From: Dialister sp. UBA734
Lineage (GTDB): Bacteria > Bacillota > Negativicutes > Veillonellales > Dialisteraceae
NCBI GenBank assembly: GCA_002297935.1
Contig: DBLC01000097.1
Coordinates: 13,156-77,155 of the forward strand
Reading direction: 5' to 3'
Length of the DNA stretch: 64,000 nt
Shown here: positions 1 to 64,000 of the stretch, one piece after another
Layout of the letters: each line of letters opens with the position of its first letter
Position numbering within the stretch: position 1 is the first letter of the stretch
The notes under the pieces: generated by a model
Seen by the model: the letters and a program-made list of their open reading frames with translations, nothing else
Told to the model about the DNA's origin: nothing
The model's database searches: none
Made by a program: the position numbers and the translations under genes

Positions 1-2181
1 CCCAGGCAGAAGGAAGCGGTGATGACCACCGAAGGGCCGGTTCTGATTATGGCCGGCGCGGGGTCTGGCAAGACCAAAGCGTTGACTTGCCGCATTGCTT
101 ACATGCTGGAACAGGGCATTTATCCAGGAGAAATCCTGGCCATTACCTTTACCAATAAAGCGGCCAAGGAAATGCGGGAGCGTGTCAACAATTTAGTGGG
201 CCCGCAAGCAGAAAAAATTTGGCTGCACACCTTCCATTCCTTTGGGGTTCGGTTCCTCAGAAGAGAAATCAAAAGCTATCCGCCGTACACGGACCGTTTT
301 ACCATTTATGATTCCGACGATTCCAAAACGTTGGTGAAGAATGTGCTCAAAGAGCTCAATCTGGATGATAAAACGTTCCAGCCCAATGCGATGCAGAATC
401 ATATTTCCAATGCGAAGAACCAGCTCATGGGACCGAAAGAATTCCGTGCCCACGCAGGCAGCAATTTCTTCGCCCAGAAAGTGGCCGATGTGTATGATCT
501 CTATGACAAACACATGAAAGAAAACAACGCCTTGGATTTCGACGATTTGCTTTTTATCACCACCAAGCTGCTGTCTGTTGAAACCATTCGTAAGCGTTGG
601 CAGGACCGTTTCCATTACATTCTGATTGACGAATACCAGGATACGAACCATGCTCAGTACTTGATGGCCAAATATATCGCAGGAAAAACACAGAATATTT
701 GCGTCGTCGGCGATGCAGACCAGAGTATTTACTCCTGGCGTGGGGCCGATCTTAGAAATATCATGGACTTCCAGAAGGATTATCCCCAGGCGAAAGTGAT
801 CAAGCTGGAACAGAACTATCGCTCCACCCAGGTGATTCTTGACGCCGCCAATGCGGTGATTCAGAACAATCCAGACCGTCCGTCGAAACGTCTGTGGACA
901 GAAAATAACACCGGCAGTCACTTGAAACACTACACCGCCCAGGATGAACATAGCGAAGCGGAATTCATTATCAACACCATGAAACGGGAACATGATGTGA
1001 ATCATCGTCCCTACGGCGATATGGCGGTATTGTATCGCATGAATGCCCAGTCCCGTGTAATCGAAGAAAGTCTGGTCAGAAAAGGCATCGGCTACACCAT
1101 GGTGGGCGGTACCCGCTTCTATGACCGGGCAGAAATCCGAGACATGCTGGCCTATCTGAAAGTGATTAACAATTTCAGAGATAACATCAGCCTGGCCCGC
1201 ATCATCAATGTGCCGAAACGAGGCATTGGCGCCACCACGGTGCAGAAACTGATGGACTATGCCAATGAAGGCGGCATGTCCATGTTTGAAGGCATCATGG
1301 GCGTGGAAGGAAGTTCTATTTCTTCGGCGGCCCAGCAGAAATTACAGAAATTTTCTGCCATGATTTTTGAATTTCTCAATGCGTCCTCAGAAATGAATGT
1401 CTTTGAATTGATTCAAAAAATCATGACCGACACGAAATATGTGGACCAGCTCCATGAGAGCAAAGACCCGCAGGCCCAGAGCCGAGAAGAAAACTTAGGG
1501 GAACTTCTTTCTGTAGCAAAGGATTTCACAGAAGAACAACCAGACGGTGGACTTCCGGAATTTTTGGAAAAAGTGGCCCTAGTCAATGACGTGGATAATT
1601 ACCAAGGGGAAGATGACCGGGTGACACTGATGACCATTCACAGTGCCAAAGGGTTGGAATTCCCACTGGTTTTCCTGCCTGGTATGGATGAAGGCATTTT
1701 CCCCGGCGTTCGTTCACTCATGGACGAATCAGCCCTGGAAGAAGAACGCCGTCTGTGCTATGTAGCCATCACTCGTGCCAAAGAACAACTCTATTTATCC
1801 AATGCTCACATGCGTACCATGTATGGCCAGATGAAACCCTACATGCCTAGCCGTTTCCTGGACGAAATTCCGGCGGACTTGATGGATCCTATCGTGACCG
1901 ATGCAGAAAAGCAGCACCAGCAAATGATGCAGCGCCGCAGAAATGAACAGCGAAGCCGACTAGCTCTGTCAGAAACCACGGTGGTGAACAAGCCCAAGAA
2001 AAACAGTGTGAAAGCCCGGTACGACTGGCAAGTGGGCGATATCGCCTCCCATACCATGTGGGGCAAAGGCAAAGTCATTGCGGTCATTGGAAAAGATACC
2101 AAGATGATGCTGAAAATTGAATTTCCAGGAAATAAAATTCGTCAGGTCATGGTCGCTTTTGCACCGATTACAAAGGGGTAG
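1..2181 (+). CDS. pcrA: ATP-dependent DNA helicase PcrA/UvrD family (5' end cut by window edge)
   Basis: Frame open from nt 1 (PRQKEAVMTTEGPVLIMAGAGSGKT). SF1 helicase motifs in translation: AGAGSGKT, DEYQDTN, QNYRST, TIHSAKGLEFP, VAITRAK. Confidence 0.9.
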   Translation, partial: PRQKEAVMTTEGPVLIMAGAGSGKTKALTCRIAYMLEQGIYPGEILAITFTNKAAKEMRERVNNLVGPQAEKIWLHTFHSFGVRFLRREIKSYPPYTDRFTIYDSDDSKTLVKNVLKELNLDDKTFQPNAMQNHISNAKNQLMGPKEFRAHAGSNFFAQKVADVYDLYDKHMKENNALDFDDLLFITTKLLSVETIRKRWQDRFHYILIDEYQDTNHAQYLMAKYIAGKTQNICVVGDADQSIYSWRGADLRNIMDFQKDYPQAKVIKLEQNYRSTQVILDAANAVIQNNPDRPSKRLWTENNTGSHLKHYTAQDEHSEAEFIINTMKREHDVNHRPYGDMAVLYRMNAQSRVIEESLVRKGIGYTMVGGTRFYDRAEIRDMLAYLKVINNFRDNISLARIINVPKRGIGATTVQKLMDYANEGGMSMFEGIMGVEGSSISSAAQQKLQKFSAMIFEFLNASSEMNVFELIQKIMTDTKYVDQLHESKDPQAQSREENLGELLSVAKDFTEEQPDGGLPEFLEKVALVNDVDNYQGEDDRVTLMTIHSAKGLEFPLVFLPGMDEGIFPGVRSLMDESALEEERRLCYVAITRAKEQLYLSNAHMRTMYGQMKPYMPSRFLDEIPADLMDPIVTDAEKQHQQMMQRRRNEQRSRLALSETTVVNKPKKNSVKARYDWQVGDIASHTMWGKGKVIAVIGKDTKMMLKIEFPGNKIRQVMVAFAPITKG

Positions 2182-2392
2182 ATGGTGACTAGTGACTGGT
2201 AGCTAGACCCTGGGAAATATACCACGATACCCGTTGTGTCACAGCTTTTAGCTGCTGGCTACTAGCCGGCTAGAAGCCAGCAGCTAAAAGCTAGTCGCTA
2301 CGATACTAGCGAAATGAATGACTTCCTAATCTCTAGGGCCTAATCCCTAGCTACTAGATTGCCTATCGTTTTGATGGATAGTTGTATTCCCA
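2182..2392. repeat. Complex palindromic intergenic element downstream of pcrA
   Basis: Perfect 17-bp inverted repeat AGCTTTTAGCTGCTGGC (2243-2259) / GCCAGCAGCTAAAAGCT (2276-2292). Its loop contains the palindrome CTAGCCGGCTAG. Flanks are stop-codon-rich words (tagtgactggtagctag; ctagggcctaatccctagctactag) that recur after ligA. Confidence 0.7.
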
Positions 2393-2398
2393 TAATAA

Positions 2399-4414
<2,016 letters not shown>

Positions 4415-4578
4415 GGGATTAGGGATTAGTAGCTAGGCCCTAGGAAATAAGGTTCTAAGGGTACTAAGGGTTCTTAGGGTACTAAGGTTCTCACACATTC
4501 GAGAAATCTAAGAACCCTTAGTACCCTAAGCAACCTGTGCCGACAACCAACAAACAACTAATACCCAACAACGAAGCA
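4415..4578. repeat. Tandem-9-mer hairpin element plus caacaac-word half element downstream of ligA
   Basis: ggttctaag/ggtactaag/ggttcttag 9-nt words (4451-4490) pair with their reverse complement tctaagaacccttagtaccctaag (4508-4531) around a cacattcgag core. Followed by gacaaccaacaaacaactaa words. Confidence 0.7.
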
Positions 4579-4627
4579 CTTTATGATATAATTAATTTGT
4601 GAAATCAATATATAAAGGAGACTACAC

Positions 4628-5050
4628 ATGAGCAACTTAAACAAAAAAGTCAAAGTACACTATGAAGGCACATTTAACGATGGCACCAAATTTGATTCCT
4701 CCTATGACAGAGGACAGCCATTAGAATTTACCTGCGGTGCGGGTCAGATGATTAAGGGATTTGATAAAGCCGTAGAAGACATGGAAGTGGGCGATGTGAA
4801 GAACGTTCACCTGATGCCAGAAGAAGCCTATGGTATGCCGGACCCAAGAAATATTTTCACCATTCCACAGAAACAGCTGCCTGGCTGCGAAGAACTGGAA
4901 ATTGGTGCTAAAGTGTTCCTCAATGGACCTATGGGTCGCTTCCCTGTAGTGGTCAAAGATAAGACCGAAGATACCATTACCTTTGATGCGAACAGTGAAA
5001 TGGCCGGTAAGGAACTGAATTTCAAAATCGAATTGGTAGAAGTAAAATAA
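4628..5050 (+). CDS. FKBP-type peptidyl-prolyl cis-trans isomerase (short SlyD-like form)
   Basis: 140 aa. VKVHYEGTFNDGTKFDSSYDRGQPLEFTCGAGQMIKGFD is a typical FKBP core. SD aaaggag upstream. Confidence 0.85.
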   Translation: MSNLNKKVKVHYEGTFNDGTKFDSSYDRGQPLEFTCGAGQMIKGFDKAVEDMEVGDVKNVHLMPEEAYGMPDPRNIFTIPQKQLPGCEELEIGAKVFLNGPMGRFPVVVKDKTEDTITFDANSEMAGKELNFKIELVEVK

Positions 5051-5208
5051 CTGCTGATTGAATCGATATTTCCCTAATTTAGTAGCTACTCGTTAATCAT
5101 ATAGCCATTATTTATCGGGAAATATGGCATACAAGCACAAATGAACAGTGCACAGATTTATACGGGTTTTGGCAAATATCCTTGCATCGATTTTATTTTC
5201 TATAAAAA

Positions 5209-5289
5209 GGGGGTATTGGGGCGCTTCTAAATTTTGTGCGCCCCTTCCATCACTACGCACTTCGCACTACTCACTACGCACTTTTTACG
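5209..5289 (+). repeat. About 80-bp intergenic repeat, family A (GC hairpin plus CACTACG heptamer tail), copy 1
   Basis: gggtattGGGGCGCttctaaattttgtGCGCCCCttccatcactacgcacttcgcactactcactacgcac. Near-identical copy at 57655-57733, split copy at 11097-11272, tail-only copy at 8366-8402. Confidence 0.8.
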
Positions 5290-5433
5290 TAAAACGAATT
5301 AACAAGCAGCCACTTATTTATATCCACAGGAACAAGGCAGACTATGTATATATTTTTTATGCATGGTCTGCCTTTTTCTGTTTTTATGTTATAATGTAAA
5401 AGGCGATTTTGAAATTTCAATTATACGAGGTGA

Positions 5434-6312
5434 ATGATTTTGCGTACCAATACTATACAGCATTATTTAAGTGCCGATGGGATTCGTCTCACTGTGGCAG
5501 ATACATCTCATGCATCGGAAGAGACAGAAGCGATCCATCATTTGCCGCCGCTTTCTGCGATGATTCTTTCCAAAGCATTGACCGGCGCTGCGATTCTGAT
5601 CAATGATTTTAAGAACCATGAAGGAATTACCTTCAAATGGACCACCGGAAGTCCCCTGGGGGATATCCACATCGATGCCTATGACGGACAGTTCATTCGT
5701 GGTTTCTTGGACCATCCGGAAGCAGGCATTGGTCTTCCCTGCGACAGTGCCCACGAGGCAGCCTTGGTGAGTACCCAGGGACAGTTATTTGTGACTCGCT
5801 ATTCTCTTCTGAAGACCCCCTATACCAGTGCGGTCAATTTGCACCAGGAAGATATTTCTGCCTGCCTTACAGAATATCTGAATACGTCGGAACAGACCTT
5901 GTCTGCGGTCAAGCTGGATGTGACAACCACGCCAGCAGGGGATATCCTTCGTTCTGCTGGATTCTTGGCACAGCTCATGCCAGGAGGAAATATGGCAAAA
6001 TTTGCGGAACTGTTCCGTGATTTAGATGCATGGAATCCCACATTAGACGATGCAGAAGAGGGGTCTTTACAAAAATTACTGGTAGCCGGGAAATTTGAAC
6101 TTTTGAAAGATGGTCCTCTTTCTTTCCGTTGCACTTGCAGTGAAGAACGAATCAAGACGACACTTTTGTCTTTGCCGGAATCAGAACAGCTTCATTTACT
6201 GGAAGATGAATCTTTAGAAATTGTTTGTCCCTATTGTGACAAGAAATATACCATTGAGAGAGATACCTTGAAGAAATGGATGGACCAAGCGAAAGGAGCG
6301 TATGTACAATGA
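5434..6312 (+). CDS. hslO: Hsp33 redox-regulated chaperone
   Basis: 292 aa. C-terminal zinc centre CxC...CxxC (CTCSEE...CPYCDKKY) typical of Hsp33. Confidence 0.85.
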   Translation: MILRTNTIQHYLSADGIRLTVADTSHASEETEAIHHLPPLSAMILSKALTGAAILINDFKNHEGITFKWTTGSPLGDIHIDAYDGQFIRGFLDHPEAGIGLPCDSAHEAALVSTQGQLFVTRYSLLKTPYTSAVNLHQEDISACLTEYLNTSEQTLSAVKLDVTTTPAGDILRSAGFLAQLMPGGNMAKFAELFRDLDAWNPTLDDAEEGSLQKLLVAGKFELLKDGPLSFRCTCSEERIKTTLLSLPESEQLHLLEDESLEIVCPYCDKKYTIERDTLKKWMDQAKGAYVQ

Positions 6313-7103
6313 AAAAGTTAGCTTTTATCGGTGGCACAGGGGTGTATGATCCAGTGCTTTTGGATCATGTCACTGAACATGTCATTGATACCCCTTATGG
6401 GCAAGCTAAATATGAATCTGGCTTTTTTGAAGGAAAAGAAATCATTCATCTGGCGCGCCATGGGCTGCATCATACCATTCCGCCTCACAAAATTAACTAT
6501 CGGGCCAATATTTTTGCCCTGAAAATGTTGGGCGTAGGTGCTGTGGTAACCACCACTGCGGTGGGGTCTTTGAATCCAGAATATAAGCCAGGGGAATTGG
6601 TGCTGATTGACCAGTTCATTGATATGACCAAATCCAGAATCGGCACCTTCTTTGACGGAGAACGATACGGGGTAGCTCATATCGATATGACCCATCCCTA
6701 TTGTGAATCCCTGCGCCAGGCTGTTTTAGCGGCCGGAAAGAAAGAGGGCATCACCGTGCATCCTCATGGGACCTATATTTGCACCGAAGGACCTCGTTTT
6801 GAAACCCCCGCAGAAATCAAAGCCTATCGCATGTGGGGTGCTGATGTAGTGGGCATGACCAATGCGCCGGAATGTCAGCTGGCTAGAGAAGCAGAAATTT
6901 GCTATGCCACCATTTCCATGGTGACCAATTTCGCTGCTGGCATTACAGACCAGGAACTGACCCATCAGGAAGTGCTGGATTGTATGCATGACAATTCCAA
7001 AAATATGATGCGTATTGTGACTGATTTGTTCACCAGCTATGACGTAGACAAAGACTGCCACTGCCGCCATGCCGCAGAAGCCTTTGGAGGGTTTAAGGTA
7101 TGA
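6309..7103 (+). CDS. mtnP: S-methyl-5'-thioadenosine phosphorylase (PNP/MTAP family)
   Basis: Start MKKLAFIGGTGVYD at 6309 (ATGA overlap with hslO stop). PNP-family segments GMTNAPECQLAREAEICYA. The ORF-track start at 6276 has no SD. Confidence 0.82.
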   Translation: MKKLAFIGGTGVYDPVLLDHVTEHVIDTPYGQAKYESGFFEGKEIIHLARHGLHHTIPPHKINYRANIFALKMLGVGAVVTTTAVGSLNPEYKPGELVLIDQFIDMTKSRIGTFFDGERYGVAHIDMTHPYCESLRQAVLAAGKKEGITVHPHGTYICTEGPRFETPAEIKAYRMWGADVVGMTNAPECQLAREAEICYATISMVTNFAAGITDQELTHQEVLDCMHDNSKNMMRIVTDLFTSYDVDKDCHCRHAAEAFGGFKV

Positions 7104-8155
7104 GCCAATCGTTACAATCTCTTTCTTGGGAAGGGGATCACCTTAAATTATTGGACCAGACCAAACTGCCCACAGAACTGACCTATCTATCCTGCCAAGA
7201 TTACAAAAGTGTAGCCGAAGCCATTCGCGTCCTGGCAGTCCGGGGGGCCCCGGCCATTGGGGTAGCGGCTGCCTATGCGGTGGTCCTGGCCTATAGGGAA
7301 TGCCAAAAGACAGCTGCCAGCTTGGAAGCACTGGATATTTCCTTCCAAGAAGCCTGTGATTTCATTTGCCATGCCCGGCCTACCGCAGTGAATCTGTCTT
7401 GGGCAGTGCACCAGATGGAAGACGTTTACAAAACGACTCCTTCTGGGGAAGTGGAAAAGGCTCTTTTGAAGAGAGCCCAAGAAATTGAAGCCGAAGATGT
7501 TCACACATGCCGGTCCATTGGAAAAAATGGAGCCGACCTGTTTGAGGGAAAGAAACATCTTCACATCCTGACCCATTGCAATACCGGTGCCTTAGCTACG
7601 GCCGGTATCGGTACCGCTTTCGGTGTCATTGCGACACTCCACGAAAGAGGGCAAATCGACTGCGTCTATGCCGATGAAACCAGACCGCTACTGCAAGGCA
7701 GCCGTTTGACGGCGACGGAACTGATGGCAGGTCATATTCCTTGCTGTCTCATTGCAGACGATATGGCCGCTTCAGTGATGAAGTTGAAACATATCGATGC
7801 CATCATTGTGGGAGCTGACCGCATTGCAGCCAATGGGGATACAGCCAATAAAATTGGCACCTATGGACTGGCAGTGATGGCGCAGTACCATCACATTCCG
7901 TTCTATATCGCAGCACCGTTCTCGACGTTTGACTTTTCGATTCAGACCGGAGAAGAGATTGTCATTGAAGAAAGAAATCCAGAAGAAATCCGGAAAATCA
8001 ATGGCATCTATTCCGCTCCCGTCGATGTACCTGTCTATAATCCTGCCTTTGATGTGACCCCAGCCACTTTGATTTCCGGCATCATCACAGAAAAAGGCGT
8101 ACTGAAACCGCCGTTTACGCAGTCCATCGCTGCGTATCAAGCGATGTTGAAATAA
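7100..8155 (+). CDS. mtnA: Methylthioribose-1-phosphate isomerase (eIF-2B alpha/beta/delta-like)
   Basis: 351 aa. LAVRGAPAIGVAAAY, TRPLLQGSRLTA and GADRIAANGDTANKIGTY are typical MtnA/eIF2B-like blocks. ATGA overlap with mtnP. Confidence 0.88.
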   Translation: MSQSLQSLSWEGDHLKLLDQTKLPTELTYLSCQDYKSVAEAIRVLAVRGAPAIGVAAAYAVVLAYRECQKTAASLEALDISFQEACDFICHARPTAVNLSWAVHQMEDVYKTTPSGEVEKALLKRAQEIEAEDVHTCRSIGKNGADLFEGKKHLHILTHCNTGALATAGIGTAFGVIATLHERGQIDCVYADETRPLLQGSRLTATELMAGHIPCCLIADDMAASVMKLKHIDAIIVGADRIAANGDTANKIGTYGLAVMAQYHHIPFYIAAPFSTFDFSIQTGEEIVIEERNPEEIRKINGIYSAPVDVPVYNPAFDVTPATLISGIITEKGVLKPPFTQSIAAYQAMLK

Positions 8156-8164
8156 GGGAATACA

Positions 8165-8311
8165 GGTTTCTCAGGCTGCTCAGGTTTCTAAGGTTACTCA
8201 GGTTACTCAAGTTTCTTAGGTTCCCCGAATGAGATGATAACGCTAGCGTTTATTGGCACATTCGAGGAACCTGAGCAACCTTAGCAACTTGAGTAACCTG
8301 AGTAACCTGTG
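8165..8311. repeat. Tandem-9-mer long hairpin element downstream of mtnA
   Basis: Left arm ggtttctca/ggctgctca/ggtttctaa/ggttactca/ggttactca/agtttctta. About 45-nt loop holding cgaatg...cacattcg. Right arm is the reverse complement (tgagcaacc/ttagcaact/tgagtaacc/tgagtaacc). Confidence 0.75.
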
Positions 8312-8365
8312 TCCTCTAGCCAAGTCATACTTACTGGCTCAAATCCTTAACTTAACAGCATTGCC

Positions 8366-8402
8366 TTCCACCATTACGCACCACGCACTTCGCATTACGC
8401 AT
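8366..8402 (+). repeat. Family A heptamer tail only (ccaccattacgcaccacgcacttcgcattacgca)
   Basis: Matches the CACTACG-type tandem heptamer tail of the 5209 and 57655 copies but lacks the GC hairpin. Confidence 0.55.
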
Positions 8403-8435
8403 TATTTACACAACACCGAAAGGAGAATATTTTCT

Positions 8436-9680
8436 ATGAGTGAATCTATGATTCGTGATATTTCCCTGGCTGATGAAGGCATTCAGCGCATCCAGTGGGT
8501 TGAAAAATTTATGCCTGCCCTGAATGCCCTTCGGGAAGATTTCATCAAAGACCAGACATTCAAAGGCAAGACTATCGTGATGTCCATTCATTTGGAAGCG
8601 AAAACCGCATACCTGGCCCTGACGCTCCAGGCAGCCGGTGCCCATGTGATTGCCACTGGCAGCAATCCGCTTTCCACACAGGATCCGATTGCCGCTGGTT
8701 TGGTGAAGAAAGGCGTCACCGTCTATGCATGGCACGGCTGCACCGAAGAAGAATATTTCATGTTCCTCAATAAAGCCTTGGACCATATGCCAGATATCAT
8801 TATCGATGATGGGGGCGACCTGGTTCACCTGCTTCATACCACCAGAAAAGATGCCCAGAAAAACCTCATTGGCGGTTCCGAAGAAACAACCACTGGTGTA
8901 TATCGCTTGAAGATTCTGGAAAAAGAAAATAAACTGGAATTCCCGATGATTGCGGTCAATGATTCCTATTGCAAATACCTTTTTGATAACCGCTATGGTA
9001 CCGGCCAGTCAGCTTGGGATGGCATCATTCGCAGCACCAACTTGACTGTCACTGGCAAGACTGCGGTCATTGCCGGCTATGGCTGGTGCGGTAAAGGCTG
9101 CGCTATGCGTGCCAAAGGTTTGGGCGCCCATGTGATTGTGACAGAAGTGGACCCCATCAAAGCCATTGAAGCCGTTATGGATGGATTTGAAGTGATGCCT
9201 ATGGCAGAAGCCGCTAAGGTAGGGGATATTTTCCTCACCGTTACCGGAGATATCGATATCATCACAGAAAAACATTTCCTGGCAATGAAAGATGGGGCCA
9301 TTTGTGCCAATGCGGGACACTTTGATTGCGAAGTCAGCCGCAAGGATCTGGAACGAATTTGCACATCCCATTACGAAGCTAGAAAGAACATCGAAGGCTA
9401 CGTGCTGCCTAATGGTAAGACCGTATTCCTCATGGCAGAAGGCCGCTTGGTCAACTTGGCTGCTGGGGACGGACATCCGGCAGAAATTATGGACCTTTCT
9501 TTTGCTATGCAGAGCTTGGCTGCCCGCTACCTGCTGCAGCACGGCAGCGATATGAAGCCGGCAGTGTATACACTGCCTCATGAATTGGACACCAAAGTGG
9601 CATCGATCAAATTGGCCTCTATGGGTTACACCATCGATACTTTGACAGACGCACAGAAGAAATATTTGGGATTAGACTAA
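8436..9680 (+). CDS. ahcY: Adenosylhomocysteinase (short, about 415-aa type)
   Basis: ATG 8436 with SD aaaggag. NAD-binding GYGWCGKG; HFDCE and EGRLVNL blocks. The longer ORF-track start (8253) only reads through the 9-mer repeat (SNLSNLSNL). Confidence 0.88.
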   Translation: MSESMIRDISLADEGIQRIQWVEKFMPALNALREDFIKDQTFKGKTIVMSIHLEAKTAYLALTLQAAGAHVIATGSNPLSTQDPIAAGLVKKGVTVYAWHGCTEEEYFMFLNKALDHMPDIIIDDGGDLVHLLHTTRKDAQKNLIGGSEETTTGVYRLKILEKENKLEFPMIAVNDSYCKYLFDNRYGTGQSAWDGIIRSTNLTVTGKTAVIAGYGWCGKGCAMRAKGLGAHVIVTEVDPIKAIEAVMDGFEVMPMAEAAKVGDIFLTVTGDIDIITEKHFLAMKDGAICANAGHFDCEVSRKDLERICTSHYEARKNIEGYVLPNGKTVFLMAEGRLVNLAAGDGHPAEIMDLSFAMQSLAARYLLQHGSDMKPAVYTLPHELDTKVASIKLASMGYTIDTLTDAQKKYLGLD

Positions 9681-9756
9681 AAATAAACATCAGAAAGGGA
9701 GGAGATAGGAAAATGTTTCTATGTCCTCCTTTCCATTATAGTAAAAGAGGAATCTT

Positions 9757-11067
9757 ATGAAAACACTGATAAAAAATGTCGCCCTGTATCAGCAGGGAGC
9801 TGTTACAGAAAATCAGAACATCCTGATTGAAGATACCAAAATCATCGATTTTCCAAAAGACACAGAGCAGCTGGCCTGTGATGAAATCATCGATGGGAAA
9901 GGCATGCTGGCTCTTCCAGGATTGGTAAATACCCATACCCATGTGGCTATGACCCTTTTCAGAAGCTATGCAGATGATATGGAACTCATGGACTGGCTGC
10001 AGAACAAAATCTGGCCCGCCGAAGACCACCTGGATGATGATATCGTGTACTGGGGCAGTATGCTGGCCTTTGCGGAAATGATTCGTGGCGGCACCACCGC
10101 TTTCTGCGATATGTACATGTTCATGGATTCCTGCGCCCAGGCTGCTGATAAAGCAGGCATTCGCGGCAACCTGGCCCGCGGCTTGGCTGGTATCAGCCCC
10201 AATGCACAAACTGGCCTCAAAGAAAATATTGCACTCTTCCAGAAATGGAATGGAGCAGGGGACGGGCGCTTCAAAGTCATGTTGGGACCTCACGCTCCCT
10301 ATACCTGCCCACCAGACTATATCAAACAAGTACGGGATGTGGGAGAAAAATACGGGATTCCGATTCACATCCATCTTTCCGAAACCAAAGGGGAAGTGGA
10401 AAACTGCCTGAAAGAATATGGAAAAACCCCAATTGCCCTGATGAATGACCTGGGTCTCTTCGACCTGCCGACCTTGGCCGCTCACTGCGTTCATGTGACC
10501 GACGAAGACATTGCCATTATGAAAGAAAAGCACGTCTGCGTGGCCCATAACCCGGGCTCTAACCTGAAACTGGCTTCCGGCATTGCACCGGTTACGAAAA
10601 TGAGAAAAGCCGGAGTCACCGTAGGCTTAGGAACCGATGGGGCTTCCAGCAATAATAAACTGGATATGTTCGCCGAAATGCGCCTGGCTGCGCTGATTCA
10701 TAAAGCCAATACCTATGATCCTTTTGCCATCACCGCCAATGAAGCCTTGGAAATGGGGACCGTAGAAGGCGCCAAATGCCTAGGTTATGATAACTTAGGA
10801 AAACTGGAAAAAGACTGCCTGGCAGATATCATCCTGGTGGACCGCTCCGGCTTCCACTGGCATCCGAAGTTTGACAGCATTTCCCTGGCTGTATACGCAG
10901 GGAACTCCATGGATGTAGATACAGTCCTGATCAATGGCAAAGTGGTGATGCGCCATAAAGAACTGACTACCATTGATACAGAAAAACTCTACGCCGAAGT
11001 GAGCCGCGTAACAGATAAATTGTATGCCTTCACCAAAGAACCGACCCAGGGACAAGGCGGTATGTAA
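9757..11067 (+). CDS. mtaD: 5-methylthioadenosine / S-adenosylhomocysteine deaminase (amidohydrolase)
   Basis: 436 aa. Metal-binding HTHVAMT, later HLSET and GTDGASSNN blocks typical of MtaD/guanine-deaminase-like amidohydrolases. Confidence 0.8.
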   Translation: MKTLIKNVALYQQGAVTENQNILIEDTKIIDFPKDTEQLACDEIIDGKGMLALPGLVNTHTHVAMTLFRSYADDMELMDWLQNKIWPAEDHLDDDIVYWGSMLAFAEMIRGGTTAFCDMYMFMDSCAQAADKAGIRGNLARGLAGISPNAQTGLKENIALFQKWNGAGDGRFKVMLGPHAPYTCPPDYIKQVRDVGEKYGIPIHIHLSETKGEVENCLKEYGKTPIALMNDLGLFDLPTLAAHCVHVTDEDIAIMKEKHVCVAHNPGSNLKLASGIAPVTKMRKAGVTVGLGTDGASSNNKLDMFAEMRLAALIHKANTYDPFAITANEALEMGTVEGAKCLGYDNLGKLEKDCLADIILVDRSGFHWHPKFDSISLAVYAGNSMDVDTVLINGKVVMRHKELTTIDTEKLYAEVSRVTDKLYAFTKEPTQGQGGM

Positions 11068-11096
11068 TCGCTAAGCATTACATCGCTTTTGCGAGA

Positions 11097-11272
11097 AAAA
11101 TGCGTAGTGAGTAGTGCGAAGTGGTGGAAATTGTACCGTTAGGTTTTGAATAACATTAGTATTCAATCTGCTGGTGCAGCCCCCTCTGCCTTCGGCATCT
11201 CCCCCAATGGGGGCGATAAAAAAGGTGTAAACTTATTTACGCACAAAATTTAGAAGCGCCCCAATACCCCTC
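11097..11272 (-). repeat. Family A repeat, reverse orientation, interrupted by about 110 bp
   Basis: Tail tgcgtagtgagtagtgcgaagtggtggaa (11101-11129) and hairpin half cgcacaaaatttagaagcgccccaataccc (11240-11269) are separated by unrelated DNA that carries a CCCCCAATGGGGG hairpin. Confidence 0.6.
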
Positions 11273-11425
11273 TTATTTTATTTTACAATGTGCAGAACAT
11301 TCTTTCTTTTGAGCGAATTGGATTTCAAAAGAAAGAATGTTCTTTTTGTATATTTCGATAAGTATTCTCTAAAAAATGATATAATGATGTTATATAAATC
11401 GAGTTGTAATAATAGGAGACTGCAT

Positions 11426-11728
11426 ATGTTAGAGAAGTGGGCAAAGAAAAAATGTCTAAACGGAGTCATGGGAATCATGGGCATCAAAGAAGGCCAATGG
11501 GTCGAAATAGATGGAAAAGAGTTTATGGTATCCAATGGGGAACTTTATGAACGAAAACCGGTAACAGATATCGTGCCTGCTGGTATCATGATTAATGATG
11601 CTGATGCCAATAGTCCATTAAGACATGCATTTTATCCCCAACATGGTGCGGTTTATTATTACTGGACATTGCAAACTAAAACTAAGGAATGGGAATTGCA
11701 ATGTGCTATATATCATGAGACAGAATGA
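11426..11728 (+). CDS. Hypothetical protein (outside prophage, left of attL)
   Basis: 100 aa from ATG 11426 (SD taggaga). No recognisable motif. The upstream part of the ORF-track frame looks non-coding. Confidence 0.4.
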   Translation: MLEKWAKKKCLNGVMGIMGIKEGQWVEIDGKEFMVSNGELYERKPVTDIVPAGIMINDADANSPLRHAFYPQHGAVYYYWTLQTKTKEWELQCAIYHETE

Positions 11729-11933
11729 GACAAGCAAAATGCTTGCATGCATAACTGTTTTGCTAAAGCTATAGATGCGGTAGCGTATATGCGAGAAATA
11801 AAGAAATTGTTTGAATGAAAATCAAAAACTCCCAATCGGCAAAAGTCTTGCTAAGCTCAATCTTTCTAGATCATGCTAGACAGCATGATAAAATCATGCT
11901 AAAATGACTACAAATATAAATAAGTTCCGATAA

Positions 11934-11954
11934 CATTAAATTATCGGAACTTAT
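11934..11954. repeat. attL core (CATTAAATTATCGGAACTTAT)
   Basis: Identical 21-mer at 52990-53010, with flanking bases differing on both sides. At attL it forms the spacer plus right arm of a perfect 14-bp inverted repeat (11920-11933 / 11941-11954). Confidence 0.8.
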
Positions 11955-12082
11955 TGTTATACAGCTATTTAAGACTATTTGAATAGCTGATTTTATTAGG
12001 TTTTGTCGAATTTTATTCAGTATGTTTGCATTTTAGCCTATTTAAATCTATTTGGTAATATTTGCCAATTTTCACTCTCTAC

Positions 12083-12194
12083 GGTGGCAAGAATGGTGGC
12101 AAGTTTTTACCAAAAATAAAATTGACCGATTACCCATAACCACGGATTTTTCTGCTATAAAGAAAGCGCTCTAATTTATTCTGCACGGTGGCAA
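12083..12194. promoter_or_regulatory. Arm-type repeats GGTGGCAA x3 (putative integrase arm sites, left end)
   Basis: GGTGGCAA at 12083-12090, 12095-12102 and 12187-12194. The same doublet ACGGTGGCAAnAATGGTGGCAA is at 52927-52948. TAAAATTGACCGAT at 12117-12130 is repeated at 52870-52883. Confidence 0.55.
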
Positions 12195-12229
12195 GAATGA
12201 ATTAGAACGCTTTCTTTTTGCGCTTATGT

Positions 12230-12640
12230 TTAACTTTTTATATGTGCGCATAATAAGATAGCAAATGCGCCAATCCATAAATTCCGTTGTCTAGTCTTGA
12301 CTTGGATTTTGTGCTGGGCCTCTTTTTCTAACTTCGCTAAGGATTGATTGGCTTGCTGTAATGATTTCTGCGTCTGATCGTTCAATGTCCTCGATTCGGC
12401 CAGCTGTTTGTTTGCTATCGCTAACTGCTGATCTGCCATTGTCAACTGCTTCTGTTGCTCTGTCAAGAGTTTCTGCTTCTCTTCGTTGTGATTCCGCAGC
12501 GTCTGTAAGTTCTGTTCTAACGTTGTCAGCTGACTTTCCGATATCTGATACATCGGTTCTGCCTGAATAGTAGAACCAGCAGCCAACCAAAGCAAGCATA
12601 CAAGCAATAGCGATAATAATCTTTTTGTAGTTTTGCACAT
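12230..12640 (-). CDS. Spanin-like lysis protein (N-terminal signal, coiled coil, C-terminal TM)
   Basis: 136 aa directly after the endolysin stop (SD ggagga inside the endolysin 3' end). Hydrophobic N-terminus LLSLLLVCLLWLAAGS, Q/L/E-rich heptad region, C-terminal LWIGAFAILLCA. Confidence 0.6.
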   Translation of the reverse strand: MCKTTKRLLSLLLVCLLWLAAGSTIQAEPMYQISESQLTTLEQNLQTLRNHNEEKQKLLTEQQKQLTMADQQLAIANKQLAESRTLNDQTQKSLQQANQSLAKLEKEAQHKIQVKTRQRNLWIGAFAILLCAHIKS

Positions 12641-13177
12641 CTAGTCCTCCTGATTCTGATAGTAGATTGCTTTCCCGCGAATGATATCTCCACCGCTCCC
12701 CCATTCATCACCTGGTTGCAGGAAAAGCAAGTCCCATCTGCAATCTGGATCGCCAGAATCCAAATCGTACCCATCGATAGCAGCGATTTCTGCATGAGTC
12801 ATGACGTTCTCTTTTGTAATTCCTATGCCCATTTCATCGCAAATAGCAGCAACCACCATGGCTAGCACTTCAATCTGTTCATCTGTCGGCGGGAAATCTC
12901 CCATGTCATCCGGCTTTGCATTATAACAGCAGTCTAGCGCGATAGCGATGGAGCCGGAATTTCTGCGCCACGTTGCGGCCGGTCTGACGTCAAAGTCTCT
13001 TGCCTTTACAATAGTGCCATCTCCATGGATACAAAGATGATAATCGCTAAAGTCCTGACTGTATCTGCCTGCGGTCCAGTGTAAATAAATTCTTGACTTG
13101 CTTCCTACGGCTTCGGCTTGGGAGATGATATCATCTTTCACTAGTCCGATTTCTTCTTGGATGTCTTCAAGCGTCAT
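12641..13177 (-). CDS. Endolysin, N-acetylmuramoyl-L-alanine amidase (PGRP / T7-lysozyme-like)
   Basis: 178 aa. IYLHWTAGRYSQ...YHLCIHGDGTIV...ALDCC...THAEI pattern is typical of Amidase_2. Located next to the holin. Confidence 0.8.
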   Translation of the reverse strand: MTLEDIQEEIGLVKDDIISQAEAVGSKSRIYLHWTAGRYSQDFSDYHLCIHGDGTIVKARDFDVRPAATWRRNSGSIAIALDCCYNAKPDDMGDFPPTDEQIEVLAMVVAAICDEMGIGITKENVMTHAEIAAIDGYDLDSGDPDCRWDLLFLQPGDEWGSGGDIIRGKAIYYQNQED

Positions 13178-13179
13178 TT

Positions 13180-13671
13180 TTATCCTCTCCTTTTGATTTT
13201 ATCAATCAATGCATCCAACGCGGTAACCCCTGCGTCATTTAGATTCTCTAGTACAGATTTGAGCTCTACGGCCGCCAGGTATCCGATACAGATTTGCAAC
13301 CATGGCGCTGGTGCATGAAGATCTTTGAAAACCATATCGGCAATTCCGCTTGTAATTGCGACAAAAAGATAAATGATGATCTTCTCTACAAAGCGCATTT
13401 TCATGACATCAGAACTAATGATTCCTTGTCTATGTGCTTCTGGGATTGCCTGAATTTCTTCCCAGATGTTTCCGTGTGCGGTTAATGGCTTGGCCAAGGC
13501 TATCCACTTCGTAAACAAGTCAAGAAATACAAGGACCGTGAAAGCAGTAACGAGCTCTGCGTGCAGTTGAAAGGTGGCAGTTAAGCTGCCTACCAAAAGT
13601 TTATCCGTCCAATCACTTAGCAGTGTACCCCATGCTCGGCCGATATTATTTCTAAGGGTGTTAAAATCCAT
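13180..13671 (-). CDS. Holin (phage_holin_4 / toxin-secretion holin-like)
   Basis: 163 aa with several hydrophobic helices. C-terminal IGYLAAVELKSVLENLNDAGV resembles the conserved holin_4 block. Immediately upstream of the amidase. Confidence 0.7.
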   Translation of the reverse strand: MDFNTLRNNIGRAWGTLLSDWTDKLLVGSLTATFQLHAELVTAFTVLVFLDLFTKWIALAKPLTAHGNIWEEIQAIPEAHRQGIISSDVMKMRFVEKIIIYLFVAITSGIADMVFKDLHAPAPWLQICIGYLAAVELKSVLENLNDAGVTALDALIDKIKRRG

Positions 13672-13673
13672 TG

Positions 13674-13826
13674 TTACACCTCCAATTCTTTTTTCAACTT
13701 TGTGATGCGCGCTATTTCCTCATGATAAGCAAGTTCAATATTGAGATTTGTTGCAAGTTTCAAAATCAACTTGTTTTGACAATCGATGATTTCTGACTGT
13801 GTTTCTATGACTTCTTCGAGTGTCAT
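13674..13826 (-). CDS. Small hypothetical protein (50 aa, coiled-coil-like)
   Basis: Hand-translated MTLEEVIETQSEIIDCQNKLILKLATNLNIELAYHEEIARITKLKKELEV. Below the ORF-track size cut-off. Fills the gap between flanking genes. Confidence 0.35.
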   Translation of the reverse strand: MTLEEVIETQSEIIDCQNKLILKLATNLNIELAYHEEIARITKLKKELEV

Positions 13827-13841
13827 TGCTACACCTCATTT

Positions 13842-14072
13842 CTATCCTAAACTCTCGAGTTCCTTCTGAAGCTGGTTGATCTTATCTCTTGCCTTCTGCC
13901 GTTCGGCAAGCAGGGTGTCTGTATCATAAGGATCTTTTTCGCCTTTGAGTCTAGCTTCATAGGTCTTAAAAATCTTATAGTCCCCAATATTGGAGTTTTC
14001 TCCAGAAAGTTCCGTTTTGAGATTAATGATTTCCTGCTGTTTGACCAGCTTCTGTTTTTCTTTTTCGTCCAT
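13842..14072 (-). CDS. Hypothetical coiled-coil protein
   Basis: 76 aa, K/E-rich. Start overlaps the RT 3' end by 50 nt. Confidence 0.45.
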   Translation of the reverse strand: MDEKEKQKLVKQQEIINLKTELSGENSNIGDYKIFKTYEARLKGEKDPYDTDTLLAERQKARDKINQLQKELESLG

Positions 14073-15189
14073 TTTCTATTTGCCTCCTTGCGTATAAATC
14101 CATATTATCGAGCGTGTGAAAGGCACTATATCTTTTCTTATCGCCTCGCCAGGAACGGTATTGCTGCATGTAGTCTTGCTGACTAACTTTCCCATCACCG
14201 ACTAACTGCCCCAATTTTCTAAGTTTCCTACGTTCACGTTTGACCACATCTTTAGGTATTTTCTTGATGATCTTCCCTGTTGGTGTCAGTACGTACCGTG
14301 TCTTTAGCCACGTAAAACCATGAGATAATTTGACGATTTGTGTTTTCTTGGGGTTGATATGAATGCCTAGATTTTTAGCTATTGCCATGATGTCTTTCAA
14401 TAGTTCTTTTAGGAACTGCTTGCTTGGATGAATGACAATTCGATCGTCCATATAAGCATCATAGCAATGGACAGCCTTCACGGTTTTCACATAGTTGTCG
14501 ATCGTGGTCGGGTACAAAATACCTATGATTTGTGAGATAGGTGCTCCGATCCCTAGTGATTTTCTCATCATTCGTTTCTTTGTTAACAGTTCTTTCGGAA
14601 TTTTGGCGTAATCAAGCGAATTAAACACTTTGTCTTCTATCTGAGGATCATTCGTGTAAGAAATATCAACCTCGTAGGTTTTCAAGATTAGTTTTGTGAT
14701 TTCTGTCAATGATTCATCCTTAAAGATTCTCTCGATCTGATTGATTGCCATGTCATGGCGAATGTTATCGAAATACTTGGAGAAATCTATGATGAGGGCA
14801 TAACCTCTCCAGCCGTGCCGTCTATAGTGCCAATGTAGATGCTCGTCAAAGCGCCTTCTCGTAAATGATAGCCCGCGGCCTTTTAGGCCTGCCCCATTAT
14901 CATGTATGATCCTTTTCTTGACTTCAGGAATTACTACGCCATCACAAAGTGCATGTTGAAATGCAGCATCCTTTGGGACCATGGACTTCACCAATCTTTG
15001 ATGCCCATTTTCGTTGATCTGAAATATAGAACCTTGTTTGGGAGCATATTCCCCGGACGCCACTTCTTTCTTTAGTTTGGAAATCTCACTCAATCTATTT
15101 AGTAAGAAGCGTTGTGATTGGTATTTCCAGCCAGATGATTTTGCCAGTTTTTGGCTGGCTTTAATGTATTGTTTTGCTTTGATATTCAT
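14023..15189 (-). CDS. DGR-type reverse transcriptase
   Basis: 388 aa. RT motifs ALIIDFSKYFDNIRH, DGR-diagnostic SLGIGAPISQ ([LIV]GxxxSQ), YMDD, INPKKTQ, GFTWLK. Lies 134 nt downstream of the TR. Confidence 0.9.
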   Translation of the reverse strand: MNIKAKQYIKASQKLAKSSGWKYQSQRFLLNRLSEISKLKKEVASGEYAPKQGSIFQINENGHQRLVKSMVPKDAAFQHALCDGVVIPEVKKRIIHDNGAGLKGRGLSFTRRRFDEHLHWHYRRHGWRGYALIIDFSKYFDNIRHDMAINQIERIFKDESLTEITKLILKTYEVDISYTNDPQIEDKVFNSLDYAKIPKELLTKKRMMRKSLGIGAPISQIIGILYPTTIDNYVKTVKAVHCYDAYMDDRIVIHPSKQFLKELLKDIMAIAKNLGIHINPKKTQIVKLSHGFTWLKTRYVLTPTGKIIKKIPKDVVKRERRKLRKLGQLVGDGKVSQQDYMQQYRSWRGDKKRYSAFHTLDNMDLYARRQIENGRKRKTEAGQTAGNH

Positions 15190-15323
15190 AATAGTACGCC
15201 GCGCTTATAGCCACGATATCCTTAGATAGCAACGTCACGGCCCTTATTTACCTTTCGGATGGACGCATACTCATTCCCTGCTGTAGCACCTGACATATAG
15301 CCTTATTGGTGCCTTCTGAGAAG

Positions 15324-15409
15324 CGGGCGGACGCCGCCCACATTCGACGCGTTGTTCGTGTTGGCATTGCCGTCGTTGTTCGCATTGGCGAAGTTGTTGG
15401 CGTTCGCTA
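15324..15409 (-). repeat. DGR template repeat (TR)
   Basis: 86 nt aligning without gaps to 16022-16107 (offset 698). There are 13 mismatches, all T on the + strand, i.e. A on the coding strand. In frame it reads 11 AAY codons. Confidence 0.9.
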
Positions 15410-15429
15410 GTAGCATGCGCCCAGTGCCC

Positions 15430-15957
15430 TTATTTTAATGCTTGCTTTCTTTTATTGTCTGATTTTCGCCAGCCCTTTAGTAGGGCGATTTCTCTATCTA
15501 TGGCGTCGATGTATCTAAGAAGTTTATCTGCGTCAACAGGTAAGATATCCACCGCAAGTTCGAGCTCTTGTTTTAGGCTTTCGCAGTCTGCTATGGCTAA
15601 ATCTTGCGAGTTCCGACGAAGATCAGCTTCTGCTTTTGTGGTTGCCCAAATCGTGTAAGCCCTGGTGATGTGTTTCATCATATTCGCCAGGTGTAAAAGT
15701 ATCTGTTCTCGCACGTGCTCCATTAGCCATAGTGGATAATTGTCCACTATCTTAGACTCGCCATATTTTTCTAAAAGTTCTTCCAGTGCGTGTGCATCTT
15801 CCTGTTTCCATTTCCTTGTATAAAATTTGGTGTCTCTCACTCTTGGCTTTACGCCAAAGTCTCTGCCCATGAGAAAAATGAGCTGTCGTCTGAGTTTGCA
15901 TGCATTCATGTAAAACTCCAGCTTTGACAACGTTCTGTTTCGTGCTAATACCGACAA
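15430..15957 (-). CDS. avd: Accessory variability determinant (Avd)-like helical-bundle protein
   Basis: 175 aa, basic and helical. TTG start with strong SD aaaggag 8 nt upstream. Sits in the canonical position between the VR-bearing gene and the TR. Confidence 0.6.
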   Translation of the reverse strand: MSVLARNRTLSKLEFYMNACKLRRQLIFLMGRDFGVKPRVRDTKFYTRKWKQEDAHALEELLEKYGESKIVDNYPLWLMEHVREQILLHLANMMKHITRAYTIWATTKAEADLRRNSQDLAIADCESLKQELELAVDILPVDADKLLRYIDAIDREIALLKGWRKSDNKRKQALK

Positions 15958-15976
15958 AATATTCTCCTTTCTCTAT

Positions 15977-15995
15977 GCGCCCCATAAAGGGGCGC
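15977..15995 (-). promoter_or_regulatory. GC-rich hairpin downstream of VR (DGR target-recognition cruciform candidate)
   Basis: GCGCCCC-ataaa-GGGGCGC, 7-bp all-GC-rich stem, 26 nt beyond the VR 3' boundary and 8 nt after the target stop codon. Confidence 0.5.
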
Positions 15996-16003
15996 GGTCA
16001 GGG

Positions 16004-17268
16004 TTAACGGAGCAGGAAATACGGGCGGACGCCGCCCACACCCGACGCGCCGTTCGTGTAGGCACCGCCGTCGTTGCTCGCATAGGCGAAGTGGGAGGCG
16101 GTCGCTACGTCTCGCAGCCAGCACCAATAGGTTCTAGTAAAGTTCTTACCGTATCTGAAGATAGCAAGCTGCTTGTTAAAGTCGCCTTCTTCCTGTCCTG
16201 AGGATGCGAATGGATGGTTACCATACATCATGGCTTGGTTGCAAATATTGACTTTGATATCATGGCGCCATGGGTAACTTCCATCGGTCGCGCCATCTTT
16301 TCCGTTCCAGTCCCAGTACGCACTACCCATCCATCCGGCACCTGCAGCAGATGCTGCATTGGCATTCATATTGTTGGTAAGCAGTTCAGAGTGTTCAAGT
16401 ACATGATCCGTGCCAAAGGCGGCCACGATTCCTGTTGTGTATTTAGGTAATGTTGTTTTAAACATTTCACTCTTCTGGTATCCACCAGCCGTGGTATTTG
16501 TCGCATTCATTCGTGCGGTTCCAAGATTGTTTTCGGGTATTAAAACAACATGGTGCACATCTTGATTCTTATATCCTCTATCGTAGTGGTAGTCTAGGTC
16601 GGCTACCAGCCATTTAACATTGTTGTATGCTGTGCCATTGATGGTAACGGATTTGATAATGTAATCTCCCGGGAAGATATCATCAAAAGTTCCTGCTGCA
16701 ATGGCTTTGCTCATTGCACCACTATTGAAGTATGAGGTAAGGTCTTTGCCTCGATAGATGCTGTTGTGTGCAGCTGCCGTTTTGGGCAACAACTTCCACC
16801 ATTCCTCTTTGGACTTATCCATATCCGTTCTAAGTGCATCCACATATTCTTTTGCACATACGGTTTTTGTTGTAAATACGGCCGTTCCATCATTAACGGT
16901 TTTTCCACCAGTAGTTATACTGGAAACGTCTGGTTCATCTGTACCTGTTGTTCCCGCCGTTGTGCACTCAAAATATAGTACTCCTGAAAGCGCGTAGAAA
17001 TATACTACATCTCCCACATTGTAAGATGTCTTTCTATGTAAAGCGCGCTTGTCGCTTTCAACGGTCATTGTTTTAGACTTAATGTTGCTTACTGATAAAT
17101 CGCCTTTTATAGTCACACTTTCTGCAATGACACTATCAGTCTTGATACTACCAGATGAAATATCTTCCTCTACTGTAGCCTTCTTTACTTGAATGTTTCC
17201 CCATTTTTTAGCAGCTGTTCCGATATATCCTTCTCCATCTGCTCTAGGGACAATTCCTCGTGTTGACA
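16004..17268 (-). CDS. DGR target: tail-fibre / receptor-binding protein with variable C-terminus
   Basis: About 421 aa from ATG 17268 (the ORF-track start 17278 is GTG). N-terminus MSTRGIVPRADGEGYIGTAAKKWGNI is tail-fibre-like. VR covers the last roughly 30 codons. The WCWLRD...GGVRP ending is compatible with a C-type-lectin-like fold. Confidence 0.8.
16022..16107 (-). repeat. DGR variable repeat (VR) at the 3' end of the target gene
   Basis: Counterpart of the TR. Encodes ...VATASHFAYASNDGGAYTNGASGVGGVRP. The shared adenine-free end GTGGGCGGCGTCCGCCCG (IMH-like) is itself a GGGCGG/CCGCCC hairpin. Confidence 0.9.
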
Positions 17269-17296
17269 TTTTTATCACTCACTTTCTTAATACGCT

Positions 17297-18313
17297 TTAA
17301 GCGTCATAAGCTTTTGGCATCAAATCACCATTGCCGTCAATTTGCCAATTTCTCCCTCCAATTACTTCGACGGCTGGCATGAAATCTCCATTATCATCCA
17401 GGTCAAACAAATTAGAGGATAAGTCGACTGTAAGCTGCACCCATTTGCTAGACGATCCCGGTACTTCTCCTGCCTCTGTTGTATCTATGCAACGGTATGT
17501 GTGCCCATCTTTATAGGCTACTACATCCGGGTAATGATAAATTTTGCCTTCTTCCCATGAATCCGCTTTTGAAGCTAAGGCTGTAGCTGATGCTTCTTTA
17601 GCTTGATTTGCATATCCTTCCGTCTGGTCCATTAACTGGTGCGCAGTCTCTAAGTTGCCTTCTATTTTTTCATTGATTGTTTCTGCTAGATCTTTGATTT
17701 CTAAGGCCTCGTCTTTGATCCGACTTATTTCTGACAAATTCTCTCTTGAGGCATTTTCGGCATTCTTGGCCGCATCAGCATATTTTGCCGCCAAGTCAGA
17801 ATAATATTGTGGTTGTTTTACTGTTTCTAACGCTGTGCCATCAGCATTCCAGCCGAAGATTGTGTTTGGTACTGGAGCTGGTAAATTAAAAGAGATGTTA
17901 TCGCCGGCACTTTCAGGGAGCTTTAGTGTTCTTTTCCCAGTATTGAACAAATCTTGGCAAATCATTGTAAGTTTATCTAATGCTTTTTCGATAACTGCAA
18001 ATGGCCATTTCTCTCCTAATGACGATAGTTGATTGATTTCTATATCTCTATAAATAACCAACTTCTCACCGTTTGCCAAAATAGCTGGCCGTTCACTTTC
18101 TGCAGGTTCTTCTCCTATCGGATATCCAGGGTAGAAAACTACCATCTTGTCCAAATCAACAAAATAATCTTTCTCTAAAGTGCTTTCTGTCTGATCAGCG
18201 TTAACCTTGACTACTTTTACATCTTCTTTTTGCAAAGCGGGAAATGGTATAGCAAATTCTGTTGCAACTCCGTTTCCTTTATAAATCGTTCGATTTACTG
18301 ACGTGTTGATCAT
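17297..18313 (-). CDS. Tail fibre / tail spike-like protein
   Basis: 338 aa, SD ggaggaaa. N-terminus NRTIYKGNGVATEFAIPFP is common in phage fibre proteins. C-terminal YKDGHTYRC...SSKWVQL resembles a carbohydrate-binding motif. Confidence 0.6.
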   Translation of the reverse strand: MINTSVNRTIYKGNGVATEFAIPFPALQKEDVKVVKVNADQTESTLEKDYFVDLDKMVVFYPGYPIGEEPAESERPAILANGEKLVIYRDIEINQLSSLGEKWPFAVIEKALDKLTMICQDLFNTGKRTLKLPESAGDNISFNLPAPVPNTIFGWNADGTALETVKQPQYYSDLAAKYADAAKNAENASRENLSEISRIKDEALEIKDLAETINEKIEGNLETAHQLMDQTEGYANQAKEASATALASKADSWEEGKIYHYPDVVAYKDGHTYRCIDTTEAGEVPGSSSKWVQLTVDLSSNLFDLDDNGDFMPAVEVIGGRNWQIDGNGDLMPKAYDA

Positions 18314-18394
18314 TCTATTTCCTCCTTCCTGTTAAAAGTTACAAATAGATTGTTTATGGACATGTATTGATTAACTTGTAATAAAACCGTTCTA

Positions 18395-21300
18395 TCATTT
18401 CTTATCCTCTTTCTTTTTAGACTTCTTGGGTTCGGCCTTGAGTGGTCTATCAAAGATAATGCTTCGAAGTAGATCAGCCAATGTGTATTGGTTCTCGGTG
18501 GTGCAGAATCTGACGGTACTCCAGAAGCCATCTGAGAGGGTATCGGAAAATCCCAGGTAGGATCGGTTGGAGACTTTGTTCACGTTCCGGGCTACTTCGA
18601 TGTAGTCACCCTTCTTAGTGGCGTCCATAATTCTTGGAATGTAGTTCAAAACATCCATAGCGCCAACATCTGGTGTAATTTCTCCCGTCTTTTTACCGGT
18701 CACGGCGTAATTTACCACCCATGGTAGACAATCTCGAATGACAGGGATCCCGCCAATCGGACCGCCGTTGAAAAAGGCATTGACGATTTTGTTTTTGTAT
18801 TTATCATCATCATCCTTATCGCCCCACGCGGCACGCATGCAGCCTTCAAAGACGGCGTTGAGAACCCAGCAGAACAGAATCGATTCTGCTAACGGTCGAA
18901 TGGAACCTGTATCTTTCCACTTATAGAAATCCCTCATAAACCAATTGGCTACCAGGTTGGTGTAGGAATAAAAGGCGGTGATCTGACCTAGCCAGTGCCC
19001 GTTTCTCATTATTTCTGGTCTATCTTTGATTTCCCCAGAGCCAAAGGTCTGTCGGACTGCTTTGTCTGCCAGTCTGACAGATTCCGCATCAATGTCTTCT
19101 ATCTTCATTTCCGGATGTTCCAGCTGCAGTTTTCTCTTGCTTCCTTCGTAAGTGGCAAGCCATTGCGGCATGGATAACATGTAGTCCGTTTTTGTAATCA
19201 ACCAAAAGCCATACCTGTTGATATTGGATGTTCCAAATTTTCCATTTTCCAAAGTAGAATGGAGCTTTGATTCTCCTTTTTCTACAGGAAGCCGCATACC
19301 CTGGGCCATGTCTCTGTCCATGTTACTCTCTCTGTCTCGCATGAAAGAGGACTTTTCTTTGATAAAGCGATATCTTTCGGCCACTCTTCTCGGTGCATAT
19401 GGAATATCTTTGTAAAAATGAGCTATGGCGTATAGTGCATTCATAGGCCCCATCTCATTCATCAGTGGGAAAATATTCAATGCATTCAGCAAGGCTGTAG
19501 ACGTTCTATACGCCATGGTCGCAAAATTAAACTTGCAACGCATACGGTTAAAAAAGCCTACCCAGTCATTGGCTTCAACGATTGGGCTATGCCAGTTATC
19601 TACTACCCATTGTTTTAGGAAATCATAACCGTCTTGTCCCATAACATTAACGATGCTTTCTTCGACGTCTTTTCTGCACAAGAGCTTGTATACGTCTACG
19701 GTAGCTTCTCGCATGGTGGTGTGCTGGATGGCTTCATCTACAAATTTAGGGTATAAATCCAAACTCAAGTTCAAGATTTGTCCGCCGGATCCGGTTCTTG
19801 TTTTGGTGCTTCCCATTCCGATGCCAAAGGTGGTAGCACCTTTCATGCCCTGCTTGGCCATATCGTTGACAGACTGTTCGGAAGTTCGCTGAGACAAGTC
19901 CTTGTCATAACGAATAGTGTAATACTGACCTCGAATTTTCCTGCCGCTTTTCAGTGTAAAGGTGATACCCGGTACCTTCCCCATGGGGACGCCGTATAAA
20001 TCGTTCTGTACTTTAGACCGGCCGGCGTAGTAGCTATTGAGATGGTTCCATACTTTTTCTACAAAGTCCCAGTCTTTATCTGTGAGATAGGTTTCTAGCT
20101 CTTCTTGTAAATCAATGGCCCAGTTCGATTTATTCAAATCGTAAGTTGGATTGACTTCTCTCACGATATCTTTGATTCGGTCTCTGTTGGATTCAGTTCC
20201 CCAGTTCAAAGCAATAACTAGGAGCTCTTCTTTTGCGAATAGTTCATCACTATCCAAAATTCTGTACTTCCTGTCATTTCTGATTTCCAGCCACTCTTTT
20301 CTGGAATAAGTATTGAATATCTTTTGGATATCCTTTTTTGCTTGTTCCTTCATTTCTCGCTGTCTTGCGGTAGCGATATCAATCGGCTTGTACAGGTAGT
20401 TGTAAGCCGCCGGTCCTAATCGTTCTATGTACATTTCAGGGAGTGCTAGCGAGCGGGCATATTTAGCTATGACGTGCAGTTTCTTTTGTTTGTCTGTAAA
20501 CAGATGCTTTCTCTGGAAGGGCGTAAAAAACTGCAAACCAGATACATTATGCAAACCATTTACAATCTCTTTGGCCGCATTATCAAAGGAAGTGCCCAGT
20601 GTGTTTCCTTCGTATTCTCGCCGACCAATGCGGTACACGGCTTTCATGCACTTTACAATGTCTCGGAAGTCGTTCATGGTGAGTTTATTGAAACTTCCTG
20701 GCTTCGAGTCAAAGTTGAAATAGGTGTCCAAGACCCATTCTGGAATAACGTCTGAACCATCGAATAAGAGAGACGCGCCGTCCAGCTGCTTCATATTCAT
20801 TGGATCTACCATGTCCAAAATAGCTTGCTTACTAAATGGCCTTGGATTCCCTGCGCTATCGATAGGCATTGGTGCATCGTTCTTTGTCATGCCGCACATA
20901 TAAGCCAGGTGCTGTATGAAATATCTGGCGTCGTCTTGGAGTAGTACAGGATTCTCTTTCCTTCCGATGCGATTGATCAGACCCAGGATGCCGTAGCGTT
21001 CCATGCCGTTATTATCCGTTTCTTTTGTAGTCAACTTTCCGCCGCCGTGCAATGCTTTTTTGATTTCATCCACATTCAGTTTGGCTTGCCGCGACATAAT
21101 GAGATTTTGGGCTTCTACTTTTTTATAGTAGGCTACGCCATCCCAGTCATTTTCAGCAGCACACTTCATGGCTTTGGCGTCTGCTTCTTTGGCTTTGTTC
21201 TGCCACCACTTCCAAGACGTGGCATGGGAGATGGTTTCCAGTGACATGGTATTGTAAGCGTCTTTTCTTAAAGTACCTTTGTCTACCCACATTCCTTTTC

Positions 21301-24300
21301 TAGATTCTCTCAGTCCATCCACCATGGTTTTGAGCTGTCCTTCCAGGTCGGCCACGGTGGCCTCGGTATCTTTTTGAGTAGCCTGCGTTTTCTCGTGGGC
21401 GGCCCGTTCTTTTTCCAGTTCCGCTTCGATGGCTCTGAGATTGTTTTCCAGAAGTTCGGCAGATTCTTTTCGAGATTTGTTTTCGCCCTTGGCGTCGGAA
21501 GCTTCTTTTCTAGCAGTCTCCAATTTTTCTTTCAAAGTCTTAACCTGCTTTTCCAGCTTGGAGATCTTTTCTTCCGAACGGGCGATGGTATCGGCTTGCT
21601 TGTCCAATTCACTAGTTTCCTTTTCGGAAACAAGTCCCAGTCGCTTTCGGATCTCTCTTGCCACCTTTTCTTTGTCCTTGGCCCGTTTGAGCTTCAACTG
21701 CATAGATGTTACAAGGTTGATGTACTGGGTGACTTTCTTTTCCAGCAGCATGGATTCGATACGGGATTTCTTCTGTAAGCCTTCCGGACTGTTCAGGATG
21801 TCTTCGGCCATTTGCTTGATGACTTCCGGAGTCAGGGCCTCATCTTTGTACTGCTGTACCATATCAGCGATATGCTTATGCCATTGTTCTTCTGAAGTTC
21901 CGCCGGATTCTTTGAGTCTCTGCTTGAATTCTTTTTCGGAGGCAAAGCCGCTTAATTTTAAGAAACCCTCTCTGTCTTTCTGTGTTGGATATGCGTCTGC
22001 ATTGTAGACTTGTTCGATGCTGTAGAGTTCATTCTCGTCGGCCAGGGATGTCATGAATTCGGCTTTTGCTTCTTCTGTGGAAATAGAGTCTTTGAATTGT
22101 TCAATGGCGTCTTCTTTTACCATAGACAAGTAGTAACTCATGGCTTTTTCCTGAGCTTTCTGTTTGACATTTTCGGCCCATTCCTTGAGATTGCCCAATT
22201 CAGACTTGTTCACGTCGATGGCTTTATCAATGGACTCCAGCTTTCTTTGGGCAGCCCAGGCGTTGATTTCGTCTTCGGTGGCTAGCATTTTATCAAAGAT
22301 GTCTTTGATCTCCGGTGTCAGTTTGACGTTGCCCAAATTCTTGGCTGTCTTATAGATATCGGTCAACCACTTTTTGAACCGCCGGAATACACCTTGCATT
22401 TCCTTTGTCGGGGCGCTTCCATCCATGAGGTATTTTTCAAAGCCTCTGGCAAAGCGTTCCTGGATCCAACGCTCTTCCGCCCCTTCTTTCCCGGCTGCGA
22501 TGTCTGCAGCATGCTGGGCAAATTCTTTCTCTAGGGCTGTACCTTTGTACTCTGCTAGGTGGTCTTCGCTATAAGCCGCCCAATTTCTAATGGTGGATAA
22601 ATCGTCCTGCATTCGCTTCATGGAAGCGGTGGCCGCTTTTTCGTCTCCATTGAAATACTGCAGCAGTGTCTGGGTATCGGTCTGACTCATATCTTCCAGC
22701 ATAGATAGGAACATGTGGGCCCCTTCGTGGATGACGGTAGACTGATTGGCTCCATCAAAGATATCAATGACATTTTGATTTCTGTCGTAGGAGCCTTGGA
22801 ACCTTGTTCCGTTCTGGAAATACTGCTTGGCTCTGTCCTGGGCACTGTTGGTTACACGTTCTCTATCTCCGTCGATTTTCGGATCGTAGAGGCGAATCAT
22901 AACGCCTTGGGCTCTCAAATAGTCTTTGATTTCTTTAGGTGCGTTTTTAGGCATAACGGCTGCCGCTACTTCATTGAAACGAACGGCCCTCTGTGGCTTG
23001 GCTTCAAAGTATTTAACAGGAAGCGCTTTGACTTCTTTCACGATTTCCTTGGCCTGCTTTTCGAGTTCAGCGGAGTAGTTGAAATCAAATTTCTTCGCGG
23101 ATACCTTGAATGATTTCCCCTGCATCATGGCCATAAGAACTCGCGCGGCATCGGAATAGGACTCCCACTTATTTTCCCATTTGTAGGCATCAGCCATTTT
23201 ATTTGTGAAATCCATAATCTTGTTTTTGACGGCAGTGTATTGTTCAGAATCGTCCAGTCCCGTTTCTGTGTTTGTTGAAGTGTCCATTTTCTTGTCGGCT
23301 ACTTCGTGAACTTCCTTCAAAGAGTTCATCTTCTTGGCGCTGCTGGCAATGACATTTCCTACACCATATCCGGCAAAACTGGTCTGGGCATTTTTGAGTT
23401 TCCCTAACATGGTATCTACAATGTTTTCCAAAGTGGCCGGCTTCCCATTATCCTGGATAACCGTTTCTCCCAGCATTTCATTGCGAAAGGATCTCTTCCA
23501 TGATTCATATGCTTTCTGATTCACCTCGACCTTTTTACTGACCTGTGTTTCAAAGGCCCGGCTGTCAAAAACCTTTTCGTCTCTTTTCAGGAAATCCCAT
23601 AGCAAAGAATGTAATTCCTCTCCATTAGCTATTCTTGCTTTTCTTCGTTCCCTCAATCTTTTACCCCATGCCGAAGTTCCTTCTGTCGACTCCTTTGTTG
23701 TCTCCTGTATCAATAAATCATTTACCTCTTTGATATCCGGACTTTCTTCTAGCATGGCATAAGGACCTTCATATAAAAGATCTTTTAATCCATCTTTCCC
23801 GTATTTCTTTTCTAGTTTCTGACATGCTTTCAATATTGTTGGATGCTCGGCAAATGTCCCACCTAGCTTCTTCTTTACCCACTTTGGCTTCGGTGCTTTG
23901 TTTATGGACTTGAGAAAATAATACTTAAACCCGATAGAATCTATAGAACTTTCTAGCATACGCTGTACGTCTCCGTTTTTATTCTTGACGTTAAAAAGCA
24001 TATTGCTATCATATAAATTCCCATAATCAGCATTCTCTCTTGGGAGCTCTCGCTGCAATGGCTCGATTACATTTTTCATGAAATCTTGCAACTTTTTTAG
24101 ATTTGCCACTCGAACTGTTTTTGGAAATACTCCTGTCCATGCATCTCTAGAGAATACCGGTGTCTGTGTTGGATCTACAGTGTCCTTGTTCATAATCAAG
24201 GTGACGTCACCAAAGCCTGTATAAGGAGTTTGTTTCTTGGTGATAGCGATAGAAGGGACAGGGAACCCGCCTAATTTGATTGCGGCCTCCAGGTTGCTTA

Positions 24301-27300
24301 GTCCTATGTTGTGCATGGCTACAAGATCTTTCTCTGGTGCTGCAGCCTGATAGTATTTATTGCTTTTGTCAAACTCATTGATTGCTTCCTGTAAAACCTC
24401 GCCATTTTCCCCGATTTTATCGGTGATTTCTTTGACATTTTCTAGCCATTCCTGTATACTATGAGTAAAGATAGGCTTGTCTAAGCTCTGCCCGGTTTTG
24501 GGAACCGGATACAGGTGTTTAGATGAGCCTTCTTTTATTTCTCTCATGCTTGTAATTTCGCCATCGTAAAAATATAAGTTCCCGTTTTTGTCTTTACGAA
24601 CTACAATTCTCGCTATACAGTCTTCATTGCCAATTGTCACTCTCTGCGCATAATAGCGATATGACAGCGTTGTCTGATTTAGCTTTTTAATTCTTCCTAC
24701 GTCCCGGGCTTCTTCGTAAAGGAAAGTTGCTTTTGAAACAACAGCATTCAAATGTGTAAGCATATATAGGTTTCGAAGATCTGCTGAATGGCGTCTAATT
24801 TCTTTTGCCGCAGTTATTGGCATTACTATATTTTCACCATATTTATTAACTACTTTCCCTGGATTTTTGTATCCGTTCGCCATAACCGTAGGTGAGAATA
24901 ATGCGTGAAAAATAGTTTTGATATTTTTTCGTACTGATTCTGTAGTTGGCTGAATTTCTGACTTAGCGCTGCCGTTAACCCAATTTATGACGCTATGAAA
25001 ACTTTCTTGAGTTATACTTTCGGGTTTAGTATTAAACAAGTCGTTGTATCTCTTTACTGTATCCCAGCCTCTAAACCACCTTTTGAAAGAATCGCTATGA
25101 GAAATTAACCACTGACGTTCAGTTAGTTTAGTATGGCTTCCATCAGGTGCCTTCATCCATCGGTCTGTATTTTGAAGTTTTTCTTTAATTTTGGATAATT
25201 CATCTTCAATGTTCTGCTGTGAAAAAGGCAATTCGGCTCTGCCCAAATTAACAACCGCCGGTCCAAATTCGGAGAAATAGTAATCTGGCATGCTCCATTT
25301 TCCAGTAACATATGGATTTTTACCATCAGCGTTTGCTTTGATATCCTGCCAATCCTGATACAACGTTTTGGCTTCATCTGACATTTTATCCAGTTCGTTT
25401 CTCCTATAGGCCATTTTGTCTAATGGATGACGGCTCAAGTAAGTATCAAAAGTATTTTTAGCTTTGATACTTCTATTCATCTGCTGGATAAATTCCTTTT
25501 TGGCTTTGGTATATTCCTCAGCCCGGCCTTCAATCATAAAAGCTTCTGTTTCACCGCCTAACATTCTATAGGCGGTATAGTCGTTTACACTGGACGCCCG
25601 CTTTAATAATTTGATTTCCGCTAAATACCCTTTGATAGCTCTGACTTTTTCAAAGGGTATTTTCTTTTCCATTGCACTAAGCTCTGCATTAATCTTAAAA
25701 AACTTTTCAAAATCACGACAGTTCTCGGCTTCATGGTATTTGTCTAAAAACTCCTGTGCTTCTTTGGTGTCAATTTCCGATTTAAGGGCGAGCTCTAATG
25801 TATGCAGTGTACTTTCCATATCAGCCTTGGCCGTTTCCGGGCTGCCGCCTTTGGAAAAGCCTTGCTCGAATTTATTTTGGATTACATGCTGCAATTCGTG
25901 GATAATGGTTTTCTTCGCTTCTTCCGGATCGGATTTTACGTAGTCCTTGTCTAGGATGATGTGGTCTCCCTGGGTGGCTCCATTGGCCCCTGCGAGTTCT
26001 CCATCTTCATAGGTCAGGAAATCGGCTATGCGAATTTTGGTATCTCTTAGGTCGGGATATGCTTCATAGAGGTCTTCATTGGTATAGATTTCATCGATGT
26101 AACGTTCTTCTTCAGACAGTCTATCCAGGTGAATGCCTTCTAAATCGTCAGGGATTTCAAAGCGCCAAATACCTTCCGGTCCCCTAAGCCATCCCGTCTT
26201 ATTCCATATTTCTTCCGGTACGGCTCCATCCTGTTCCATTTGTTCTGCTTCGCGCAATTTTTCTAACGGCGCCGTTCTGGCATTCTCACCCGCCATCTGC
26301 CCCAGTGCTTCCGGTGCAAGGCCGGTGATTTCTCCGGCTTTGATGGTTGCCAGTTTCAACGGCACGCCGTAGTTCTTATGGAAATTCTCTGCCAGCTTTG
26401 CCAGAATCAAAGCGGAGTCTCTAGCAGCCTGTGTAACTTCTTTGTTTCCTGCTTTGGTGATTTGTTCCAATAGCGGCTTGTATGCCTGTTCGTAGGTATC
26501 AGGATCGAGTAAGGTCTGAGCAACAAGATCTTTCTTATCCAGTGTCTTGATGACTTCTCCGACACGTTCCAAAGATTCGACTTTTGCCTTGGCGGCTTCC
26601 AGTTCCTGGGTTCCCATGTGAGAGTCTTCGCTATTATCATGAAAAACTTCTTTGATGATTTTCTGATGCGCTACATCATACAGTTCTCGCTGGGTAGGTG
26701 CTCTGTCATGGTCACTGTAGAAGTCCTGATACCAGTCCGGATTCTTCGATTCTCGGATATGTACACGGTCGGCACCTTCACCCACGTCGATAAAATCTAC
26801 GCCCTTTTCGCCAGATGTATTGGCGTCCTGTGTCTTTCTTCGTTCCATGTAGTCCTGGAGTTCTTTTACACCGGAAAGATCGCCCCAGGCTTTTTTTGCT
26901 TCTTCTAGCAGACTTTTGTAGTTTTCCTGTAAATGGTCCAATCCGCCGGAAAGGAGTTCTTGGGCTGTGGCCCGGTCTTCTCTCCCTTTTTCAGTGTCTT
27001 CGGAAAAATGATCGTTCAGAATTTTTTCGCTGGCGGCCGCTTCTCTCTTCTCTTTGGTAGAAGTGACAATATCAATCATGTCCTTATAGCGCTGGCGTTC
27101 TTCTTTGATAGCGTGTAGAGTACGTTCTCCCTTGTCCATGGTGGAATAATCAGACAAAACTTCTGGCGTTTCTTCTGAAGCGAGCTGCATATATTTCCCG
27201 GATTCTACGGCCAGTGGCTTGCCTGTTTTAATGGATTCGTCGAGTTCTTTAGCGGAAACAATTCCCTTTTCCACCATTTCGTTCAGTGCTTCATGAGTGG

Positions 27301-29062
27301 ATTCGTTTTCGGCTGCAGCTTGTGCATCGATGTAAACCGTCCCCATATCAGCCTGATCCATCTGTCTTTGAATGGTTTTTCTATAGGTTTCTGGTGCTTT
27401 ATGGTAAAGAGAAGAGTCTTCACGAAGTTCCATAACTTTCTGCAACATGGCATTTTCATTTTGCCTTTTAAATTCTGTGACGGTCTCTTTCATTTCAGAT
27501 AGTCCGGATATTTTCTTCATTGCCTTATAAGCACCAATGCCGCCTAAAGCGGAACCGCCAATAGACATACCAATGACGGACGGTACAGCTTCAACCATGG
27601 CGTCCAGGGCATTGTTGAACATTTCTTTTGCAGAAATTCCGCCTTCGCCATAGATGTTGGTATCTAAATCTGACGTCATAGATTGCAAACCTTCTTCTAC
27701 GGTTTCCGGAATAGCTACTTTGGCAAACTGCTTGCCACCATGAATCAAAGCTTGTTTTCTGATAGCTCCTCTTCCTGCGCCAATCAATTTTTTCATGGCA
27801 TCGGTGTCTTTGATAACAGCAGAAGCAGCTTCACTTCCCCATACTTTGGCAATGCCTTTGAATGCCAGTTCCCAGGCACCCGTTTCAATAGCAGCATTCA
27901 TCATACCTACTCTCTTAGCGTGTCCAATAGCCTGCTCGCGAGTATAGACATGATTTCCGTTTTTACCTTTCTTGGTTCTCCATTCCCAGTAAGCCTGACC
28001 TGCTTCTGCTCTGTACGTGCCTACAAAAACAGAGGCAGTGCCTAACGTGAGTAAGCCGGCAATAGCAGCACCACTGGCAACAGTAGCAGCGGCTGCGGTT
28101 CCTGTCAGTCCTAATGCGCTTGCAGTTGCAGTGCTTCCTAATGTGGCAATTTGTGGGATGTTAGTTTTTGTGGCCTGGAGTGCGGGCTGTGCTAACGGGG
28201 CGATAGGAGCCAAAATTTTTTCTGCCCCTCTCATCATCATGTTTTTCTGCATGGACAACTGAGAAATGGCTTCTCCTACGATCCTAGCCACGTAGGTGTC
28301 TCCCATTTCAGACTTAAATTCTTTCTGCATAGTCATAAGTCCAGGAAGTGCCTTCTCTACATCTTCATCGGAAATTTCGCCGATAGAGGCTTTGTACATG
28401 AGCTCGCTCTGTGCATCCATAGCCTGTCCAGCGTTATAAGCTTTAGTGACAAGGTCAGAGATTTTCCCAAAGATATAACCAGGAAGGCTGTTTATATCTT
28501 TCATAGTAGATTTATAGGTACCCCAAAGAGAAGGGTCGGCATCCATAGTATAAGCAGCCGTTCCTTCCGAAATGGCTCTGCGTGTTTTCAGGATGTTGTT
28601 ATAGTCTCTTAATGCCATAGTAGTGGCTACGGTATCTTCGGTATCTAATTCTGGATACATCTGTGCCACTGTTTGTGGTGTGAATGGCTTCCCCTGCAGA
28701 AAGGCATTGTTTTGCTGCTGTTCATAGGTTAATAAGGCATTCTTGTATAGATCGTCGTTTTCCGCCAATGTCTGCGGGACTAGTCCTAAAGCATTGCCTA
28801 CCTTTTCTGCACTAGCTAGTCTTTCATCTGGGGTCTGTGTATTGGTCTGCACTCGCCAGAACTTTTTCAGCTTATCTATTGTCCCCATAGATTCATCGTC
28901 TAGGAATGTCCAGTCAATCCCGCTTTGAGCGGCTTGCTGTTTTCTCTGACGTTCTTCGTATGGTTCATCCGTCCCCATGGTAGGGATTACTGGGTATTGC
29001 TGCTTAGAGACTTTGGCTTGTCCGGTAAAGACGGCCATGAAGTCGTCATCGTTCATTGGCAT
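18395..29062 (-). CDS. Giant virion-module protein (about 3,555 aa), putative ejected polyvalent protein
   Basis: ORF open to 29146. Best start is ATG 29062 (GGAGGAG 7 nt upstream; TAATG overlap with the upstream stop). Gly/Ala-rich hydrophobic N-terminal region. HELQH at 25886-25900 and HEGAH at 22715-22729. Long K/E coiled coil. Hydrophobic C-terminal third. Confidence 0.85.
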   Translation of the reverse strand: MPMNDDDFMAVFTGQAKVSKQQYPVIPTMGTDEPYEERQRKQQAAQSGIDWTFLDDESMGTIDKLKKFWRVQTNTQTPDERLASAEKVGNALGLVPQTLAENDDLYKNALLTYEQQQNNAFLQGKPFTPQTVAQMYPELDTEDTVATTMALRDYNNILKTRRAISEGTAAYTMDADPSLWGTYKSTMKDINSLPGYIFGKISDLVTKAYNAGQAMDAQSELMYKASIGEISDEDVEKALPGLMTMQKEFKSEMGDTYVARIVGEAISQLSMQKNMMMRGAEKILAPIAPLAQPALQATKTNIPQIATLGSTATASALGLTGTAAAATVASGAAIAGLLTLGTASVFVGTYRAEAGQAYWEWRTKKGKNGNHVYTREQAIGHAKRVGMMNAAIETGAWELAFKGIAKVWGSEAASAVIKDTDAMKKLIGAGRGAIRKQALIHGGKQFAKVAIPETVEEGLQSMTSDLDTNIYGEGGISAKEMFNNALDAMVEAVPSVIGMSIGGSALGGIGAYKAMKKISGLSEMKETVTEFKRQNENAMLQKVMELREDSSLYHKAPETYRKTIQRQMDQADMGTVYIDAQAAAENESTHEALNEMVEKGIVSAKELDESIKTGKPLAVESGKYMQLASEETPEVLSDYSTMDKGERTLHAIKEERQRYKDMIDIVTSTKEKREAAASEKILNDHFSEDTEKGREDRATAQELLSGGLDHLQENYKSLLEEAKKAWGDLSGVKELQDYMERRKTQDANTSGEKGVDFIDVGEGADRVHIRESKNPDWYQDFYSDHDRAPTQRELYDVAHQKIIKEVFHDNSEDSHMGTQELEAAKAKVESLERVGEVIKTLDKKDLVAQTLLDPDTYEQAYKPLLEQITKAGNKEVTQAARDSALILAKLAENFHKNYGVPLKLATIKAGEITGLAPEALGQMAGENARTAPLEKLREAEQMEQDGAVPEEIWNKTGWLRGPEGIWRFEIPDDLEGIHLDRLSEEERYIDEIYTNEDLYEAYPDLRDTKIRIADFLTYEDGELAGANGATQGDHIILDKDYVKSDPEEAKKTIIHELQHVIQNKFEQGFSKGGSPETAKADMESTLHTLELALKSEIDTKEAQEFLDKYHEAENCRDFEKFFKINAELSAMEKKIPFEKVRAIKGYLAEIKLLKRASSVNDYTAYRMLGGETEAFMIEGRAEEYTKAKKEFIQQMNRSIKAKNTFDTYLSRHPLDKMAYRRNELDKMSDEAKTLYQDWQDIKANADGKNPYVTGKWSMPDYYFSEFGPAVVNLGRAELPFSQQNIEDELSKIKEKLQNTDRWMKAPDGSHTKLTERQWLISHSDSFKRWFRGWDTVKRYNDLFNTKPESITQESFHSVINWVNGSAKSEIQPTTESVRKNIKTIFHALFSPTVMANGYKNPGKVVNKYGENIVMPITAAKEIRRHSADLRNLYMLTHLNAVVSKATFLYEEARDVGRIKKLNQTTLSYRYYAQRVTIGNEDCIARIVVRKDKNGNLYFYDGEITSMREIKEGSSKHLYPVPKTGQSLDKPIFTHSIQEWLENVKEITDKIGENGEVLQEAINEFDKSNKYYQAAAPEKDLVAMHNIGLSNLEAAIKLGGFPVPSIAITKKQTPYTGFGDVTLIMNKDTVDPTQTPVFSRDAWTGVFPKTVRVANLKKLQDFMKNVIEPLQRELPRENADYGNLYDSNMLFNVKNKNGDVQRMLESSIDSIGFKYYFLKSINKAPKPKWVKKKLGGTFAEHPTILKACQKLEKKYGKDGLKDLLYEGPYAMLEESPDIKEVNDLLIQETTKESTEGTSAWGKRLRERRKARIANGEELHSLLWDFLKRDEKVFDSRAFETQVSKKVEVNQKAYESWKRSFRNEMLGETVIQDNGKPATLENIVDTMLGKLKNAQTSFAGYGVGNVIASSAKKMNSLKEVHEVADKKMDTSTNTETGLDDSEQYTAVKNKIMDFTNKMADAYKWENKWESYSDAARVLMAMMQGKSFKVSAKKFDFNYSAELEKQAKEIVKEVKALPVKYFEAKPQRAVRFNEVAAAVMPKNAPKEIKDYLRAQGVMIRLYDPKIDGDRERVTNSAQDRAKQYFQNGTRFQGSYDRNQNVIDIFDGANQSTVIHEGAHMFLSMLEDMSQTDTQTLLQYFNGDEKAATASMKRMQDDLSTIRNWAAYSEDHLAEYKGTALEKEFAQHAADIAAGKEGAEERWIQERFARGFEKYLMDGSAPTKEMQGVFRRFKKWLTDIYKTAKNLGNVKLTPEIKDIFDKMLATEDEINAWAAQRKLESIDKAIDVNKSELGNLKEWAENVKQKAQEKAMSYYLSMVKEDAIEQFKDSISTEEAKAEFMTSLADENELYSIEQVYNADAYPTQKDREGFLKLSGFASEKEFKQRLKESGGTSEEQWHKHIADMVQQYKDEALTPEVIKQMAEDILNSPEGLQKKSRIESMLLEKKVTQYINLVTSMQLKLKRAKDKEKVAREIRKRLGLVSEKETSELDKQADTIARSEEKISKLEKQVKTLKEKLETARKEASDAKGENKSRKESAELLENNLRAIEAELEKERAAHEKTQATQKDTEATVADLEGQLKTMVDGLRESRKGMWVDKGTLRKDAYNTMSLETISHATSWKWWQNKAKEADAKAMKCAAENDWDGVAYYKKVEAQNLIMSRQAKLNVDEIKKALHGGGKLTTKETDNNGMERYGILGLINRIGRKENPVLLQDDARYFIQHLAYMCGMTKNDAPMPIDSAGNPRPFSKQAILDMVDPMNMKQLDGASLLFDGSDVIPEWVLDTYFNFDSKPGSFNKLTMNDFRDIVKCMKAVYRIGRREYEGNTLGTSFDNAAKEIVNGLHNVSGLQFFTPFQRKHLFTDKQKKLHVIAKYARSLALPEMYIERLGPAAYNYLYKPIDIATARQREMKEQAKKDIQKIFNTYSRKEWLEIRNDRKYRILDSDELFAKEELLVIALNWGTESNRDRIKDIVREVNPTYDLNKSNWAIDLQEELETYLTDKDWDFVEKVWNHLNSYYAGRSKVQNDLYGVPMGKVPGITFTLKSGRKIRGQYYTIRYDKDLSQRTSEQSVNDMAKQGMKGATTFGIGMGSTKTRTGSGGQILNLSLDLYPKFVDEAIQHTTMREATVDVYKLLCRKDVEESIVNVMGQDGYDFLKQWVVDNWHSPIVEANDWVGFFNRMRCKFNFATMAYRTSTALLNALNIFPLMNEMGPMNALYAIAHFYKDIPYAPRRVAERYRFIKEKSSFMRDRESNMDRDMAQGMRLPVEKGESKLHSTLENGKFGTSNINRYGFWLITKTDYMLSMPQWLATYEGSKRKLQLEHPEMKIEDIDAESVRLADKAVRQTFGSGEIKDRPEIMRNGHWLGQITAFYSYTNLVANWFMRDFYKWKDTGSIRPLAESILFCWVLNAVFEGCMRAAWGDKDDDDKYKNKIVNAFFNGGPIGGIPVIRDCLPWVVNYAVTGKKTGEITPDVGAMDVLNYIPRIMDATKKGDYIEVARNVNKVSNRSYLGFSDTLSDGFWSTVRFCTTENQYTLADLLRSIIFDRPLKAEPKKSKKKEDKK

Positions 29063-31293
29063 TATTCTTCTCCTCCGTTTTCTTCCATGACGTCCATCAT
29101 GGTTTTGGTCCCATCGTTCATATCCTGCAGCTGGGCGGCGCTGCAATAGAAAGATTCGCCATTTCTACCGATTACCTGGAACATTCCATTTCCGTAAGGT
29201 TCATAATCTACAATGCCTGCTCTTGCCAACCCGGCCATAGAAACGTTATAGTCTTCATCGGCACTGAGCCAATGATCTTCGTGGTAAATATTTTTTGTTT
29301 GTACCACTTCCTGCGCGATGCGCTTGATAACATCTTGGCTTGCTGGATAGCCGTTGGGATTAGGAATCATTTCGTATTGGTTATTGCTATACTGATAGAT
29401 CCTCTGTCTTATCAGTCCCATTGTACTGGCGTCGAATTGAGAACTATCTACTCCGGTATAGTCAGCCAGCTCTTTGGCGGATGGTAATTCTACGGAAAAT
29501 TCTTTATCCCCATGTTCATAGCGATTCCACGCCGATTCAACTGAATCTTTCTGCGCATCTGTCAATGCGTACCCGTTATTGGCTGCCAATTCCAGCTTAT
29601 TATCCAAGTCTTCTCTACTGACTATTCCTGTACCTATGAGGCTAATCAGGTTATTTACCATCTTATTGGTCGAATATCCTGTCCCACCTTTCCCAGCAAT
29701 GCTTCTAGCCGATTCTGCTTTTTCTTGTGCTTTGGCATTAGCCATTAGAGACTTGTACTGAGAGGAATCGGCGAAAAGAGGATTACTAGCTGCAATTCGA
29801 TCAATATAAGATTCCTTCTCTTGTGGAGTCATGGTAGACATCGGAATTTTCATATCATCCAATGTTCTTGCAAGAGATTCCTGTTGTTCCTGCTTTCGTT
29901 TCATCCATTCGGATTTGGCCGCTTTTTCTCTATTGACTTCCAGTTGTTCTTTTTCTTCATCAGACATGGACGCCTGCCCTGCATAGTTCTTGGCTCTGGC
30001 TTCCAATCCGGCTGCATAGGTATCTTCGTTGTCTGTGTAATAACCATGTTTTTTCATAAGTCTAGCAACGTCAGAAGGGGAATGAACTGACTTGATTTCT
30101 TCTTCACTGCAGTTATTCTTGATCCAATTCACATAAGACATGGCTGCATCTTCTGGGGTGTTGTAAACCTTGAACTTTGCTTTGGTATAATATTCGTTCC
30201 CGTTTTCATCCAGTTCCCTAGTATTGAGTTCCTGATAGTCACCTTCGCCATCCCATTTGATACCAAAATAATTATTTCCCGGTGCTGCTTCACCGCCGGC
30301 AGATTCAAAGTCGGCTACGGCATAGCCCCATGATGGGTCCCACCCCAATTCTTTTCCGATTTTGTCACCAACGCGTCCTAGGTCAGTTGTACTATGGGTA
30401 ACTTCTAATGGATGGGAGGCACTCCATTTTGCGTAGTAATCTTCAAAAGAACCGGTAAGGCAATTTACATTGTCTTCTGTCATTGCCCCTGTAAAATCTT
30501 TTTTCGTTGTAGATTCTGTTTTGGTAGCAGTAAACAGCGCTTCAAACTTTTTCATGGTAGCTTCGTCGGCCCCCAACGTTCTAAAGTAACCAACCGTATC
30601 CAGGCCCGCTGTATAATCATTTGTCGTTGCCATGGAGTTAAGTGCCTTCTCCGCAATGGAGTTAATCGCCTGCTTTGTCTTCAGGTTCACTGTTGATTCA
30701 TCCCATCCTCTGCCGGCCATATTTGCTCGTAAAAGCGGCATAAAGGTATTCATACTATTTCTCATGTTTTCTGGGCTCCGTATAATCGAATCAACGGTAT
30801 TGTCCAAAAGCGTTTGTGCCTGATTGGTTGCATAAAGATCCAGCTGCTGTTTCTGATACTTGTCGATAGTATCTAACGCTCCGGTTTGCATGGATTCACG
30901 TTTCTGTTTAAAAGCAGCAATGGCATAGTTAGAAGAAATTCCGTGATCTTTCATGATCTGGTTGTATATTTCTTCTTCTCCTTTTTGGTAATCCTCTTGT
31001 AAGGACTCAGCATTTTTCCCTTGATGGGTAACGTAAAGGCCTTTGTTTTCATCATCCATCATAGAATTAACTCTTTGCATATAATCGTTTGTAGCATCTA
31101 TGATTCGATCATTCTGGTCCTTGGTCCACTGTTTCTGCACCATGTCCATGGCGGCCCCTAGCGAGGCATTCAGTGCTCCTGCGCCAGTTTGGTTAGATCC
31201 ATAAGCCGCCGGAGAATCGACAGCCTGGACTTTGCCATTGATGATGTTTTTATTCACATTCGGTGTGAATTGTGTGAGTTTCATCAGTTCCAC
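29062..31293 (-). CDS. Internal virion protein with GH73-like glucosaminidase domain
   Basis: 743 aa. The block DFESAGGEAAPGNNYFGIKW...YTKAKFKVYNTPEDAAMSYVNWI resembles FlgJ / mannosyl-glycoprotein endo-beta-N-acetylglucosaminidase. Positioned among ejection proteins. Confidence 0.65.
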   Translation of the reverse strand: MELMKLTQFTPNVNKNIINGKVQAVDSPAAYGSNQTGAGALNASLGAAMDMVQKQWTKDQNDRIIDATNDYMQRVNSMMDDENKGLYVTHQGKNAESLQEDYQKGEEEIYNQIMKDHGISSNYAIAAFKQKRESMQTGALDTIDKYQKQQLDLYATNQAQTLLDNTVDSIIRSPENMRNSMNTFMPLLRANMAGRGWDESTVNLKTKQAINSIAEKALNSMATTNDYTAGLDTVGYFRTLGADEATMKKFEALFTATKTESTTKKDFTGAMTEDNVNCLTGSFEDYYAKWSASHPLEVTHSTTDLGRVGDKIGKELGWDPSWGYAVADFESAGGEAAPGNNYFGIKWDGEGDYQELNTRELDENGNEYYTKAKFKVYNTPEDAAMSYVNWIKNNCSEEEIKSVHSPSDVARLMKKHGYYTDNEDTYAAGLEARAKNYAGQASMSDEEKEQLEVNREKAAKSEWMKRKQEQQESLARTLDDMKIPMSTMTPQEKESYIDRIAASNPLFADSSQYKSLMANAKAQEKAESARSIAGKGGTGYSTNKMVNNLISLIGTGIVSREDLDNKLELAANNGYALTDAQKDSVESAWNRYEHGDKEFSVELPSAKELADYTGVDSSQFDASTMGLIRQRIYQYSNNQYEMIPNPNGYPASQDVIKRIAQEVVQTKNIYHEDHWLSADEDYNVSMAGLARAGIVDYEPYGNGMFQVIGRNGESFYCSAAQLQDMNDGTKTMMDVMEENGGEE

Positions 31294-32009
31294 CCATTAA
31301 ACCCTTTCCACTTCTTCGGTGCCATGAATGTGTTGAATGTCGGTTTGGAAGAGGTAATGATTCCAGTGTTTAGCTTCGGTAGATTCATACCTGCAGATTG
31401 ATACATGGATGTTGGTGTGGTGTATGTCAGGTTCCCGCTAGCAAGGTCCCCATTAAAACCGCTTCTAGCTTGCATAGTTTGGCCGCTCGCCTTACTGGAT
31501 GCGCCGCCAAAAGTCTTATAAGCACCGTACATGCTGAGAGCGGTATTGAGCAAAGAGGAAATTCTAGCAGACTTCGCCTGGCTTCGTGTATTAGCAGCGG
31601 CGGCCTGGGCCTGGTTGGCCTGGTTCAAATAGTTTACCTGGTTGATATAGGCACTCTTGGTATCGTTCCGCTGGTTCCCTAACAGGTTCATGGAGTCAGT
31701 TCTCCACTGATCAACAGCGGCCGCATTGGCATCCAATACACTTCCGCCGGTCAAGCCGGAAGCACCGGCTGCAGCATTCTGCTGGCCAATGATGAGTTTT
31801 CTCTTGGCGTCCAGCTGTTGCTGTTTCTGTGCATACTGGTCTGCGATCTGGGATCGCTGCTGGTCTGCGATTCTAGCATTCTGCCTTGCGGCGTCGGCCT
31901 GTGCATCATAGGCGGCCGCTTGGGCTTTATATTGGGCATTCTGGGATCGGTAGGAGCTATACCCCTGCATGGCCGCTAGTCCCATCATGGCTGCGGTTAC
32001 ACTACACAT
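31284..32009 (-). CDS. Internal virion protein (Q/A/N-rich)
   Basis: 241 aa, low-complexity AQ-rich (AAYDAQADAARQNARIADQQRSQIADQ). Position matches a podovirus core protein. Confidence 0.5.
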   Translation of the reverse strand: MCSVTAAMMGLAAMQGYSSYRSQNAQYKAQAAAYDAQADAARQNARIADQQRSQIADQYAQKQQQLDAKRKLIIGQQNAAAGASGLTGGSVLDANAAAVDQWRTDSMNLLGNQRNDTKSAYINQVNYLNQANQAQAAAANTRSQAKSARISSLLNTALSMYGAYKTFGGASSKASGQTMQARSGFNGDLASGNLTYTTPTSMYQSAGMNLPKLNTGIITSSKPTFNTFMAPKKWKGFNGWN

Positions 32010-32481
32010 GGTCTTTTCTCCTTAGTTCAAAATACAAAAATGGAACGGCATTGATGGTCACATCCCCTTCATAGAGGTCAACGCCTTGTTTGGCCATGCC
32101 TTCGATATATCGGATGGCCGGGGTATTCTCTTTAGAAATACAGTTATAGACTTTCCCGTATTTGTTTACGGCGTCTTTGATAAAGCTATAGCCAATGAGC
32201 ACTAACGCTTTCTGGTGTTTCTTGACGGCTTCGGTTCCCAGACACCAAATGGAGTTTCCTGCAACCCCAAAGACGCAAAGCAATGTGTCTTTATATCTGG
32301 CCGCGTAAACTTCGTCGGAGTCCTGGATGGAATGAGACACCGTTGCTGTCGGCGTGCATCCGGTGGCTTTGCATTCTGCGATGTCTTCTTTCCGCATGTT
32401 TCTAGCCATCTCAAAGGCGTAGTATGGGGAGTTTTTTTTATCTACTGGAGTGACTTTGACTCCGTATTTATTTTTAAGCAT
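32002..32481 (-). CDS. Hypothetical virion-module protein
   Basis: 159 aa, overlapping both neighbours by 8 nt (translational coupling). No motif recognised. Confidence 0.5.
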   Translation of the reverse strand: MLKNKYGVKVTPVDKKNSPYYAFEMARNMRKEDIAECKATGCTPTATVSHSIQDSDEVYAARYKDTLLCVFGVAGNSIWCLGTEAVKKHQKALVLIGYSFIKDAVNKYGKVYNCISKENTPAIRYIEGMAKQGVDLYEGDVTINAVPFLYFELRRKDHV

Positions 32482-35170
32482 TAACGACTACCTCTCTGAT
32501 CAGCGCGGCTAGATTAAATGGATAGGGGTCTCTTGATACGATGACGACTCGGCCGTTTTTTTCCACGCCTGGGTTTGGGATGGTAATTTCTTTGTCACCA
32601 GTGTAGAGCGTAATTTTCTGGTCTGATAGTTCTTCGTATTTGATGTCGTCCATTTTCCCTACTCCGTTCCCTATCTTGCCTCCTAAAGAGCTTCTAAGGC
32701 GTAAAGCAGCGGCTCTAACATTTTTATATCTTCCCTGGAGTGTCCCGTTCTGGGATTGGATTTCTATGTTTGGAAGTTCAATGGTCATCTGGTAGGGATA
32801 ACCGACAATGGCATAGGATACTTCGGTTGGTAGGGTGACGGTTCCATCTTCTACCGGCATATCGGCAAAGTATTTCCCATCTGCCATGACGGATACTTTC
32901 CCAGTGATCCAGTCTACATTCAGCGTATCGGTTGCTTCATCCAATGTCATGACTTTGGAACAGTCTGACATGATGTAGTCTTTTGGATTGTTGGTATCTT
33001 CGTTCGGCATAAGCTTTTCAATATAGGTCTTTCCATTCCGTTCTGCAGCGGTGTAAATTTCATCCGCCGTGTCACTAGAGATATTCACTACGGCCAGATA
33101 CTTTCCTTCTGTTACCATATGGCTCCAGGCGTAAACTTTCTGGTCATTGATGTACGCCAGACAGATCATCTCGCCGTCTGATCTGACAAAGTAGAGTCTG
33201 GAGTCCGGGTCCTGCATGTACGCGGCGTCTGTGATGGTATAGCCTCGCAAAAGGTTCTTGGCTAGAAGAGTTAGGTCCATACCGTCGTAGGAGTCTGTTT
33301 CAAAAGAGTAGGCCATATCTCTAATGGTCTGGGATCGGCGCTGGATGTATATCAAACGACTGCCGATGGAAATAGGTTCCACTTCTGTGCATCCGCGGAA
33401 GGTCTGTGCTTTGTTTGTACACTTGGTTGGCGTCACGGTATCTCCGCCAGAGACGGTCCATTCGTTAGAATCTGTCAGAATAAACAAATCGGACGCTGGA
33501 CAGATGTGTTTGATCTCTGCCTGCTGGCGGGAAATAAAGGATAGGCAAATCGCACTGTCATCTGTGACTGTACCATCTGCTTTCTCCACGGAGAAATTGT
33601 TATAGTCGCCGGTCCGACTCATCCATAGGACGTAGGGCTGCATTTTAGTCCCTCCAAAGAGGAGTCGGTCCTGAAAGAATCCAACGGTCCTTGGATAGCC
33701 ATATCTTTGGTTCCAGGCGCCAAAGGAATAGCTATCTACTTTCCCTATCTGTCCTAGCACCTTTCGTACTTGGCAAGTAGCACTGGTGGCAGAATTGACA
33801 GATTTGATTTCTACGATACCTGCTTTCGTGTAGGCCGTGGCCGTGAGGTCTGCTTTCCCTGCGGTGGCCACTAATCGCATTCGGATATTGTCTGCTTCAT
33901 CTACGGTGCCGGATTCGCTGACATTGTTATCATCGTTGGACTTATATGTTCTAAAGTCTTTCCACTCGCCGCCATTGATGGATTGTTGGATTTTGATGGA
34001 ACCGGTCCAGGTACCATGAGTGATGATCTTCCAGGATGCTCCAATGAGGATGGCGTCCGTCGTCTGCGCGCCGTTTGTTGTGACTGTTTGTGCTGGGATG
34101 TCCTGAGACAGTTTCATCCACATGCCTTTCATATCAGTGGAAAAGAAATTTTTATCAGAAGACAGTGTGACTTCTCCCGCCAATCCAGAAACGGAAAGCG
34201 TTGGTTCATCCATGGATTTTAATGTTACCCAACCAGGCTTTTCGCTTTTCCCACCGCTCCCGTAAGAAACACCGTCTGTACCGCTATATACATGGTATCT
34301 CCGCTTAAAAAATCTTCCTGTATAGGTTGCATAACCGCCAGTTCCGCCTTCTCCGCCTTGTGCTTCTAGCCCAAAAGCTGAAGAGGTTTCCCCCTTACCA
34401 CCTGTTTCTCCGGTATATCTACTTCCTGTTTGCGTAGCCTTGTCTGCACCATTTTTACCAGGAGCACCAATGATAATCTGATAAGCTGTATCCGCCTTGA
34501 GATAAACTATCTGGGATACGATAGCTCCGCTTCCTCCGGCACCACCATTAGCCAGCGTGTCGTTGTGTCCGCCTTTTCCGCCTTTACCCCCACCAGCACC
34601 AGCCACTGTAATGGCATAGTTTCCTGTTTTGGGGCATGTCCAGGCGTAGGTTCCTGCTTTGTCCCACTTCTCATCAGACACGCTGTTATCTACGGTTAAG
34701 GTCTCGTCAAAGTACTGGCTGGTAAATGTCATTTCTTCAAATCGCCAATCTGTATCGGAGTAGTGTTTGAGCTGCATCACTGGATGAGTCCCGGAGGCGA
34801 TGTACATAATGTCGGCACTCTGACAGGTTCTCAGCTTCTCCAGTTCCGCTTCTGTGTAATTGGTGGTGATTTCTTGCCCGGTGAATTTACCATCTTTCCA
34901 GATGCGGATATATTTATCCCCTACTTCCAGCATAAAAGCGTTGTTGACACTGGATCGGAATTCGAGTAAGCGCACTTTAGATTTCTTGGCCAGTCCGCAA
35001 TAGAGAGAACCGGTGCGTTTGTATGCGGCTCCATAGGGTCTGATATAGCAGTTTTCCGCCTGCAGTAAGGCGGCTTGGTATTTGTCCAGGTCAATTCTGT
35101 TGGCTACTTCTGGTGAGATTTCCCCCGTGGCAAATGAGGATTGCATGACATACATAGTTTCTTGCGGCAT
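32474..35170 (-). CDS. Tail tubular protein B / nozzle-like protein with inserted glycine-rich domain
   Basis: 898 aa. N-terminus SSFATGEISPEVANRIDLDKYQ resembles podovirus nozzle / stabilisation proteins. Residues about 165-315 (nt 34226-34678) are Gly-rich: TGNYAITVAGAGGGKGGKGG...GGAGGSGA...IIIGAPGKNG. Confidence 0.65.
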   Translation of the reverse strand: MPQETMYVMQSSFATGEISPEVANRIDLDKYQAALLQAENCYIRPYGAAYKRTGSLYCGLAKKSKVRLLEFRSSVNNAFMLEVGDKYIRIWKDGKFTGQEITTNYTEAELEKLRTCQSADIMYIASGTHPVMQLKHYSDTDWRFEEMTFTSQYFDETLTVDNSVSDEKWDKAGTYAWTCPKTGNYAITVAGAGGGKGGKGGHNDTLANGGAGGSGAIVSQIVYLKADTAYQIIIGAPGKNGADKATQTGSRYTGETGGKGETSSAFGLEAQGGEGGTGGYATYTGRFFKRRYHVYSGTDGVSYGSGGKSEKPGWVTLKSMDEPTLSVSGLAGEVTLSSDKNFFSTDMKGMWMKLSQDIPAQTVTTNGAQTTDAILIGASWKIITHGTWTGSIKIQQSINGGEWKDFRTYKSNDDNNVSESGTVDEADNIRMRLVATAGKADLTATAYTKAGIVEIKSVNSATSATCQVRKVLGQIGKVDSYSFGAWNQRYGYPRTVGFFQDRLLFGGTKMQPYVLWMSRTGDYNNFSVEKADGTVTDDSAICLSFISRQQAEIKHICPASDLFILTDSNEWTVSGGDTVTPTKCTNKAQTFRGCTEVEPISIGSRLIYIQRRSQTIRDMAYSFETDSYDGMDLTLLAKNLLRGYTITDAAYMQDPDSRLYFVRSDGEMICLAYINDQKVYAWSHMVTEGKYLAVVNISSDTADEIYTAAERNGKTYIEKLMPNEDTNNPKDYIMSDCSKVMTLDEATDTLNVDWITGKVSVMADGKYFADMPVEDGTVTLPTEVSYAIVGYPYQMTIELPNIEIQSQNGTLQGRYKNVRAAALRLRSSLGGKIGNGVGKMDDIKYEELSDQKITLYTGDKEITIPNPGVEKNGRVVIVSRDPYPFNLAALIREVVVNA

Positions 35171-35172
35171 GG

Positions 35173-35766
35173 TTATAACCTCGCGTTGATATAACTATGA
35201 GGCAAAGACGGTTTGTGTTCGTCTTGGATAGCAGAGGTATACTTTGCCAAAGCGATGGCATTTTGAGCCAGCTGGAAGTTATTTTGTTGTAGCTGACTGG
35301 AGGCGGTTAATGGATACGCCAGGGAGGCGGCTAATGAATAGGCCAGTGCCTGGGTAAAGGTAGGCGGGAAGATACCTGCGTTTTCCACATCAAAAGTGAA
35401 ATCGCAATAGGCGTCTTTGATATTGGTGCAGATGGCTTTCTGGCTTTCGTTCACTGCTAGCGTTGTATAGATGGGGTTTCCATCTTCTTTTTTGTCCGCC
35501 CCTGCTTCATCATAGATTTTTCGAATCACTAATGCTCCTGCGGGGAAGGCATAGGTGAAACGCCAGCCTGGAGTTTCTTTATCTAAGAGGGCTAGCTTCG
35601 TGTGCCTATGAGCAAATTCCCATGGGTACATGGATAATAGGTTTTGACGTGTCAGATCATAGTACAGTTTGCAGCTTCTGGCTTCTTCAGAATCTTCGCT
35701 CATAGAATCGATTCTCCCTTTTCCGATAGCCCCTAGTGCAATGTTACAAATTTCAGTAGAGTTCAT
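35173..35766 (-). CDS. Tail tubular protein A / adaptor-like protein
   Basis: 197 aa. N-terminus EICNIALGAIGKGRIDSMSEDSEEARSCKLYYD resembles podovirus gp11-like adaptors. Immediately upstream of the nozzle gene. Confidence 0.55.
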   Translation of the reverse strand: MNSTEICNIALGAIGKGRIDSMSEDSEEARSCKLYYDLTRQNLLSMYPWEFAHRHTKLALLDKETPGWRFTYAFPAGALVIRKIYDEAGADKKEDGNPIYTTLAVNESQKAICTNIKDAYCDFTFDVENAGIFPPTFTQALAYSLAASLAYPLTASSQLQQNNFQLAQNAIALAKYTSAIQDEHKPSLPHSYINARL

Positions 35767-35847
35767 AGTTTCCTCCTTGTGATTCTTTCACTCCGCATAA
35801 GGATAAATGGTTATCCCCATGCGGCGTGAAAGAATCCACGCCCTGCA

Positions 35848-35985
35848 TTAGCAGTATTTTTCAATGAGCTTAATGAGTTGCTCTTTGGTGTCTGTATCCT
35901 TGTACTCGATGCCGGCTTCGTAGAGTCTAGCTCGGAGTTCGTTGATAGACAGGTTCTTTAGCTTTTCTTTATTTGAGTACAACAT
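35848..35985 (-). CDS. Small HeH/SAP-like protein (45 aa)
   Basis: Hand-translated MLYSNKEKLKNLSINELRARLYEAGIEYKDTDTKEQLIKLIEKYC. LSINELRARL...KEQLIKLI is a helix-extension-helix-like pattern. Confidence 0.35.
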   Translation of the reverse strand: MLYSNKEKLKNLSINELRARLYEAGIEYKDTDTKEQLIKLIEKYC

Positions 35986-36319
35986 CGGTCACCATGGCTA
36001 CGGTCACGATACCAGAAGTAGCGCCAGTCACGTCTACTCGCATAAATTTCTTCATTCCGTGAGGAATTTTGACAGAGGCTTTGGAGCCTTCGTCTTTTCC
36101 TACAGTCAGTGTGCAAAGGGTTTTAGGAGCGGCCAGGGCTTCGTCGTCAGCTGTTTTCAGAACTACGGCGGCGTCTTTATCCAAAGCAGCATTAACGGCC
36201 ACGGAAAGAAAGAGCTGGTCATAGGCGTCACCTCCGCCGGAGTTTGCTACTACGTCACTGGTGAGCCCGGTGGAAAGATCTTTTTTCCACATAAAGGTAT
36301 TTTCTGCGTCGTAAATCAT
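35969..36319 (-). CDS. Capsid decoration / cement-like protein
   Basis: 116 aa directly after the major capsid gene (start codon overlaps the MCP stop). Size and position match BPP-1-type cement proteins (inference). Confidence 0.5.
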   Translation of the reverse strand: MIYDAENTFMWKKDLSTGLTSDVVANSGGGDAYDQLFLSVAVNAALDKDAAVVLKTADDEALAAPKTLCTLTVGKDEGSKASVKIPHGMKKFMRVDVTGATSGIVTVAMVTDVVLK

Positions 36320-37341
36320 TATTTTGCCTCCTTGATAACTGCTTCTTCGTCGGTGATAGCCTGTTCTTCCAGTACGCGAATACCGTTGACGTAGTATTCT
36401 GGCATACCGTCCATGGCTTCCTTACGGGTAATGTAGATGTTGGCTTTGTCGTTGTAGTAGAGGTTCAAGAGGGTCATCATAAATGGAGATACGTACCATG
36501 CACAATCGACGTTCATGAAATGACGGATTCGGTGCTGGGCGATGATCATCTTGTCTACAATGGCCTTCTTCTGTTCCGCGGTGGCAGATTCCAAAGACAG
36601 TGCTGCGGTATCGATGTTTCTGACGGCAGATACCATTCTAGGATCGTGGACAGCCAAGCCTGCGTTCCAGTCATAAATGGTGAGCAGTGCTTCGTACTGT
36701 TTGCCGTCTGGGTCTGTTACCATGATTTCCCCTTTATCGGTTCTGGAGAATCCCGCTGTAGAGTTCTTTGGATAGATGCCGGTGACGGCCTGATCGCCAA
36801 AGCAGACAAGATATGCAGATGTCTGCTTCTTAGCTGTGGTGCCACCGCCGTTAATTACCTGATAGGATGCGTCACCTACTTTTCCGCCATAGGTGTTATA
36901 GCGGGTAGCAATGCCGTTAAATTCATCGGGGTTCTTGTCACCATTACCATAGAAGAGCATATCGCATACCTGCTGGGTCATACCCATAACCATGGCACGG
37001 TCTTCAGACATTCTATAGGCCATTGGATCGTTCTGCAGTTTCAGCAGCTTTTTATCAATCTGGGAGTGGCCTTCAAACATTACACAATCGTCGGTGATCT
37101 GACGGGTTGTGGATTTGGAATTTCCTACGCCACGATTGATACGACGGATTTCGCCTCTTGGAAGGCTGGTTCTCTGTGTGGTTCTATTCCCCATAGGGAG
37201 ATTGCCCTGAATCCATCTGATTCTCTCCATGAGTGGATCGGAGCGGGATACAAGTTCGATGACGTTATCGATATTACCGTCGATTGTCTGTCTTTTTCGA
37301 ATGTCGTTAAATGTGAGAGAAAGGTCTCCTACTGTTGCCAT
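36319..37341 (-). CDS. Major capsid protein
   Basis: 340 aa, strong SD (aaggaggaaca). Follows the scaffold gene. Size and position are typical of HK97-fold MCPs. Confidence 0.75.
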   Translation of the reverse strand: MATVGDLSLTFNDIRKRQTIDGNIDNVIELVSRSDPLMERIRWIQGNLPMGNRTTQRTSLPRGEIRRINRGVGNSKSTTRQITDDCVMFEGHSQIDKKLLKLQNDPMAYRMSEDRAMVMGMTQQVCDMLFYGNGDKNPDEFNGIATRYNTYGGKVGDASYQVINGGGTTAKKQTSAYLVCFGDQAVTGIYPKNSTAGFSRTDKGEIMVTDPDGKQYEALLTIYDWNAGLAVHDPRMVSAVRNIDTAALSLESATAEQKKAIVDKMIIAQHRIRHFMNVDCAWYVSPFMMTLLNLYYNDKANIYITRKEAMDGMPEYYVNGIRVLEEQAITDEEAVIKEAK

Positions 37342-37353
37342 TTGTGTTCCTCC

Positions 37354-38040
37354 TTATAAATTGTCCCAATTGGTGTTAGGGTATGGATTGTTATTTGCTT
37401 TGGCCGGTGTGCCACCGCCTACGCCCGGGTCTTCTTTCAGCATGGTACCGACTTTGGCCAATACCTGCAGTACGGCTTTGTTGTTTCCTACGCCGCCTTT
37501 TTCTAGTGCGTCTACAAATCCCGGATATTCTCTTTCGAGAATGTTTACAGCAACGTTGACGTTTTCCATGGTTCCTTTAAAGTTGGTTCCAAAGAAAGCT
37601 TTGGTGTCTTCTGCTTCTTTGTGGTAGGCGGCCTGCTGTTCTTCTTGCATCTTGGCCATGATAGACTGCTGCCACTGGTAGCCATAGGCGGCCAGCTGGT
37701 TGGCCTGTTCATTGTTTAGGTTCATCCCTCTGCAGATATCTCCAAATGCTTTGCTTGTGGCTTCATCCAATTCATAGCCATCAGGAATGCTCTGTGTGAA
37801 GTCATAAGCGATATTGTCATTGCCAGCAGCCTGGTTCAACAAAGATTTGGGGCCGTCCGGTTTATCATTTGCCGGTTCATTGTTGTTCTGTGGATTCCCC
37901 TGTGTCTGGTCTGTCTGACTATCCTGGATATTGTCCGCCGGAGTATCCGGTGTATTATTTGCTGGTTCCGGTGCAGTCGGTTCTGTCGGTTCAGCGAATG
38001 TCTGTAAGTCCCATTTCAATGTATTCGTGTTATCGTTCAT
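37354..38040 (-). CDS. Scaffolding protein
   Basis: 228 aa. Acidic / low-complexity N-terminus (PTEPTAPEPANNTPDTPADN) and helical C-terminus. Lies between portal and capsid genes. Confidence 0.65.
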   Translation of the reverse strand: MNDNTNTLKWDLQTFAEPTEPTAPEPANNTPDTPADNIQDSQTDQTQGNPQNNNEPANDKPDGPKSLLNQAAGNDNIAYDFTQSIPDGYELDEATSKAFGDICRGMNLNNEQANQLAAYGYQWQQSIMAKMQEEQQAAYHKEAEDTKAFFGTNFKGTMENVNVAVNILEREYPGFVDALEKGGVGNNKAVLQVLAKVGTMLKEDPGVGGGTPAKANNNPYPNTNWDNL

Positions 38041-38052
38041 GATGGTTCTCCT

Positions 38053-38148
38053 TTAGTTCATCAGCTGAAGCAAGAAGAAAGCTGCTCCGAAAAATGCCAA
38101 AACAAAAATAAGTGCTTTGGTGATTTCAATTTTCGTCTTCGTTGTCAT
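38053..38148 (-). CDS. 31-aa hydrophobic micro-protein
   Basis: MTTKTKIEITKALIFVLAFFGAAFFLLQLMN. SD ggaggt 8 nt upstream. Start lies inside the 3' end of the preceding gene. Confidence 0.35.
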   Translation of the reverse strand: MTTKTKIEITKALIFVLAFFGAAFFLLQLMN

Positions 38149-38482
38149 TGAATAACCTCCATTGTTCGTTTCTAAATGCAATGTGTTCTCTTTCTGCCTT
38201 TTGTCTAAGTTCTACCCCTTCCATGTCTAAGAGGTCGATAATCCATTGATTGACTTCTACTCCTACACTACGCCTGCCTTCGTTGTAGAAGGTGAATGAG
38301 TTTCCTGTAAAGACGTTGGCACGGTAGGCGGTCTTTTCTAAGATTCTTTCAAAGATCCAACGGCCTTCCTTGGTCTTCAGGAGTTTTTTCCAGGCTAGTT
38401 TATCCTGGTTGGCATATTCTTTTTCTATCAGTTCATTCCAGAGTTTATTGCTAGAATGGGGATCTGTGATTACTTTATTCAT
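38126..38482 (-). CDS. Hypothetical head-module protein
   Basis: 118 aa, ATGA-type overlap with the portal stop. No motif recognised. Confidence 0.55.
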   Translation of the reverse strand: MNKVITDPHSSNKLWNELIEKEYANQDKLAWKKLLKTKEGRWIFERILEKTAYRANVFTGNSFTFYNEGRRSVGVEVNQWIIDLLDMEGVELRQKAEREHIAFRNEQWRLFNDNEDEN

Positions 38483-40350
38483 ACGGTTCCCAGTCCCGGT
38501 TCATTAATGCCCATGAGTTGCTGCAATGCGGGGTTCCCGTCATGGGCAGCGTCGGTTAGGTTTTTGGCCGCCTGTGCCGCCGGTGCTGCTGTCTGGGCTA
38601 TCGCCTGTGCCTGGGCGATTTGTTCTTGTTGCTGTGCCAATTCCTGTTCTTGCTGAATCATCTGATAGACTTCTTCGTTGGAGCGTTGGATTTTGGCTGG
38701 TGCACCCAAGAGCGAGAAGTATTCGGATACGGTACCCACTGGGTCTACTTTCTTGATAACATCCGGCCATACCTGGGCCATTTGTCCTACAAAGGCTATA
38801 GCCTGTTCGATGTTGGTTAAACCGCTCATCTTCTGGGCTTGTGCCAATGGGGAAATGTATTCGATTTTGACTTCTTCTTCCTGGAAGCGTTCGGCAATGT
38901 CTTCTGGGATTGGCGGGAAGGCTCCCATTCTTTCCAGAATGTTGTAGGCTCTTTCTATCAGTGGGGATAGGAATTCGTCTTGCAGTCTTTCAACTACTGG
39001 CCCTAGCTGTTGCAGTTTTTCCTGTTGCAGGGCCATAACTTCTCTCGCTGTCTTTTGCGGATCATCTACGCTATTTGATAGCATGAGGAAAAGGTCAGCG
39101 GAGTAGATGCGTTTGATGGTGTCTGCAGTTTCTTGGATGGTCTGATAAATCCACTGGGGATTCCCTTGTACCTGGAAGAGTGGCCGGATTTGGTTTTGTC
39201 CGGTCATTTGCTCTTTTGTATATCCTCCGGGGATAAGGTTGATCTTTTTGATTTCTGGTGGACCAACTACTGGTGGTTTCACCATGATTTCAATCAAGGT
39301 CAATAGGTCTTTCTTTTTGACTGCTAGTTCTGCGGCTTCTGGTCTGGCATACCATCCAGGGCCTCTGCCGTATGCGTCTTGGCCGTTTACCTGGTAACGA
39401 GCTACCGGGACAGGAAATTCTTCAAATCCTCCACAATAGAGGTATTCGTTCCCGTGCCCTTCTAGCCAGTACAGTGAGGTGTACGGCATGTTTTTATTTC
39501 CCGGCATGCCAGGGATTCGTTTGTCATTAGGCATAACTAGCCAGATGACGGTCATTTGCTGGGAGTATTTGTTATTGTTCTTCAGTGCGTCTTTGACGAT
39601 CTGCGGCAAGTTGTCTTCTCCGAATTGTTCCTGGATTTGGACTGGTGTCATTTTGAACTTTCTGCAGAAGGTGTTGACGCGTCCTCCCGGCCCGGTGTCT
39701 AAGCAATAGGTTCCAATTGTGTAGTTTTGAAATCTAATGCCGGTTTCCATGGATGGAAATACACCTAAAGGTGCTTGGCCAAAAGGCAATTCCATATAGC
39801 ATGTATGGATGCAATTGTAGAAGTTTGATTTGTGCAGGTAGTATTCCAGGATTTTCTGCCGCTGGTCCAGTACTGACATGGCTTCTACGTCTTCATCAGC
39901 TTCATTTCGGGAAAATCCCATCTTGAACCATTGTCTGGAAGGCGGGGTAAGTCCACTCATGACGCCGGCCCCAAAGGCTACGTCGGCCATCCAGGCGGTG
40001 CTATCCACCATTTTCTGGTCTCGCTTTCCGCCTCGATTATTTGTGTCTCCAGTACTTTCAAATTCTCCCAGGTATGGAAGTTGTATGTCCCGGATTTCTT
40101 TCCACCTTTCTTCCCAGTTGGTACGGTTGTCATAAAGAGCTTTTACACGGGCTGCGGCGACTTCTCGTTTGATTGTTTTGACAGGTCCGTCTGCTGGTAT
40201 GTATTCTGGGTCAAAGGTGTCGGCTGCCAGGCTACCCAAGGGTATTCTTCCCTTGTGCCTGTGTTGCCAAGGTGGTTGCCGCAAAGCCCTGGCGGAGTTT
40301 TCTCTTTCTGGCTGCTTCTGCATCAGAAGAGCCAGATGCGTTAATTTCAC
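38479..40350 (-). CDS. Portal protein (start uncertain)
   Basis: Up to 623 aa, immediately downstream of terL. The open frame overlaps the well-supported 67-aa gene at 40232-40435, so the real start may be the TTG at 40239 or later. Confidence 0.7.
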   Translation of the reverse strand: MKLTHLALLMQKQPERENSARALRQPPWQHRHKGRIPLGSLAADTFDPEYIPADGPVKTIKREVAAARVKALYDNRTNWEERWKEIRDIQLPYLGEFESTGDTNNRGGKRDQKMVDSTAWMADVAFGAGVMSGLTPPSRQWFKMGFSRNEADEDVEAMSVLDQRQKILEYYLHKSNFYNCIHTCYMELPFGQAPLGVFPSMETGIRFQNYTIGTYCLDTGPGGRVNTFCRKFKMTPVQIQEQFGEDNLPQIVKDALKNNNKYSQQMTVIWLVMPNDKRIPGMPGNKNMPYTSLYWLEGHGNEYLYCGGFEEFPVPVARYQVNGQDAYGRGPGWYARPEAAELAVKKKDLLTLIEIMVKPPVVGPPEIKKINLIPGGYTKEQMTGQNQIRPLFQVQGNPQWIYQTIQETADTIKRIYSADLFLMLSNSVDDPQKTAREVMALQQEKLQQLGPVVERLQDEFLSPLIERAYNILERMGAFPPIPEDIAERFQEEEVKIEYISPLAQAQKMSGLTNIEQAIAFVGQMAQVWPDVIKKVDPVGTVSEYFSLLGAPAKIQRSNEEVYQMIQQEQELAQQQEQIAQAQAIAQTAAPAAQAAKNLTDAAHDGNPALQQLMGINEPGLGTV

Positions 40351-40435
40351 TAGAGGTAACGTTGTTAACTGCCGGGTCTACTTTCTGTATTTCCGGTGTT
40401 TTTACGCTTCCTCCTCCGAATAAGGATCCACACAT
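40232..40435 (-). CDS. Small Gly/Ser-rich protein between terL and portal
   Basis: 67 aa, MCGSLFGGGS...KRKLRQGFAATTLATQAQGKNTLG. Strong SD aaggagg 7 nt upstream. Confidence 0.5.
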   Translation of the reverse strand: MCGSLFGGGSVKTPEIQKVDPAVNNVTSSEINASGSSDAEAARKRKLRQGFAATTLATQAQGKNTLG

Positions 40436-40453
40436 GTTTATTACCTCCTTTTT

Positions 40454-41869
40454 CTAGTTGTATGGGTCATAGTCGGTATTGACTATGGACTCTGTGGTTT
40501 GGACGATTTGCAGCGCAAAGGTTAAGGCTAAGGCGTCTGCGTCATTTGGTGACGGGATACCCTGTTTTTTCATTTCGTCTTTGGACTTTAGCTGGATGCG
40601 CCCGTCCATGGTTGGTTTGAGTTCGACGTGGGTTAAATCGTCTATGAGGACTTGATCGTCCTCTATGACGCCGCCGGTCTGGAACCACTTTTTCATTTCG
40701 TACCACATGTAGGCCCGCATGTTGACGCACGCTAGGGTCGGTGAACTGTTGGCAAAGGAAATGAGGTTCCATTGCCTTCCCATAGTCAATCCGGCAGAGT
40801 AAATGCCTTGCCCATATCCCAGGTCGATATTGACAGCAGCCGCATTGTACTTGTCTTCGTATCTGGCTATAAGATTGGCAATTTCTACGTCATTGTCGTT
40901 GCGCGGAATCCTAGCCAGTTTTTTTGAGTAAAGGCCTTGCCGCAAATAAATGGATGTAGCGTCTCCGCCAGTCCATGCAGGATCTACGCCTATGATGGCC
41001 GGGGCGAAATTGTACTGGTGTGGGTGCAGGTTCTTTCCAGTTGCGTCTTTGACTAGTTTCAGCGGGATAAACTGCAGGTCAGAGGCGTCCGGAAATTCTC
41101 CGGTGACGCGGACTTTGAAAAAGTCGGAGTCTTCTCCATAGGCTTCTTTCCATTGGTTGATTTTGACTTTATCCGAAAATCTCACGGATCTAGAGTCTAC
41201 TTGCAGGTTGTTCCAGTAGGGCCGGAATTTATGAAAGGCGTCGTAGAATCTGCCGGTGTTTCTGGTAGGGTTCCCGAAGGCACACCATAAACGCTCGGTG
41301 TTGGCGTCGTTGATAGCGCCTTCTGCCACTTCCCAGATTTTGTCGTCGATAGCTGACGCTTCATCGAATATCAGGAAGGTGCGGTTTCCTTGGTTGTGCA
41401 GCCCGGCGAATGCTTCCGGGTTGGATACGCTCCATGGGATGGCATCGGCTCGCCAGTTCTTTTCTCGTCCGGGCTCGGTAGCGAATATCGCCGTGGCCGT
41501 GACTTTGAAAAGGTCTCTAGCAATGAACATAGCGTGCCATTTCATCAGCTCCGGCCATGTTTTTGTGAGGAGCTGGGTCTCAGTATTGGCTGTGACTACG
41601 CCTCTGGTGTTCTCATGAGTACTTATAGCCCATAGGATGAGCCATGATACCAGCGCGGATTTCCCGATACCGTGGCCGGAGGCTACGGCTTCCTGGACAA
41701 CTCGATCGGGCGAGATGTTCTTTCCGATATGTTTGAGGATCTTTTTCTGCCATTCTTCAGGGCCGGTTTGATTCTGCAGCAGTCCTTCTCCCCACGGGAA
41801 GGCCCAATAGACAAAAGCTAATGGGTCGCGGGATAAATCCGCCAGATCATTCACTATGTCTTGATTCAT
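40454..41869 (-). CDS. terL: Terminase large subunit
   Basis: 471 aa. Walker A-like ASGHGIGKSALVS, Walker B TFLIFDEASAIDD, C-terminal nuclease-like half. Confidence 0.9.
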   Translation of the reverse strand: MNQDIVNDLADLSRDPLAFVYWAFPWGEGLLQNQTGPEEWQKKILKHIGKNISPDRVVQEAVASGHGIGKSALVSWLILWAISTHENTRGVVTANTETQLLTKTWPELMKWHAMFIARDLFKVTATAIFATEPGREKNWRADAIPWSVSNPEAFAGLHNQGNRTFLIFDEASAIDDKIWEVAEGAINDANTERLWCAFGNPTRNTGRFYDAFHKFRPYWNNLQVDSRSVRFSDKVKINQWKEAYGEDSDFFKVRVTGEFPDASDLQFIPLKLVKDATGKNLHPHQYNFAPAIIGVDPAWTGGDATSIYLRQGLYSKKLARIPRNDNDVEIANLIARYEDKYNAAAVNIDLGYGQGIYSAGLTMGRQWNLISFANSSPTLACVNMRAYMWYEMKKWFQTGGVIEDDQVLIDDLTHVELKPTMDGRIQLKSKDEMKKQGIPSPNDADALALTFALQIVQTTESIVNTDYDPYN

Positions 41870-42320
41870 CGCGTCTCTCCCTCGCTTTCTTTAATGCCTC
41901 TGTCATGCCAACGTTGCCGGAGAGTTCCACTTCTTGTTTGTCTCTCCAGTCTTTCGGTTTTCGATTCTTGAGCCAGAAGATGCCTGCTGTGGTATCCGGT
42001 GGAAGTTCTCTGGTCTTCTCTGTTGTGGTTTCTGTGACAGTTCCATCAGGGTTCTTGATGGTGCTTTTGATAGTCTCTTTGACTGTGCAGCCCACGGCTT
42101 TTTTAAACAGTGCATTTTCGACGATGATGTCCGCTACTGCTTTATTAATATTTAGGGCCTCGGAAATCTCGGGATGTTTCTTCTTCCAATCGTAGAGTGT
42201 AGCCACGTTGATTCCTATGTTGTGGGCTATGTCTTCATCGGTCAGTCCATTGCGAGCCCACGCGCCAATTTGTAGTAGGCCGTTTTTAGTTACCCACTTC
42301 TGCCATTTTCCTTTTGCCAT
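41847..42320 (-). CDS. terS: Terminase small subunit
   Basis: 157 aa from ATG 42320 (SD ggagg). HTH-like LTDEDIAHNIGINVATLYDWKKKH and PPDTTAGIFWLKNRKP blocks. Overlaps the terL start. Confidence 0.75.
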   Translation of the reverse strand: MAKGKWQKWVTKNGLLQIGAWARNGLTDEDIAHNIGINVATLYDWKKKHPEISEALNINKAVADIIVENALFKKAVGCTVKETIKSTIKNPDGTVTETTTEKTRELPPDTTAGIFWLKNRKPKDWRDKQEVELSGNVGMTEALKKARERRDESRHSE

Positions 42321-42345
42321 GAGCTCGCCTCCTTTCTTCCCATGC

Positions 42346-42372
42346 AAAAACCCGCCTGGCTATGGCGGGTTT
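42346..42372 (-). terminator. Intrinsic terminator between late regulator gene and terS
   Basis: Minus strand reads AAACCCGCC-atagcca-GGCGGGTTTTTG. It sits only about 25 nt upstream of the terS SD. Confidence 0.7.
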
Positions 42373-42406
42373 CTGGCAGTCTCTTATTCAGTTGTTCCAC
42401 ATTACC

Positions 42407-42415
42407 ATTATAGCA
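42407..42415 (-). promoter_or_regulatory. Extended -10 element TGCTATAAT (minus strand)
   Basis: Perfect TGnTATAAT 35 nt upstream of the terminator. No good -35. Confidence 0.4.
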
Positions 42416-42426
42416 GGTTTGAAAGT

Positions 42427-42885
42427 TCACTTTTGTCCCGTCTTTTTATTGGCGGTTTTCTTCGTGTTTGTCGCAATTTCCCGGATTCCCCTCTTACGAA
42501 AAGCAAAAATTCTTGTTTTTGAGTAGTTGTGACTTTGGATAATATCGTCCCATTTCAGATTTCTCAAGTACCGGTCTATCAGAATGGACTGTGCTTCTTC
42601 GTTTTTGCAGAGAGCTATGAGGGTATAGGCGTCTTTTTTGAGTGTGATCATTTTGTCTACTTGCATCAGGTAGCGGTGGATCAGACGCGCACGTCTGGTT
42701 TCTATTCTGGATAAGGTGGCGGAGATATCGCTTTCTTTTCCGCCGGACGTTTTGGGAATTTGAGGATTGATGGCTTTCGGTCCTACGGTTTCAAGGAAAT
42801 GTTCTAATTCGCCTTTGATAGAGTCCAGCAGGTTTTGCTGCCGGTAGACTTTTTGTAGGATTCGCAATACCTGCTGTTCTGTCAT
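42427..42885 (-). CDS. Late-gene transcriptional regulator (sigma-70 region-4 / ArpU-RinA-like)
   Basis: 152 aa. C-terminal ILIDRYLRNLKWDDIIQSHNYSKTRIFAFRKRGIREI looks like a sigma region-4 HTH. Positioned just upstream of terS. Confidence 0.55.
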   Translation of the reverse strand: MTEQQVLRILQKVYRQQNLLDSIKGELEHFLETVGPKAINPQIPKTSGGKESDISATLSRIETRRARLIHRYLMQVDKMITLKKDAYTLIALCKNEEAQSILIDRYLRNLKWDDIIQSHNYSKTRIFAFRKRGIREIATNTKKTANKKTGQK

Positions 42886-42893
42886 GTTGCCTC

Positions 42894-43397
42894 CTAGAAT
42901 GGAATTTCTTCACTAGGACCGTCTGTTGGAAACGGCTCGTGGTCTTGCTGGCTTGGCCCAAACTGGTTGAATCCGTTATTGGGTTGGCTGGAATTGTTTG
43001 TATGAGGTGCAGTGTTACTTTGTTTCTGCTGGCTCCACTGGTCGCCATAGGTCGGTGGATTCGGTGCTGTTTCTTTTGGCGTTAATGGCTGCCAGATGCC
43101 TTCAGCTACGACTTCCGATACCCAATGTCTCTGTCCGTCCGGGGTATCATAGGAGCGGGTATTGTAGTAACCGGATACTTTGCAGCGATATCCTTTTTTT
43201 AGACAGTTTCCCACGGATTCGGCCAACGTTCCCCAGGCCACGACATTGACCCACTGGGTGAGTTCTTTTACTTCGCCTTGTGGGGTGGTGTATCTACGGC
43301 TCGTGGCCACCGTAAAGGATGCTACGGCTCTTCCTGTTTTGGTGGCACGGATAATAGGATCTCGTGCCAGGTTCCCTTCGATTTCTACGCTATTCAA
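42894..43397 (-). CDS. ssb: Single-stranded DNA-binding protein
   Basis: 167 aa. OB-fold N-terminus (VEIEGNLARDPIIRATKTGRAVASFTVA...WVNVVAWG), Gln/Pro/Asn-rich linker, acidic tip EEIPF. Confidence 0.9.
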   Translation of the reverse strand: MNSVEIEGNLARDPIIRATKTGRAVASFTVATSRRYTTPQGEVKELTQWVNVVAWGTLAESVGNCLKKGYRCKVSGYYNTRSYDTPDGQRHWVSEVVAEGIWQPLTPKETAPNPPTYGDQWSQQKQSNTAPHTNNSSQPNNGFNQFGPSQQDHEPFPTDGPSEEIPF

Positions 43398-43866
43398 CTT
43401 TTGTCACCTTCCAGTCTTTCAATTCTTCCGGCTTTTCAAAGAGATTCATTTGCGCCCGGTGATTGTTTATATATTTTGTCGCTTCTTCTAGGATTCTCAG
43501 GGCAGACTTGTCCGGGCTCCATTCGCTGCCAAAATCAAAGCGAAGATGAATCGAAGTACACCAGATGGTTCCACCGATTTCATGGTCTCCCCATACTTCG
43601 TATGTATCCGGGTAGGCTTCTCCATCTTTGTATGCAAATGAAATGGCTTCGATTCCAAGCCTGTTCCGCTTAATAAATTCTTCGCCCGACTTTCCTTGAT
43701 ATCCCAACATTAAAGCAAAGTTCGTTTTGATGTCTAAAGCCAATTCAGAAAAAGCAGTGTAGTATTCTGGGGCTGCTTTCTCTCTTGACGTTAATGTTTT
43801 GCTATCTATCCCTTCTTCATAGGAAATCTTGATGGCTTTTCCGTTTTTGATTTTTGTGATTTTCAT
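43390..43866 (-). CDS. Hypothetical early protein
   Basis: 158 aa, coupled to neighbours. No motif recognised. Confidence 0.5.
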   Translation of the reverse strand: MKITKIKNGKAIKISYEEGIDSKTLTSREKAAPEYYTAFSELALDIKTNFALMLGYQGKSGEEFIKRNRLGIEAISFAYKDGEAYPDTYEVWGDHEIGGTIWCTSIHLRFDFGSEWSPDKSALRILEEATKYINNHRAQMNLFEKPEELKDWKVTKVE

Positions 43867-43967
43867 TGTCTATCTCCTCTCCTCGCTGCGATGCAGAGAC
43901 TTATGGTAAAAAGCGCAATAAAAGCACCAGCAAAGGCGCCGGCTAGAAATGTAAATATACCTGTCAT
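43863..43967 (-). CDS. 34-aa hydrophobic micro-protein
   Basis: MTGIFTFLAGAFAGAFIALFTISLCIAARRGDRQ. SD aaggag. ATGA overlaps at both ends. Confidence 0.35.
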   Translation of the reverse strand: MTGIFTFLAGAFAGAFIALFTISLCIAARRGDRQ

Positions 43968-44512
43968 GGTTTTGCTCCTTTCGGGTGGGTGTCTCTCCGT
44001 TCTTTGTATTGCTCTTTCCTCCTGGCTTTACGGCATGTATCGCTGCAGATTTGGGTCCTCGGTTTATTTGTGATGAAAGGTTTCCCGCATACAATACAGG
44101 TTCTTTTCCATGTTCCCGCTCTAGGGCTCCCGTCTAAGTAAATAGATTTCCCTTTCTTAGGGTTACGCCTGGCTGCTTGGCGTTTGTTTTCATTGGCACA
44201 TTCTTCACTGCATGTGGTAGAGGTTCTACTCATAGTTTCAAAATGTTTTCCGCAAATCTTACAGGTTCTTTCAAAGAAACGGCCTTCTTTTCTTTGACGG
44301 TCTTTCCAGGCTTCATAGGATTCCGGAGTCATAATCTGCTGATATTTGCAAAAGGTCTCTTCAATTCTTCCATCTTGCAGTTCTTTCTTGAGTGTGGCGC
44401 CACAAGCAATGACGGATTCGATTTGGTACTCAGTTGGGAACCCTCCAATTCCGCAAGCATAGACTTTAGTTCCTGGAGTCTTGTCTTGCTTTTCCCATTC
44501 GTTTTTATTCAT
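43964..44512 (-). CDS. Zinc-ribbon protein (two CxxC...CxxxC units)
   Basis: 182 aa. CKICGKHF...CSEEC and CIVCGKPF...CSDTC followed by basic tails. Confidence 0.55.
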   Translation of the reverse strand: MNKNEWEKQDKTPGTKVYACGIGGFPTEYQIESVIACGATLKKELQDGRIEETFCKYQQIMTPESYEAWKDRQRKEGRFFERTCKICGKHFETMSRTSTTCSEECANENKRQAARRNPKKGKSIYLDGSPRAGTWKRTCIVCGKPFITNKPRTQICSDTCRKARRKEQYKERRDTHPKGAKP

Positions 44513-45236
44513 TCTGCCTCCCTCGCTTTCTAAACCGGGCTATCTGCAGTGGGTAGCCTTCGTTGGTGTAGGTGTTGATAACTTCATACAGTTCCATTCC
44601 TTTCGGGGACAATGGTCTTTCTTTCCACGTCCTGGAGTGAATGGTCCTGTAATAGACTTTGGGCTTCTTGAGATTTCTGGATGCGATATAGCTTACCTTC
44701 TGATCACCTTCTCGGATCGAGCGGCCGGTCTCTTTTATCAGGTAGGACGCCATGCGCTTGGCGTCTTCCGGCTCGCCGTCATAATGCAGATACGCAAAGT
44801 AGTTGATCATCCCCTCTTTCCAACACTCCTGCACCAGGTCTCTAGTACATAGCCCATCCTCGTAGTTCAGGAGTAGATGGTGGTGGATTCTCTTTCCTTT
44901 GCTTTCTGTGGTGTAGATGTACTTCAGTTCTTTTCCAGCCTTTTTGTATTTCCTTCTCAGGGTCCGGAGAAACTTCCCGATTTTCTTCTTGGCTTCCTGG
45001 TAACTCTCCGGTTCGTCAGCATAGGTCAGGGTCAGGTAAATATCGTCCCACTTGAAATTGGTCAGGATAATTCGTCTCAGTTTTTCTTCCCGACGCTTGG
45101 AATTGACTTTCTTTACATCATCCGGGGTTTGATTGAAATTGGGGATCCTTGTTTTCTTTCCTCCCAGACGCGGGGTGAAATATTTTTTGGTCTCTTTCCC
45201 ACCGGGGTATTCAAAAATCTCTTTTCGGTATGGCAT
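44505..45236 (-). CDS. HUH rolling-circle replication initiator (Rep)
   Basis: 243 aa from ATG 45236 (SD ggagga). RCR motif I YLTLTY, motif II RIHHHLLL (HUH), motif III MASYLIKE (YxxK). Confidence 0.75.
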   Translation of the reverse strand: MPYRKEIFEYPGGKETKKYFTPRLGGKKTRIPNFNQTPDDVKKVNSKRREEKLRRIILTNFKWDDIYLTLTYADEPESYQEAKKKIGKFLRTLRRKYKKAGKELKYIYTTESKGKRIHHHLLLNYEDGLCTRDLVQECWKEGMINYFAYLHYDGEPEDAKRMASYLIKETGRSIREGDQKVSYIASRNLKKPKVYYRTIHSRTWKERPLSPKGMELYEVINTYTNEGYPLQIARFRKRGRQNE

Positions 45237-45268
45237 GTGTCCTCCAAATAATACTCTTAACAAGGGGG

Positions 45269-45289
45269 AAAAGAGAGCTGAAAGCTCCC
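45269..45289 (-). terminator. Weak terminator / attenuator-like hairpin in the rep leader
   Basis: Minus strand GGGAGCU-uuc-AGCUCUC (one G-U pair) followed by UUUUCCCCC. About 30 nt upstream of the rep start. Confidence 0.35.
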
Positions 45290-45314
45290 TTTTTATCGGC
45301 CTTGTATGGACTTT

Positions 45315-45668
45315 TCAAAGGACATATGATATACTTTCATATAGAGATTCGTTGATGTATTCATACATCCGTGGCACCTGTTTCAGCAGGTGCCTTTTTT
45401 TTGTGCAGGTTTCGTTGTTGGCCGGTGTGGCCGCCACGTGATAGTTACAATCGGTGCAATGCTCCATATGTATATTTTTCTTATATATAGGGCACGTGAT
45501 AGCACAATGGATTTCTTTGCCGCAAATGGCACAATAGATATCATTGGCATTTAGAATGGCAGTCCGGGTCGCTTCTCTGGCATGCACCCTTTCCGGGTCT
45601 TCTGTATACGGGTAGTTTCGGAAGTGCTGTACAGTTTTTCCAACTCTTCGGAATGTTTTTCTTCCCAT
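45315..45668 (-). CDS. Cys/His-rich hypothetical protein
   Basis: 117 aa (CAICGKEIHCAITCPIYKKNIHMEHCTDCNYH). 5' end overlaps the HNH gene by 118 nt, and the 3' end contains the plus-strand terminator hairpin, so the boundaries are uncertain. Confidence 0.4.
   Translation of the reverse strand: MGRKTFRRVGKTVQHFRNYPYTEDPERVHAREATRTAILNANDIYCAICGKEIHCAITCPIYKKNIHMEHCTDCNYHVAATPANNETCTKKRHLLKQVPRMYEYINESLYESISYVL
45342..45402 (+). ncRNA. Candidate antisense small RNA (about 60 nt)
   Basis: Plus-strand promoter TGGACT-17 bp-TGaTATACT (45307-45335). Then hairpin GATGTAT/ATACATC. Then a textbook terminator GGCACCTG-tttcag-CAGGTGCC-T8 (45373-45402). It is antisense to the minus-strand early operon just upstream of rep. 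Confidence 0.35.
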
Positions 45669-45958
45669 TGTTTTACTGCCTCACTTTCCAGATATTTCAT
45701 GGCTGTTTTCTGCCATTCCTTATCTACGCTGCCCCAACCGTTATGGAAGGTGTAGAAGTGCACCGCCGGAGAGAGGGAAATAAGGTTATCCGCGATATCT
45801 TCTCCCCCACTTCCTACGGGTTTGACGTGATGGACGTGGATTCTTTCTCCCGGAAATGGGATTCCCAATGTTTCTTCGTAGGTCTCCCAACATTCACCGT
45901 CTCGTTCTTTGACTAGATCAAACAGTTTATGCAGGTTAGGCTTTGATAATTTAATCAT
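45551..45958 (-). CDS. HNH endonuclease
   Basis: 135 aa from ATG 45958. HVHHVKPVGSGGEDIADNLISLSPAVH is an HNH core. Confidence 0.7.
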   Translation of the reverse strand: MIKLSKPNLHKLFDLVKERDGECWETYEETLGIPFPGERIHVHHVKPVGSGGEDIADNLISLSPAVHFYTFHNGWGSVDKEWQKTAMKYLESEAVKQWEEKHSEELEKLYSTSETTRIQKTRKGCMPEKRPGLPF

Positions 45959-45959
45959 C

Positions 45960-46331
45960 TTATATGCCCCTAACCTTTTCCAAAAGTTCCACGATTTGAA
46001 TAACCTGCTCGATTTCATTGCAGATTTGTTTTCCAATGATTAGATTTTCTTCTTGGGTAAAATTACCTATCCGGCAGAGTAGCTTTTCCCGTCTCGCTAT
46101 TCTTTCTTCTTCTTTGAGCTTTTCAACTAGATCGGTTGTATATCTATCGCAGCGTTTTTTACATTGCAGCAGCCCAATCATTGATCCGATGTGGATCATC
46201 CGAATAGTTTTGTCCGTTTCAGCTTCCGCATATTCTGCTTGTCTGTCAGCTTGCCGTTCCAGCCAGCCCTCCAATTCTTCCCACTTATTTTTCGTATTCC
46301 CTTGGCTATAGCTTTCCATTTTGCCCTCCAC
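45960..46331 (-). CDS. Hypothetical early protein
   Basis: 123 aa, helical. No motif recognised. Confidence 0.5.
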   Translation of the reverse strand: MEGKMESYSQGNTKNKWEELEGWLERQADRQAEYAEAETDKTIRMIHIGSMIGLLQCKKRCDRYTTDLVEKLKEEERIARREKLLCRIGNFTQEENLIIGKQICNEIEQVIQIVELLEKVRGI

Positions 46332-46360
46332 ACGTGTACTTTCTTGTTAACCTTTGATAG

Positions 46361-46579
46361 TTAGTCATGATTTCCCAGCTTCTTTCTCCTGAGTTTAGTA
46401 CCAGGCCCCTCATCTAAGACGTACCGTATGGACGGTTTCGGGGCACTGGCTCTCAGGTAGGCATGGCAGTCGCGGTGGGTATAAACATATTTCCCGTTTA
46501 TCTTCTCTACCATGGCTTCTTTTGTGCTTATGGGTTTACCACACCTGGCGCAGTATTTCTTTTTCATGTTTTTACTCAT
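46361..46579 (-). CDS. Small zinc-finger protein
   Basis: 72 aa. CARCGKPI...HRDCH. Confidence 0.5.
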   Translation of the reverse strand: MSKNMKKKYCARCGKPISTKEAMVEKINGKYVYTHRDCHAYLRASAPKPSIRYVLDEGPGTKLRRKKLGNHD

Positions 46580-46584
46580 TCTGT

Positions 46585-47385
46585 TTATTCAGATGCTCTA
46601 CGATGGATAAATTCTTTTCTTGGCGCTCTAGCTTCCACGTCTTCGTCATAAGCCTGACGGAAATACACGTGTCCCCGTTTTCTATAGTTGTATACTGTTT
46701 CGAGAGAATCTAAAGCATCCAATGTATCTGCAACAGGACCCATGGCAGCTCTTCCGTACTTGGTGAATTGTTCATACATCACGTTCCGGTCAACCTTTTT
46801 CGAGTCATATACCCATTGGAGTACCTTCATTACGTTGTCCCAACTTCCGCTAACTAACCGCTTGTAAGGGGTATACTGGTTCATGTATCCCAATACATCG
46901 TCCCAATCCCAGCGGCCCATTTCAAAGTCACCTTCCTGCACGACTTTTGTATTGACGTAGGACAAGTTTCCAGAGCAAACCGAAATAATAATGCGGGTCG
47001 GAATTCCATGTGCATATTTATCGATAGCCTTTTTCAATGTTTGGTAATTTTCATCGCCCCGTTCTGCAAAGCTTTTAATGTAATCCAGCATAGTCCAGCG
47101 TTCCTGGTTGATGTTCATGCTAATGCATTCATCGATGCCAGCACCAGGGACAACAATGTAGTCCACGGGAAGCTGCAGTGTCTTCAATGCTTCCAGACGG
47201 CCCTGACCATCAATCACTTCCATGTGCTCGTTGACGATAATAGGATTAGTGATGTATCCTACTCTGTTAATGCTGGCGATAATCTTATTCACTCGGCTTT
47301 GTGCTACAATACGATTCCCTTTCAAAATCTGGAATTTCAGATAATCATTTGTCTGTCTCACTAAAGTTGTCTTTGCATTGTTCAT
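46585..47385 (-). CDS. ParB/Srx-fold (ParB-like nuclease domain) protein
   Basis: 266 aa from ATG 47385 (SD ggagga). NPIIVNEHMEVIDGQGRLEAL matches the ParB N-terminal domain DGxxR block. Confidence 0.6.
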   Translation of the reverse strand: MNNAKTTLVRQTNDYLKFQILKGNRIVAQSRVNKIIASINRVGYITNPIIVNEHMEVIDGQGRLEALKTLQLPVDYIVVPGAGIDECISMNINQERWTMLDYIKSFAERGDENYQTLKKAIDKYAHGIPTRIIISVCSGNLSYVNTKVVQEGDFEMGRWDWDDVLGYMNQYTPYKRLVSGSWDNVMKVLQWVYDSKKVDRNVMYEQFTKYGRAAMGPVADTLDALDSLETVYNYRKRGHVYFRQAYDEDVEARAPRKEFIHRRASE

Positions 47386-47484
47386 TTGTTTTATCCTCCT
47401 AATTTGATATAATTGGAGTAGAAGGACTGTCAATCTTTCTACCCTTTGCCGCTGAGTACTGGTAATGCTTAGCGGCTTTTTAAT

Positions 47485-47673
47485 TTACAGCATTCCGTCT
47501 TTAAAATCACGGATCGTTTTCATGACATCATCCAGTGCATCGCAATAACCGTCATAGTAAGGTTCACTATACTGGCCACCTTCCTGAGCGGCGTTCATGT
47601 GCTTCTGGAAATATTCTTCATGCCTTTCATTCAAAAGCTTCAAAATTTTGGAGAGTTTTTCTTTCTTGTCCAT
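47485..47673 (-). CDS. Hypothetical early protein
   Basis: 62 aa from ATG 47673 (SD ggaggt). Confidence 0.45.
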   Translation of the reverse strand: MDKKEKLSKILKLLNERHEEYFQKHMNAAQEGGQYSEPYYDGYCDALDDVMKTIRDFKDGML

Positions 47674-47763
47674 TGATACCTCCGGATATATACCCACATC
47701 TTGACCCATTCCTCTATGCCAGCACGTCTTTCCCCGGCATGGAGTTTTTTATTGGAAGGCACT

Positions 47764-47955
47764 TTACTTGCCAGATGGGTGATCATCCACCGGGCTTCGT
47801 GCCATTCGTTGACTTTTCTTTTCAAGGTAATTCTCCATTTCTTGCAAGGCATAGGCCGCACCGGCGTACCACCAGAAGTCTTTCACTCTTCCTTGTCGGT
47901 CGGCCTCTCCTGCTAACAGCAGATATTCCCGCATTTTGAGTTTTACATAGTTCAT
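47764..47955 (-). CDS. Hypothetical early protein
   Basis: 63 aa. ATGA overlap with the LysM gene stop. Confidence 0.45.
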   Translation of the reverse strand: MNYVKLKMREYLLLAGEADRQGRVKDFWWYAGAAYALQEMENYLEKKSQRMARSPVDDHPSGK

Positions 47956-48200
47956 TTTCTTACCTCTAAGATGTCCCCTGGTTGCAGGGTGGTTCCGTCT
48001 GTGATACCGTTATCCCGTTTGATACGTGATACGGTGTTTCGGATATCTTCCCCAGGTGGGGTTTCTCTTTTCGCAATGTCCCAGATGGTGTCTCCGTACT
48101 GGACTTTGACTTTGGTGATCGTTTCTATACGCTGTGCATCAGTGACGTAGAGGCCCGAAGCAAAAATCAAAAGTGCGATCAGTGCAAGGATCTTTTTCAT
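47952..48200 (-). CDS. Membrane-anchored LysM protein (YneA-like architecture)
   Basis: 82 aa from ATG 48200 (SD aggaggg). N-terminal TM KKILALIALLIFASGLYV, then LysM VKVQYGDTIWDIAKRE...NGITDGTTLQPGDILEV. Confidence 0.7.
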   Translation of the reverse strand: MKKILALIALLIFASGLYVTDAQRIETITKVKVQYGDTIWDIAKRETPPGEDIRNTVSRIKRDNGITDGTTLQPGDILEVRK

Positions 48201-48210
48201 GGCTGCCCTC

Positions 48211-48444
48211 CTATTTAAAAAATGTTTTCCAGATAGCGTCTCCAATCAGCCAGCCAGTTACAAAGCCGTAAATCATGACGGCTATGGTCTCTACTACGAT
48301 GATATCTACCAGCTTTTTCAGCAGGCGGCGCTGTCTCAGCAGTTGTCGTTCGTTGTCCCTGGCGTGGATTTCTACGGCATGGAGCCGTTCATACATGGTC
48401 CCCAGTCCCAGGGCTCTTAATTCATCGTCTGTCAAAATGGGCAC
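48211..48444 (-). CDS. Hypothetical protein with C-terminal TM
   Basis: 77 aa. C-terminus IIVVETIAVMIYGFVTGWLIG. Confidence 0.45.
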   Translation of the reverse strand: MPILTDDELRALGLGTMYERLHAVEIHARDNERQLLRQRRLLKKLVDIIVVETIAVMIYGFVTGWLIGDAIWKTFFK

Positions 48445-48692
48445 CTCTTATCTACATCCAGCGGTACACTATCGGAGCTGGCGTATTTCTGCATATACAT
48501 CATGGTACTTTCCAGGATGTGAACCGCTTCACCAATATCGATATGCTCTGTCTGGAAAGCGATAATGATATTTCTCATCAGGTTGCATTTCCTCAAACGG
48601 CGGGCCTCGAGTTCCATTTCCCAGCGGCTATCGTCGTTTTGCATTTCTTGCACCTTCTTTTCAAAGGTTTCATTGATTTTTGTCTTTTTCAT
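48432..48692 (-). CDS. Hypothetical early protein
   Basis: 86 aa. Confidence 0.45.
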   Translation of the reverse strand: MKKTKINETFEKKVQEMQNDDSRWEMELEARRLRKCNLMRNIIIAFQTEHIDIGEAVHILESTMMYMQKYASSDSVPLDVDKRCPF

Positions 48693-48710
48693 TTTGTCTC
48701 CTTGCCGGTC

Positions 48711-48980
48711 CTACATCCTAAGATCAGGGATTTGTCTCAGCACATCCCACAGGGCCGTCGGTGCGCTATCCATAGTGATGTTGGCGTATTTATCCCCGTG
48801 CGGGAAATGGGCAACGATGATTCTTTCTCCTCTGTCTGTTTCAACTTCCTCAAACTCTTTGACGTCACATCCAGCGGCCGACAAAGCACGCTGCAGATGG
48901 AAGAAGGCGACTTCGCGTTTACTCTTTTCCACCTCTTCGATATTCTTCATTCTTGTGTTCTTTTCTTTCACTTGATTCAC
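48711..48980 (-). CDS. Hypothetical early protein
   Basis: 89 aa. Confidence 0.45.
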   Translation of the reverse strand: MNQVKEKNTRMKNIEEVEKSKREVAFFHLQRALSAAGCDVKEFEEVETDRGERIIVAHFPHGDKYANITMDSAPTALWDVLRQIPDLRM

Positions 48981-48988
48981 CTTTCTCT

Positions 48989-49276
48989 CTATTCACCGGA
49001 AACATTTCTTTTCGGCTTCTTCTTAGGAAGCTGGCTTCGGATGAACTCCAAAAGGTCCACCCCTTCTTCGATGGCTTGATTGACAAGCTGATTGAAATCC
49101 GACGCTCTCACCTTTCTGGTCCGGCCCCATTTCAAAGTGGGGATAAGCCCGGAGCGAAGAAGATCACCGGCTTCTACTTCTCCCATGTCCCCTGCTTCCA
49201 TGATTTCTTTTCTTCCCAGTAAGGGATCAACTAGTACGTACCTCACTGGTGTGTCTGGTGGTGCTTTGTTTGACAT
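48989..49276 (-). CDS. Putative excisionase / DNA-binding protein
   Basis: 95 aa. EAGDLLRSGLIPTLKWGRTRKVRASDFNQLV resembles excisionase-family winged HTH (weak). Confidence 0.35.
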   Translation of the reverse strand: MSNKAPPDTPVRYVLVDPLLGRKEIMEAGDMGEVEAGDLLRSGLIPTLKWGRTRKVRASDFNQLVNQAIEEGVDLLEFIRSQLPKKKPKRNVSGE

Positions 49277-49303
49277 CGGCTCGTCTCCTTTCTTTTTCCT
49301 CTC

Positions 49304-49312
49304 TGCTATAAT
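49304..49312 (+). promoter_or_regulatory. Extended -10 promoter TGCTATAAT for the plus-strand moron
   Basis: Perfect TGnTATAAT about 25 nt upstream of SD ggaaggaggtga and ATG 49339. Confidence 0.5.
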
Positions 49313-49338
49313 GGGTAAGCAGGAAGGAGGTGATACTT

Positions 49339-49530
49339 ATGAATGACTTGGAAATGAAAGCTCACTTTATCGCTTTGGAATGGATGAAAGATGAAATGTC
49401 TAGGCCTGCTACAATTCCAAATACCCCTGAGACGTATGCTCGTACTTATGAAAATGCATATGAACGCATACTCAAGGTGTTGTCCCATCCTAGCAATACA
49501 TCGGATCATCCTTATCCAATTCATCGATAA
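49339..49530 (+). CDS. Small plus-strand gene embedded in the minus-strand early region (moron-like)
   Basis: 63 aa MNDLEMKAHFIALEWMKDEM... Excellent SD and its own promoter. 3' end overlaps the convergent gene 49490-49681 by 41 nt. Confidence 0.55.
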   Translation: MNDLEMKAHFIALEWMKDEMSRPATIPNTPETYARTYENAYERILKVLSHPSNTSDHPYPIHR

Positions 49531-49681
49531 TTTCTTTTTTCATTGGCATATATCCAGCAAGATTTATTGCAGTGCCTAATACTGCCTTGGTTTGATCCAC
49601 GGTGAAGCCTTTATCTGCTAGCATCAGAAGGAGACTTCTTACCGTGGATTCTTTTTGTTCCTGAAATTCATCAAATGTCAT
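49490..49681 (-). CDS. Hypothetical early protein
   Basis: 63 aa from ATG 49681 (SD gaaggtgag). The upstream part of the ORF-track frame lacks an SD. Confidence 0.45.
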   Translation of the reverse strand: MTFDEFQEQKESTVRSLLLMLADKGFTVDQTKAVLGTAINLAGYMPMKKEIIDELDKDDPMYC

Positions 49682-49780
49682 GTATCTCACCTTCTCTCTT
49701 CTATAGGACTCTGATAATTTAATGGTCTTCACCTTACTTGAATATAATTCTGCATTCATGGCATAAAAAATAGCGGTATA

Positions 49781-49969
49781 TTAATCGTATTTAATTTCGG
49801 AGAGTTTAATATCGAAGTGTTCGCACAACATTGCTACTTTACCAATCGGAACCTTGGCGAGATTATTTTCCCAAGAACAGTAGGTTTGATAGGAAATACC
49901 TAATATTTTAGCAACATCTCGCTGACTTTCTCCCGTTCTAGCTCGAAGTTCTTTTGGTGTAAACTGCAT
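49781..49969 (-). CDS. Cro-like XRE-family HTH regulator
   Basis: 62 aa from ATG 49969 (SD ggaggtg). ESQRDVAKILGISYQTYCSWENN is an XRE HTH. Divergent from the repressor. Confidence 0.75.
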   Translation of the reverse strand: MQFTPKELRARTGESQRDVAKILGISYQTYCSWENNLAKVPIGKVAMLCEHFDIKLSEIKYD

Positions 49970-50121
49970 GATTTCTTCACCTCCCTCACTATTCATTTTC
50001 TATATGTTACATGAACTATATTCAAGTGTCAAGAATTATTTGAATTAAATTCGTGATATCTTGAATATTGTTCAAATATATGATAATATGCTATCAGGTA
50101 ATTAGAAGAGAGGTGACTTTC
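49970..50121. promoter_or_regulatory. Lysis-lysogeny switch region: divergent promoters and TTGAA/TTCAA operator-like repeats
   Basis: TTCAAGTGTCAAGAA (50021-35), TTGAATTAAATTCG (50040-53), TTGAATATTGTTCAA (50061-75). Plus-strand promoter TTGAAT-17-TAATAT (50061-89). Minus-strand TTGACA (50032-27). Confidence 0.45.
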
Positions 50122-50490
50122 ATGCTTGGTGCTAATCTAAAATATTTGCGATTAAAATTCGGTTATTCTCAAGCATATATTGCGCAATATTTGAATAAGA
50201 AATCATTTACAACTGTACAGAAATGGGAATCTGGTGCTGCCGATCCCCCGCTAGGTGTTGTGGGGAAGTTGGCTGAACTATACAAGGTTTCTATTGATGA
50301 TTTATATTACTCTGATTTGTTGCATCCCAAAGTGATTTCTTCTGATATAGTTCTATCCGATTCCGAAAAGGAAATGATAAAAAAATACCGGCAGCTTCCC
50401 CCTGCTGGAAAAGCTGCCGTCGACGCGGTCCTTGATTCTCAGTATGAATTTGTTAAACCTAAGTTATCAGAAAAGATAGAAATATCATAG
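50122..50490 (+). CDS. CI-like XRE-family repressor
   Basis: 122 aa from ATG 50122 (SD gagaggtga). HTH YSQAYIAQYLNKKSFTTVQKWESG. The ORF-track start 50068 is TTG inside the operator region. Confidence 0.75.
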   Translation: MLGANLKYLRLKFGYSQAYIAQYLNKKSFTTVQKWESGAADPPLGVVGKLAELYKVSIDDLYYSDLLHPKVISSDIVLSDSEKEMIKKYRQLPPAGKAAVDAVLDSQYEFVKPKLSEKIEIS

Positions 50491-50513
50491 AGGTTCGGTT
50501 TAGGTGATTACAT

Positions 50514-50948
50514 ATGGATGAAACAGAATATATAGAAAAACGTCTGCAGAATCAAATCAGTTGGTACAGCCAGCAAAGCAAAAAGTGTCAACGTATGTAT
50601 AAAGGGTTAAAAGGCATTAGCTATGCAATGGCCTTGCTCATAGTTCCACTAAGTTACTGGTCGGATGCGGTATGGTGGTTCAAATATGCTAGTGTAGCTG
50701 CTGGTATACTTATTGCTATCTTTGATTTTTCACAGAGCATGAACAAATATCATGAGAATTGGATTCAGTATCGAACAACTGCAGAGCTTCTAAAACACGA
50801 AAAATTCTTGTATCTCACCCATTCAGGCGGATACAAGAATTCTTCTATAGCATTTCAAGATTTAGTTGAACGTTGTGAGAGTATTATTTCTAGTGAAAAC
50901 GTGGATTGGGCACAGCTACACAAAAGCTGTCCTGCTAAAAAGCTTTAA
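50514..50948 (+). CDS. DUF4231 / SLATT-like two-TM protein
   Basis: 144 aa, 23 nt after the repressor stop (SD aggtga). RLQNQISWYSQQSKKCQRMY, two TM helices, then YHENWIQYRTTAELLKHEKFLY. This is the pattern I associate with DUF4231/SLATT. Confidence 0.65.
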   Translation: MDETEYIEKRLQNQISWYSQQSKKCQRMYKGLKGISYAMALLIVPLSYWSDAVWWFKYASVAAGILIAIFDFSQSMNKYHENWIQYRTTAELLKHEKFLYLTHSGGYKNSSIAFQDLVERCESIISSENVDWAQLHKSCPAKKL

Positions 50949-51130
50949 TCTTCTACTGGCTCGTATGTCTTTTCAAAGATGTCCGGTTTACACGGATACT
51001 GTTCTCCCCTGAGACCTGTAATAATCCAGTCTCCCGGTGCGGCACGAAGTGGTCCTTCTAGTGTGGGTATAATTTTCTCTTTGTCTGTTTGATAGGCTTC
51101 TATAACAATAGGGCGTTTTCTGAATTTCAT
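50945..51130 (-). CDS. PGDYG-like small protein (antisense between the SLATT-like and TIR-like genes)
   Basis: 61 aa, SD ggaggt 6 nt upstream. KRPIVIEAYQ...AAPGDWIITGLRGEQYPCKPDIFEKTYE. Its stop overlaps the SLATT gene stop in the palindrome TTAA. Confidence 0.6.
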   Translation of the reverse strand: MKFRKRPIVIEAYQTDKEKIIPTLEGPLRAAPGDWIITGLRGEQYPCKPDIFEKTYEPVED

Positions 51131-51159
51131 GATGTACCTCCATAAAGAAAGAAAAAACT

Positions 51160-51591
51160 ATGTGGAACCAAATAATGAATCAATTACAAATTAAAAATAT
51201 TCATATCTTCATAAGTCATTCCTGGGGTTATGATGATCATTACAATAAAGTCAAAGAATGGATTTCATCTGCCGGTTGGAATATCAGTGATTATAGTATT
51301 CCTCGTAGTAATCCATTGGATACAAAGACAAATGCTCAGTTAAGAGATGGCATTATTGAACATATCCGCCATGCTTCCATTGTTATTATATGCGCTGGTA
51401 TGTATGATTCTTATAGTAACTGGATTCAATTTGAAATCGACACTGCCTTAGCAATGAACAAACCTGTCATTGCAGTAAAGCCATGGGGAAATGTACGTAT
51501 CCCAGCAGCTATTCAAAATAACTCCGATAAAATTCTGGTTGTTAACTGGCAGAAAGATAGTGTCATTTTCGGAATACGTTCATTACTATAA
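51160..51591 (+). CDS. TIR-like domain protein (DUF1863 / ThsB-like)
   Basis: 143 aa. IHIFISHSWGYDDHY...ASIVIICAGMYDSYSNWIQFEIDTALAMNKPVIAV follows the TIR-like (MTH538-type) pattern. Start is only 29 nt from the divergent PGDYG start. Confidence 0.6.
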   Translation: MWNQIMNQLQIKNIHIFISHSWGYDDHYNKVKEWISSAGWNISDYSIPRSNPLDTKTNAQLRDGIIEHIRHASIVIICAGMYDSYSNWIQFEIDTALAMNKPVIAVKPWGNVRIPAAIQNNSDKILVVNWQKDSVIFGIRSLL

Positions 51592-51777
51592 TTATATCAT
51601 CATTTGTCTATGTATTTAAAAAGCCGTACCCATACGCCAATATGGATACGGCTGGTGCTGAAAAGTATTCCAGTACTCTTTCAGCGGTTGTAAATTCCTT
51701 CAAACGTTATCACTGTATGGAGGTTTACTGTTTTATTATAGCAGAAAGAATCCTCCATTTCCATGAAAGGAGATTCT

Positions 51778-52872
51778 ATGTTACGTAAAAGAGGTAAGAA
51801 ATGGTACTACTCTATTGAAACGGAGGATGAGTACGGACGCCGGCAGCGAGTGGAGCGTGTCGGCACGGAGAGTTATGCTGAGACTAAGAAGATGGAAAAG
51901 CAGGCGCAGGCAGAGTATGACAAGAAGCTCCGTATCACCGCGGGGCGGAATGTCACGTTTGAAAAGCTCTTGGACGAATGGAAGGAATCGCTTCCCTATA
52001 CGGGGCTCAAACCGAATACGGTGAAGCGGTACACCACCATCATCGAAAAGCACCTGAAGCCCACCTTGGGCCATCTGCCTTTGAAGCAAATCACGCCCCG
52101 TATGCTGCAGCATTTCCTGAACCAGCAGAAACTCGGGTACTCTTCCCTCAACTCCATGTGTACTGTCATGAAGAAAAGCTTCCGTTATGCGGTGGTGATG
52201 TGCGAGTACCTGGAAACGTCACCGGCTATCTATGTCCGCCCGCCGAAAGAAATCAAAGAAGTCACGGAAGAGGAACCGTTCTCCAGGGACGATCTGGATA
52301 AAATCTTTGAGCGCTTTGCGGACAATGATTTCATCACCGCCATCTACCTGGCTTACTATGCCGGGCTGCGCATCGGCGAGTGTTGCAGCTTGACCTGGCG
52401 AGACGTGGACTTGAAAAGTAATGAACTTCACATTCATACCACCTTGGTGAATAGTGACGGCTGGATGATACAGCCCATTCCAAAGAGCCGCCGGTCCATC
52501 CGCTCGGTGCAGATTTCCACGAAACTCCATGACCACCTGGAGACAGCCCGTTTCCTCATGAATAAGAACCGTTTCAAGTACGGCCCCTACTATGAAGAAT
52601 CTGGTTTCGTTGTCCGTCACGATAACGGCTCCGGGATCACTCCTGACAACATCCGGTATTTCAACCGGTGGTGCAAAGAGACACTCGGCCATGGTTCCTT
52701 CCACACCCTGCGCCACACCTATGCTACCAACCTGCTGGAAGGCGGCGCTGATATCGAACTGGTGAGTAAACAGCTTGGCCACGCGTCTATTTCCGTCACG
52801 GCACAGGTCTACAGCCACGTGCTGGACCGCCGGAAAACCAAGCTGATTTCCATCATTGATGAAGCCTTGTAA
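51778..52872 (+). CDS. int: Tyrosine integrase
   Basis: 364 aa from ATG 51778 (SD aaaggag). Catalytic pattern [29 protein letters not shown]. Next to attR. Confidence 0.9.
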
Positions 52873-52928
52873 AATTGACCGATGTGATATGATAAGAGAA
52901 AAGGCTTTGCCTCACTTTGCCTCTCGAC

Positions 52929-52948
52929 GGTGGCAAAAATGGTGGCAA
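52929..52948. promoter_or_regulatory. Arm-type repeats GGTGGCAA x2 (right end)
   Basis: GGTGGCAA at 52929-36 and 52941-48, 40 bp inside attR. Same doublet as 12083-12102. Confidence 0.55.
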
Positions 52949-52989
52949 AATGGCAGTTTGATTCGATAAATACTGACTTTTTTGAAGAC

Positions 52990-53010
52990 CATTAAATTAT
53001 CGGAACTTAT
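52990..53010. repeat. attR core (CATTAAATTATCGGAACTTAT)
   Basis: Perfect copy of 11934-11954. Confidence 0.8.
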
Positions 53011-53089
53011 ATTATTGGCTAAAATAAGCCAATTTCCTATGATTTATACCACATCCTCTTATTTCTCACAGTAAGGTGAACATCGATCC

Positions 53090-54073
53090 ATGGACAATCA
53101 TTTTTATATCAGAAATTTTATTACCAAAACGGGACAGCAAGAGGGTTTGTCTCAGAAGAGTATCTTATCTCTGGCAGAAACAAAATCGGAGAACACCATT
53201 GACGCCTATGAATCGGATTGGAATGATTTTTGCGATTGGTGTCGGTACCACAAGCAATCTTCTTTTCCTGCTTCTTCAGAAACTATTGTCAACTATATCA
53301 ATGACTTAGCTGATTTTGCGAAGGCTGCCACCATTCGGCGGCGTATCAGTGCCATTTCGGAAAATTACAATGCGGCAGGACAAATGGATACCAATCCTTG
53401 CAAGGCCTGGATTGTAAAAGAGGCTTTGATTGGGCTTACACGTCTCAAAGGCTCAGTGCAAAAGGGAAAAACTCCTATTTACTGGGAAGAGTTGGAGCAA
53501 ATGGTTTCTTATATGGATACTACCACTTTGAGTGGGCTGCGGGATAAAGCTTTGCTGCTATTGGGATTTATGGGTGCTTTTCGTCGCAGTGAAATCGTGG
53601 GACTTGACGTGGAAGATATCAAGCGATTTCCCCAGGGGATTGTCGTAACGATCAAGAAGTCAAAAACAGACCAAACGCAGCAGGGGCAACAGGTTGGCAT
53701 TCCCTATATACAGGAAAAAGACATGGACGCCATTCAGTCTTTGCAGGCTTGGACGCAGGCGGCAGATATTCATACCGGTCCCCTCTTCCGCAGCTTGCTG
53801 AAGAATGGCAAGGTATCATCTCGTCGGCTCAGTGATAAAAGTGTGAACCTATTGGTAAAGAAATATGTGGCACTGATTGGGCTTGACCCAGAGCTATATG
53901 GGGCCCATAGCCTTCGTCATGGGTTTGCTACTTACGCAGCCCTTCATGGCATAGAGGAACGTTTGATTATGAAACAGACCCGTCATCGTTCTGTGGAAAT
54001 GGTGCGCCGCTATATCAATGAGGCTGATTTGTTTACCAACAACCCGATTTCTATGATTTTTAATAATAAATAG
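53090..54073 (+). CDS. Cre-like tyrosine recombinase (outside the prophage)
   Basis: 327 aa. Layout parallels Cre: N-terminal TIDAYESDWNDFCDWC...FPASSETIVNYINDL, then AFRRSEI, HSLRHGFAT, HRSVEMVRRY (R..HxxR..H..Y). Confidence 0.8.
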   Translation: MDNHFYIRNFITKTGQQEGLSQKSILSLAETKSENTIDAYESDWNDFCDWCRYHKQSSFPASSETIVNYINDLADFAKAATIRRRISAISENYNAAGQMDTNPCKAWIVKEALIGLTRLKGSVQKGKTPIYWEELEQMVSYMDTTTLSGLRDKALLLLGFMGAFRRSEIVGLDVEDIKRFPQGIVVTIKKSKTDQTQQGQQVGIPYIQEKDMDAIQSLQAWTQAADIHTGPLFRSLLKNGKVSSRRLSDKSVNLLVKKYVALIGLDPELYGAHSLRHGFATYAALHGIEERLIMKQTRHRSVEMVRRYINEADLFTNNPISMIFNNK

Positions 54074-54176
54074 TGAACGGTCAATCATTTATATGCCAAA
54101 TACCTTCACAATATGGGTTTAAGGTTTACTTTCCGAGTCCATCATCCACAAAATGATAGGTCATGATAGTGTCGTT

Positions 54177-54222
54177 GGTTTAAGGTTTAAATGCAGAATT
54201 CTAACCCCTAAACCTTAAACCC
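54177..54222. repeat. ggtttaa-word hairpin
   Basis: GGTTTAAGGTTTAA...TTAAACCTTAAACC inverted repeat. A similar word run is at 54115-54129. Confidence 0.6.
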
Positions 54223-54282
54223 TAACCCCAAAAATAACTAAGTTTTCAAAAGACGAATGAGTGGCTAGCCACTAAACAGAAA

Positions 54283-54324
54283 TTGTTAGTTGTTTGTTAT
54301 CTGGATCCAAACAACCAACAACAA
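54283..54324. repeat. gttgtt-word hairpin (likely terminator of the LysM gene)
   Basis: gttagttGTTGTTTGttatctggatcCAAACAACcaacaac. Related to 61369-61432 and 4538-4578. Confidence 0.6.
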
Positions 54325-54331
54325 GCATTTA

Positions 54332-54598
54332 CTACTTATTTCCCACCACCGGCAATTTCAACGTCTGTCCTGGTGACAAGTAGCCGGAATCACTGATTTG
54401 ATTAAGTTTTTTGATTTGGTGAATATAGTCGCGAATATCCATAGACGCATCTACTTTTTGTGCTGCAATATCCCACAGGGTATCATTCTGCTTTACAACA
54501 ATGGTTTCGTATATTTCTTCTCCAGGAAGTAACGAGGCATTGACACCTAAGCCGCAACATAGTATAGTACATATGAGAAACGCAATGATTCTCTTCAT
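54332..54598 (-). CDS. yneA: YneA-like LysM membrane protein, divergent from lexA
   Basis: 88 aa from ATG 54598 (SD ggaggtg). TM IIAFLICTILCCGLGV, then LysM IVVKQNDTLWDIAAQ...GYLSPGQTLKLPV. Same arrangement as yneA-lexA in Bacillus. Confidence 0.65.
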   Translation of the reverse strand: MKRIIAFLICTILCCGLGVNASLLPGEEIYETIVVKQNDTLWDIAAQKVDASMDIRDYIHQIKKLNQISDSGYLSPGQTLKLPVVGNK

Positions 54599-54855
54599 TC
54601 GGAAACACCTCCAAGAGTTTGCAATGGTAAATATATTTCCAAAAGATTGGCCTTTCTTTTTGGATGCTAAGGGAATGTCAGGAACGTCGTTTCTTACTAT
54701 CATCATGGTAATCGATTTCTCCCATGGATACAAGCGAACGCGACGTTAGAATCTGCACATAATTCACTTTTATTTGCTAATCATCGCGATATAATTTGTT
54801 TACTGCTTTATAAATACTTTACAAGCAGAAAAATCATTGAGTAAGTATATTCTTT

Positions 54856-54894
54856 GAACTTTTGTTTGAACTTTATTTTTCTTCATAGTATAAT
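54856..54894 (+). promoter_or_regulatory. lexA promoter with candidate LexA (Cheo-like) box
   Basis: GAACTTTTGTTT (54856-67; one mismatch to GAAC-N4-GTTC) overlaps -35 TTGAAC (54866-71). -10 TATAAT is at 54889-94, 17-bp spacer. Confidence 0.4.
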
Positions 54895-54971
54895 ATATCT
54901 AGAATGATTGACGGGAAATAGTCATATTTCTCGTTCTTGTTGTTTCAACCCATTTGAAAGGATGATGTATT

Positions 54972-55613
54972 ATGCCAAGAAGAATTGATCGAAGTGAACG
55001 TCCGTTAACCACCCGAGAAAAAGCCATTATTGATTTTATTCGTCAGAAAATCTTAGACTCCGGCTTCCCCCCTACTGTCCGTGAAATTTGTAAAGCCGTA
55101 GGTCTTCGTTCCACCTCTACGGTTCACGCCTATTTGTCTCGTCTGGAAAGTTTGGGCGTCATCAGAAGAGATCCATCCAGTTCCAGAGCCATTGAAATTG
55201 TAGGTGATGTGACCTGGAGAAATAAGAGATTGGTTCCTATGCCGGTGGTTGGGGCTGTCCGTGCGGGCGAACCGATTGTTGCGGATGAACACATTGAAGC
55301 GGTATTCCCTATGCCTGCTGAATTGATTGGCAAGAACAACAGCTGTTTTATGCTGGTAGTTCGCGGCGACAGCATGATCAATGCAGGAATCAATGAAGGA
55401 GACCTGCTGATTGTTTCTGAACAGGACTATGCAGAAAATGGCGATATCGTGGTAGCTCTGGTAGGCAACGATGATGCTACGGTCAAACGTTTCTTCAAAG
55501 AAGATGGACATGTCCGTCTGCAGCCAGAAAATGAAGCCTATGCTCCTATTATTACCAAAGAAGTCACCATTCGCGGCAAGGTCATTGGCTTGTATAGACA
55601 TATGGAACGGTAA
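54972..55613 (+). CDS. lexA: LexA repressor
   Basis: 213 aa. N-terminal winged HTH (PPTVREICKAVGLRSTSTVHAYLSRLE), cleavage site VGAVRAGEP (A-G), S24 peptidase VRGDSM...VKRF. Confidence 0.93.
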   Translation: MPRRIDRSERPLTTREKAIIDFIRQKILDSGFPPTVREICKAVGLRSTSTVHAYLSRLESLGVIRRDPSSSRAIEIVGDVTWRNKRLVPMPVVGAVRAGEPIVADEHIEAVFPMPAELIGKNNSCFMLVVRGDSMINAGINEGDLLIVSEQDYAENGDIVVALVGNDDATVKRFFKEDGHVRLQPENEAYAPIITKEVTIRGKVIGLYRHMER

Positions 55614-55667
55614 GTAGTTACAAGTTACTCAGGTTACTAAGGTTACTCACGTTCCTCGAATGTGCCG
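55614..55667 (+). repeat. Half copy of the ggttactca 9-mer element
   Basis: gtagttaca/agttactca/ggttactaa/ggttactca, then cgttcctcgaatgtgcc (reverse complement of the ggcacattcgaggaac core at 8255-8270). Confidence 0.6.
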
Positions 55668-55692
55668 ATGCTGCATGAATTGATTTATTCAT

Positions 55693-55739
55693 CGCAACAA
55701 AAAAGAACTGTGGATATTTCACAGTTCTTTTTTGTTGCG
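55693..55739. terminator. Long perfect hairpin, bidirectional terminator after lexA
   Basis: CGCAACAAAAAAGAACTGTG-gatattt-CACAGTTCTTTTTTGTTGCG (20-bp stem with internal A/T tracts). Confidence 0.7.
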
Positions 55740-55800
55740 ATTGGTTTTATGTAGTATATGTAGTAAATCACTGTGTATGAAAATGGTAGTTTTAATAGCA

Positions 55801-55965
55801 TGTTGCCCCTTGGAGAAGGGGCGGCGAAGCCGGGGATAGAGTGGCCTGAAGGGACACATTCAGCACTTTCGGATAATATTCATTACTCGCTTATCCAACA
55901 AAGGATTTTATCCCATTAGAGACGTCTATCCCCCTTGTATTCCCCCTTCTCCAAGGGGGAACGAG
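55801..55965. repeat. MITE-like element with about 38-bp imperfect terminal inverted repeats
   Basis: gttgCCCCTTGGAGAAGGGGcggcgaagccGGGGATAG (55801-38) versus CTATCCCCcttgtattCCCCCTTCTCCAAGGGGgaacg (55926-64). Each end is itself a small hairpin. Confidence 0.5.
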
Positions 55966-56275
55966 TTTTATACCGCCTGTGTAACAATGACTGGCTAGAT
56001 AACACATATCACGGCAGCTCGCTTGGCTCGAAATATGGCTTCACCGTTACGATGGGAAGCAGAAAGCCCTTTCCGCTGGTGCTGCGAGATTTCTCCACTC
56101 TCCTACACATCCAGATTCATTGCTTTTGCATCATCAAGCACGAATACGACCGGTCGAAATGACATTTATGGCAAGAGGCAGGTTCGAGAAAACTTCAGAA
56201 CCCTTAGAACCTTTAGAACCTTTTTCGCAAAAAAAATCATTGCATATTTCACTCAACTTAGGAGCATTACACTTT

Positions 56276-57151
56276 TTATTTCAACCGAATACGGCCTTCT
56301 GTCATAGTAATACGACCGGTTTTCAGCAAATGGCCTACGGCTCTTTTAAAAGCAGCTTTACTGATGCCCAAGGCATTTTTGATAAGCGTTGCATCGCTTT
56401 TATCGGTGAAAGGAAGTACGCCTTTGTGGGATTCCATGTAGGTCACCAAAAGGGCCATATCGCCTTCCATGGCGTGTTCTTTCTGGGGACGGAGCGACAG
56501 ATTGACGTGTCCATCTTTTCGAATATAGGAGACCCGGCCTTCGATTTCCATGCCCATATGGAAATTTTTAGGAGTTTCGGAACGATGGAGAAAGGCGATA
56601 TTTCTATTTCTTGTAATCAGGAAAAGCCCTTCTCCCGTTTCGTTATAAACGGTGCCGCTGACTTTGTCTCCCACTTTGACCCCTTCAAAGGGACGAGCGA
56701 TACGGCGCATGTCTTCGTCTACGTGCATGGTCACTGCCAAGCGGCCGGTTTTGTCTTCATAGAGTTTCACCCAAATGGATTGTCCTTCTTCTACGCGGCC
56801 AATCATTTGCGAGAAGGGAAGGAAAATGCCTCGTTCGGTGCCTACGTCTACGAAAGCACCGAAGCGGGTGGTCAGCATGACCGGTGCATAGCCGATGCCA
56901 TCGATGGCGATCTGTGGCAGGCGCATACTGGCAGTCAAGCGATGGTGCGGGTCATGGTAAAGAAATACTTTCACCGTATCTCCCACTTTCAGCGCCTGGG
57001 TCTGCTGGCCCTGGTGAAGCAGCACGTCGTCTTTGGAATCTCCGGTGCCGCCATCTAGAAATACCCCAAAGTTAGCTTCTCGAACCACCGGAAGGGTGGC
57101 AATGGAGTTTTCTTTCAGAAGAGACACTTTTTTATCTGCTGTATCATTCAT
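56276..57151 (-). CDS. cvfB: S1 RNA-binding domain protein (CvfB/YitL-like)
   Basis: About 291 aa from ATG 57151 (ATGAATGA overlap with the rsfS stop). Repeated S1-like segments (GVFLD..., GAFVDVG..., GLFLIT...) and a C-terminal winged-helix-like tail. Confidence 0.7.
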   Translation of the reverse strand: MNDTADKKVSLLKENSIATLPVVREANFGVFLDGGTGDSKDDVLLHQGQQTQALKVGDTVKVFLYHDPHHRLTASMRLPQIAIDGIGYAPVMLTTRFGAFVDVGTERGIFLPFSQMIGRVEEGQSIWVKLYEDKTGRLAVTMHVDEDMRRIARPFEGVKVGDKVSGTVYNETGEGLFLITRNRNIAFLHRSETPKNFHMGMEIEGRVSYIRKDGHVNLSLRPQKEHAMEGDMALLVTYMESHKGVLPFTDKSDATLIKNALGISKAAFKRAVGHLLKTGRITMTEGRIRLK

Positions 57152-57509
57152 GGGTTGGTTCCTTGTCATCTGCATCATGATATTCTTCGGTAGGTGCTTC
57201 TTTCCACAGGGTATCGAAGTCGAAACGTCTTCTTTCTTCATCGGTAAATACGTGAACAATCACATCGCCGAAGTCCAAGAGAATCCAATCCCCTTCTCTG
57301 TATCCTTCTTTGCGGATCGGGTGGAAACCAGCGGCTTCCATCTTTTCTTCCACTTCATCGGCAGCTGCCTGGGACTGTTTCTGGTTCCGTGTAGAAGCCA
57401 GAACAAAATAATCGGCAATAGAAGTGAGATCTCTCACATCCATTACTTTAATCAATACACTTTTTTTGCTAGACAACGCTTCACAAATAATTTCTAACTG
57501 TTTTTCCAT
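57144..57509 (-). CDS. rsfS: Ribosome silencing factor RsfS (iojap)
   Basis: 121 aa. DYFVLASTRNQKQSQAAADEV...WILLDFGDVIVHVF is typical of RsfS. Confidence 0.88.
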   Translation of the reverse strand: MEKQLEIICEALSSKKSVLIKVMDVRDLTSIADYFVLASTRNQKQSQAAADEVEEKMEAAGFHPIRKEGYREGDWILLDFGDVIVHVFTDEERRRFDFDTLWKEAPTEEYHDADDKEPTHE

Positions 57510-57654
57510 AGTTTTACTCCTTGAATTATAGAAATATAAGATTTGTCAGAACGAGAGTAAGAACATCACACGCCATGTGTAATATTTCTTATACGTAGTA
57601 AACAATAAAATACTTTGAGCTACTTACTGATAACTGCCCGCTTTATATAAAAGA

Positions 57655-57733
57655 GGGTATTGGGGCGCTTCCAAATTTTGTGCGCCCCTTCCACCACTAC
57701 GCACTCCGCACTACTCACTACGCACTTTTCCAC
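57655..57733 (+). repeat. Family A repeat, copy 2
   Basis: gggtattGGGGCGCttccaaattttgtGCGCCCCttccaccactacgcactccgcactactcactacgcac. Differs from the 5209 copy at only a few positions. Confidence 0.8.
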
Positions 57734-57755
57734 AAAAGGCGAATAAACGCCTATT

Positions 57756-58634
57756 TTATTCCATAGTCAAAGCAATGACTTTTTGTGCTTCCACCGGATT
57801 GACTACCCAAGCCGGTTCTTTGCCGCTTTTCTGCAATTCCCCTGGGAAGATGATAAATTTGCAATTGGACGGTGGGAATTTGGTCAAATGATAGGCCAGA
57901 TTTCCTGCTTCTTCTGAGGAAATATCGGTTTCCACGGCACTCCAATAGTATTTCACTGCGGCCCAATTATAAATAGAGCTGGAGGCTTGCATTTTTTCCA
58001 GCACGGTCTTCATGAACCGTTCCTGTCGTTGAATGCGGCCCACTTCTCCGTTTTCGGTATCAATGTAGCGCACATAGCCCAAGCCGGCATCGGCCTGTAA
58101 AGACTGATAGCCCTGATAAATTTCAATATCCGATACCCCATTAGCATCGCTGTGTTCCATTGATTTTTCTACATACATGTCTACCGGGCCCCAATGGGAC
58201 ATGTAATTTTTAAAATCGGCGAAGTTGATCACTGCATATTTGTCGATTCGAATGTGCAGCAAGTTCTCGATGGCACTTTTGGTTTCTTCCGAGCCCCCTT
58301 CTGACAAGGTCTGCCGAAGGAGCATGTATTTTCCTTCCTGTCTGTGAGGAATTTTTGTATTGGACGGAATGGAAATGAAAACCGCCTGTTCCTTTTTATC
58401 ATTTCGTGCCATCAGCAGCACCGTATCTGCTTCATTGCCGGCCTTTTCATCGGTTCCGATAAAGAGGTAATACATTGGCTGCCCTGCCTCTTCTGCCGAA
58501 CGGGCAGACAGGTGGTGAACGGTCTTTGTCATGCCGAAAACCAAGAGAGCCAGCACCGCCAATACAGCTACGATAAAGAGAGCCAGCTTTTTTAAACGAA
58601 TCCGACTTTTTCTTCTTTTATTTGTTTTCATCAT
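57756..58634 (-). CDS. LytR-CpsA-Psr (LCP) family protein
   Basis: 292 aa. N-terminal TM, then YYLFIGTDE...DTVLLMARNDK...ISIPSNTKI, typical of LCP. Confidence 0.75.
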   Translation of the reverse strand: MMKTNKRRKSRIRLKKLALFIVAVLAVLALLVFGMTKTVHHLSARSAEEAGQPMYYLFIGTDEKAGNEADTVLLMARNDKKEQAVFISIPSNTKIPHRQEGKYMLLRQTLSEGGSEETKSAIENLLHIRIDKYAVINFADFKNYMSHWGPVDMYVEKSMEHSDANGVSDIEIYQGYQSLQADAGLGYVRYIDTENGEVGRIQRQERFMKTVLEKMQASSSIYNWAAVKYYWSAVETDISSEEAGNLAYHLTKFPPSNCKFIIFPGELQKSGKEPAWVVNPVEAQKVIALTME

Positions 58635-59205
58635 GGTTTGCTTGCATACGAAGAACTAAATCATTTCTTCCTAAAAATGTTAAATCGTAAATATAAGCCT
58701 CTTGTTCCAGCAGGTGAGAAATGGTGGAATCATAGGCCGCCAAAACGGCTTCATCCAAATTCTTTTCTGCTTTCTTCCGAAGCTTATCCACACCGGGAAA
58801 ATCTCGGCTCGGCTCGATATAATCGGCCAGGAAAATAATTTTTTCTAACAAAGTCATGCCCGGCTGCCCGGTGGTATGGAAATAAATGGCACTGGCAATG
58901 TCCTTGTCATCCACGCCATAGAGGCTGCGGGCCAGGAGACTTCCGCACGGACCATGAAGAAGAGCCCGGCTCTGCATCATCTGCCCATCCAGTGTGAGTC
59001 CATTGTCTTTGATGATCGATTGCATGTCTGCCAAAGACAATTCCTTGGCGCAATCATGAATCCAGCCGGCCAAGTAGGCTTTCTCTGGATCGGCCCCATA
59101 TTTCTTAGCCAAATGTTTTGCCATATCCGCCACACCGGCAGAATGTTTAAACCGTTTGGCCGATAATTTCTTTTTCAAATCCGATTGAATCTGTTCCAGT
59201 TTCAT
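58618..59205 (-). CDS. yqeK: HD-domain bis(5'-nucleosyl)-tetraphosphatase YqeK
   Basis: 195 aa. HSAGVADMAKHLA...GWIHDCAKE. Located downstream of nadD as in other Firmicutes. Confidence 0.8.
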   Translation of the reverse strand: MKLEQIQSDLKKKLSAKRFKHSAGVADMAKHLAKKYGADPEKAYLAGWIHDCAKELSLADMQSIIKDNGLTLDGQMMQSRALLHGPCGSLLARSLYGVDDKDIASAIYFHTTGQPGMTLLEKIIFLADYIEPSRDFPGVDKLRKKAEKNLDEAVLAAYDSTISHLLEQEAYIYDLTFLGRNDLVLRMQANHDENK

Positions 59206-59816
59206 GACTCATACCCTTCATAAAGATGATATTTTTTTATATACCCAATCACCGCATCCGGAATAAAATAACGGACCGACTTGCTTTCCGCGATGCGATT
59301 TCGCAAAATGGTAGAAGAAATCGCCAGCTCTGGGGTGCGAAGGAAATGAATCTTCCGCTGCCCTAAGGCACCAAAATAGGCAATAGACTGCTCAATTCGC
59401 TCTTCATTGCCGGGGCGGCTGGCACAAATGAAATGACAGGCTTCCAGCAACTCCCGATTGTATTTCCAAGTCGGCAAATCGGCCACCGCATCGGTGCCGC
59501 AAATGAAATAAAACTCATAGGCGTCGCCGTATTTCTGCTGCAGCAAATGAATCGTATCCACCGTATAAGATGGACCGGTCCGATCTTTTTCTATGGAAGA
59601 AATACAAAAATGGGGATTCCCCTCAATGGCTTTTTTCACCATTTCATACCGAAGCTCTTTGTCAATGTGGTGCATATCTTTGTTGGGCGTGTCCCCGGAA
59701 GGAATGAAAACCACCTTTTCCAAGTGAAATTCTTGCCAAGCGGCTTCGGCAATCACCAAGTGTCCGATATGAATGGGATTGAATGAACCACCAAAGATTC
59801 CTACCCGTTTAGCCAT
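59202..59816 (-). CDS. nadD: Nicotinate-nucleotide adenylyltransferase
   Basis: 204 aa from MAKRVGIFGGSFNPIHIGHL (ATG 59816). ISSTILR motif near the C-terminus. Confidence 0.88.
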   Translation of the reverse strand: MAKRVGIFGGSFNPIHIGHLVIAEAAWQEFHLEKVVFIPSGDTPNKDMHHIDKELRYEMVKKAIEGNPHFCISSIEKDRTGPSYTVDTIHLLQQKYGDAYEFYFICGTDAVADLPTWKYNRELLEACHFICASRPGNEERIEQSIAYFGALGQRKIHFLRTPELAISSTILRNRIAESKSVRYFIPDAVIGYIKKYHLYEGYES

Positions 59817-59968
59817 AGATATAACACCGCTTCCGCAAGCAAAATACACACCAACCAAAATCCCAACAGCTCCACGATATGAGACAATTCAAATCGTCCC
59901 TTGGGATGTTTGGTGTAATAATAAATCATCCACTTCACTTTTTCTGAAAATTTCATAGGTTGTCGCCG

Positions 59969-61111
59969 TTATTTCATGATCAGCAAATTGTCTCGGTGAA
60001 TGACCGTATCATACGGCGCTTCTGTGCCCAGTGCCTCGGCCAGCTTCTCTGTGCGAAGTCCCTTCATGAGATTCACATCACTGGCGCTGTAATGGGAAAT
60101 CCCACGAGCCAGCTCCTGGTTATGGAAATACACCGCCACCGTATCGCCTTCCAAGAAATTGCCTTCTGTGCCTACGATGCCCACAGGGAGCAAACTGGAA
60201 CCTTTTTCGAGCAGCGCCTTCTTGCAGCCTTCGTCCACAAAAATTTTCCCCTTCACCGCTGTGCCGATGATGATATCCCGCTTTTTCAGCTGAGGATGTA
60301 CATTTTCACCACGGAATAAAGTACCTATTTCCTCGCTGTCCATGATGCGTTCCAGCACATCTTCCTCATCACTTTTCGCGATAATCATATCGATACCGGA
60401 ATGGACACAAATCTCTGCGGCCTGGATTTTGGTGTACATACCGCCGGTTCCCCGGGCGGTCCCGGCACCGCCGGCTATCGCAAAGAGCTCTCTCGTAAAC
60501 TCTGGCACTTCATGAATCAAAGTGGCATCCGGATGGTTCTTCGGGTCTTTATCATAAAGGCCTTGGATATCCGACAGAATGATCAGCAAATCCGCTTCCG
60601 CCACGCTGGCTACGATGGCCGACAAGGTGTCATTGTCACCAATTTTTATTTCATCAGCCGAAACCGCATCATTCTCATTGACAATCGGGATAGCGCCCAA
60701 TTCCAAAAGCGCCTGCAAAGTGCCTCTCATATGCAAGTACCGCTTGGAATTGACCGCATCCCCTTTGGTGAAAAGAAGCTGCGCCACAATTTGCCCGTAT
60801 TCATGGAAAAGGTGCTCGTACATATTCATCAACACACCTTGCCCCACAGCAGCACAAGCCTGTTTATAAGGCAAGAACGTCGGTTTTTCCTTAAATCCCA
60901 GCACAGGCAGCCCGACCCCAATGGCCCCAGAAGTCACCAGAATGACCTCCAGCCCGCGGTTCTTTAAGTCCGACAACTGCCTGGTCAAATGGTCCATGTA
61001 GCGGAAATTGACTTTTCCATTATCATAGGTCAGAGAACTGGTTCCTACTTTGACTACAATACGCTTTTTCTTTCCAATCGTTTCTCGATTTCCCGTTGTA
61101 AGATATTTCAT
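59969..61111 (-). CDS. proB: Glutamate 5-kinase (with PUA domain)
   Basis: 380 aa. IVVKVGTSSLT, VILVTSGAIGVG, GDNDTLSA blocks. C-terminal PUA-like region. Confidence 0.9.
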   Translation of the reverse strand: MKYLTTGNRETIGKKKRIVVKVGTSSLTYDNGKVNFRYMDHLTRQLSDLKNRGLEVILVTSGAIGVGLPVLGFKEKPTFLPYKQACAAVGQGVLMNMYEHLFHEYGQIVAQLLFTKGDAVNSKRYLHMRGTLQALLELGAIPIVNENDAVSADEIKIGDNDTLSAIVASVAEADLLIILSDIQGLYDKDPKNHPDATLIHEVPEFTRELFAIAGGAGTARGTGGMYTKIQAAEICVHSGIDMIIAKSDEEDVLERIMDSEEIGTLFRGENVHPQLKKRDIIIGTAVKGKIFVDEGCKKALLEKGSSLLPVGIVGTEGNFLEGDTVAVYFHNQELARGISHYSASDVNLMKGLRTEKLAEALGTEAPYDTVIHRDNLLIMK

Positions 61112-61368
61112 AATGAGACGTCTCTTTTTTTCACTCTACATCACTGTATGGTATTCTTCACAAAGTGTCCGAATTGTTCCATTGCAGAAAGGTTCGTGAC
61201 ACCGCACTTCGACTATTTATTTTAGCATACCATAAAGGTATTTCATAGGGGAATTGCCTGTGTTTCTCTAGTGGATGTTCGTTAATTCATGCGCTCTATA
61301 TTTGTGAAATATGGCTATTCTAATGTATAGAAATAGTTGCTCCCCCCTTACATATCTTTACACTCACT

Positions 61369-61432
61369 GTTGTCAGTTGTTAGTTGTTGGTTGTTTGGCT
61401 CCAGACAACTAACAACCAACAACAATGGCGAA
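61369..61432. repeat. gttgtt-word hairpin downstream of the chorismate mutase gene
   Basis: gttgtca/gttgtta/gttgttg/gttgttt-ggctcc-agacaac/taacaac/caacaac. Imperfect long hairpin. Confidence 0.6.
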
Positions 61433-61485
61433 TCCAGTTTCTTACTAGTGAATTCATAAGCCGCTACTCTCCAAGGAAATACTTC

Positions 61486-62061
61486 TTATTCACACTTCAA
61501 AATCTGGAAATCCTGACTTTCTTTGGACAGTTGGAACATCAACTTCTGCATCGACGTTTCATGGAGATTTCCCAGGATTGTCAATTCAAAGGATACGGTC
61601 TGGGCGGTTTTATCGAAACCAAGGAGTTCCATATATTTCATGTTGTACCCATAATCGCCGACCATACTCAAAATGCTGCTCATAGCATTGGGATGGTCCG
61701 GCCGCGTGAGACGAGCCACCACTTGGGTACACCGTTCCGGAATGGTCACAGTCTCCACCAACTGGGCAAACAAGTCCGGATTCCAATCAAAAAGCATCCC
61801 ATACTGGTACATGCGACTAGTTTCCATAATCTTGCGAATGACAGAAATATATTCAGCTTTCCGGTTGTCCGGCACCTCTTCGGATAATCTAGCAATAATG
61901 GCCTGCTCCCGATCGGCCCGATACACATTGGTTTCGCCGGCTTCCTGCTTTGCTTCTGCTACCATTTGGGAACAATCCAGTCGTTCCATCAAAAGTTCCC
62001 GAATCTGGGGATCAATGGCATCAATTTTTTTACGGACCTCTTCTAATTTCATTTCCATCAT
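61486..62061 (-). CDS. Chorismate mutase (AroQ type) with C-terminal ACT-like domain
   Basis: 191 aa. LEEVRKKIDAIDPQIRELLMERLDCSQMVAEAK is the AroQ helix 1 pattern. The C-terminal about 90 aa look like a small-ligand-binding ACT fold (inference). Confidence 0.7.
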   Translation of the reverse strand: MMEMKLEEVRKKIDAIDPQIRELLMERLDCSQMVAEAKQEAGETNVYRADREQAIIARLSEEVPDNRKAEYISVIRKIMETSRMYQYGMLFDWNPDLFAQLVETVTIPERCTQVVARLTRPDHPNAMSSILSMVGDYGYNMKYMELLGFDKTAQTVSFELTILGNLHETSMQKLMFQLSKESQDFQILKCE

Positions 62062-63085
62062 CCTTTCCTACCATGCTATATAGACTTTGGTTAATATCTT
62101 GCTTAATTTTTTCCAATCTATCCTTATCGTAAGGTATGTCTAACCAGGCAGAAGTGCTATCATTATTCGAATAATAAAAATTCTCAACTTTCCCCGTATC
62201 TATATTGTAAATACTCACAGTAAATGCAGTAAACACATCATTTCCAAGTAAATAAGACCATGTATAGTCAGTGTCTAACGGCGTAGCACCTCCACCACCT
62301 TTGGGCATAAGTTCTAATAATATGCCATTTCGATTGTTCCCATAATTGACAAATGAAAACTTTGAAAACAGTTTTAGTGTTCCTGTTGCTAAATCCATCA
62401 CATACGTATCCCTATTTGGTGTATCTACCAAAACAGATTTTCCCACATCATACCAACCTGCCAAGCGCATATCATCCGGTAAATAGGATAAAATAGTATC
62501 TTTACTCTCTGAATAGGCTCTAATTTCATTGTTACACTGATAAATAATCCCATTTTGATAGGGATAGACCCGCTTTTTATTCAAGCCGAAATCTTTAACC
62601 TGCCGAAGAGCTTTGGTAATATCATCTATTTCATAAAGTTTTTGATCCAATTTTAGAAAGAGAGACTTTCTGCTTTTAATAAACCCACTACATGCCCAAT
62701 TTTGACAGCTCAAATTATCTGCAATTTGATTTATACCAGCAGGAGACACATAAAGCAATTTTAACTTTGGACTTTTTTCGGTTTCAGTAGCTATCACATA
62801 AAATCCATTTCCATCAAAGAAGATGGAGTCAATGGACCCTATCTCGATATACTTCTTTACAAAAGTGAAATCAAATTCTACATAGTCACTGACATCATTA
62901 GGATTCAGCAAAATCAAGTGATTACCCTCAAAATTTTCACCACTTTTCCAAGTTGATATAGTTCCGTTCAACCTTGAGTTATTGGTATAATTTTGGTACA
63001 CGATACACTCGTTTCTCCAAATAAAACCAACTCCCCAAAGAAGAACTGCACCTATAAACAAGGCGATAGCAATTCGTTTTCTCAT
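62030..63085 (-). CDS. Hypothetical membrane-anchored protein (AT-rich segment)
   Basis: 351 aa with an N-terminal TM. No motif recognised. 3' end overlaps the chorismate mutase start by 32 nt. Confidence 0.55.
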   Translation of the reverse strand: MRKRIAIALFIGAVLLWGVGFIWRNECIVYQNYTNNSRLNGTISTWKSGENFEGNHLILLNPNDVSDYVEFDFTFVKKYIEIGSIDSIFFDGNGFYVIATETEKSPKLKLLYVSPAGINQIADNLSCQNWACSGFIKSRKSLFLKLDQKLYEIDDITKALRQVKDFGLNKKRVYPYQNGIIYQCNNEIRAYSESKDTILSYLPDDMRLAGWYDVGKSVLVDTPNRDTYVMDLATGTLKLFSKFSFVNYGNNRNGILLELMPKGGGGATPLDTDYTWSYLLGNDVFTAFTVSIYNIDTGKVENFYYSNNDSTSAWLDIPYDKDRLEKIKQDINQSLYSMVGKDDGNEIRRGP

Positions 63086-63151
63086 TTTTCTACCTTATAG
63101 TCTCAATTTAAACATTTTACTCAAGAAACATGGACCCAACTGCTAGCATAA

Positions 63152-63541
63152 TTAGATAAATTCCACAACCAATGCATAATTTGATAATTTCCAATATTTC
63201 TTTCTTCCCTGCATTGATTTAGATGTAATCATTGGATTTTCTGGCAATAATTTCAATGATATGCCTATAAAAATTGTTCCAAGACTCCAGATAAAAAAAG
63301 CAATACTCACAATCATATTTGTATCCGTTGTTTCTTTATTTACTAGGTAAGGTAAAATTAACGGCCAAAAGAAAAACAGAAAACTACCAAAATACGCAAA
63401 GAACCTATAGGCAAAAGGATACTTTCTTTCACGAATATATCTTTTCCCTAAGTATAACAGCCAAAAAAGATAAAAGGCTACTATTGTTAGCCCACGGAGA
63501 TCATAATAGTGAAAATCCAGAATATCATTAATATTAATCAT
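63152..63541 (-). CDS. Hypothetical polytopic membrane protein
   Basis: 129 aa, about 4 hydrophobic helices. Confidence 0.5.
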   Translation of the reverse strand: MININDILDFHYYDLRGLTIVAFYLFWLLYLGKRYIRERKYPFAYRFFAYFGSFLFFFWPLILPYLVNKETTDTNMIVSIAFFIWSLGTIFIGISLKLLPENPMITSKSMQGRKKYWKLSNYALVVEFI

Positions 63542-63586
63542 AATTATTTTCTCCTACTACTATCTTTCATCAACTGTATATCTTGA

Positions 63587-64000
63587 TCAGTGGCATTTTA
63601 CTAAGTGCATGGTTTCCACACAGGCTTGCTTGAGTATAGGGAGAGATAACTGTTCCTCCCCGGCTTTCAGGTTCATATTTTTCATCTTCACATACTTTTT
63701 GCGAAGCGTATCTATCTGATTGTACTTCTGCACTCGATGGAGCCGTGTCGTTATATCTCCGCAGCGTCCCGGCATACTCCACCAACCATAGGATGTATTT
63801 TCTTTATTATATAAGAGCCTCACAAATCCGACATTTCCTTGATTCCGATGTAAAATCTCTACATTCAACACAAAATTCTCCCCTTGGGCTGTTGTAAAGG
63901 TATAGCGAAGGTTAGCCACTCGTTTCTTATGGATATCATCGCCTCTTGCCTTACAATAATTTTGAATGGTTGTGTCTATGAGAGAGCGAACCTTTTGGGG
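63587..64000 (-). CDS. Hypothetical protein, 5' end beyond window
   Basis: The frame stays open from 63919 (a GTG in the ORF track) to the window edge (27 further sense codons). No motif recognised. Confidence 0.4.
   Translation of the reverse strand, partial: PQKVRSLIDTTIQNYCKARGDDIHKKRVANLRYTFTTAQGENFVLNVEILHRNQGNVGFVRLLYNKENTSYGWWSMPGRCGDITTRLHRVQKYNQIDTLRKKYVKMKNMNLKAGEEQLSLPILKQACVETMHLVKCH

Follow-up and report, generated by a model that had tools for sequence, protein, structure and literature searches.

[quoted passage not shown] In DGRs the variable repeat (VR) usually lies at the 3' end of a target gene and is displayed on a C-type-lectin or Ig-like fold, and the accessory protein is either Avd, from a four-helix-bundle family, or HRDC. 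A hairpin placed after the VR is an element required in the BPP-1 system (PMC3240598). In other DGRs the target is a DUF6273 protein, which is C-lectin-like, and a further type, with a Hoc-like adhesin as target, exists in gut phages (PMC10743442). DGRs with DUF6273 targets are carried by the Faecalibacterium prophages Roos, Pioen and Lelie, by phages nd4 and nd12 and by the Roseburia phage Shimadzu. Acutalibacter phage Fontainebleau (ON453893), an induced prophage of A. muris from the OMM12 consortium, also has a TR/VR pair; the paper in which it was named makes no mention of a retroelement.

The locus analysed here lies in a stretch of DNA of 64,000 nt (the window), and is very probably a functional DGR of the BPP-1 type, carried by a temperate BPP-1-like podovirus prophage at 11934-53010. 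Its features are as follows.

11934-53010, no strand assigned: prophage with the DGR, 41.1 kb, with a 21-bp direct repeat (att) at its ends
13842-14072, minus strand: coiled-coil ORF, 76 aa, overlapping the 3' end of the RT gene; PHROG 17180 (unknown function)
14023-15189, minus strand: DGR reverse transcriptase (RT), 388 aa, with YMDD and IGAPISQ; Pfam RVT_1 5.5e-15, PHROG 1423 5e-50
15190-15323, minus strand: TR-RT spacer, 134 nt, structured part of the DGR RNA, with predicted helices and covariation
15324-15409, minus strand: template repeat (TR), 86 nt; contains 25 adenines and, read in the frame of the VR, 11 AAY codons; begins 20 nt past the avd stop
15430-15957, minus strand: accessory gene of avd-like type, 175 aa, starting with TTG; match to PHROG 3206 ('Avd protein of DGR') at 2e-5
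15977-15995, minus strand: GC hairpin GCGCCCC-TTTAT-GGGGCGC, 7-bp stem, placed 26 nt past the VR, immediately ahead of the avd ribosome-binding site
16022-16037, minus strand: GC-rich, invariant, IMH-like 3' end of the VR, GGGCGGCGTCCGCCCG, directly after which the VR and TR flanks diverge
16022-16107, minus strand: VR, 86 nt, encoding the C-terminal tip of the target, with 15 nt between its end and the stop codon
16004-17269, minus strand: DGR target gene, 421 aa, closing the tail module, with the VR as C-terminal tip
17297-18313, minus strand: tail fibre gene, 338 aa, lying immediately upstream of the target, with an N-terminus like tail-fibre/tail-spike adaptor domains
51763-52872: integrase, within the prophage

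An earlier, sequence-only reading had proposed a complete DGR at 14023-17278 in a temperate podovirus-like phage, with the canonical minus-strand order of target, avd-like gene, TR, a 134-nt spacer reaching to the RT start codon, and RT. The cassette and its order are as described, and the DGR is complete; the exception is the start of the target, which had been put at a GTG at 17278. The ATG at 17269 (giving 421 aa) is used by gene calls on identical metagenome contigs, and the consensus of the homologues begins MS, like the 421-aa form, so that this is most likely the start. The phage has a T7/BPP-1-like structural module in addition to the integrase and att repeat, and its gene content and order support assignment as a temperate T7-like/BPP-1-like podovirus. 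Residues 1-138 of the 338-aa fibre protein match PHROG tail and tail-fibre families, and its N-terminus matches the bbp9 tail fibre of BPP-1 by BLASTP (6e-8). On the host side, the nearest named homologue of the AdoHcyase protein is from Megasphaera sp. (71%), and a Negativicutes host is plausible. There is no tRNA within the window.

The repeat pair, its flanking structures and the reverse transcriptase

In a computed alignment of the minus strand the TR and VR match without a gap over 86 nt, with 13 mismatches, all 13 of which fall on TR adenines (hypergeometric P = 6e-9, given 25 A in the TR). No other base of the TR is mismatched, exactly as the earlier reading had it. The homology ends sharply at both borders, and a chance repeat was rejected on the alignment statistics. 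The VR lies at the 3' end of the protein-coding target and the TR is a separate copy between avd and RT; these are the single VR and the single TR, no further one being present within the window.

The changes from TR to VR are confined to codon positions 1 or 2, and no variant of the AAY codon design can contain a stop codon. Of the 11 asparagine (AAY) codons of the TR, nine encode other residues in the VR (T,S,H,Y,S,G,Y,G,G), as in the earlier reading. The same reading gave about 11 hypervariable residues; the number of AAY codons is right, and with the addition of GAC and ACG the variable codons come to about 13, with up to about 1.4e14 variants.

Both repeats end with GGGCGGCGTCCGCCCG, which occurs exactly twice in the window, i.e. 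at the ends of the VR and TR, against an expectation of 0.01. The flanks beyond it differ, being TATTTCCTG after the VR and CTTCTCAGA after the TR, and each is kept across related loci. A GC-rich shared 3' end with diverging flanks is the form of the IMH/IMH* of a DGR, and a corresponding role is putative here. The hairpin past the VR is present in 11/11 related loci with 10 different stem sequences, compared with 20/1127 background windows; its stem is thus kept by compensatory changes, and it is a candidate target-recognition hairpin or cruciform.

The 134-nt spacer is predicted to form four helices, pairing 15316-15325 with 15272-15280, 15300-15302 with 15292-15294, 15236-15243 with 15196-15203, and 15225-15233 with 15210-15220. 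In an alignment of nine loci 96.6% of cells are paired, as against 35-43% in slid controls, and 18 pairs show compensatory change, compared with 1-3 in the slid controls; none of 500 shuffles reaches the observed value. A conserved spacer RNA structure of this kind fits an RNA-templated mechanism.

The RT contains the YMDD and IGAPISQ sequences noted previously, the latter conforming to the [LIV]GxxxSQ motif 4. It could in principle belong instead to a retron, a group II intron or an Abi/DRT defence system, with the diversity of the VR generated by recombination between alleles, or by mutation with diversifying selection. A single-sequence search of the PDB barely separates BPP-1 Brt (30.5 bits) from Drt2 (29.1 bits). 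By contrast, the profile of the RT family has Brt (8ub7_A) as its best PDB relative, matched over nearly the full length with 128.7 bits, about 60 bits above the group II intron RT (67 bits) and the retron-type RTs (59 bits). The NCBIfam scores of the RT for group II, retron, Drt and Abi families are 16-54 bits against cut-offs of 200-450, all lying far below the cut-off (group II 53.5/300, Drt2 39.7/390, Drt3a 30.5/200, retron St85 28.9/235 and AbiA 16.4/250). Rfam gave no family match on the cassette, and thus no intron or retron RNA. A retron, group II intron or Abi identity, the grouping that would have spoken against a DGR, was rejected on the NCBIfam scores and the profile margin for Brt, and the motifs and profile scores together point to an RT of the DGR type.

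Variation of the VR between phage copies

The sequence-only reading had suggested that the cassette was recently active. We compared metagenome contigs that encode an identical RT; these come from different samples, so that the differences are between assemblies. The TR is 100% invariant in 10/10 such contigs, among which there are six different VRs that differ at TR-A positions only. Across the six alleles 23/25 of the TR adenines are varied, compared with 0/61 of the non-A positions. Identity is 100% for the RT, the avd-like gene, the TR, the spacer and the hairpin in contigs that all have different VRs. The extent of the contrast is seen in contig L007, with 13 VR differences and none in the other ~6.1 kb compared, and in contig L002, with 14 VR differences and none from the fibre gene through the lysis genes. 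Since there are 13-14 changes in the VR and zero substitutions in ~6 kb, diversification is much faster than background mutation, and it is therefore very recent. At the protein level, the 14 members of the 90% cluster of the target have 14 different VR peptides, and seven of them are identical outside the VR. The VR is thus different in every independent copy, and the VRs of otherwise identical phage copies differ at TR adenines only, in agreement with the suggestion of recent activity. Diversification is unidirectional, from TR to VR, and ongoing, as observed between samples.

The giant gene near the cassette has a mosaic structure when copies are compared (257-278 differences over the final 2.8 kb), which indicates that recombination does occur in this phage, and this might be taken to favour an origin of the VR alleles by recombination or selection. 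However, neither process can confine changes to the A positions of a second, invariant, non-coding copy. Together with the RT scores given above, this means that the explanation by recombination, selection or another role of the RT is effectively refuted.

A functional DGR would act in the following manner. The region from avd through the TR and spacer to the RT would be transcribed, and the RT and Avd-like protein would reverse-transcribe the TR with the insertion of random bases opposite template adenines; the adenine-specific outcome is observed, and the mechanism would be that of BPP-1. Priming of the cDNA would, by the same analogy, probably occur from within the structured spacer, which pairs with the 3' flank of the TR. 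The mutagenised cDNA would then take the place of the VR in the 3'-terminal part of the target. The direction of transfer may be set by the shared GC-rich 3' end and the downstream hairpin, both of which are present, and the TR is left unchanged, as is observed. The phage would likely benefit by retargeting its receptor binding, using the 13 variable codons for the C-terminal tip of its final tail-module protein.

We also considered that the element might be a fossil, i.e. that the VR was diversified in the past while the DGR is now inactive in this lysogen, for example because regulation is defective or a host factor is lacking. The window contains a single VR state, and no promoter stands out, since scanning for promoters and terminators gave counts at the chance level. 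In addition, the related loci L019 and L022 have non-adenine differences between TR and VR, suggesting that members of the family can decay. Against this, the parts of the cassette are intact and unchanged in the very contigs whose VRs all differ, the VR differences have accumulated between copies that are otherwise without substitution over ~6 kb, and the excised form of the phage exists, its attP junction being found in contig L006. We therefore regard a fossil as highly improbable, and favour an element that is still functional.

The target and the accessory proteins

The target has >1100 homologues with a common conserved C-terminal domain (residues about 160-421), in which the unconserved columns coincide with the AAY positions. 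There is no match to Pfam or to PDB sequences, and a PDB profile search was likewise empty. Pfam DUF6273 scores 13.3 bits, below its cut-off of 23.5. An AF2 model made with a 60-sequence alignment has a mean pLDDT of 59, and <50 across the VR; with a model of this quality Foldseek found nothing below E 0.3 in the PDB. No similarity to any solved C-type-lectin structure was detected, and comparison with Mtd by hhalign gave a probability of 0.15, i.e. no detectable similarity. The target nevertheless has the signature W-W/C-L-R-[DS]...G-V-[RV]-P in common with DUF6273 targets, and in both the VR is at the C-terminal end of the domain (PMC11792537, PMC10743442). We treat this resemblance only as a lead towards a C-type-lectin fold.

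A role of the target in the tail fibre may be inferred from the position of its gene. The target might instead be a protein of head decoration, of mucus adhesion, or one linked to lysis or defence. It carries no direct functional annotation, residues 75-135 have a weak match (1e-4) to a PHROG 'head decoration' family, and the Hoc-like adhesin targets of gut phages (PMC10743442) provide a precedent. However, the tail module ends with this gene, which directly follows the gp17-like fibre, exactly the place of mtd in BPP-1, and in related myoviruses its homologue comes after the genes for baseplate J, I and Gp10_C. Moreover, the Foldseek neighbours in BFVD are uncharacterised gut-phage proteins except for one, annotated 'receptor binding protein'. 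A target other than a receptor-binding tail protein is thus unlikely.

The 175-aa gene, which the sequence-only reading had called avd-like, is a divergent Avd. It is divergent because there is no Pfam match and hhalign detected no similarity to BPP-1 Avd (bAvd, 128 aa); there is no PDB sequence match either. The identification comes from three sources. PHROG 3206 is matched by 36/48 of its homologues, the N-terminus of which is conserved from the TTG start onward. The HMM of the family matches the annotated Avd of Roseburia phage Shimadzu (7.7e-16). Lastly, the AF2 model (pLDDT 77) is a helical bundle, for which Foldseek ranks 2rld and 2gsc highest (probability 1.0, although E is 0.08-0.2), which we take to be helical bundles of the Avd superfamily.

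Homologues of the 76-aa ORF (53-69% identity) immediately follow the RT in the related loci L019-L023, whose phage backbones differ; the ORF travels with this cassette family. It has no match in GenBank phages, and no similarity to bbp3 or bbp4 of BPP-1. One could propose that the cassette is a mobile module that has moved across podovirus, myovirus and siphovirus backbones and across bacterial phyla, with the 76-aa ORF as a possible new DGR accessory factor; we consider this rather doubtful. Such a module would consist of the C-terminal domain of the target, the 175-aa Avd variant, TR, spacer RNA, RT and the 76-aa ORF. The alternative, which is equally doubtful, would be vertical inheritance in place in the BPP-1-like podovirus lineage, in which the DGR would have been at the same position since before the split between the phages of Proteobacteria and those of Firmicutes/Negativicutes.

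Comparison with BPP-1 and other phage retroelements

BPP-1 and the present prophage have an identical cassette order and genome position, the common order being lysis, RT, TR, avd, target, fibre, giant protein ... small terminase, and both have an integrase and an att site at the ends. Homologues were found by BLASTP for the portal (3e-73), major capsid (1e-46), tail tubular B (2e-45), giant protein (1e-26) and tail tubular A (3e-21), and the N-terminus of the fibre is also homologous. These homologues are 25-35% identical; with protein identities of only 22-35% overall, the prophage is a distant relative of BPP-1, and judged by nucleotide similarity at the genus level it is not a Rauchvirus. 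The RT is homologous as well, in keeping with the BPP-1 paradigm invoked by the sequence-only reading.

The two DGRs share adenine-specific differences between TR and VR, a GC-rich 3' end common to the repeats and a hairpin after the VR. They differ in a number of respects. The repeats are 86 nt here and annotated as 134 nt in BPP-1. The RT is 388 aa compared with 328, with an insertion between profile positions of about 172 and 212. The hairpin loop is of 5 nt and T-rich, while that published for BPP-1-type DGRs is a 4-nt GRNA loop (PMC3240598). Finally, the present phage lives in an anaerobe of the gut or rumen instead of in Bordetella. At the nucleotide level the cassette matches nothing in GenBank phages except for one 56-nt stretch.

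Fontainebleau is a relative by its cassette. The C-terminal domain of its target (HMM 1.5e-39) and its Avd-like protein (1.3e-24) belong to the same families as those described here, and its RT is 36% identical. Its TR and VR span 87 nt, and each of the 18 mismatches between them sits on a TR adenine; past the VR there is a GC hairpin with a stem of 8 bp and a loop of 5 nt. By contrast, its backbone is of the siphovirus type, with a tape measure protein, unlike the present podovirus, and its target is shorter (311 aa) with a different N-terminal part. The phages with DUF6273 targets have the same order of target, Avd, TR and RT, adjoining tail and lysis modules, and RTs 26-34% identical to that of the prophage. 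However, they are not BPP-1-type podoviruses, and the HMM of the present target family does not match the targets of Roos or nd12.

The element is clearly one more case of a well-known system rather than the first of a new type, and it leaves the understanding of DGRs unchanged. As an instance of DGR activity in nature it is a clean one: otherwise identical phage genomes from different samples differ only at the template-adenine positions of one 86-nt patch. The conserved hairpin and spacer RNA could be used for better annotation of DGRs, in a target family of >1100 members without Pfam annotation. The BPP-1 arrangement exists outside the Proteobacteria, in gut or rumen anaerobes, and this cassette family, with its cultured relative in Fontainebleau, could become a second model for tropism switching in podoviruses.

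The cassette and its repeats

The minus strand of the window carries, in order, a fibre gene, the target, the avd-like gene, template repeat (TR, 15324-15409), spacer and reverse transcriptase (RT), with the variable repeat (VR, 16022-16107) at the 3′ end of the target gene. The features are:

17297-18313, minus strand: fibre gene (338 aa), first in this order
16004-17269, minus strand: target ORF (421 aa), with an alternative GTG start at 17278
15977-15995, minus strand: hairpin with a 7-bp all-GC stem and 5-nt loop, 26 nt past the VR
15430-15957, minus strand: avd-like ORF (175 aa) with a TTG start, followed by a non-coding stretch
14023-15189, minus strand: RT (388 aa) with the motifs YMDD and IGAPISQ
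13842-14072, minus strand: coiled-coil ORF (76 aa), overlapping the 3′ end of the RT gene by 50 nt

Computed ungapped comparison of the TR and VR gives 86 nt of homology that stops sharply at both ends. There are 13 mismatches and the TR base is adenine at all 13; the TR has 25 adenines, giving a hypergeometric P of 6e-9. In the frame of the target the TR contains 11 AAY codons, nine of which are changed in the VR (to T, S, H, Y, S, G, Y, G and G), and changes fall exclusively at codon positions 1 or 2. No stop codon can be reached from any variable TR codon, and the coding capacity (15 residues for each of the 11 AAY codons, and four each for GAC and ACG) is 1.4e14 possible peptides. The spacer between TR and RT is 134 nt in length. 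All that the sequence-only reading stated about the sequence, including the alignment, codon reading, spacer length and RT motifs, is correct. Apart from the TR and VR, neither the repeat nor its GC-rich end recurs within the window.

The TR and VR have the common 3′ end GGGCGGCGTCCGCCCG. Beyond this the flank of the VR is TATTTCCTGCTCC, coding PYFLL, while that of the TR is CTTCTCAGA, and each is kept in relatives. This 3′ boundary matches the IMH/IMH* arrangement of Bordetella phage BPP-1 (PMC8632793). A perfect GC-rich hairpin is present at the equivalent place in 11 related loci, with 10 distinct stem sequences (stems of 6-10 bp, loops of 5-6 nt, starting 23-37 nt past the VR); only 20 of 1127 background windows contain a comparable hairpin. 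Homing in BPP-1 requires a hairpin or cruciform past the VR, where the structure of the stem matters and its sequence does not, and the published phage hairpins have GC stems of 7-10 bp with 4-nt GRNA loops, 4-34 bp from the VR (PMC3240598). By contrast, the loops here are T-rich and 5 nt in length (TTTAT or CTTGT).

The TR-RT spacer is strongly conserved in nine loci, one of them from Succinatimonas, and RNAalifold predicts 31 pairs. Standard pairs are formed in 96.6% of the pair cells, compared with 35-43% when the 3′ partners are slid, and 18 pairs exhibit compensatory change, where the slid controls have 1-3; the observed values were never reached in 500 shuffles. One helix pairs the 3′ flank of the TR (15316-15325) with 15272-15280, the covariation coming mostly from one sequence, and in a distal stem-loop (15210-15233) eight of nine pairs covary. 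The BPP-1 mechanism, in which priming is from the spacer, needs a structured spacer that engages the 3′ end of the TR. No Rfam family matched the cassette.

Variation between natural copies

An exact-protein look-up with the RT returned ten metagenome contigs (L001-L010), two of which (L001 and L003) match the window exactly. Across all ten, not one difference occurs in the TR, spacer, RT or avd-like gene. The VR is present in eight contigs as six distinct sequences, with 23 of the 25 TR-adenine positions varied and none of the 61 others. Contig L007 has 13 differences within the 86-nt VR, whereas the remaining ~6.1 kb that could be aligned has none; in L002 the VR differs at 14 positions, and the stretch that begins with the fibre gene and includes the lysis genes at none. 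At 90% identity the target clusters with proteins that make up a group of 14, no two of which have the same VR peptide, and seven of them match the window target fully across residues 1-387. The evidence for activity is a comparison between samples, and it bears out the sequence-only reading, which had proposed a comparison of VRs among related prophages.

Proteins and family of the cassette

The RT matches Pfam RVT_1 (5.5e-15) and PHROG 1423 (5e-50). Searching the PDB with the single sequence barely separated the BPP-1 RT Brt (30.5 bits) from Drt2 (29.1 bits). This was not discriminating, and therefore a profile was built from 15 aligned RTs (alignment A4) taken from related loci and annotated phages with diversity-generating retroelements (DGRs). 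The profile matched Brt (8ub7_A, identity verified) with 128.7 bits over residues 11-321 of 328, compared with 67 bits for a group II intron RT and 59 bits for retron-type RTs. NCBIfam group II, retron, Drt and Abi models scored far under their cut-offs on the window RT.

Homologues of the avd-like protein are mostly 175 aa in length, with an N-terminus conserved from the TTG start onward. PHROG 3206 (‘Avd protein of DGR’) is matched by 36 of 48 of these, and the family HMM matches the annotated Avd of Roseburia phage Shimadzu at 7.7e-16. The AF2 model (pLDDT 77) has four long helices and one short inserted helix. Its top Foldseek matches are 2rld and 2gsc (probability 1.0, target TM-score 0.75-0.81, E only 0.08-0.2), which we take to be of the 23S-rRNA-IVS protein family; Avd is a member of that family. 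No similarity between the avd-like protein and BPP-1 Avd was found by hhalign. The product of the gene is a divergent Avd.

The target has more than 1100 homologues, with a conserved C-terminal domain (residues ~160-421). Near the C-terminus of the family the only unconserved columns are the AAY positions, flanked by the invariant sequences W-L-R-D-V and G-V-R-P. The target gave no match to Pfam, NCBIfam or PDB sequences, its AF2 model is poor across the VR and structure searches were uninformative. Residues 367-420 align below threshold (13.3 bits, cut-off 23.5) with the C-terminal end of Pfam DUF6273, as do 10 of 60 target homologues. The pattern W-W/C-L-R-[DS]...G-V-[RV]-P-x-F is common to the tails of the window target and those of Acutalibacter phage Fontainebleau and the Faecalibacterium prophage Roos. 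Taken together, these results leave a C-type-lectin fold no more than plausible. Judged on sequence, all the testable defining features of a DGR are present, the fold of the target apart. We infer by analogy that the mechanism would be that of BPP-1.

We note that a motif Y-x-x-G/P-D-V-V-x-Y...Y-x-C occurs in the target (16960-17030, residues ~80-103) and in the C-terminal part of the 338-aa fibre (17400-17500). This short motif recalls small carbohydrate-binding modules of the chitin-binding type, a resemblance supported only by weak matches, from Foldseek to chitinase B and to chains associated with the T4 capsid (E 0.4-10), and from PHROG to ‘head decoration’.

Genomes carrying the C-terminal domain family of the target (L011-L018) represent three or more bacterial phyla of the gut or rumen, and are labelled as Acutalibacteraceae, Agathobacter, Megasphaera elsdenii, Succinatimonas, Sodaliphilus and other Gammaproteobacteria. 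Among isolates, M. elsdenii has the closest prophage (target 63% identical over the full length, Avd-like protein 61%), and the nearest named homologue of the window AdoHcyase is from Megasphaera sp. (71% identity). For the host, Negativicutes is no more than a fair guess. The cassette family is found in P2-like myovirus baseplate contexts (L019, L022 and L024) and in another podovirus (L020). The siphovirus-type phage Fontainebleau (L028, ON453893) has an 87-nt TR and VR (4011-4097 and 4726-4812) with 18 mismatches, at adenine only, and a GC hairpin past the VR; its DGR is of the same family. The paper naming this cultured, induced prophage makes no mention of a retroelement or RT.

In two of the myovirus loci the TR and VR differ at non-adenine TR positions (L019, 5134-5176 and 5828-5870; L022, 5077-5146 and 5771-5840), in some cases with A in the VR and G, C or T in the TR. 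Some members of the family thus seem to be decaying or to have point mutations in the TR.

The prophage and its relationship to BPP-1

The following features lie outside the cassette:

11934-11954 and 52990-53010: 21-bp direct repeat CATTAAATTATCGGAACTTAT, bounding a 41.1-kb prophage
18395-29146, minus strand: giant virion protein (3583 aa), at the position of BPP-1 bbp10
51763-52872: integrase, with LexA, an Xer-type recombinase and CvfB beyond

The structural genes identified by PHROG are the small and large terminase, portal, protease/scaffold, major capsid and tail tubular A and B, then internal virion proteins, a 743-aa glucosaminidase protein, the giant protein, fibre and target; the order of this module is T7-like. 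Holin and amidase genes lie past the RT. In metagenome contig L006 (4024-4044) both prophage ends are joined via the 21-bp repeat with 100% identity. This junction is that of attP in the excised or circular phage, which is therefore probably inducible.

Three independent contigs (L002, L007 and L009) link the lysis end (11934) to 49710, reading forward. Compared with the attP form, these contigs therefore have a 3.3-kb block (49710-53010, with the repressor, SLATT, TIR and integrase genes) in inverted orientation. Part of the att core, TGATAATTTAATG, recurs inverted at 49710-49724. Inversion by the integrase is one possible explanation, and a variant arrangement of the genome is another. The SLATT/DUF4231 membrane-effector gene (50514-50948, plus strand) and ThsB-like TIR gene (51160-51591, plus strand), placed between repressor and integrase in the lysogeny module, resemble a Thoeris-like pair of defence morons.

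Gene calls on identical contigs place the polyvalent-protein domains LPD23, LPD3 and PBECR5 in the giant protein. The last 2.8 kb of its gene has 257-278 differences between phage copies that are otherwise identical downstream, marking a recombination boundary near 18395.

Homologues of the 76-aa ORF (53-69% identity) follow the RT in L019-L023 across different phage backbones. The ORF matches PHROG 17180 (unknown function), and orf25 of Shimadzu has a similar motif; a search of GenBank phages gave no match. The ORF might encode a DGR accessory or a factor for fibre assembly, or might be the gene that opens the lysis module.

The gene order of BPP-1 (att site, lysis, brt, TR, avd, mtd, fibre, giant protein, transglycosylase, internal virion protein, two tail proteins, capsid, protease, portal and terminases) is the same in the window, with the integrase at the far end in both. 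The arm from lysis through DGR, tail and head to packaging is collinear between window 12230-42347 (minus strand) and 140-26318 of BPP-1 (L026, NC_005357), and the genomes are of similar size (41.1 and 42.5 kb). Eight window proteins have significant BLASTP matches in BPP-1 at 22-35% identity, including the portal (31%, 3e-73) and major capsid (30%, 1e-46). The ‘BPP-1 paradigm’ of the sequence-only reading is therefore more than analogy; the phage is a distant relative of BPP-1, with its DGR at the matching place.

Compared with BPP-1, the repeats are shorter and the RT is longer, the Avd-like protein is both longer and divergent, the target is of an unannotated family, and the hairpin loop is T-rich and of 5 nt. 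Temperate gut phages commonly carry DGRs, and these have been described in detail, so this cassette adds a member to a known system. Of some interest are how strong the natural-variation evidence is, how the cassette has spread as a module, the 76-aa ORF conserved past the RT, and a whole-genome gene order held in common with BPP-1 in a non-proteobacterial setting.

What the first reader, a model, noticed from the sequence alone, without database searches (positions are those of the whole stretch)
18395..29062. 10.7-kb gene for a roughly 3,555-aa protein in the ejection-protein slot
A single ORF takes about 26% of the prophage (10,668 of 41,077 nt). It follows two internal-virion-type proteins (an AQ-rich 241-aa protein and a 743-aa protein with a glucosaminidase-like block) and precedes the tail fibres. 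This is where podoviruses encode their largest ejected core protein.

Seen directly in the translation:
- Gly/Ala-rich hydrophobic segments near the N-terminus.
- Two separate HExxH motifs: TIIHELQHVIQ at nt 25886-25900 and TVIHEGAHMF at 22715-22729.
- A long K/E coiled coil.
- Several hydrophobic helices in the last approximately 800 aa.

Stretches such as GWLRGPEGIWRFEIPDD, SFKRWFRGW, AMHNIGLSNLEAAIKLGGFPVPSIAI and ERFARGFEKYLMDG remind me of modules strung together in phage and conjugative-element polyvalent proteins (zincin-like peptidase, barnase/EndoU-like nuclease, ADP-ribosyltransferase).

The hypothesis is a T7-gp16-like ejection scaffold fused to a battery of injected anti-host or anti-defence effectors.
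Basis: partly seen in the sequence, partly recalled or inferred. Interest (0 to 1): 0.75.

Follow-up and report, generated by a model that had tools for sequence, protein, structure and literature searches.

The report
Giant polyvalent ejection protein of prophage
A 3,555-residue gene in a Dialister prophage is a real but ordinary member of a large known class: giant phage proteins that probably travel inside the virus head and are shot into the bacterium carrying several enzyme modules.

Summary
The ORF is real. It runs 18395..29062 on the minus strand and encodes 3,555 aa, 26.0% of a 41,077-nt prophage bounded by a 21-bp direct repeat. The same intact ORF (3,511-3,555 aa) recurs in at least six independent public assemblies, so it is not an artefact.

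It sits in the T7 gp16 slot of a BPP-1-like temperate podovirus integrated in Dialister sp. Upstream are gp11-, gp12-, gp13- and gp14-like genes and a 743-aa glucosaminidase protein. Downstream are the tail fibre and a diversity-generating retroelement.

Pfam places LPD23, a DUF4157/eCIS-type HExxH zincin, LPD3 (borderline) and a PBECR5 nuclease in a variable middle region (aa ~900-2080). No ADP-ribosyltransferase was found.

The flanks form a conserved chassis. It consists of an N-terminal anchor (aa ~70-900), a second HExxH...E domain (aa 2080-2266, uncurated, >10,000 clusters), a coiled coil and an all-alpha C module. The chassis is shared with 2,480-3,380-aa orthologues in Veillonellaceae prophages and with BPP-1 Bbp10.

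Direct sequence, profile and fold tests against T7 gp16 were negative, so the gp16 likeness rests on position and on published work.

Verdict: a new member of a known kind (phage-type polyvalent internal virion protein). Injection is inferred, not shown.

The parts
18395..29062 (-). Giant gene, 3,555 aa (~400 kDa). ATG at 29062, stop at 18395-18397.
   Evidence: The exact product is in public collections and five near-identical full-length variants exist.
26363..28855 (-). Conserved N-terminal anchor, aa ~70-900.
   Evidence: It is 24-64% identical to the N-termini of Veillonellaceae giants and 64-74% identical to 13 database proteins that carry different downstream modules. hhalign against the Bbp10 N part gives probability 76%, E 2.4e-5. 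No Pfam family matches.
28025..28165 (-). Gly/Ala-rich hydrophobic segment, aa ~300-346, a candidate membrane-inserting element.
   Evidence: Kyte-Doolittle 19-mer mean up to 1.68. G321 is invariant in alignment A5. Membrane insertion is an inference.
26144..26299 (-). LPD23 domain, aa 922-973, containing GWLRGPEGIWRFEIPDD.
   Evidence: Pfam PF18838, E 3.8e-20, 71.9 bits against a cutoff of 27.
25871..25993 (-). Zincin-like metallopeptidase motif 1, aa 1024-1064, with HELQH at aa 1055.
   Evidence: Pfam eCIS_core (PF13699/DUF4157), E 1e-5, 26.1 bits against a cutoff of 22. The same block in relative L007 hits the DUF6782 metallopeptidase family.
24572..24859 (-). LPD3-like domain, aa 1402-1497. 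It lies inside the block aa 1280-1570 shared with L014, L017 and L011a, which begins with SFKRWFRGW.
   Evidence: Pfam PF18798, E 9.3e-6, 26.3 bits, just under the cutoff of 27. Block sharing is, the motif.
23789..24337 (-). PBECR5 domain, a predicted barnase/EndoU/colicin-E5/RelE-like RNase, aa 1576-1758.
   Evidence: Pfam PF18814, E 1.4e-37, 130 bits. Its N-terminal core motif HN...GG.P.PS.A.ITK...FG..TLI...DP...VFS.DA is shared with relatives.
22832..23788 (-). Unassigned segment, aa 1759-2077, at the end of the variable middle region.
   Evidence: Covered only by phrog_22978 (unknown function, E 1.3e-29). No Pfam or PDB match.
22265..22825 (-). Conserved HExxH...E domain, aa 2080-2266 (HEGAH at 2112, ERFARGFEKYLMDG at 2202). 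This is the first part of the conserved C block.
   Evidence: Present in all relatives, including BPP-1, Carin1 and MZH0603. Invariant residues are S..HExxH, E143, E150 and G.AP. The profile finds 10,819 50%-cluster representatives. No Pfam, PDB-sequence or PDB-fold match.
21143..22195 (-). K/E-rich helical/coiled-coil linker, aa ~2290-2640, strongest heptad signal at aa 2472-2582.
   Evidence: This is also the zone where relatives carry deletions or are split into two genes.
18413..21115 (-). Conserved all-alpha C-terminal module, aa ~2650-3550.
   Evidence: - phrog_9880, E 5e-108.
- 33-87% identical homologues in the protein collection.
- 20-26% identity to Bbp10 and other podophage giants by tblastn.
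- AF2 model pLDDT 70.
- The fold matches C-terminal chunks of 64 BFVD viral giants at E <= 1e-3.
- dN/dS 0.07.
29062..31293 (-). Upstream 743-aa protein with a glucosaminidase domain (gp15 slot, muralytic internal virion protein).
   Evidence: Pfam Glucosaminidase, E 1.7e-10. PHROG endolysin. Its TAA overlaps the giant gene's ATG.
31284..32009 (-). 241-aa T7 gp14-family internal virion protein.
   Evidence: Pfam PF24072 T7_gp14, E 6.7e-13. phrog_418 and phrog_805, internal virion protein.
32002..32481 (-). 159-aa internal virion protein (gp13 slot).
   Evidence: phrog_308, E 7.6e-18.
17297..18313 (-). 338-aa tail fibre with a T7-gp17-type N-terminal adaptor, immediately downstream.
   Evidence: Thirteen PHROG tail-fibre families match its N-terminal ~130 aa.

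Best explanation
The gene encodes a phage-type polyvalent internal virion (ejection) protein. It is an expanded orthologue of Bordetella phage BPP-1 Bbp10, in a BPP-1-like temperate podovirus of Dialister.

Shown:
- It is one intact, selected ORF in the late structural operon, in the slot that T7 gp16 occupies.
- It is built as a conserved chassis around a variable cassette.
- The chassis is an N anchor (aa ~70-900) plus a C block (aa ~2080-3550). The C block consists of an HExxH...E domain, a coiled coil and an all-alpha C module.
- The cassette (aa ~900-2080) holds LPD23, a DUF4157-type zincin, an LPD3-like domain and a PBECR5 RNase-fold domain.
- The cassette differs between otherwise orthologous proteins.

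Inferred:
- A few copies are packaged in the capsid core with the gp14-like and muralytic gp15-slot proteins.
- On adsorption to the diderm Dialister envelope they are ejected ahead of the DNA.
- The hydrophobic N segment and the helical C block help build the trans-envelope conduit.
- The cassette domains reach the cytoplasm, where the PBECR5 nuclease and partner domains act on host or rival-element RNA or proteins in the first moments of infection.
- One or both zincin-like domains cut the polyprotein into working pieces.
For: Slot and synteny:
- Upstream genes are gp11-, gp12-, gp13- and gp14-like plus a muralytic protein. Downstream is a T7-type fibre.
- The gene order is the same in BPP-1, which has bbp13, bbp12, bbp11 (SLT), bbp10, bbp9, mtd, avd, TR and brt.
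- TAATG coupling links the gene to the upstream gene.

Polyvalent modules:
- Domains above Pfam thresholds in this protein.
- Bbp10 carries LPD22 + PBECR1 and Carin1 gp32 carries LPD22 + PBECR5.

Chassis and cassette:
- blastp mosaic against 11 single-ORF giants of 2,483-3,376 aa from Dialister, Megasphaera and Veillonella genomes.
- Relatives carry MuF_C, LPD3, DUF6782, or LPD23 + PBECR5 in place of the window's set.
- The C block exists as a stand-alone protein of 1,351-1,458 aa, close to T7 gp16's 1,318 aa.
- The C-module fold recurs at the C-terminus of BFVD viral giants annotated LPD, MuF_C, nuclease, ART-PolyVal, N-acetyltransferase or 'structural protein'.

Selection:
- Intact copies occur in independent assemblies, indels are in frame, and dN/dS is 0.05-0.07.

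Literature:
- Iyer et al. 2017 (PMC5512222) define polyvalent proteins, predict their packaging and injection, and propose an autoprocessing role for the metallopeptidase.
- Hardies et al. 2016 (PMC4819975) list Bbp10 as an IVP-D (gp16) homologue. They note that internal virion proteins host domains destined for the cytoplasm (N4 gp50, H66 gp60).
- The PhiXacm4-11 preprint (10.64898/2026.02.16.706137) treats a 2,300-aa protein in the same slot as a core-protein candidate.
Against: - No virion proteomics or ejection data exist for this phage or for any close relative that I could find.
- Direct tests for homology to T7 gp16 or epsilon15 gp17 were negative: PDB sequence searches, hhalign probability 0.5%, phmmer/blastp E > 0.01, and Foldseek with the T7 core chain 9jyy_I at E 1.8 and TM 0.08.
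- No match was found to the solved cyanophage A4 pre-ejectosome either.
- Protease activity of either HExxH domain is inferred from motifs only. The AF2 model of the second domain found no zincin fold in the PDB.
- LPD23 and LPD3 have no known activity.
- Some relatives carry the coding capacity as two or three genes, so fusion is not essential to function.
Confidence: 0.75

Rival explanations
1. It is a purely structural ejection or channel protein. The Pfam-matching domains would be degenerate relics or structural spacers with no enzymatic role after entry.
For: - The chassis (N anchor plus C block) is the conserved part. Cassette content is dispensable across relatives.
- LPD domains have no demonstrated activity (PMC5512222).
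- LPD3 is sub-threshold.
Against: - PBECR5 scores 130 bits, with a conserved polar core motif shared with relatives down to 30% identity.
- Cassettes are exchanged for other enzyme-type modules rather than lost.
- No frameshift or stop accumulates across ~1,180 codons of cassette in six independent copies.
Confidence: 0.12
2. It is not packaged at all. It would be a cytoplasmic, late-expressed toxin or superinfection-exclusion polyprotein that happens to be encoded in the structural operon.
For: - BECR-fold nucleases and zincins are common toxin modules.
- A close relative of this prophage carries separate defence-type cargo, SLATT and ThsB_TIR.
Against: - The position between internal virion proteins and the fibre is conserved in temperate and lytic relatives.
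- The gene is translationally coupled to the upstream internal virion protein.
- A C module of ~900 aa is shared with phage giants, some annotated as structural proteins.
- No immunity-like small gene lies next to it.
Confidence: 0.06
3. It is a fusion artefact or a decaying pseudogene, with two or three real genes joined by misassembly or mutation.
For: - Several metagenomic relatives show the slot as two or three ORFs: 1,626+1,029; 1,609+1,879; 1,165+2,155; 168+1,119+1,351.
- L005 shows a split caused by a 526-nt deletion.
Against: - The identical 3,555-aa ORF occurs on four or more contigs.
- Five variants of 3,511-3,555 aa come from independent assemblies.
- Eleven genome-derived orthologues are single ORFs of 2,483-3,376 aa.
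- Purifying selection acts on the gene.
- BPP-1, Carin1 and MZH0603 isolates also have single ORFs.
Confidence: 0.02
4. It is an N4-like virion-packaged RNA polymerase or another nucleic-acid enzyme hidden in the unassigned segments (aa 1065-1400 and aa 1759-2077).
For: - The size is similar to N4 gp50.
- N4 gp50 carries an IVP-D-like C-terminus (PMC4819975).
- About 650 aa of the cassette are unassigned.
Against: - No RNAP, polymerase, helicase or methylase family appears at E <= 1 in Pfam, nor in NCBIfam or PDB sequence searches.
- The unassigned stretches are too short for an N4-type RNAP (~1,100 aa).
Confidence: 0.03

Closest known systems
Bordetella phage BPP-1 Bbp10 (NP_958679, 2,052 aa)
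   Same: - Same slot and same flanking gene order, including the DGR downstream.
- Homologous in three blocks: N anchor (hhalign E 2.4e-5), HExxH...E domain (33% identity, E 5e-26) and C module (25% identity, E 6e-26).
- Also carries polyvalent modules, LPD22 and PBECR1.
   Different: - The window protein is 1,500 aa longer.
- It lacks LPD22 and PBECR1 and instead has LPD23, a DUF4157-type zincin, LPD3-like and PBECR5 domains plus a long coiled coil.
- The host is a diderm Firmicute (Dialister), not a proteobacterium.
Phage-type polyvalent proteins (Iyer, Burroughs, Anand, de Souza, Aravind 2017, PMC5512222)
   Same: - Several unrelated domains in one polypeptide, drawn from that paper's domain set (LPD23, LPD3, PBECR5, zincin peptidase).
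- Encoded among virion genes.
- Architecture varies between orthologues.
   Different: Nothing categorical. The conserved HExxH...E domain and the C module found here are not represented by a Pfam family.
T7 gp16 / internal virion protein D
   Same: - Gene position after gp14- and gp15-type proteins and before the fibre.
- Largely alpha-helical.
- The stand-alone C block in relatives is 1,351-1,458 aa, against 1,318 aa for gp16.
- Bbp10 is listed as an IVP-D homologue by Hardies et al. 2016 (PMC4819975).
   Different: - No detectable sequence, profile or fold similarity in my tests.
- The muralytic domain is on the preceding protein, not at the N-terminus of this one.
N4 gp50 virion RNA polymerase and Pseudomonas phage H66 gp60
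   Same: Giant podovirus internal proteins that combine an IVP-D-like part with domains that must act in the cytoplasm (PMC4819975). N4 gp50 has a similar size, ~3,500 aa.
   Different: The cargo here is a nuclease, peptidase and LPD modules, not an RNA polymerase or methylase.
Xanthomonas phage PhiXacm4-11 gp35 (2,300 aa) and cyanophage A4 gp27
   Same: - Very large protein in the core/ejection slot of podoviruses studied by cryo-EM.
- PhiXacm4-11 gp35 likewise gave no PDB similarity (10.64898/2026.02.16.706137).
- Xanthomonas phages are among the tblastn hits of the C module.
   Different: - I did not align PhiXacm4-11 gp35 itself.
- No A4 pre-ejectosome chain (PDB 9K2V, per PMC12002296) appeared in my PDB sequence searches or among the top 50 listed fold matches.

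Membership tests
Phage-type polyvalent protein (Iyer et al. 2017) | Two or more domains of disparate biochemistry from the polyvalent domain set in one polypeptide. | tested here: met
   LPD23 at 71.9 bits, PBECR5 at 130.3 bits and eCIS_core zincin at 26.1 bits are all above Pfam cutoffs. LPD3 at 26.3 bits is just below its cutoff of 27.
Phage-type polyvalent protein (Iyer et al. 2017) | Encoded among virion structural or late genes. | tested here: met
   Flanked by tail tubular, gp13-like, gp14-like, muralytic and fibre genes.
Phage-type polyvalent protein (Iyer et al. 2017) | Domain architecture varies among orthologues (mosaicism). | tested here: met
   Conserved ends with a swapped middle. 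Relatives carry MuF_C, LPD3, DUF6782, LPD22, PBECR1 and a weak ART-PolyVal hit.
Phage-type polyvalent protein (Iyer et al. 2017) | Packaged in the virion and injected with the DNA. | not testable with these tools
   Needs virion mass spectrometry and infection assays. The family's authors also only predict this for most members.
T7 gp16 / IVP-D family | Gene position: after gp14- and gp15-type internal virion proteins, before the tail fibre. | tested here: met
T7 gp16 / IVP-D family | Sequence or profile similarity to T7 gp16 or epsilon15 gp17. | tested here: not met
   - PDB profile and phmmer searches gave no gp16 hit.
- hhalign of A1 against T7 gp16 and epsilon15 gp17 gave probability 0.5%.
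- phmmer/blastp gave nothing significant.
- My profiles were shallow. Hardies et al. needed stepwise joined HMMs to reach Bbp10 (PMC4819975).
T7 gp16 / IVP-D family | Fold similarity to solved gp16. | tested here: inconclusive
   The AF2 model of the C module has pLDDT 70. Foldseek against the PDB gave no hit at E <= 1e-3, with T7 core chain 9jyy_I at E 1.8 and TM 0.08. gp16 changes conformation and the model is of medium quality.
T7 gp16 / IVP-D family | N-terminal lytic transglycosylase domain. | tested here: not met
   No muralytic domain in the giant. The Glucosaminidase domain is on the preceding 743-aa protein.
BPP-1 Bbp10-like giant internal proteins | Homology to Bbp10 across the N anchor, the HExxH...E domain and the C module, in the same slot. 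| tested here: met
PBECR5 (PF18814) | Match above the Pfam gathering score. | tested here: met
   E 1.4e-37, 130.3 bits against a cutoff of 25, aa 1576-1758, profile positions 12-188 of 239. RNase activity is not testable here.
ART-PolyVal ADP-ribosyltransferase (PF18760) | Match to the family model. | tested here: not met
   No hit at E <= 1 in the window protein. Relative L005 has only a 24.3-bit hit against a cutoff of 31.2.
Zincin metallopeptidase (for the second HExxH domain, aa 2080-2266) | HExxH plus a third ligand on a zincin fold. | tested here: inconclusive
   - HExxH and two downstream Glu residues are invariant in 12 diverse members.
- Only scattered weak Peptidase_M1/M3/M32 hits appeared (E >= 0.017, one member each).
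- The AF2 core is confident and helical, but no PDB fold match was found.
N4-type virion RNA polymerase | Single-subunit RNAP domain. | tested here: not met
   No polymerase family in Pfam, NCBIfam or PDB sequence searches.

The most novel reading that the evidence does not exclude
The family is a modular delivery chassis. A conserved N anchor and a conserved C block flank a defined swap-in site for effector cassettes.

The abundant but uncurated HExxH...E domain sits at the start of the C block, with >10,000 50%-identity clusters. Under this reading it is the family-wide autoprotease that releases whatever cassette lies upstream after ejection.

If so, the cassette content of each prophage would be a readable record of which host or rival defences it has to beat. 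The chassis could also be used to deliver chosen proteins into diderm Firmicutes such as Dialister and Veillonella.
Probability: 0.3. Interest if true: 0.55.

Novelty: new member of a known kind. Interest (0 to 1): 0.3.

Why it matters
Polyvalent internal virion proteins are predicted to be the first phage proteins to meet the host cytoplasm, yet very few have been tested.

What this case offers:
- A clean, intact and naturally variable example in a human-associated genus (Dialister; most related assemblies look like gut or oral metagenomes).
- Clear boundaries between conserved chassis and exchangeable cassette.
- A set of close relatives with alternative cassettes, which suits comparative or swap experiments.

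It also points to two very common phage domains that have no curated family: the HExxH...E domain and the ~900-aa C module.

It does not change what is known about the class.

Tried and rejected
- A full-length query to the search for homologous proteins timed out. Pieces were used instead.
- megablast of the gene against phage genomes found nothing. tblastn of aa 1-900 against phages also found nothing.
- Direct homology to T7 gp16, T7 gp15, epsilon15 gp16 and epsilon15 gp17 was not detected by phmmer, blastp or hhalign. The only recurring weak alignment was of the Gly/Ala-rich hydrophobic segment with epsilon15 gp16 aa ~120-165. I treat that as low-complexity similarity.
- Foldseek against the PDB was uninformative for both AF2 models.
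- NCBIfam has no model for the protein.
- No tandem repeats lie inside the gene, so its length does not come from repeat expansion.
- The artefact or pseudogene reading was rejected on independent assemblies and dN/dS.
- The split in the closest metagenomic relative, L005, comes from a 526-nt deletion that shifts the frame. It is not a natural gene boundary.
- An internal start for a separate C-terminal product was looked for. Only Met2580 has an SD-like sequence upstream, and this was not pursued.
- A literature search for virion proteomics of close homologues (Pseudomonas phage AF, Cobetia phage Carin1) gave nothing usable.
Full report
**1.

On the minus strand an ORF runs from 29146 (TTG) to the stop at 18395. 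The likely start is the ATG at 29062. It overlaps the stop codon of the upstream 743-aa gene (TAATG) and is preceded by GGAGGAG. This gives 10,668 nt and 3,555 aa.

A Gly/Ala-rich hydrophobic stretch lies at aa 316-346. A K/E-rich zone peaks at 30% K+E, and my crude heptad scan is strongest at aa 2472-2582.

Only one strongly hydrophobic 19-mer lies in the last 800 aa (aa 3391-3409), so that detail is weaker than stated.

A 21-bp direct repeat at 11934-11954 and 52990-53010 bounds a 41,077-nt prophage with an integrase at 51763-52872. The gene is therefore 26.0% of the prophage.

**2. It is not an artefact**

The exact 3,555-aa sequence is in the public protein collection, on at least four contigs. 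Its 90% cluster holds five more full-length members (3,511-3,555 aa) from separate ENA and Logan assemblies.

- They differ from the window by in-frame indels (aa 738-781, 755-771, 3417) and by a patch of substitutions at aa ~2300-3100.
- In that patch dN/dS against locus L035 is 0.05-0.07.
- Eleven orthologues recovered from genome assemblies are also single ORFs, of 2,483-3,376 aa.

**3. Context**

Gene order on the minus strand is as follows:

- terminase, portal, protease/scaffold-like, major capsid;
- gp11-like (35173-35766) and gp12-like (32474-35170);
- a gp13-slot internal virion protein (32002-32481);
- a T7_gp14-family protein (31284-32009);
- a 743-aa glucosaminidase protein (29062-31293);
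- the giant gene;
- a fibre with a T7-type N-terminal adaptor (17297-18313);
- a DGR target gene, an Avd-like gene and a reverse transcriptase;
- holin and endolysin.

This is the order found in Bordetella phage BPP-1 (bbp13, bbp12, bbp11, bbp10, bbp9, mtd, avd, TR, brt).

The host is Dialister. Flanking host proteins are identical or at least 90% identical to NCBI entries named Dialister sp.. Related prophages sit in Dialister, Megasphaera and Veillonella genomes. These are diderm Firmicutes, so an envelope-spanning ejection apparatus is plausible. That last point rests on general knowledge, not on a test here.

**4. Anatomy**

Pfam places four domains in the protein:

| Domain | Residues | E-value |
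|---|---|---|
| LPD23 | 922-973 | 3.8e-20 |
| eCIS_core/DUF4157 zincin (over the first HExxH) | 1024-1064 | 1e-5 |
| LPD3 (0.7 bit under the cutoff) | 1402-1497 | 9.3e-6 |
| PBECR5 | 1576-1758 | 1.4e-37 |

No ART, RNAP, helicase or methylase was found. PHROGs adds phrog_9880 over aa 2785-3428 (5e-108) and phrog_22978 over aa 1578-2077, both of unknown function.

Comparison with orthologues divides the protein into three parts:

- a conserved N anchor, aa ~70-900, 24-64% identical;
- a variable middle, aa ~900-2080;
- a conserved C block, aa ~2064/2080-3550, 28-57% identical.

The N anchor occurs at 64-74% identity in 13 database proteins. Where Pfam domains are on record for those, they are LPD3, MuF_C, or LPD23 + PBECR5 + MuF_C.

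The closest relative outside the 90% cluster, L005, shares the ends. In the middle it has MuF_C, a partial PBECR5 and a sub-threshold ART-PolyVal.

BPP-1 Bbp10 (2,052 aa) carries LPD22 + PBECR1. Cobetia phage Carin1 gp32 (2,854 aa) carries LPD22 + PBECR5. Vibrio phage MZH0603 (1,902 aa) carries LPD22.

**5. The second HExxH is part of the chassis**

The stretch aa 2080-2266 is conserved in every relative. This includes Bbp10 (aa 765-926), Carin1 and MZH0603. Twelve diverse members share invariant S..HExxH, two Glu residues in E..FA.GFE.Y, and G.AP.

- It has no Pfam family and no PDB relative by sequence or by fold.
- A profile of it nevertheless finds 10,819 representatives of 50%-identity clusters, 9,148 of them at E <= 1e-10.
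- Among the best 150 listed, most hits lie inside proteins of 2,000-4,800 aa.

The motif pattern suggests a gluzincin-type peptidase. That is an inference from motifs only.

**6. The C module**

The ~900-aa C-terminal module is all-alpha in an AF2 model (pLDDT 70). It has no match in the PDB. It does match the C-terminal chunks of 64 BFVD viral proteins at E <= 1e-3. Their UniProt names include LPD-containing protein, MuF C-terminal domain protein, nuclease, ART-PolyVal, N-acetyltransferase and structural protein. It is therefore a common C-terminal module of phage polyvalent giants.

In some metagenomic relatives the coding capacity is divided into two or three genes:

- 1,626 + 1,029 aa (L004);
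- 168 + 1,119 + 1,351 aa (L009);
- at least 1,336 + 904 aa (L007);
- 1,609 + 1,879 aa (L010);
- 1,165 + 2,155 aa (L011).

The stand-alone C-terminal proteins begin either at the start of the C block (giant aa ~2050-2117) or within the coiled-coil zone (aa ~2260-2650). In L010 the break falls in the PBECR5 region, about 80 aa in. One split, L005, is simply a 526-nt frameshifting deletion. The stand-alone C block of 1,351-1,458 aa is close in size to T7 gp16 (1,318 aa).

**7. Relation to T7 gp16**

Position and the neighbouring T7_gp14-family protein argue for the same role. Direct tests failed, however:

- PDB sequence searches;
- hhalign against T7 gp16 and epsilon15 gp17, probability 0.5%;
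- phmmer and blastp;
- Foldseek, with the T7 core chain 9jyy_I at E 1.8.

The lytic domain is also on the preceding protein rather than on this one.

Hardies et al. 2016 (PMC4819975, Table 2) list Bbp10 as an IVP-D homologue in the epsilon15 subgroup, after stepwise HMM joining. [quoted passage not shown]

I therefore file the protein as a Bbp10-like polyvalent internal virion protein that works like gp16. I do not file it as a demonstrated gp16 family member.

**8. Mechanism**

Shown:
- the late-operon position;
- the chassis-and-cassette architecture;
- the domain identities;
- purifying selection.

Inferred from Iyer et al. 2017 (PMC5512222) and from T7, N4 and A4 biology (PMC12002296):
- packaging in the capsid core;
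- ejection ahead of the DNA;
- contribution of the hydrophobic N segment and the helical C block to the trans-envelope conduit;
- delivery of PBECR5 and its partner domains to the cytoplasm;
- processing by one or both zincin-like domains.

Confidence that it is a virion-packaged, ejected polyvalent protein is about 0.75. Confidence in each individual step is lower.

**9. Novelty and score**

The class is described (PMC5512222, PMC4819975), the prototype phage BPP-1 has an orthologue, and thousands of similar giants exist. Some of those are larger, up to 4,793 aa.

What is particular to this case:
- its share of the genome (26%, against 14.5% for Bbp10 and 21% for Carin1 gp32);
- the Dialister host;
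- the clear chassis and cassette boundaries.

It is a new member of a known kind. Interest is 0.3.

Noticed in passing
window 14023-17278 (TR 15324-15409, VR 16022-16107): A complete diversity-generating retroelement lies downstream of the tail fibre. It has a reverse transcriptase (14023-15189), an Avd-like gene (15430-15957) and a 424-aa target gene (16004-17278). The target gene's 3' end carries an 86-nt variable repeat 85% identical to the template repeat. All 13 mismatches fall at T of the template on the + strand, that is A on the coding strand, the hallmark of DGR mutagenesis. The layout matches BPP-1 mtd-avd-TR-brt.
   Followed up: partly
window 11934-11954 and 52990-53010: A 21-bp direct repeat, CATTAAATTATCGGAACTTAT, bounds the prophage at 41,077 nt. 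The integrase is at 51763-52872. No tRNA gene is in the window, so the attachment site is not a tRNA.
   Followed up: partly
window 1-11900 and 53011-64000: Host flanks are Dialister sp. Several flanking proteins are identical or at least 90% identical to NCBI entries HBK27805.1, HBK27807.1 (MtnA) and HBK27510.1 (LytR family). A related prophage, L004, sits beside similar methionine-salvage-type genes (AdoHcyase, IF-2B/MtnA family, PNP_UDP_1), which hints at a shared integration neighbourhood.
   Followed up: partly
giant aa 2080-2266 = window 22265-22825: This conserved HExxH...E domain has no Pfam, NCBIfam or PDB counterpart, yet it is found in 10,819 50%-identity clusters, among the best 150 listed mostly inside 2,000-4,800-aa proteins. 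It is a very common phage domain that still lacks a curated family.
   Followed up: yes
L035 24424-27515 (ENA NODE_235_length_42958, 98% identical giant): A near-identical phage carries SLATT_1/DUF4231 and ThsB_TIR genes with HTH regulators next to its integrase. This is defence-type accessory cargo that I did not look for in the corresponding part of the window (about 9757-12700).
   Followed up: no
giant aa 738-781 = window 26720-26851: This is a hotspot for in-frame deletions in otherwise identical copies: 44 aa deleted in P0043 and P0046, 17 aa in P0044. It lies near the end of the N anchor. No tandem repeat was detected there.
   Followed up: partly
L007 3990-4012 and L008 2861-2883: In two independent assemblies the upstream polyvalent ORF and the 904-aa C-module ORF overlap by 23 nt in different frames. 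I did not test whether this is an ordinary overlap or a frameshift site that could yield a fused product.
   Followed up: no

Follow-up and report, generated by a model that had tools for sequence, protein, structure and literature searches.

What is a small gene of opposite orientation doing between the two genes of an apparent anti-phage defence system in a prophage? The question is raised by a locus in the 64,000-nucleotide stretch of Dialister sp. UBA734 DNA analysed here (the window), in which a gene for a SLATT/DUF4231 protein and a gene for a TIR protein, both downstream of a CI-like repressor gene, are separated by a short gene for a PGDYG protein on the other strand. The features of the region are as follows.

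49781..49996, minus strand: Cro-like HTH gene (Pfam HTH_3, E 4.5e-07), which opens the lytic strand
49997-50121: divergent switch region between the Cro-like and CI-like genes
50032..50004, minus strand: promoter-like site TTGACA-17-TAACAT in the switch region, from a consensus scan
50122..50490, plus strand: CI-like HTH repressor gene (Pfam HTH_3, E 2.9e-12; PHROG transcriptional repressor/regulator families)
50389..50419, minus strand: intrinsic-terminator-like hairpin in the 3'-terminal part of the repressor gene, a 13 bp stem with 8 GC pairs, then T7
50514..50948, plus strand: SLATT/DUF4231 gene, ThsH-like, 144 aa, starting 23 nt past the repressor stop
50945..51130, minus strand: PGDYG gene, 61 aa, antisense to the defence genes, with GGAGG 6 nt 5' of its ATG
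51160..51591, plus strand: ThsB-like TIR gene, 143 aa, predicted signal synthase
51591..51620, minus strand: promoter-like site TTTAAA-18-TGnTATAAT directly past the TIR stop, facing through the TIR gene to the PGDYG gene; weak, consensus-only
51622..51653, minus strand: terminator-like hairpin, 14 bp, just upstream of the preceding promoter-like site
51763..52872, plus strand: tyrosine integrase gene (Pfam Phage_integrase, E 2e-23; Phage_int_SAM_3, E 2.6e-14)
52990..53010, strand not applicable: attR, a 21-bp direct repeat CATTAAATTATCGGAACTTAT, from an exact repeat search

The repressor reading frame is open from 50068, and by reading of the sequence the ATG at 50122, preceded by GAGG, is its likely start; it stops at 50490. 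The exact repeat search places attL, the partner of the attR repeat, at 11934-11954, and attL and attR thus delimit a prophage of ~41 kb. Within the module, the PGDYG and SLATT genes meet tail to tail, their stop codons overlapping by 4 nt in TTAA at 50945-50948, and the ATG codons of the PGDYG and TIR genes lie 29 nt apart on opposite strands. The SLATT and TIR genes share a strand at a distance of 211 nt, and this pair is co-oriented with the repressor gene, against the direction of the late genes. The original prediction, made from the letters of the DNA, had read the three frames with their lengths, the 23-nt and 29-nt spacings, the strong Shine-Dalgarno sequence and the stop overlap, had assigned the SLATT, TIR and PGDYG domains, and had placed the module between repressor and integrase; reading of the sequence and its open reading frames, profile searches with Pfam, PADLOC and PHROG, and the coordinates of the two flanking genes bear it out in all these respects.

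The TIR protein matches Pfam ThsB_TIR (PF08937; E 1.6e-14) and the ThsB models of PADLOC (E 4.6e-14), and it is the only one of the three that PADLOC recognises, the program having no model for SLATT or PGDYG. In BLASTP it shares 38% identity (E 2e-34) with the type VII ThsB of Pseudohongiella, a validated producer of cADPR, the reference sequence being that of Table S1 of the December 2025 preprint (bioRxiv 10.64898/2025.12.03.692087) in which type VII Thoeris, composed of ThsB (TIR) and ThsH (SLATT) and signalling with canonical cADPR, was validated. The original prediction had called for inspection of the fold and of a catalytic glutamate. The AF2 model (pLDDT 81.5) is matched by Foldseek to ThsB structures, namely the B. 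cereus TIR 8fz9, EcThsB 8wcf, and 9b7d, which supports a ThsB-like fold, and E92, in the motif W88-x3-E92 (W88-IQF-E92), is invariant in 33 homologs, is conserved in at least 95% of 40 loci of the three-gene type described below (trios), and, in alignment, coincides with the WIQKEID Glu of the Pseudohongiella enzyme. E92 is the predicted catalytic Glu of a TIR NADase/cyclase site, so that the locus appears to hold both the ThsB-type TIR protein and the catalytic glutamate that type VII Thoeris requires. The sequence cluster of this TIR holds type IV enzymes, which make N7-cADPR (one of them 36% identical to the window protein), along with type VII and type VIII enzymes, and the isomer is not readable from sequence; by analogy, canonical cADPR is the most likely signal.

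The 144-aa protein carries DUF4231 (E 2.3e-20) and SLATT_1 (E 1.9e-12) in Pfam, matches phrog_7395 (E 1e-43), and has two hydrophobic (TM) helices by hydropathy, at about residues 31-50 and 52-76. Comparison of 37 homologs shows W83, Y86, R87, E91, E96, E122, E128 and W132 to be invariant. A homolog at 45% identity has as its partner a ThsB that is 58% identical to the validated type VII ThsB, and a SLATT membrane effector (ThsH) in the same locus is what type VII Thoeris demands. On these homologies, the earlier reading of the module as a prophage defence cassette appears sound, and the SLATT-TIR pair is very probably a type VII-like Thoeris defence. A small protein with two transmembrane segments might instead be a holin-like toxin of a lysis or addiction module, regulated by the TIR or PGDYG protein and not anti-phage here, the more so as HicAB and ParE/RelB toxin-antitoxin pairs lie near the trio in some loci. 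Given that the TIR protein is homologous to validated Thoeris components, that the lysis genes of the prophage are elsewhere (among them a glucosaminidase ORF at 29062-31293), and that the module is oriented as the repressor and not as the late genes, we hold this to be very improbable.

More than 90 loci share the order SLATT, reversed PGDYG, TIR; they lie mainly in the lysogeny modules of Bacillota prophages and also in Fusobacterium and Bacteroidota. Through SLATT homologs we fetched 118 loci, 62 of which contain the trio; in every one of these 62 the PGDYG gene is antisense, its stop lying -37 to +33 nt from that of the SLATT gene. The trio SLATTs form a single clade in which 43 of 44 tips are trios, and the arrangement is kept while SLATT diverges to ~30% identity, so that conservation of the neighbourhood, which had been proposed as a check, is strong. 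Approached from the PGDYG side, contig look-ups for five close PGDYG proteins found the trio every time. It is retained with tyrosine or serine integrases, with different repressors and in different hosts, and it also occurs outside lysogeny modules or in non-prophage loci (Brevibacillus, Limnochordia). The isolated C. difficile phage phiCDKH01 carries the trio, and a DNA-level search of phage genomes returned the PGDYG gene of this phage as its sole match. An independent second arrangement, with a convergent PGDYG gene placed after SLATT-TIR, is seen in Javan281. In close two-gene relatives, TIR precedes SLATT and the gene ends overlap, which is the opposite of the trio order; an origin of the trio from a two-gene operon by insertion was rejected on account of this reversal.

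This distribution bears on whether the PGDYG gene is simply an ordinary lytic-cycle phage gene trapped between defence genes. Its close homologs sampled from viral contigs belong to trios in 21 of 40 cases and are free-standing genes of lytic modules in the other 19, and relatives occur in packaging modules, as would be expected of a trapped gene. Such a gene, however, would hardly keep its place in 43 of 44 clade members through such SLATT divergence, across integrases, repressors, hosts and non-prophage loci, or reappear convergent in the independent arrangement, and this explanation is accordingly improbable. The antisense gene is unlikely to be a passenger, and its product is likely to be functionally coupled to the SLATT-TIR pair.

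The PGDYG protein scores 27.1 bits against Pfam PGDYG (PF14083, motif PGD[YW]), for which the gathering score is 27.0, over profile positions 1-35; it matches phrog_419 (E 3e-25) and, in phmmer, an SPO1L2 homolog (E 5e-16) that is 97% identical to SPO1 gp34.82. It is a minimal form without the ~30-aa insert of 93-aa relatives, and is acidic (pI 5.4). The AF2 model (pLDDT 81) has five strands and one helix, describing a small beta-rich protein. Foldseek found no significant match for this model in the PDB (the top one, a Tudor/SH3-like fold, has E 0.5) and no relation to the Tad1, Tad2, Sequestin, Lockin or Acb folds; a sequence search of the PDB gave no match, and a full-text search of the accessible literature for PGDYG or PF14083 found no mention. 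Kinship with Tad2/DUF2829 was considered and rejected: neither Pfam, nor the PDB-sequence search, nor Foldseek showed a similarity, and fusions to Tad2 are the only link.

Across 40 trios, 27 PGDYG residues are conserved in at least 95% of the loci; the invariant ones include Y13, W35, Y45, K48, D50 and Y56. With pN 0.18 and pS 0.80, compared with pN 0.37 at equal pS in the flanking genes, PGDYG is under protein-level purifying selection that is stronger than on its flanks. Conservation of a DNA or RNA element was rejected as the cause, since synonymous sites are saturated and an Rfam search gave no match. The same observations weigh on the suggestion that the PGDYG unit acts as a long antisense RNA, or through transcriptional interference, to tune thsH and thsB, the peptide being secondary. 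The overlapping stop codons and the 29 nt between the PGDYG and TIR starts are in keeping with such a unit, as are the minus-strand promoter-like site past the TIR stop and the terminators that bracket the module, both of which recur in other trios. Selection nevertheless acts on the protein, which is conserved also where it overlaps nothing, and we regard this suggestion as distinctly unlikely; RNA and protein mechanisms are in any case compatible.

The promoter and terminator scans yield consensus matches only, of modest enrichment, and are not primary evidence. The hairpin at 50389..50419, 95 nt beyond the SLATT start, is a candidate 3' end of the PGDYG transcript; among 27 non-redundant trios, 12 have consensus matches to minus-strand hairpins in the 250 nt that precede the SLATT start, versus 1 on the plus strand. 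Minus-strand promoter-like sites from -10 to +40 nt of the TIR stop, weak and consensus-only, occur in 9 of 26 non-redundant trios versus 4 on the plus strand. Hairpins like that at 51622..51653, which may insulate the module from minus-strand transcription arriving from the integrase/att side, are found in 6 of 27 trios. From such matches, the module seems to carry a minus-strand promoter and terminators of its own. A search at the PGDYG promoter showed no repeat resembling a CI operator; the palindrome TTGAA-N5-TTCAA has a single copy in 49001-53000, at 50061, in the cro/cI intergenic region.

Outside the trio, the PGDYG family is very large, with about 17,600 representative clusters. We found 4,944 close PGDYG clusters, the index of the assembly collection lists one PGDYG sequence in 1003 blocks, and the domain is carried by 861 of 50,697 phage genomes. 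In phages, the same protein as in the trio (median identity 70%, and no discriminating residues) is encoded by a free, co-directional lytic-module gene, and a short, highly conserved subfamily exclusive to trios was rejected on this ground and on the 21 to 19 division of the viral-contig sample. Full-length relatives often lie in packaging or head modules (e.g., SPP1 gene 5), a placement that allows a non-immune lytic function. Among 99 multidomain representatives, PGDYG is fused to Tad2-like domains in 4, to Sequestin (PF21825) in 1 and to Lar in 1, and Sequestin is the commonest family beside free PGDYG genes, with 3 of 49 neighbours; all these counts are small. Sequestin itself was discovered with fusion to known sponges as the criterion (10.1101/2025.07.12.664507). 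The fusions and neighbours form a suggestive link between the PGDYG family and anti-Thoeris sponge proteins. Type VII Thoeris is not inhibited by Tad1 or MoTad2, so an inhibitor of it is still missing; SBSphiC, the trigger phage used on the Bacillus type VII system, lacks PGDYG.

Coupling to the pair could also be positive, with PGDYG as a third defence subunit, such as a sensor adaptor that gives the phage cue to the TIR protein or a cofactor controlling the opening of the SLATT pore. Strict co-occurrence, the single origin of the trio, its retention outside prophages, and purifying selection exceeding that on the enzymes would all suit a subunit of this kind. Pathway components, however, are normally co-transcribed, whereas the PGDYG gene invariably faces the pair from the other strand, in convergent orientation; homologous systems of two genes give protection in its absence; and an indistinguishable protein is common in virulent or lytic-module settings where neither a TIR nor a SLATT gene is close by, and the domain is fused to anti-defence domains. 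We therefore consider a positive role unlikely.

The reading that we prefer, with a probability of roughly 45%, is that the locus is a prophage type VII Thoeris system of a distinct three-gene architecture, with PGDYG as an integral antagonist. On this reading, an infecting phage would be sensed in the lysogen by the TIR protein (51160-51591), which would turn NAD+ into a cyclic ADP-ribose signal. Binding of this signal would make the SLATT protein (50514-50948) oligomerise in the membrane, and the cell would die or be arrested, so that the infection is aborted. PGDYG (50945-51130), as the third component, would antagonise this pathway, most likely by binding or destroying the ADPR-derived signal and less likely by binding ThsB or ThsH directly. 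Taken separately, the role of antagonist or off-switch has a little less than an even chance, and that of a signal sponge in particular is doubtful. As PGDYG is convergent, with no terminator room before thsH and a start 29 nt from that of thsB, the PGDYG and thsH-thsB transcripts must be mutually antisense, and expression of defence and antagonist would consequently be opposed. The likely purpose would be to spare the lytic cycle of the prophage itself from abortive infection, or to set a threshold for activation.

A built-in switch between lysogenic and lytic states had been proposed from this geometry. The antisense layout on which the proposal is built is real, and a switch may be inferred from it; repressor read-through, however, cannot be its whole logic, given the trios of Brevibacillus and Limnochordia outside lysogeny modules. 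At its broadest, and only tentatively, PGDYG might be a very large unrecognised family that antagonises ADPR-based immune signalling and perhaps supplies the inhibitor that has been lacking for Thoeris types VII and VIII, with their canonical cADPR; temperate phages would have wired one copy in reverse into the Thoeris VII cassette that they carry. Such a cassette would defend while the prophage is silent and be disarmed, by protein and antisense transcription, when the prophage itself turns lytic: a defence system with its anti-defence built in. If true, this would be the first function for the PGDYG family, and the 61-aa protein would be a candidate inhibitor of the canonical-cADPR Thoeris that Tad1 and MoTad2 leave uninhibited. 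The locus bears, too, on the long-standing question of how a prophage equipped with an abortive infection system spares its own lytic cycle. The definition of type VII Thoeris rests on two-gene operons, and detection rules that require adjacency may miss the trio, which appears to be very common in gut Bacillota prophages.

The closest known system is type VII Thoeris itself, with which the locus shares the minimal TIR-only ThsB cluster, a two-TM SLATT effector, the placement of both genes on one strand of one locus and, by analogy, the expected course from infection through TIR-made cADPR and SLATT oligomerisation to membrane failure. The validated systems, among them those of B. licheniformis SCCB 37 and Pseudohongiella, are in all examples pairs of co-transcribed genes that lie directly next to each other (their IMG gene IDs being consecutive), whereas in the trio a reversed 61-aa gene intervenes, the order is SLATT-TIR and not the TIR-SLATT of two-gene relatives, and most occurrences are in prophage lysogeny modules. 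We treat the separated and inverted genes as marking a type VII variant, and not as a bar to the mechanism. The original prediction had taken a TIR and SLATT pair with an embedded antisense gene to be uncharacterised; the pair is that of type VII Thoeris (bioRxiv 10.64898/2025.12.03.692087), which leaves the embedded antisense gene as the sole undescribed element. Aravind and colleagues drew attention in 2022 (PMC9503650) to TIR-SLATT neighbourhoods in phages, with Javan281 and SN10 as examples, in the same kind of firmicute phage locus and sometimes, as in the present loci, with an HTH protein and a zincin peptidase. That paper offers superinfection exclusion as a suggestion only and mentions neither the PGDYG gene nor its antisense orientation, although Javan281 does have a PGDYG gene beside its SLATT-TIR pair.

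Like the sponges (Tad1, Tad2/PF11195, Sequestin/PF21825, Lockin, Acb2/4 and TadIV-1), PGDYG is small, phage-enriched and extremely widespread, and its fusion to Tad2-like and Sequestin domains and adjacency to Sequestin genes are the signature that uncovered Sequestin. It differs in resembling no solved sponge in sequence or fold (the window protein has no Tad2-like Pfam match), in being acidic where the pockets of known sponges are basic, and in a very high conservation across phyla that is unusual for sponges and would also be compatible with a conserved cellular machine as its binding partner. PGDYG here lies inside a defence locus and not in a lytic anti-defence cluster. A conceptual parallel is provided by the ring nucleases of type III CRISPR, which comprise host Crn enzymes and the viral AcrIII-1, one family thus serving viruses against a signalling defence and a defence locus as its off-switch; fold, signal and system all differ from those of PGDYG. 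The lambda cI-rexA-rexB operon occupies the same slot, downstream of and co-oriented with the repressor gene, and by analogy the present pair may likewise be expressed in the lysogen and abort superinfection, although its proteins bear no relation to those of rexAB, in which no antisense gene is embedded. Measured against these systems, the embedded antisense PGDYG gene appears to be new, and the three-gene form appears to be both widespread and undescribed.

The prophage in the window spans about 41 kb and carries a 21-bp direct repeat at both ends (11934-11954 and 52990-53010, found by exact repeat search). Its lytic genes are encoded on the minus strand. The plus strand carries the lysogeny genes, grouped at the right end, where three small genes separate the repressor from the integrase:

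49781-49996, minus strand, Cro-like HTH gene (ORF and domain search)
50122-50490 (likely extent), plus strand, CI-like HTH repressor (ORF and domain search)
50514-50948, plus strand, SLATT protein, 144 aa (DUF4231 E 2.3e-20; SLATT_1 E 1.9e-12)
50945-51130, minus strand, PGDYG protein, 61 aa (Pfam PGDYG 27.1 bits, gathering score 27.0; phrog_419 E 3e-25)
51160-51591, plus strand, TIR protein, 143 aa (ThsB_TIR E 1.6e-14; PADLOC ThsB E 4.6e-14)
51763-52872, plus strand, tyrosine integrase (ORF and domain search)

The original prediction had read this locus as a repressor-linked SLATT-like gene and a TIR-like gene split by an antisense PGDYG-like gene, and all three family assignments hold: hydropathy gives the SLATT protein its two hydrophobic helices, and the PGDYG call, marginal in Pfam, is far stronger in PHROG. 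The predicted geometry was likewise recovered on the ORFs, with 23 nt between the repressor stop and the SLATT gene, overlap of the SLATT and PGDYG stop codons in TTAA (50945-50948), divergent PGDYG and TIR start codons 29 nt apart, and a strong Shine-Dalgarno sequence, GGAGG, ahead of the PGDYG start. The TIR-SLATT pair occupies the slot that would be expressed together with the repressor. The three module genes have a G+C content of 35-42%, compared with 52% in the integrase and 45% in the remaining prophage, a pattern typical of an acquired cassette.

Elsewhere in the prophage, a 3583-aa ORF (18395-29146, minus strand) encodes a large polyvalent protein with a PBECR5 nuclease (E 1.4e-37), LPD23, LPD3 and an eCIS core domain, a multi-effector protein of unusual size for a 41-kb prophage. 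Just beyond attR lies a second tyrosine recombinase, Xer-like (53090-54073, plus strand), so that the prophage adjoins a recombinase gene; a LysM protein (54332-54733, minus strand) and an apparent host LexA (54972-55613, plus strand; an S24-type sequence, judged by eye) follow.

Conservation of the neighborhood was assessed in about 115 loci of genomes and viral contigs, retrieved via their SLATT homologs, with six-frame ORFs searched using iterated HMMs. The trio of SLATT, reversed PGDYG and TIR genes is present in 62 of these loci. PGDYG is antisense in every one, its stop falling -37 to +33 nt from the SLATT stop, and the convergent genes leave no room for a terminator between them. The hosts, according to record titles, include Lachnospiraceae, Clostridiaceae, Selenomonas and Megasphaera; Brevibacillus, Paenibacillus, Anoxybacteroides, Thermoanaerobacterium and Limnochordia; and, beyond those, Fusobacterium and the Bacteroidota genus Tidjanibacter. 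The usual site has a repressor on one side and a tyrosine or serine integrase on the other, and in the isolated C. difficile phage phiCDKH01 the trio comprises genes 16, 15 and 14; it also occurs without any lysogeny module nearby, in a complete Brevibacillus genome and in Limnochordia. Fusicatenibacter-type prophages (L119-L126) keep the trio and the serine integrase constant, but the interval between a repressor-ImmA pair and the trio is a variable hotspot, which holds Fic with DUF6978 and DUF1828/1829, a T5orf172/MUG113 protein, or unknown genes.

A neighbor-joining tree built from 96 SLATT sequences places all 43 of the trio members in a single clade, whose sole exception among 44 tips is a truncated contig. 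Median pairwise identity across 40 distinct trios is 46% for SLATT, 45% for TIR and 69% for PGDYG; the Nei-Gojobori pN is 0.37 for SLATT, 0.375 for TIR and 0.18 for PGDYG, and pS is close to 0.8 in all three, so the small ORF is a real gene under protein-level constraint exceeding that on its neighbors. An independent link comes from the Streptococcus satellite prophage Javan281 (MK448397.1, 2420-3715), where SLATT is followed by a divergent 197-aa TIR-like gene with a 4-nt overlap, and a convergent PGDYG lies after the pair, 10 nt from the TIR stop, antisense yet outside the pair. PGDYG is very probably functionally coupled to the TIR-SLATT pair, judging from these comparisons; that it is a passenger gene is improbable, and is the explanation that the data disfavor most clearly.

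The PGDYG family is very large: a cut-off of E 1e-3 gives 17,580 representative clusters, and the domain is found in 861 of 50,697 phage genomes, for example as SPO1 gp34.82 and SPP1 gene 5. The version in the window is minimal: it lacks the approximately 30-aa insert of 93-aa proteins, and its AlphaFold2 model (pLDDT 81) comprises five strands and a short helix. No PDB structure matches the model significantly (the top one, Tudor-like, has E 0.5), and the predicted viral structures that it resembles belong to PGDYG proteins or to phage proteins without a name. A full-text search found no mention of PGDYG or PF14083 in the literature that was searchable. A metagenomic representative of 3743 aa (P0210) combines 28 tandem PGDYG repeats with Annexin, AAA_33 and Zeta-toxin-like domains; several repeats also occur in P0211 (892 aa) and P0213 (1452 aa).

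Among 99 longer PGDYG representatives, the C-terminal partner is a Tad2-like domain in four (in P0343, for example, at 79 bits with the whole model covered), DUF551 in four, a Lar restriction-alleviation domain in one and PF21825 in one. The last is the Sequestin family of 3'cADPR sponges, itself discovered through its fusions to Tad2 and Acb4 (10.1101/2025.07.12.664507). In one phage, a PGDYG-Tad2 fusion is encoded in the early lytic region. Of 40 close homologs from viral contigs, 21 belong to trios and 19 are free-standing, mostly co-directional with lytic-module neighbors. Sequestin is the commonest Pfam family beside the free genes (3 of 49 neighbors), and in lytic modules (L147, 1687-2019, and other free loci) PGDYG directly adjoins PF21825 genes; other free loci adjoin an ADP-ribosyltransferase exoenzyme gene or MuF/portal genes, and DnaB and DUF551 are also among the neighbors. 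This suggests small anti-defense clusters, and fusions and neighbors together point to counter-defense; these links to anti-Thoeris sponge families appear to be undescribed so far. By sequence, free and trio proteins look indistinguishable (median identity 70.5% trio-to-free and 69.9% trio-to-trio, with one weakly discriminating column). SBSphiC, with which the Bacillus type VII system was triggered, lacks a PGDYG gene, and SPO1, SP82G and several SPO1-like phages have one, a circumstantial point. That PGDYG is a positive subunit of the defense system seems unlikely.

The promoter and terminator evidence consists of consensus matches in A+T-rich sequence and provides leads only. On the minus strand, a promoter-like site (TTTAAA-18-TGnTATAAT, 51620..51591) lies directly after the TIR stop, preceded by a terminator-like hairpin (51653..51622), and a strong terminator-like hairpin (50419..50389) lies just past the SLATT start, within the repressor gene. 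As weak evidence, the three elements would delimit a PGDYG-encoding transcript of about 1.2 kb, antisense to both defense genes. The 50389-50419 hairpin looks like a canonical intrinsic terminator, with a 13-bp stem and T7, and falls within the codons for the repressor C-terminal region (KKYRQLPPAGKAAV); the related repressor of comparison locus L003 retains a similar peptide, KKYRQLNADGK. Across 27 non-redundant trios, terminators within 250 nt upstream of SLATT number 12 on the minus strand versus 1 on the plus strand, and promoter-like sites just upstream of the PGDYG start 13 versus 6; just after the TIR stop, the figures are 9 of 26 trios versus 4. A mainly RNA-level regulatory role for the PGDYG unit, to be set beside the constraint on its protein, is rather doubtful.

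We give a probability of roughly 40% to PGDYG being an antagonist or off-switch of the TIR-SLATT system. PGDYG might remove the ADPR-derived signal or block the TIR or SLATT protein, and, because it is necessarily antisense to thsH-thsB, the two expression states would oppose each other, so that the prophage could tolerate its own lytic cycle or a firing threshold could be set. The locus is real and the defense reading sound; the function of PGDYG is an unproven proposal.

The defense reading rests on homology to type VII Thoeris, defined in a December 2025 preprint as ThsB, a TIR protein, with ThsH, a SLATT effector: three systems protected E. coli or B. subtilis, infection led the TIRs to produce canonical cADPR, cADPR in the medium was toxic for cells carrying the system, and type VII was insensitive to Tad1 and MoTad2 (10.64898/2025.12.03.692087). 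Against TIR-domain sequences from Table S1 of that preprint, the window TIR is 38% identical to the validated type VII ThsB of Pseudohongiella nitratireducens (E 2e-34), 38% to type VIII from Yersinia enterocolitica and 36% to type IV from E. coli 328; these form one TIR cluster (10.64898/2025.12.03.692087), so membership is clear and the exact signal unreadable from sequence. The glutamate E92 of the W-x3-E motif, the predicted catalytic residue, is invariant among the homologs compared, and the AlphaFold2 model (pLDDT 81.5) matches B. cereus TIR (8fz9), EcThsB (8wcf) and the ThsB-Tad3 complex (9b7d). For the effector, a Nitrospirota locus supplies a bridge to type VII: its ThsB shares 58% identity with the validated protein, and the SLATT beside it 45% with that of the window. 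Homology thus identifies the window pair as a putative TIR signal synthase and SLATT membrane effector of an abortive-infection system; a lysis or addiction device is a most improbable alternative.

Chlorobiaceae MAG loci (L005, L007, L016, L018, L021, L023-L025 and L027) show another architecture, a SLATT homolog followed by a convergent TIR-containing protein of approximately 300-510 aa, much larger than minimal ThsB. Two-gene TIR-SLATT relatives in Pseudomonadota, Nitrospirota and others run from TIR to SLATT with overlapping ends, whereas the trio runs from SLATT to TIR; this opposite order rules out the trio as a two-gene operon with an insertion and makes it a separate architecture. TIR-SLATT neighborhoods of firmicute phages, sometimes with HTH and zincin peptidase genes, were previously noted by Aravind and colleagues (PMC9503650), and, by sequence comparison, the core pair is of the kind described in late 2025; the original statement that a minimal pair was uncharacterized is thus outdated. 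What does appear to be undescribed so far is the three-gene form with its reversed PGDYG gene, which is conserved, monophyletic and very widespread.
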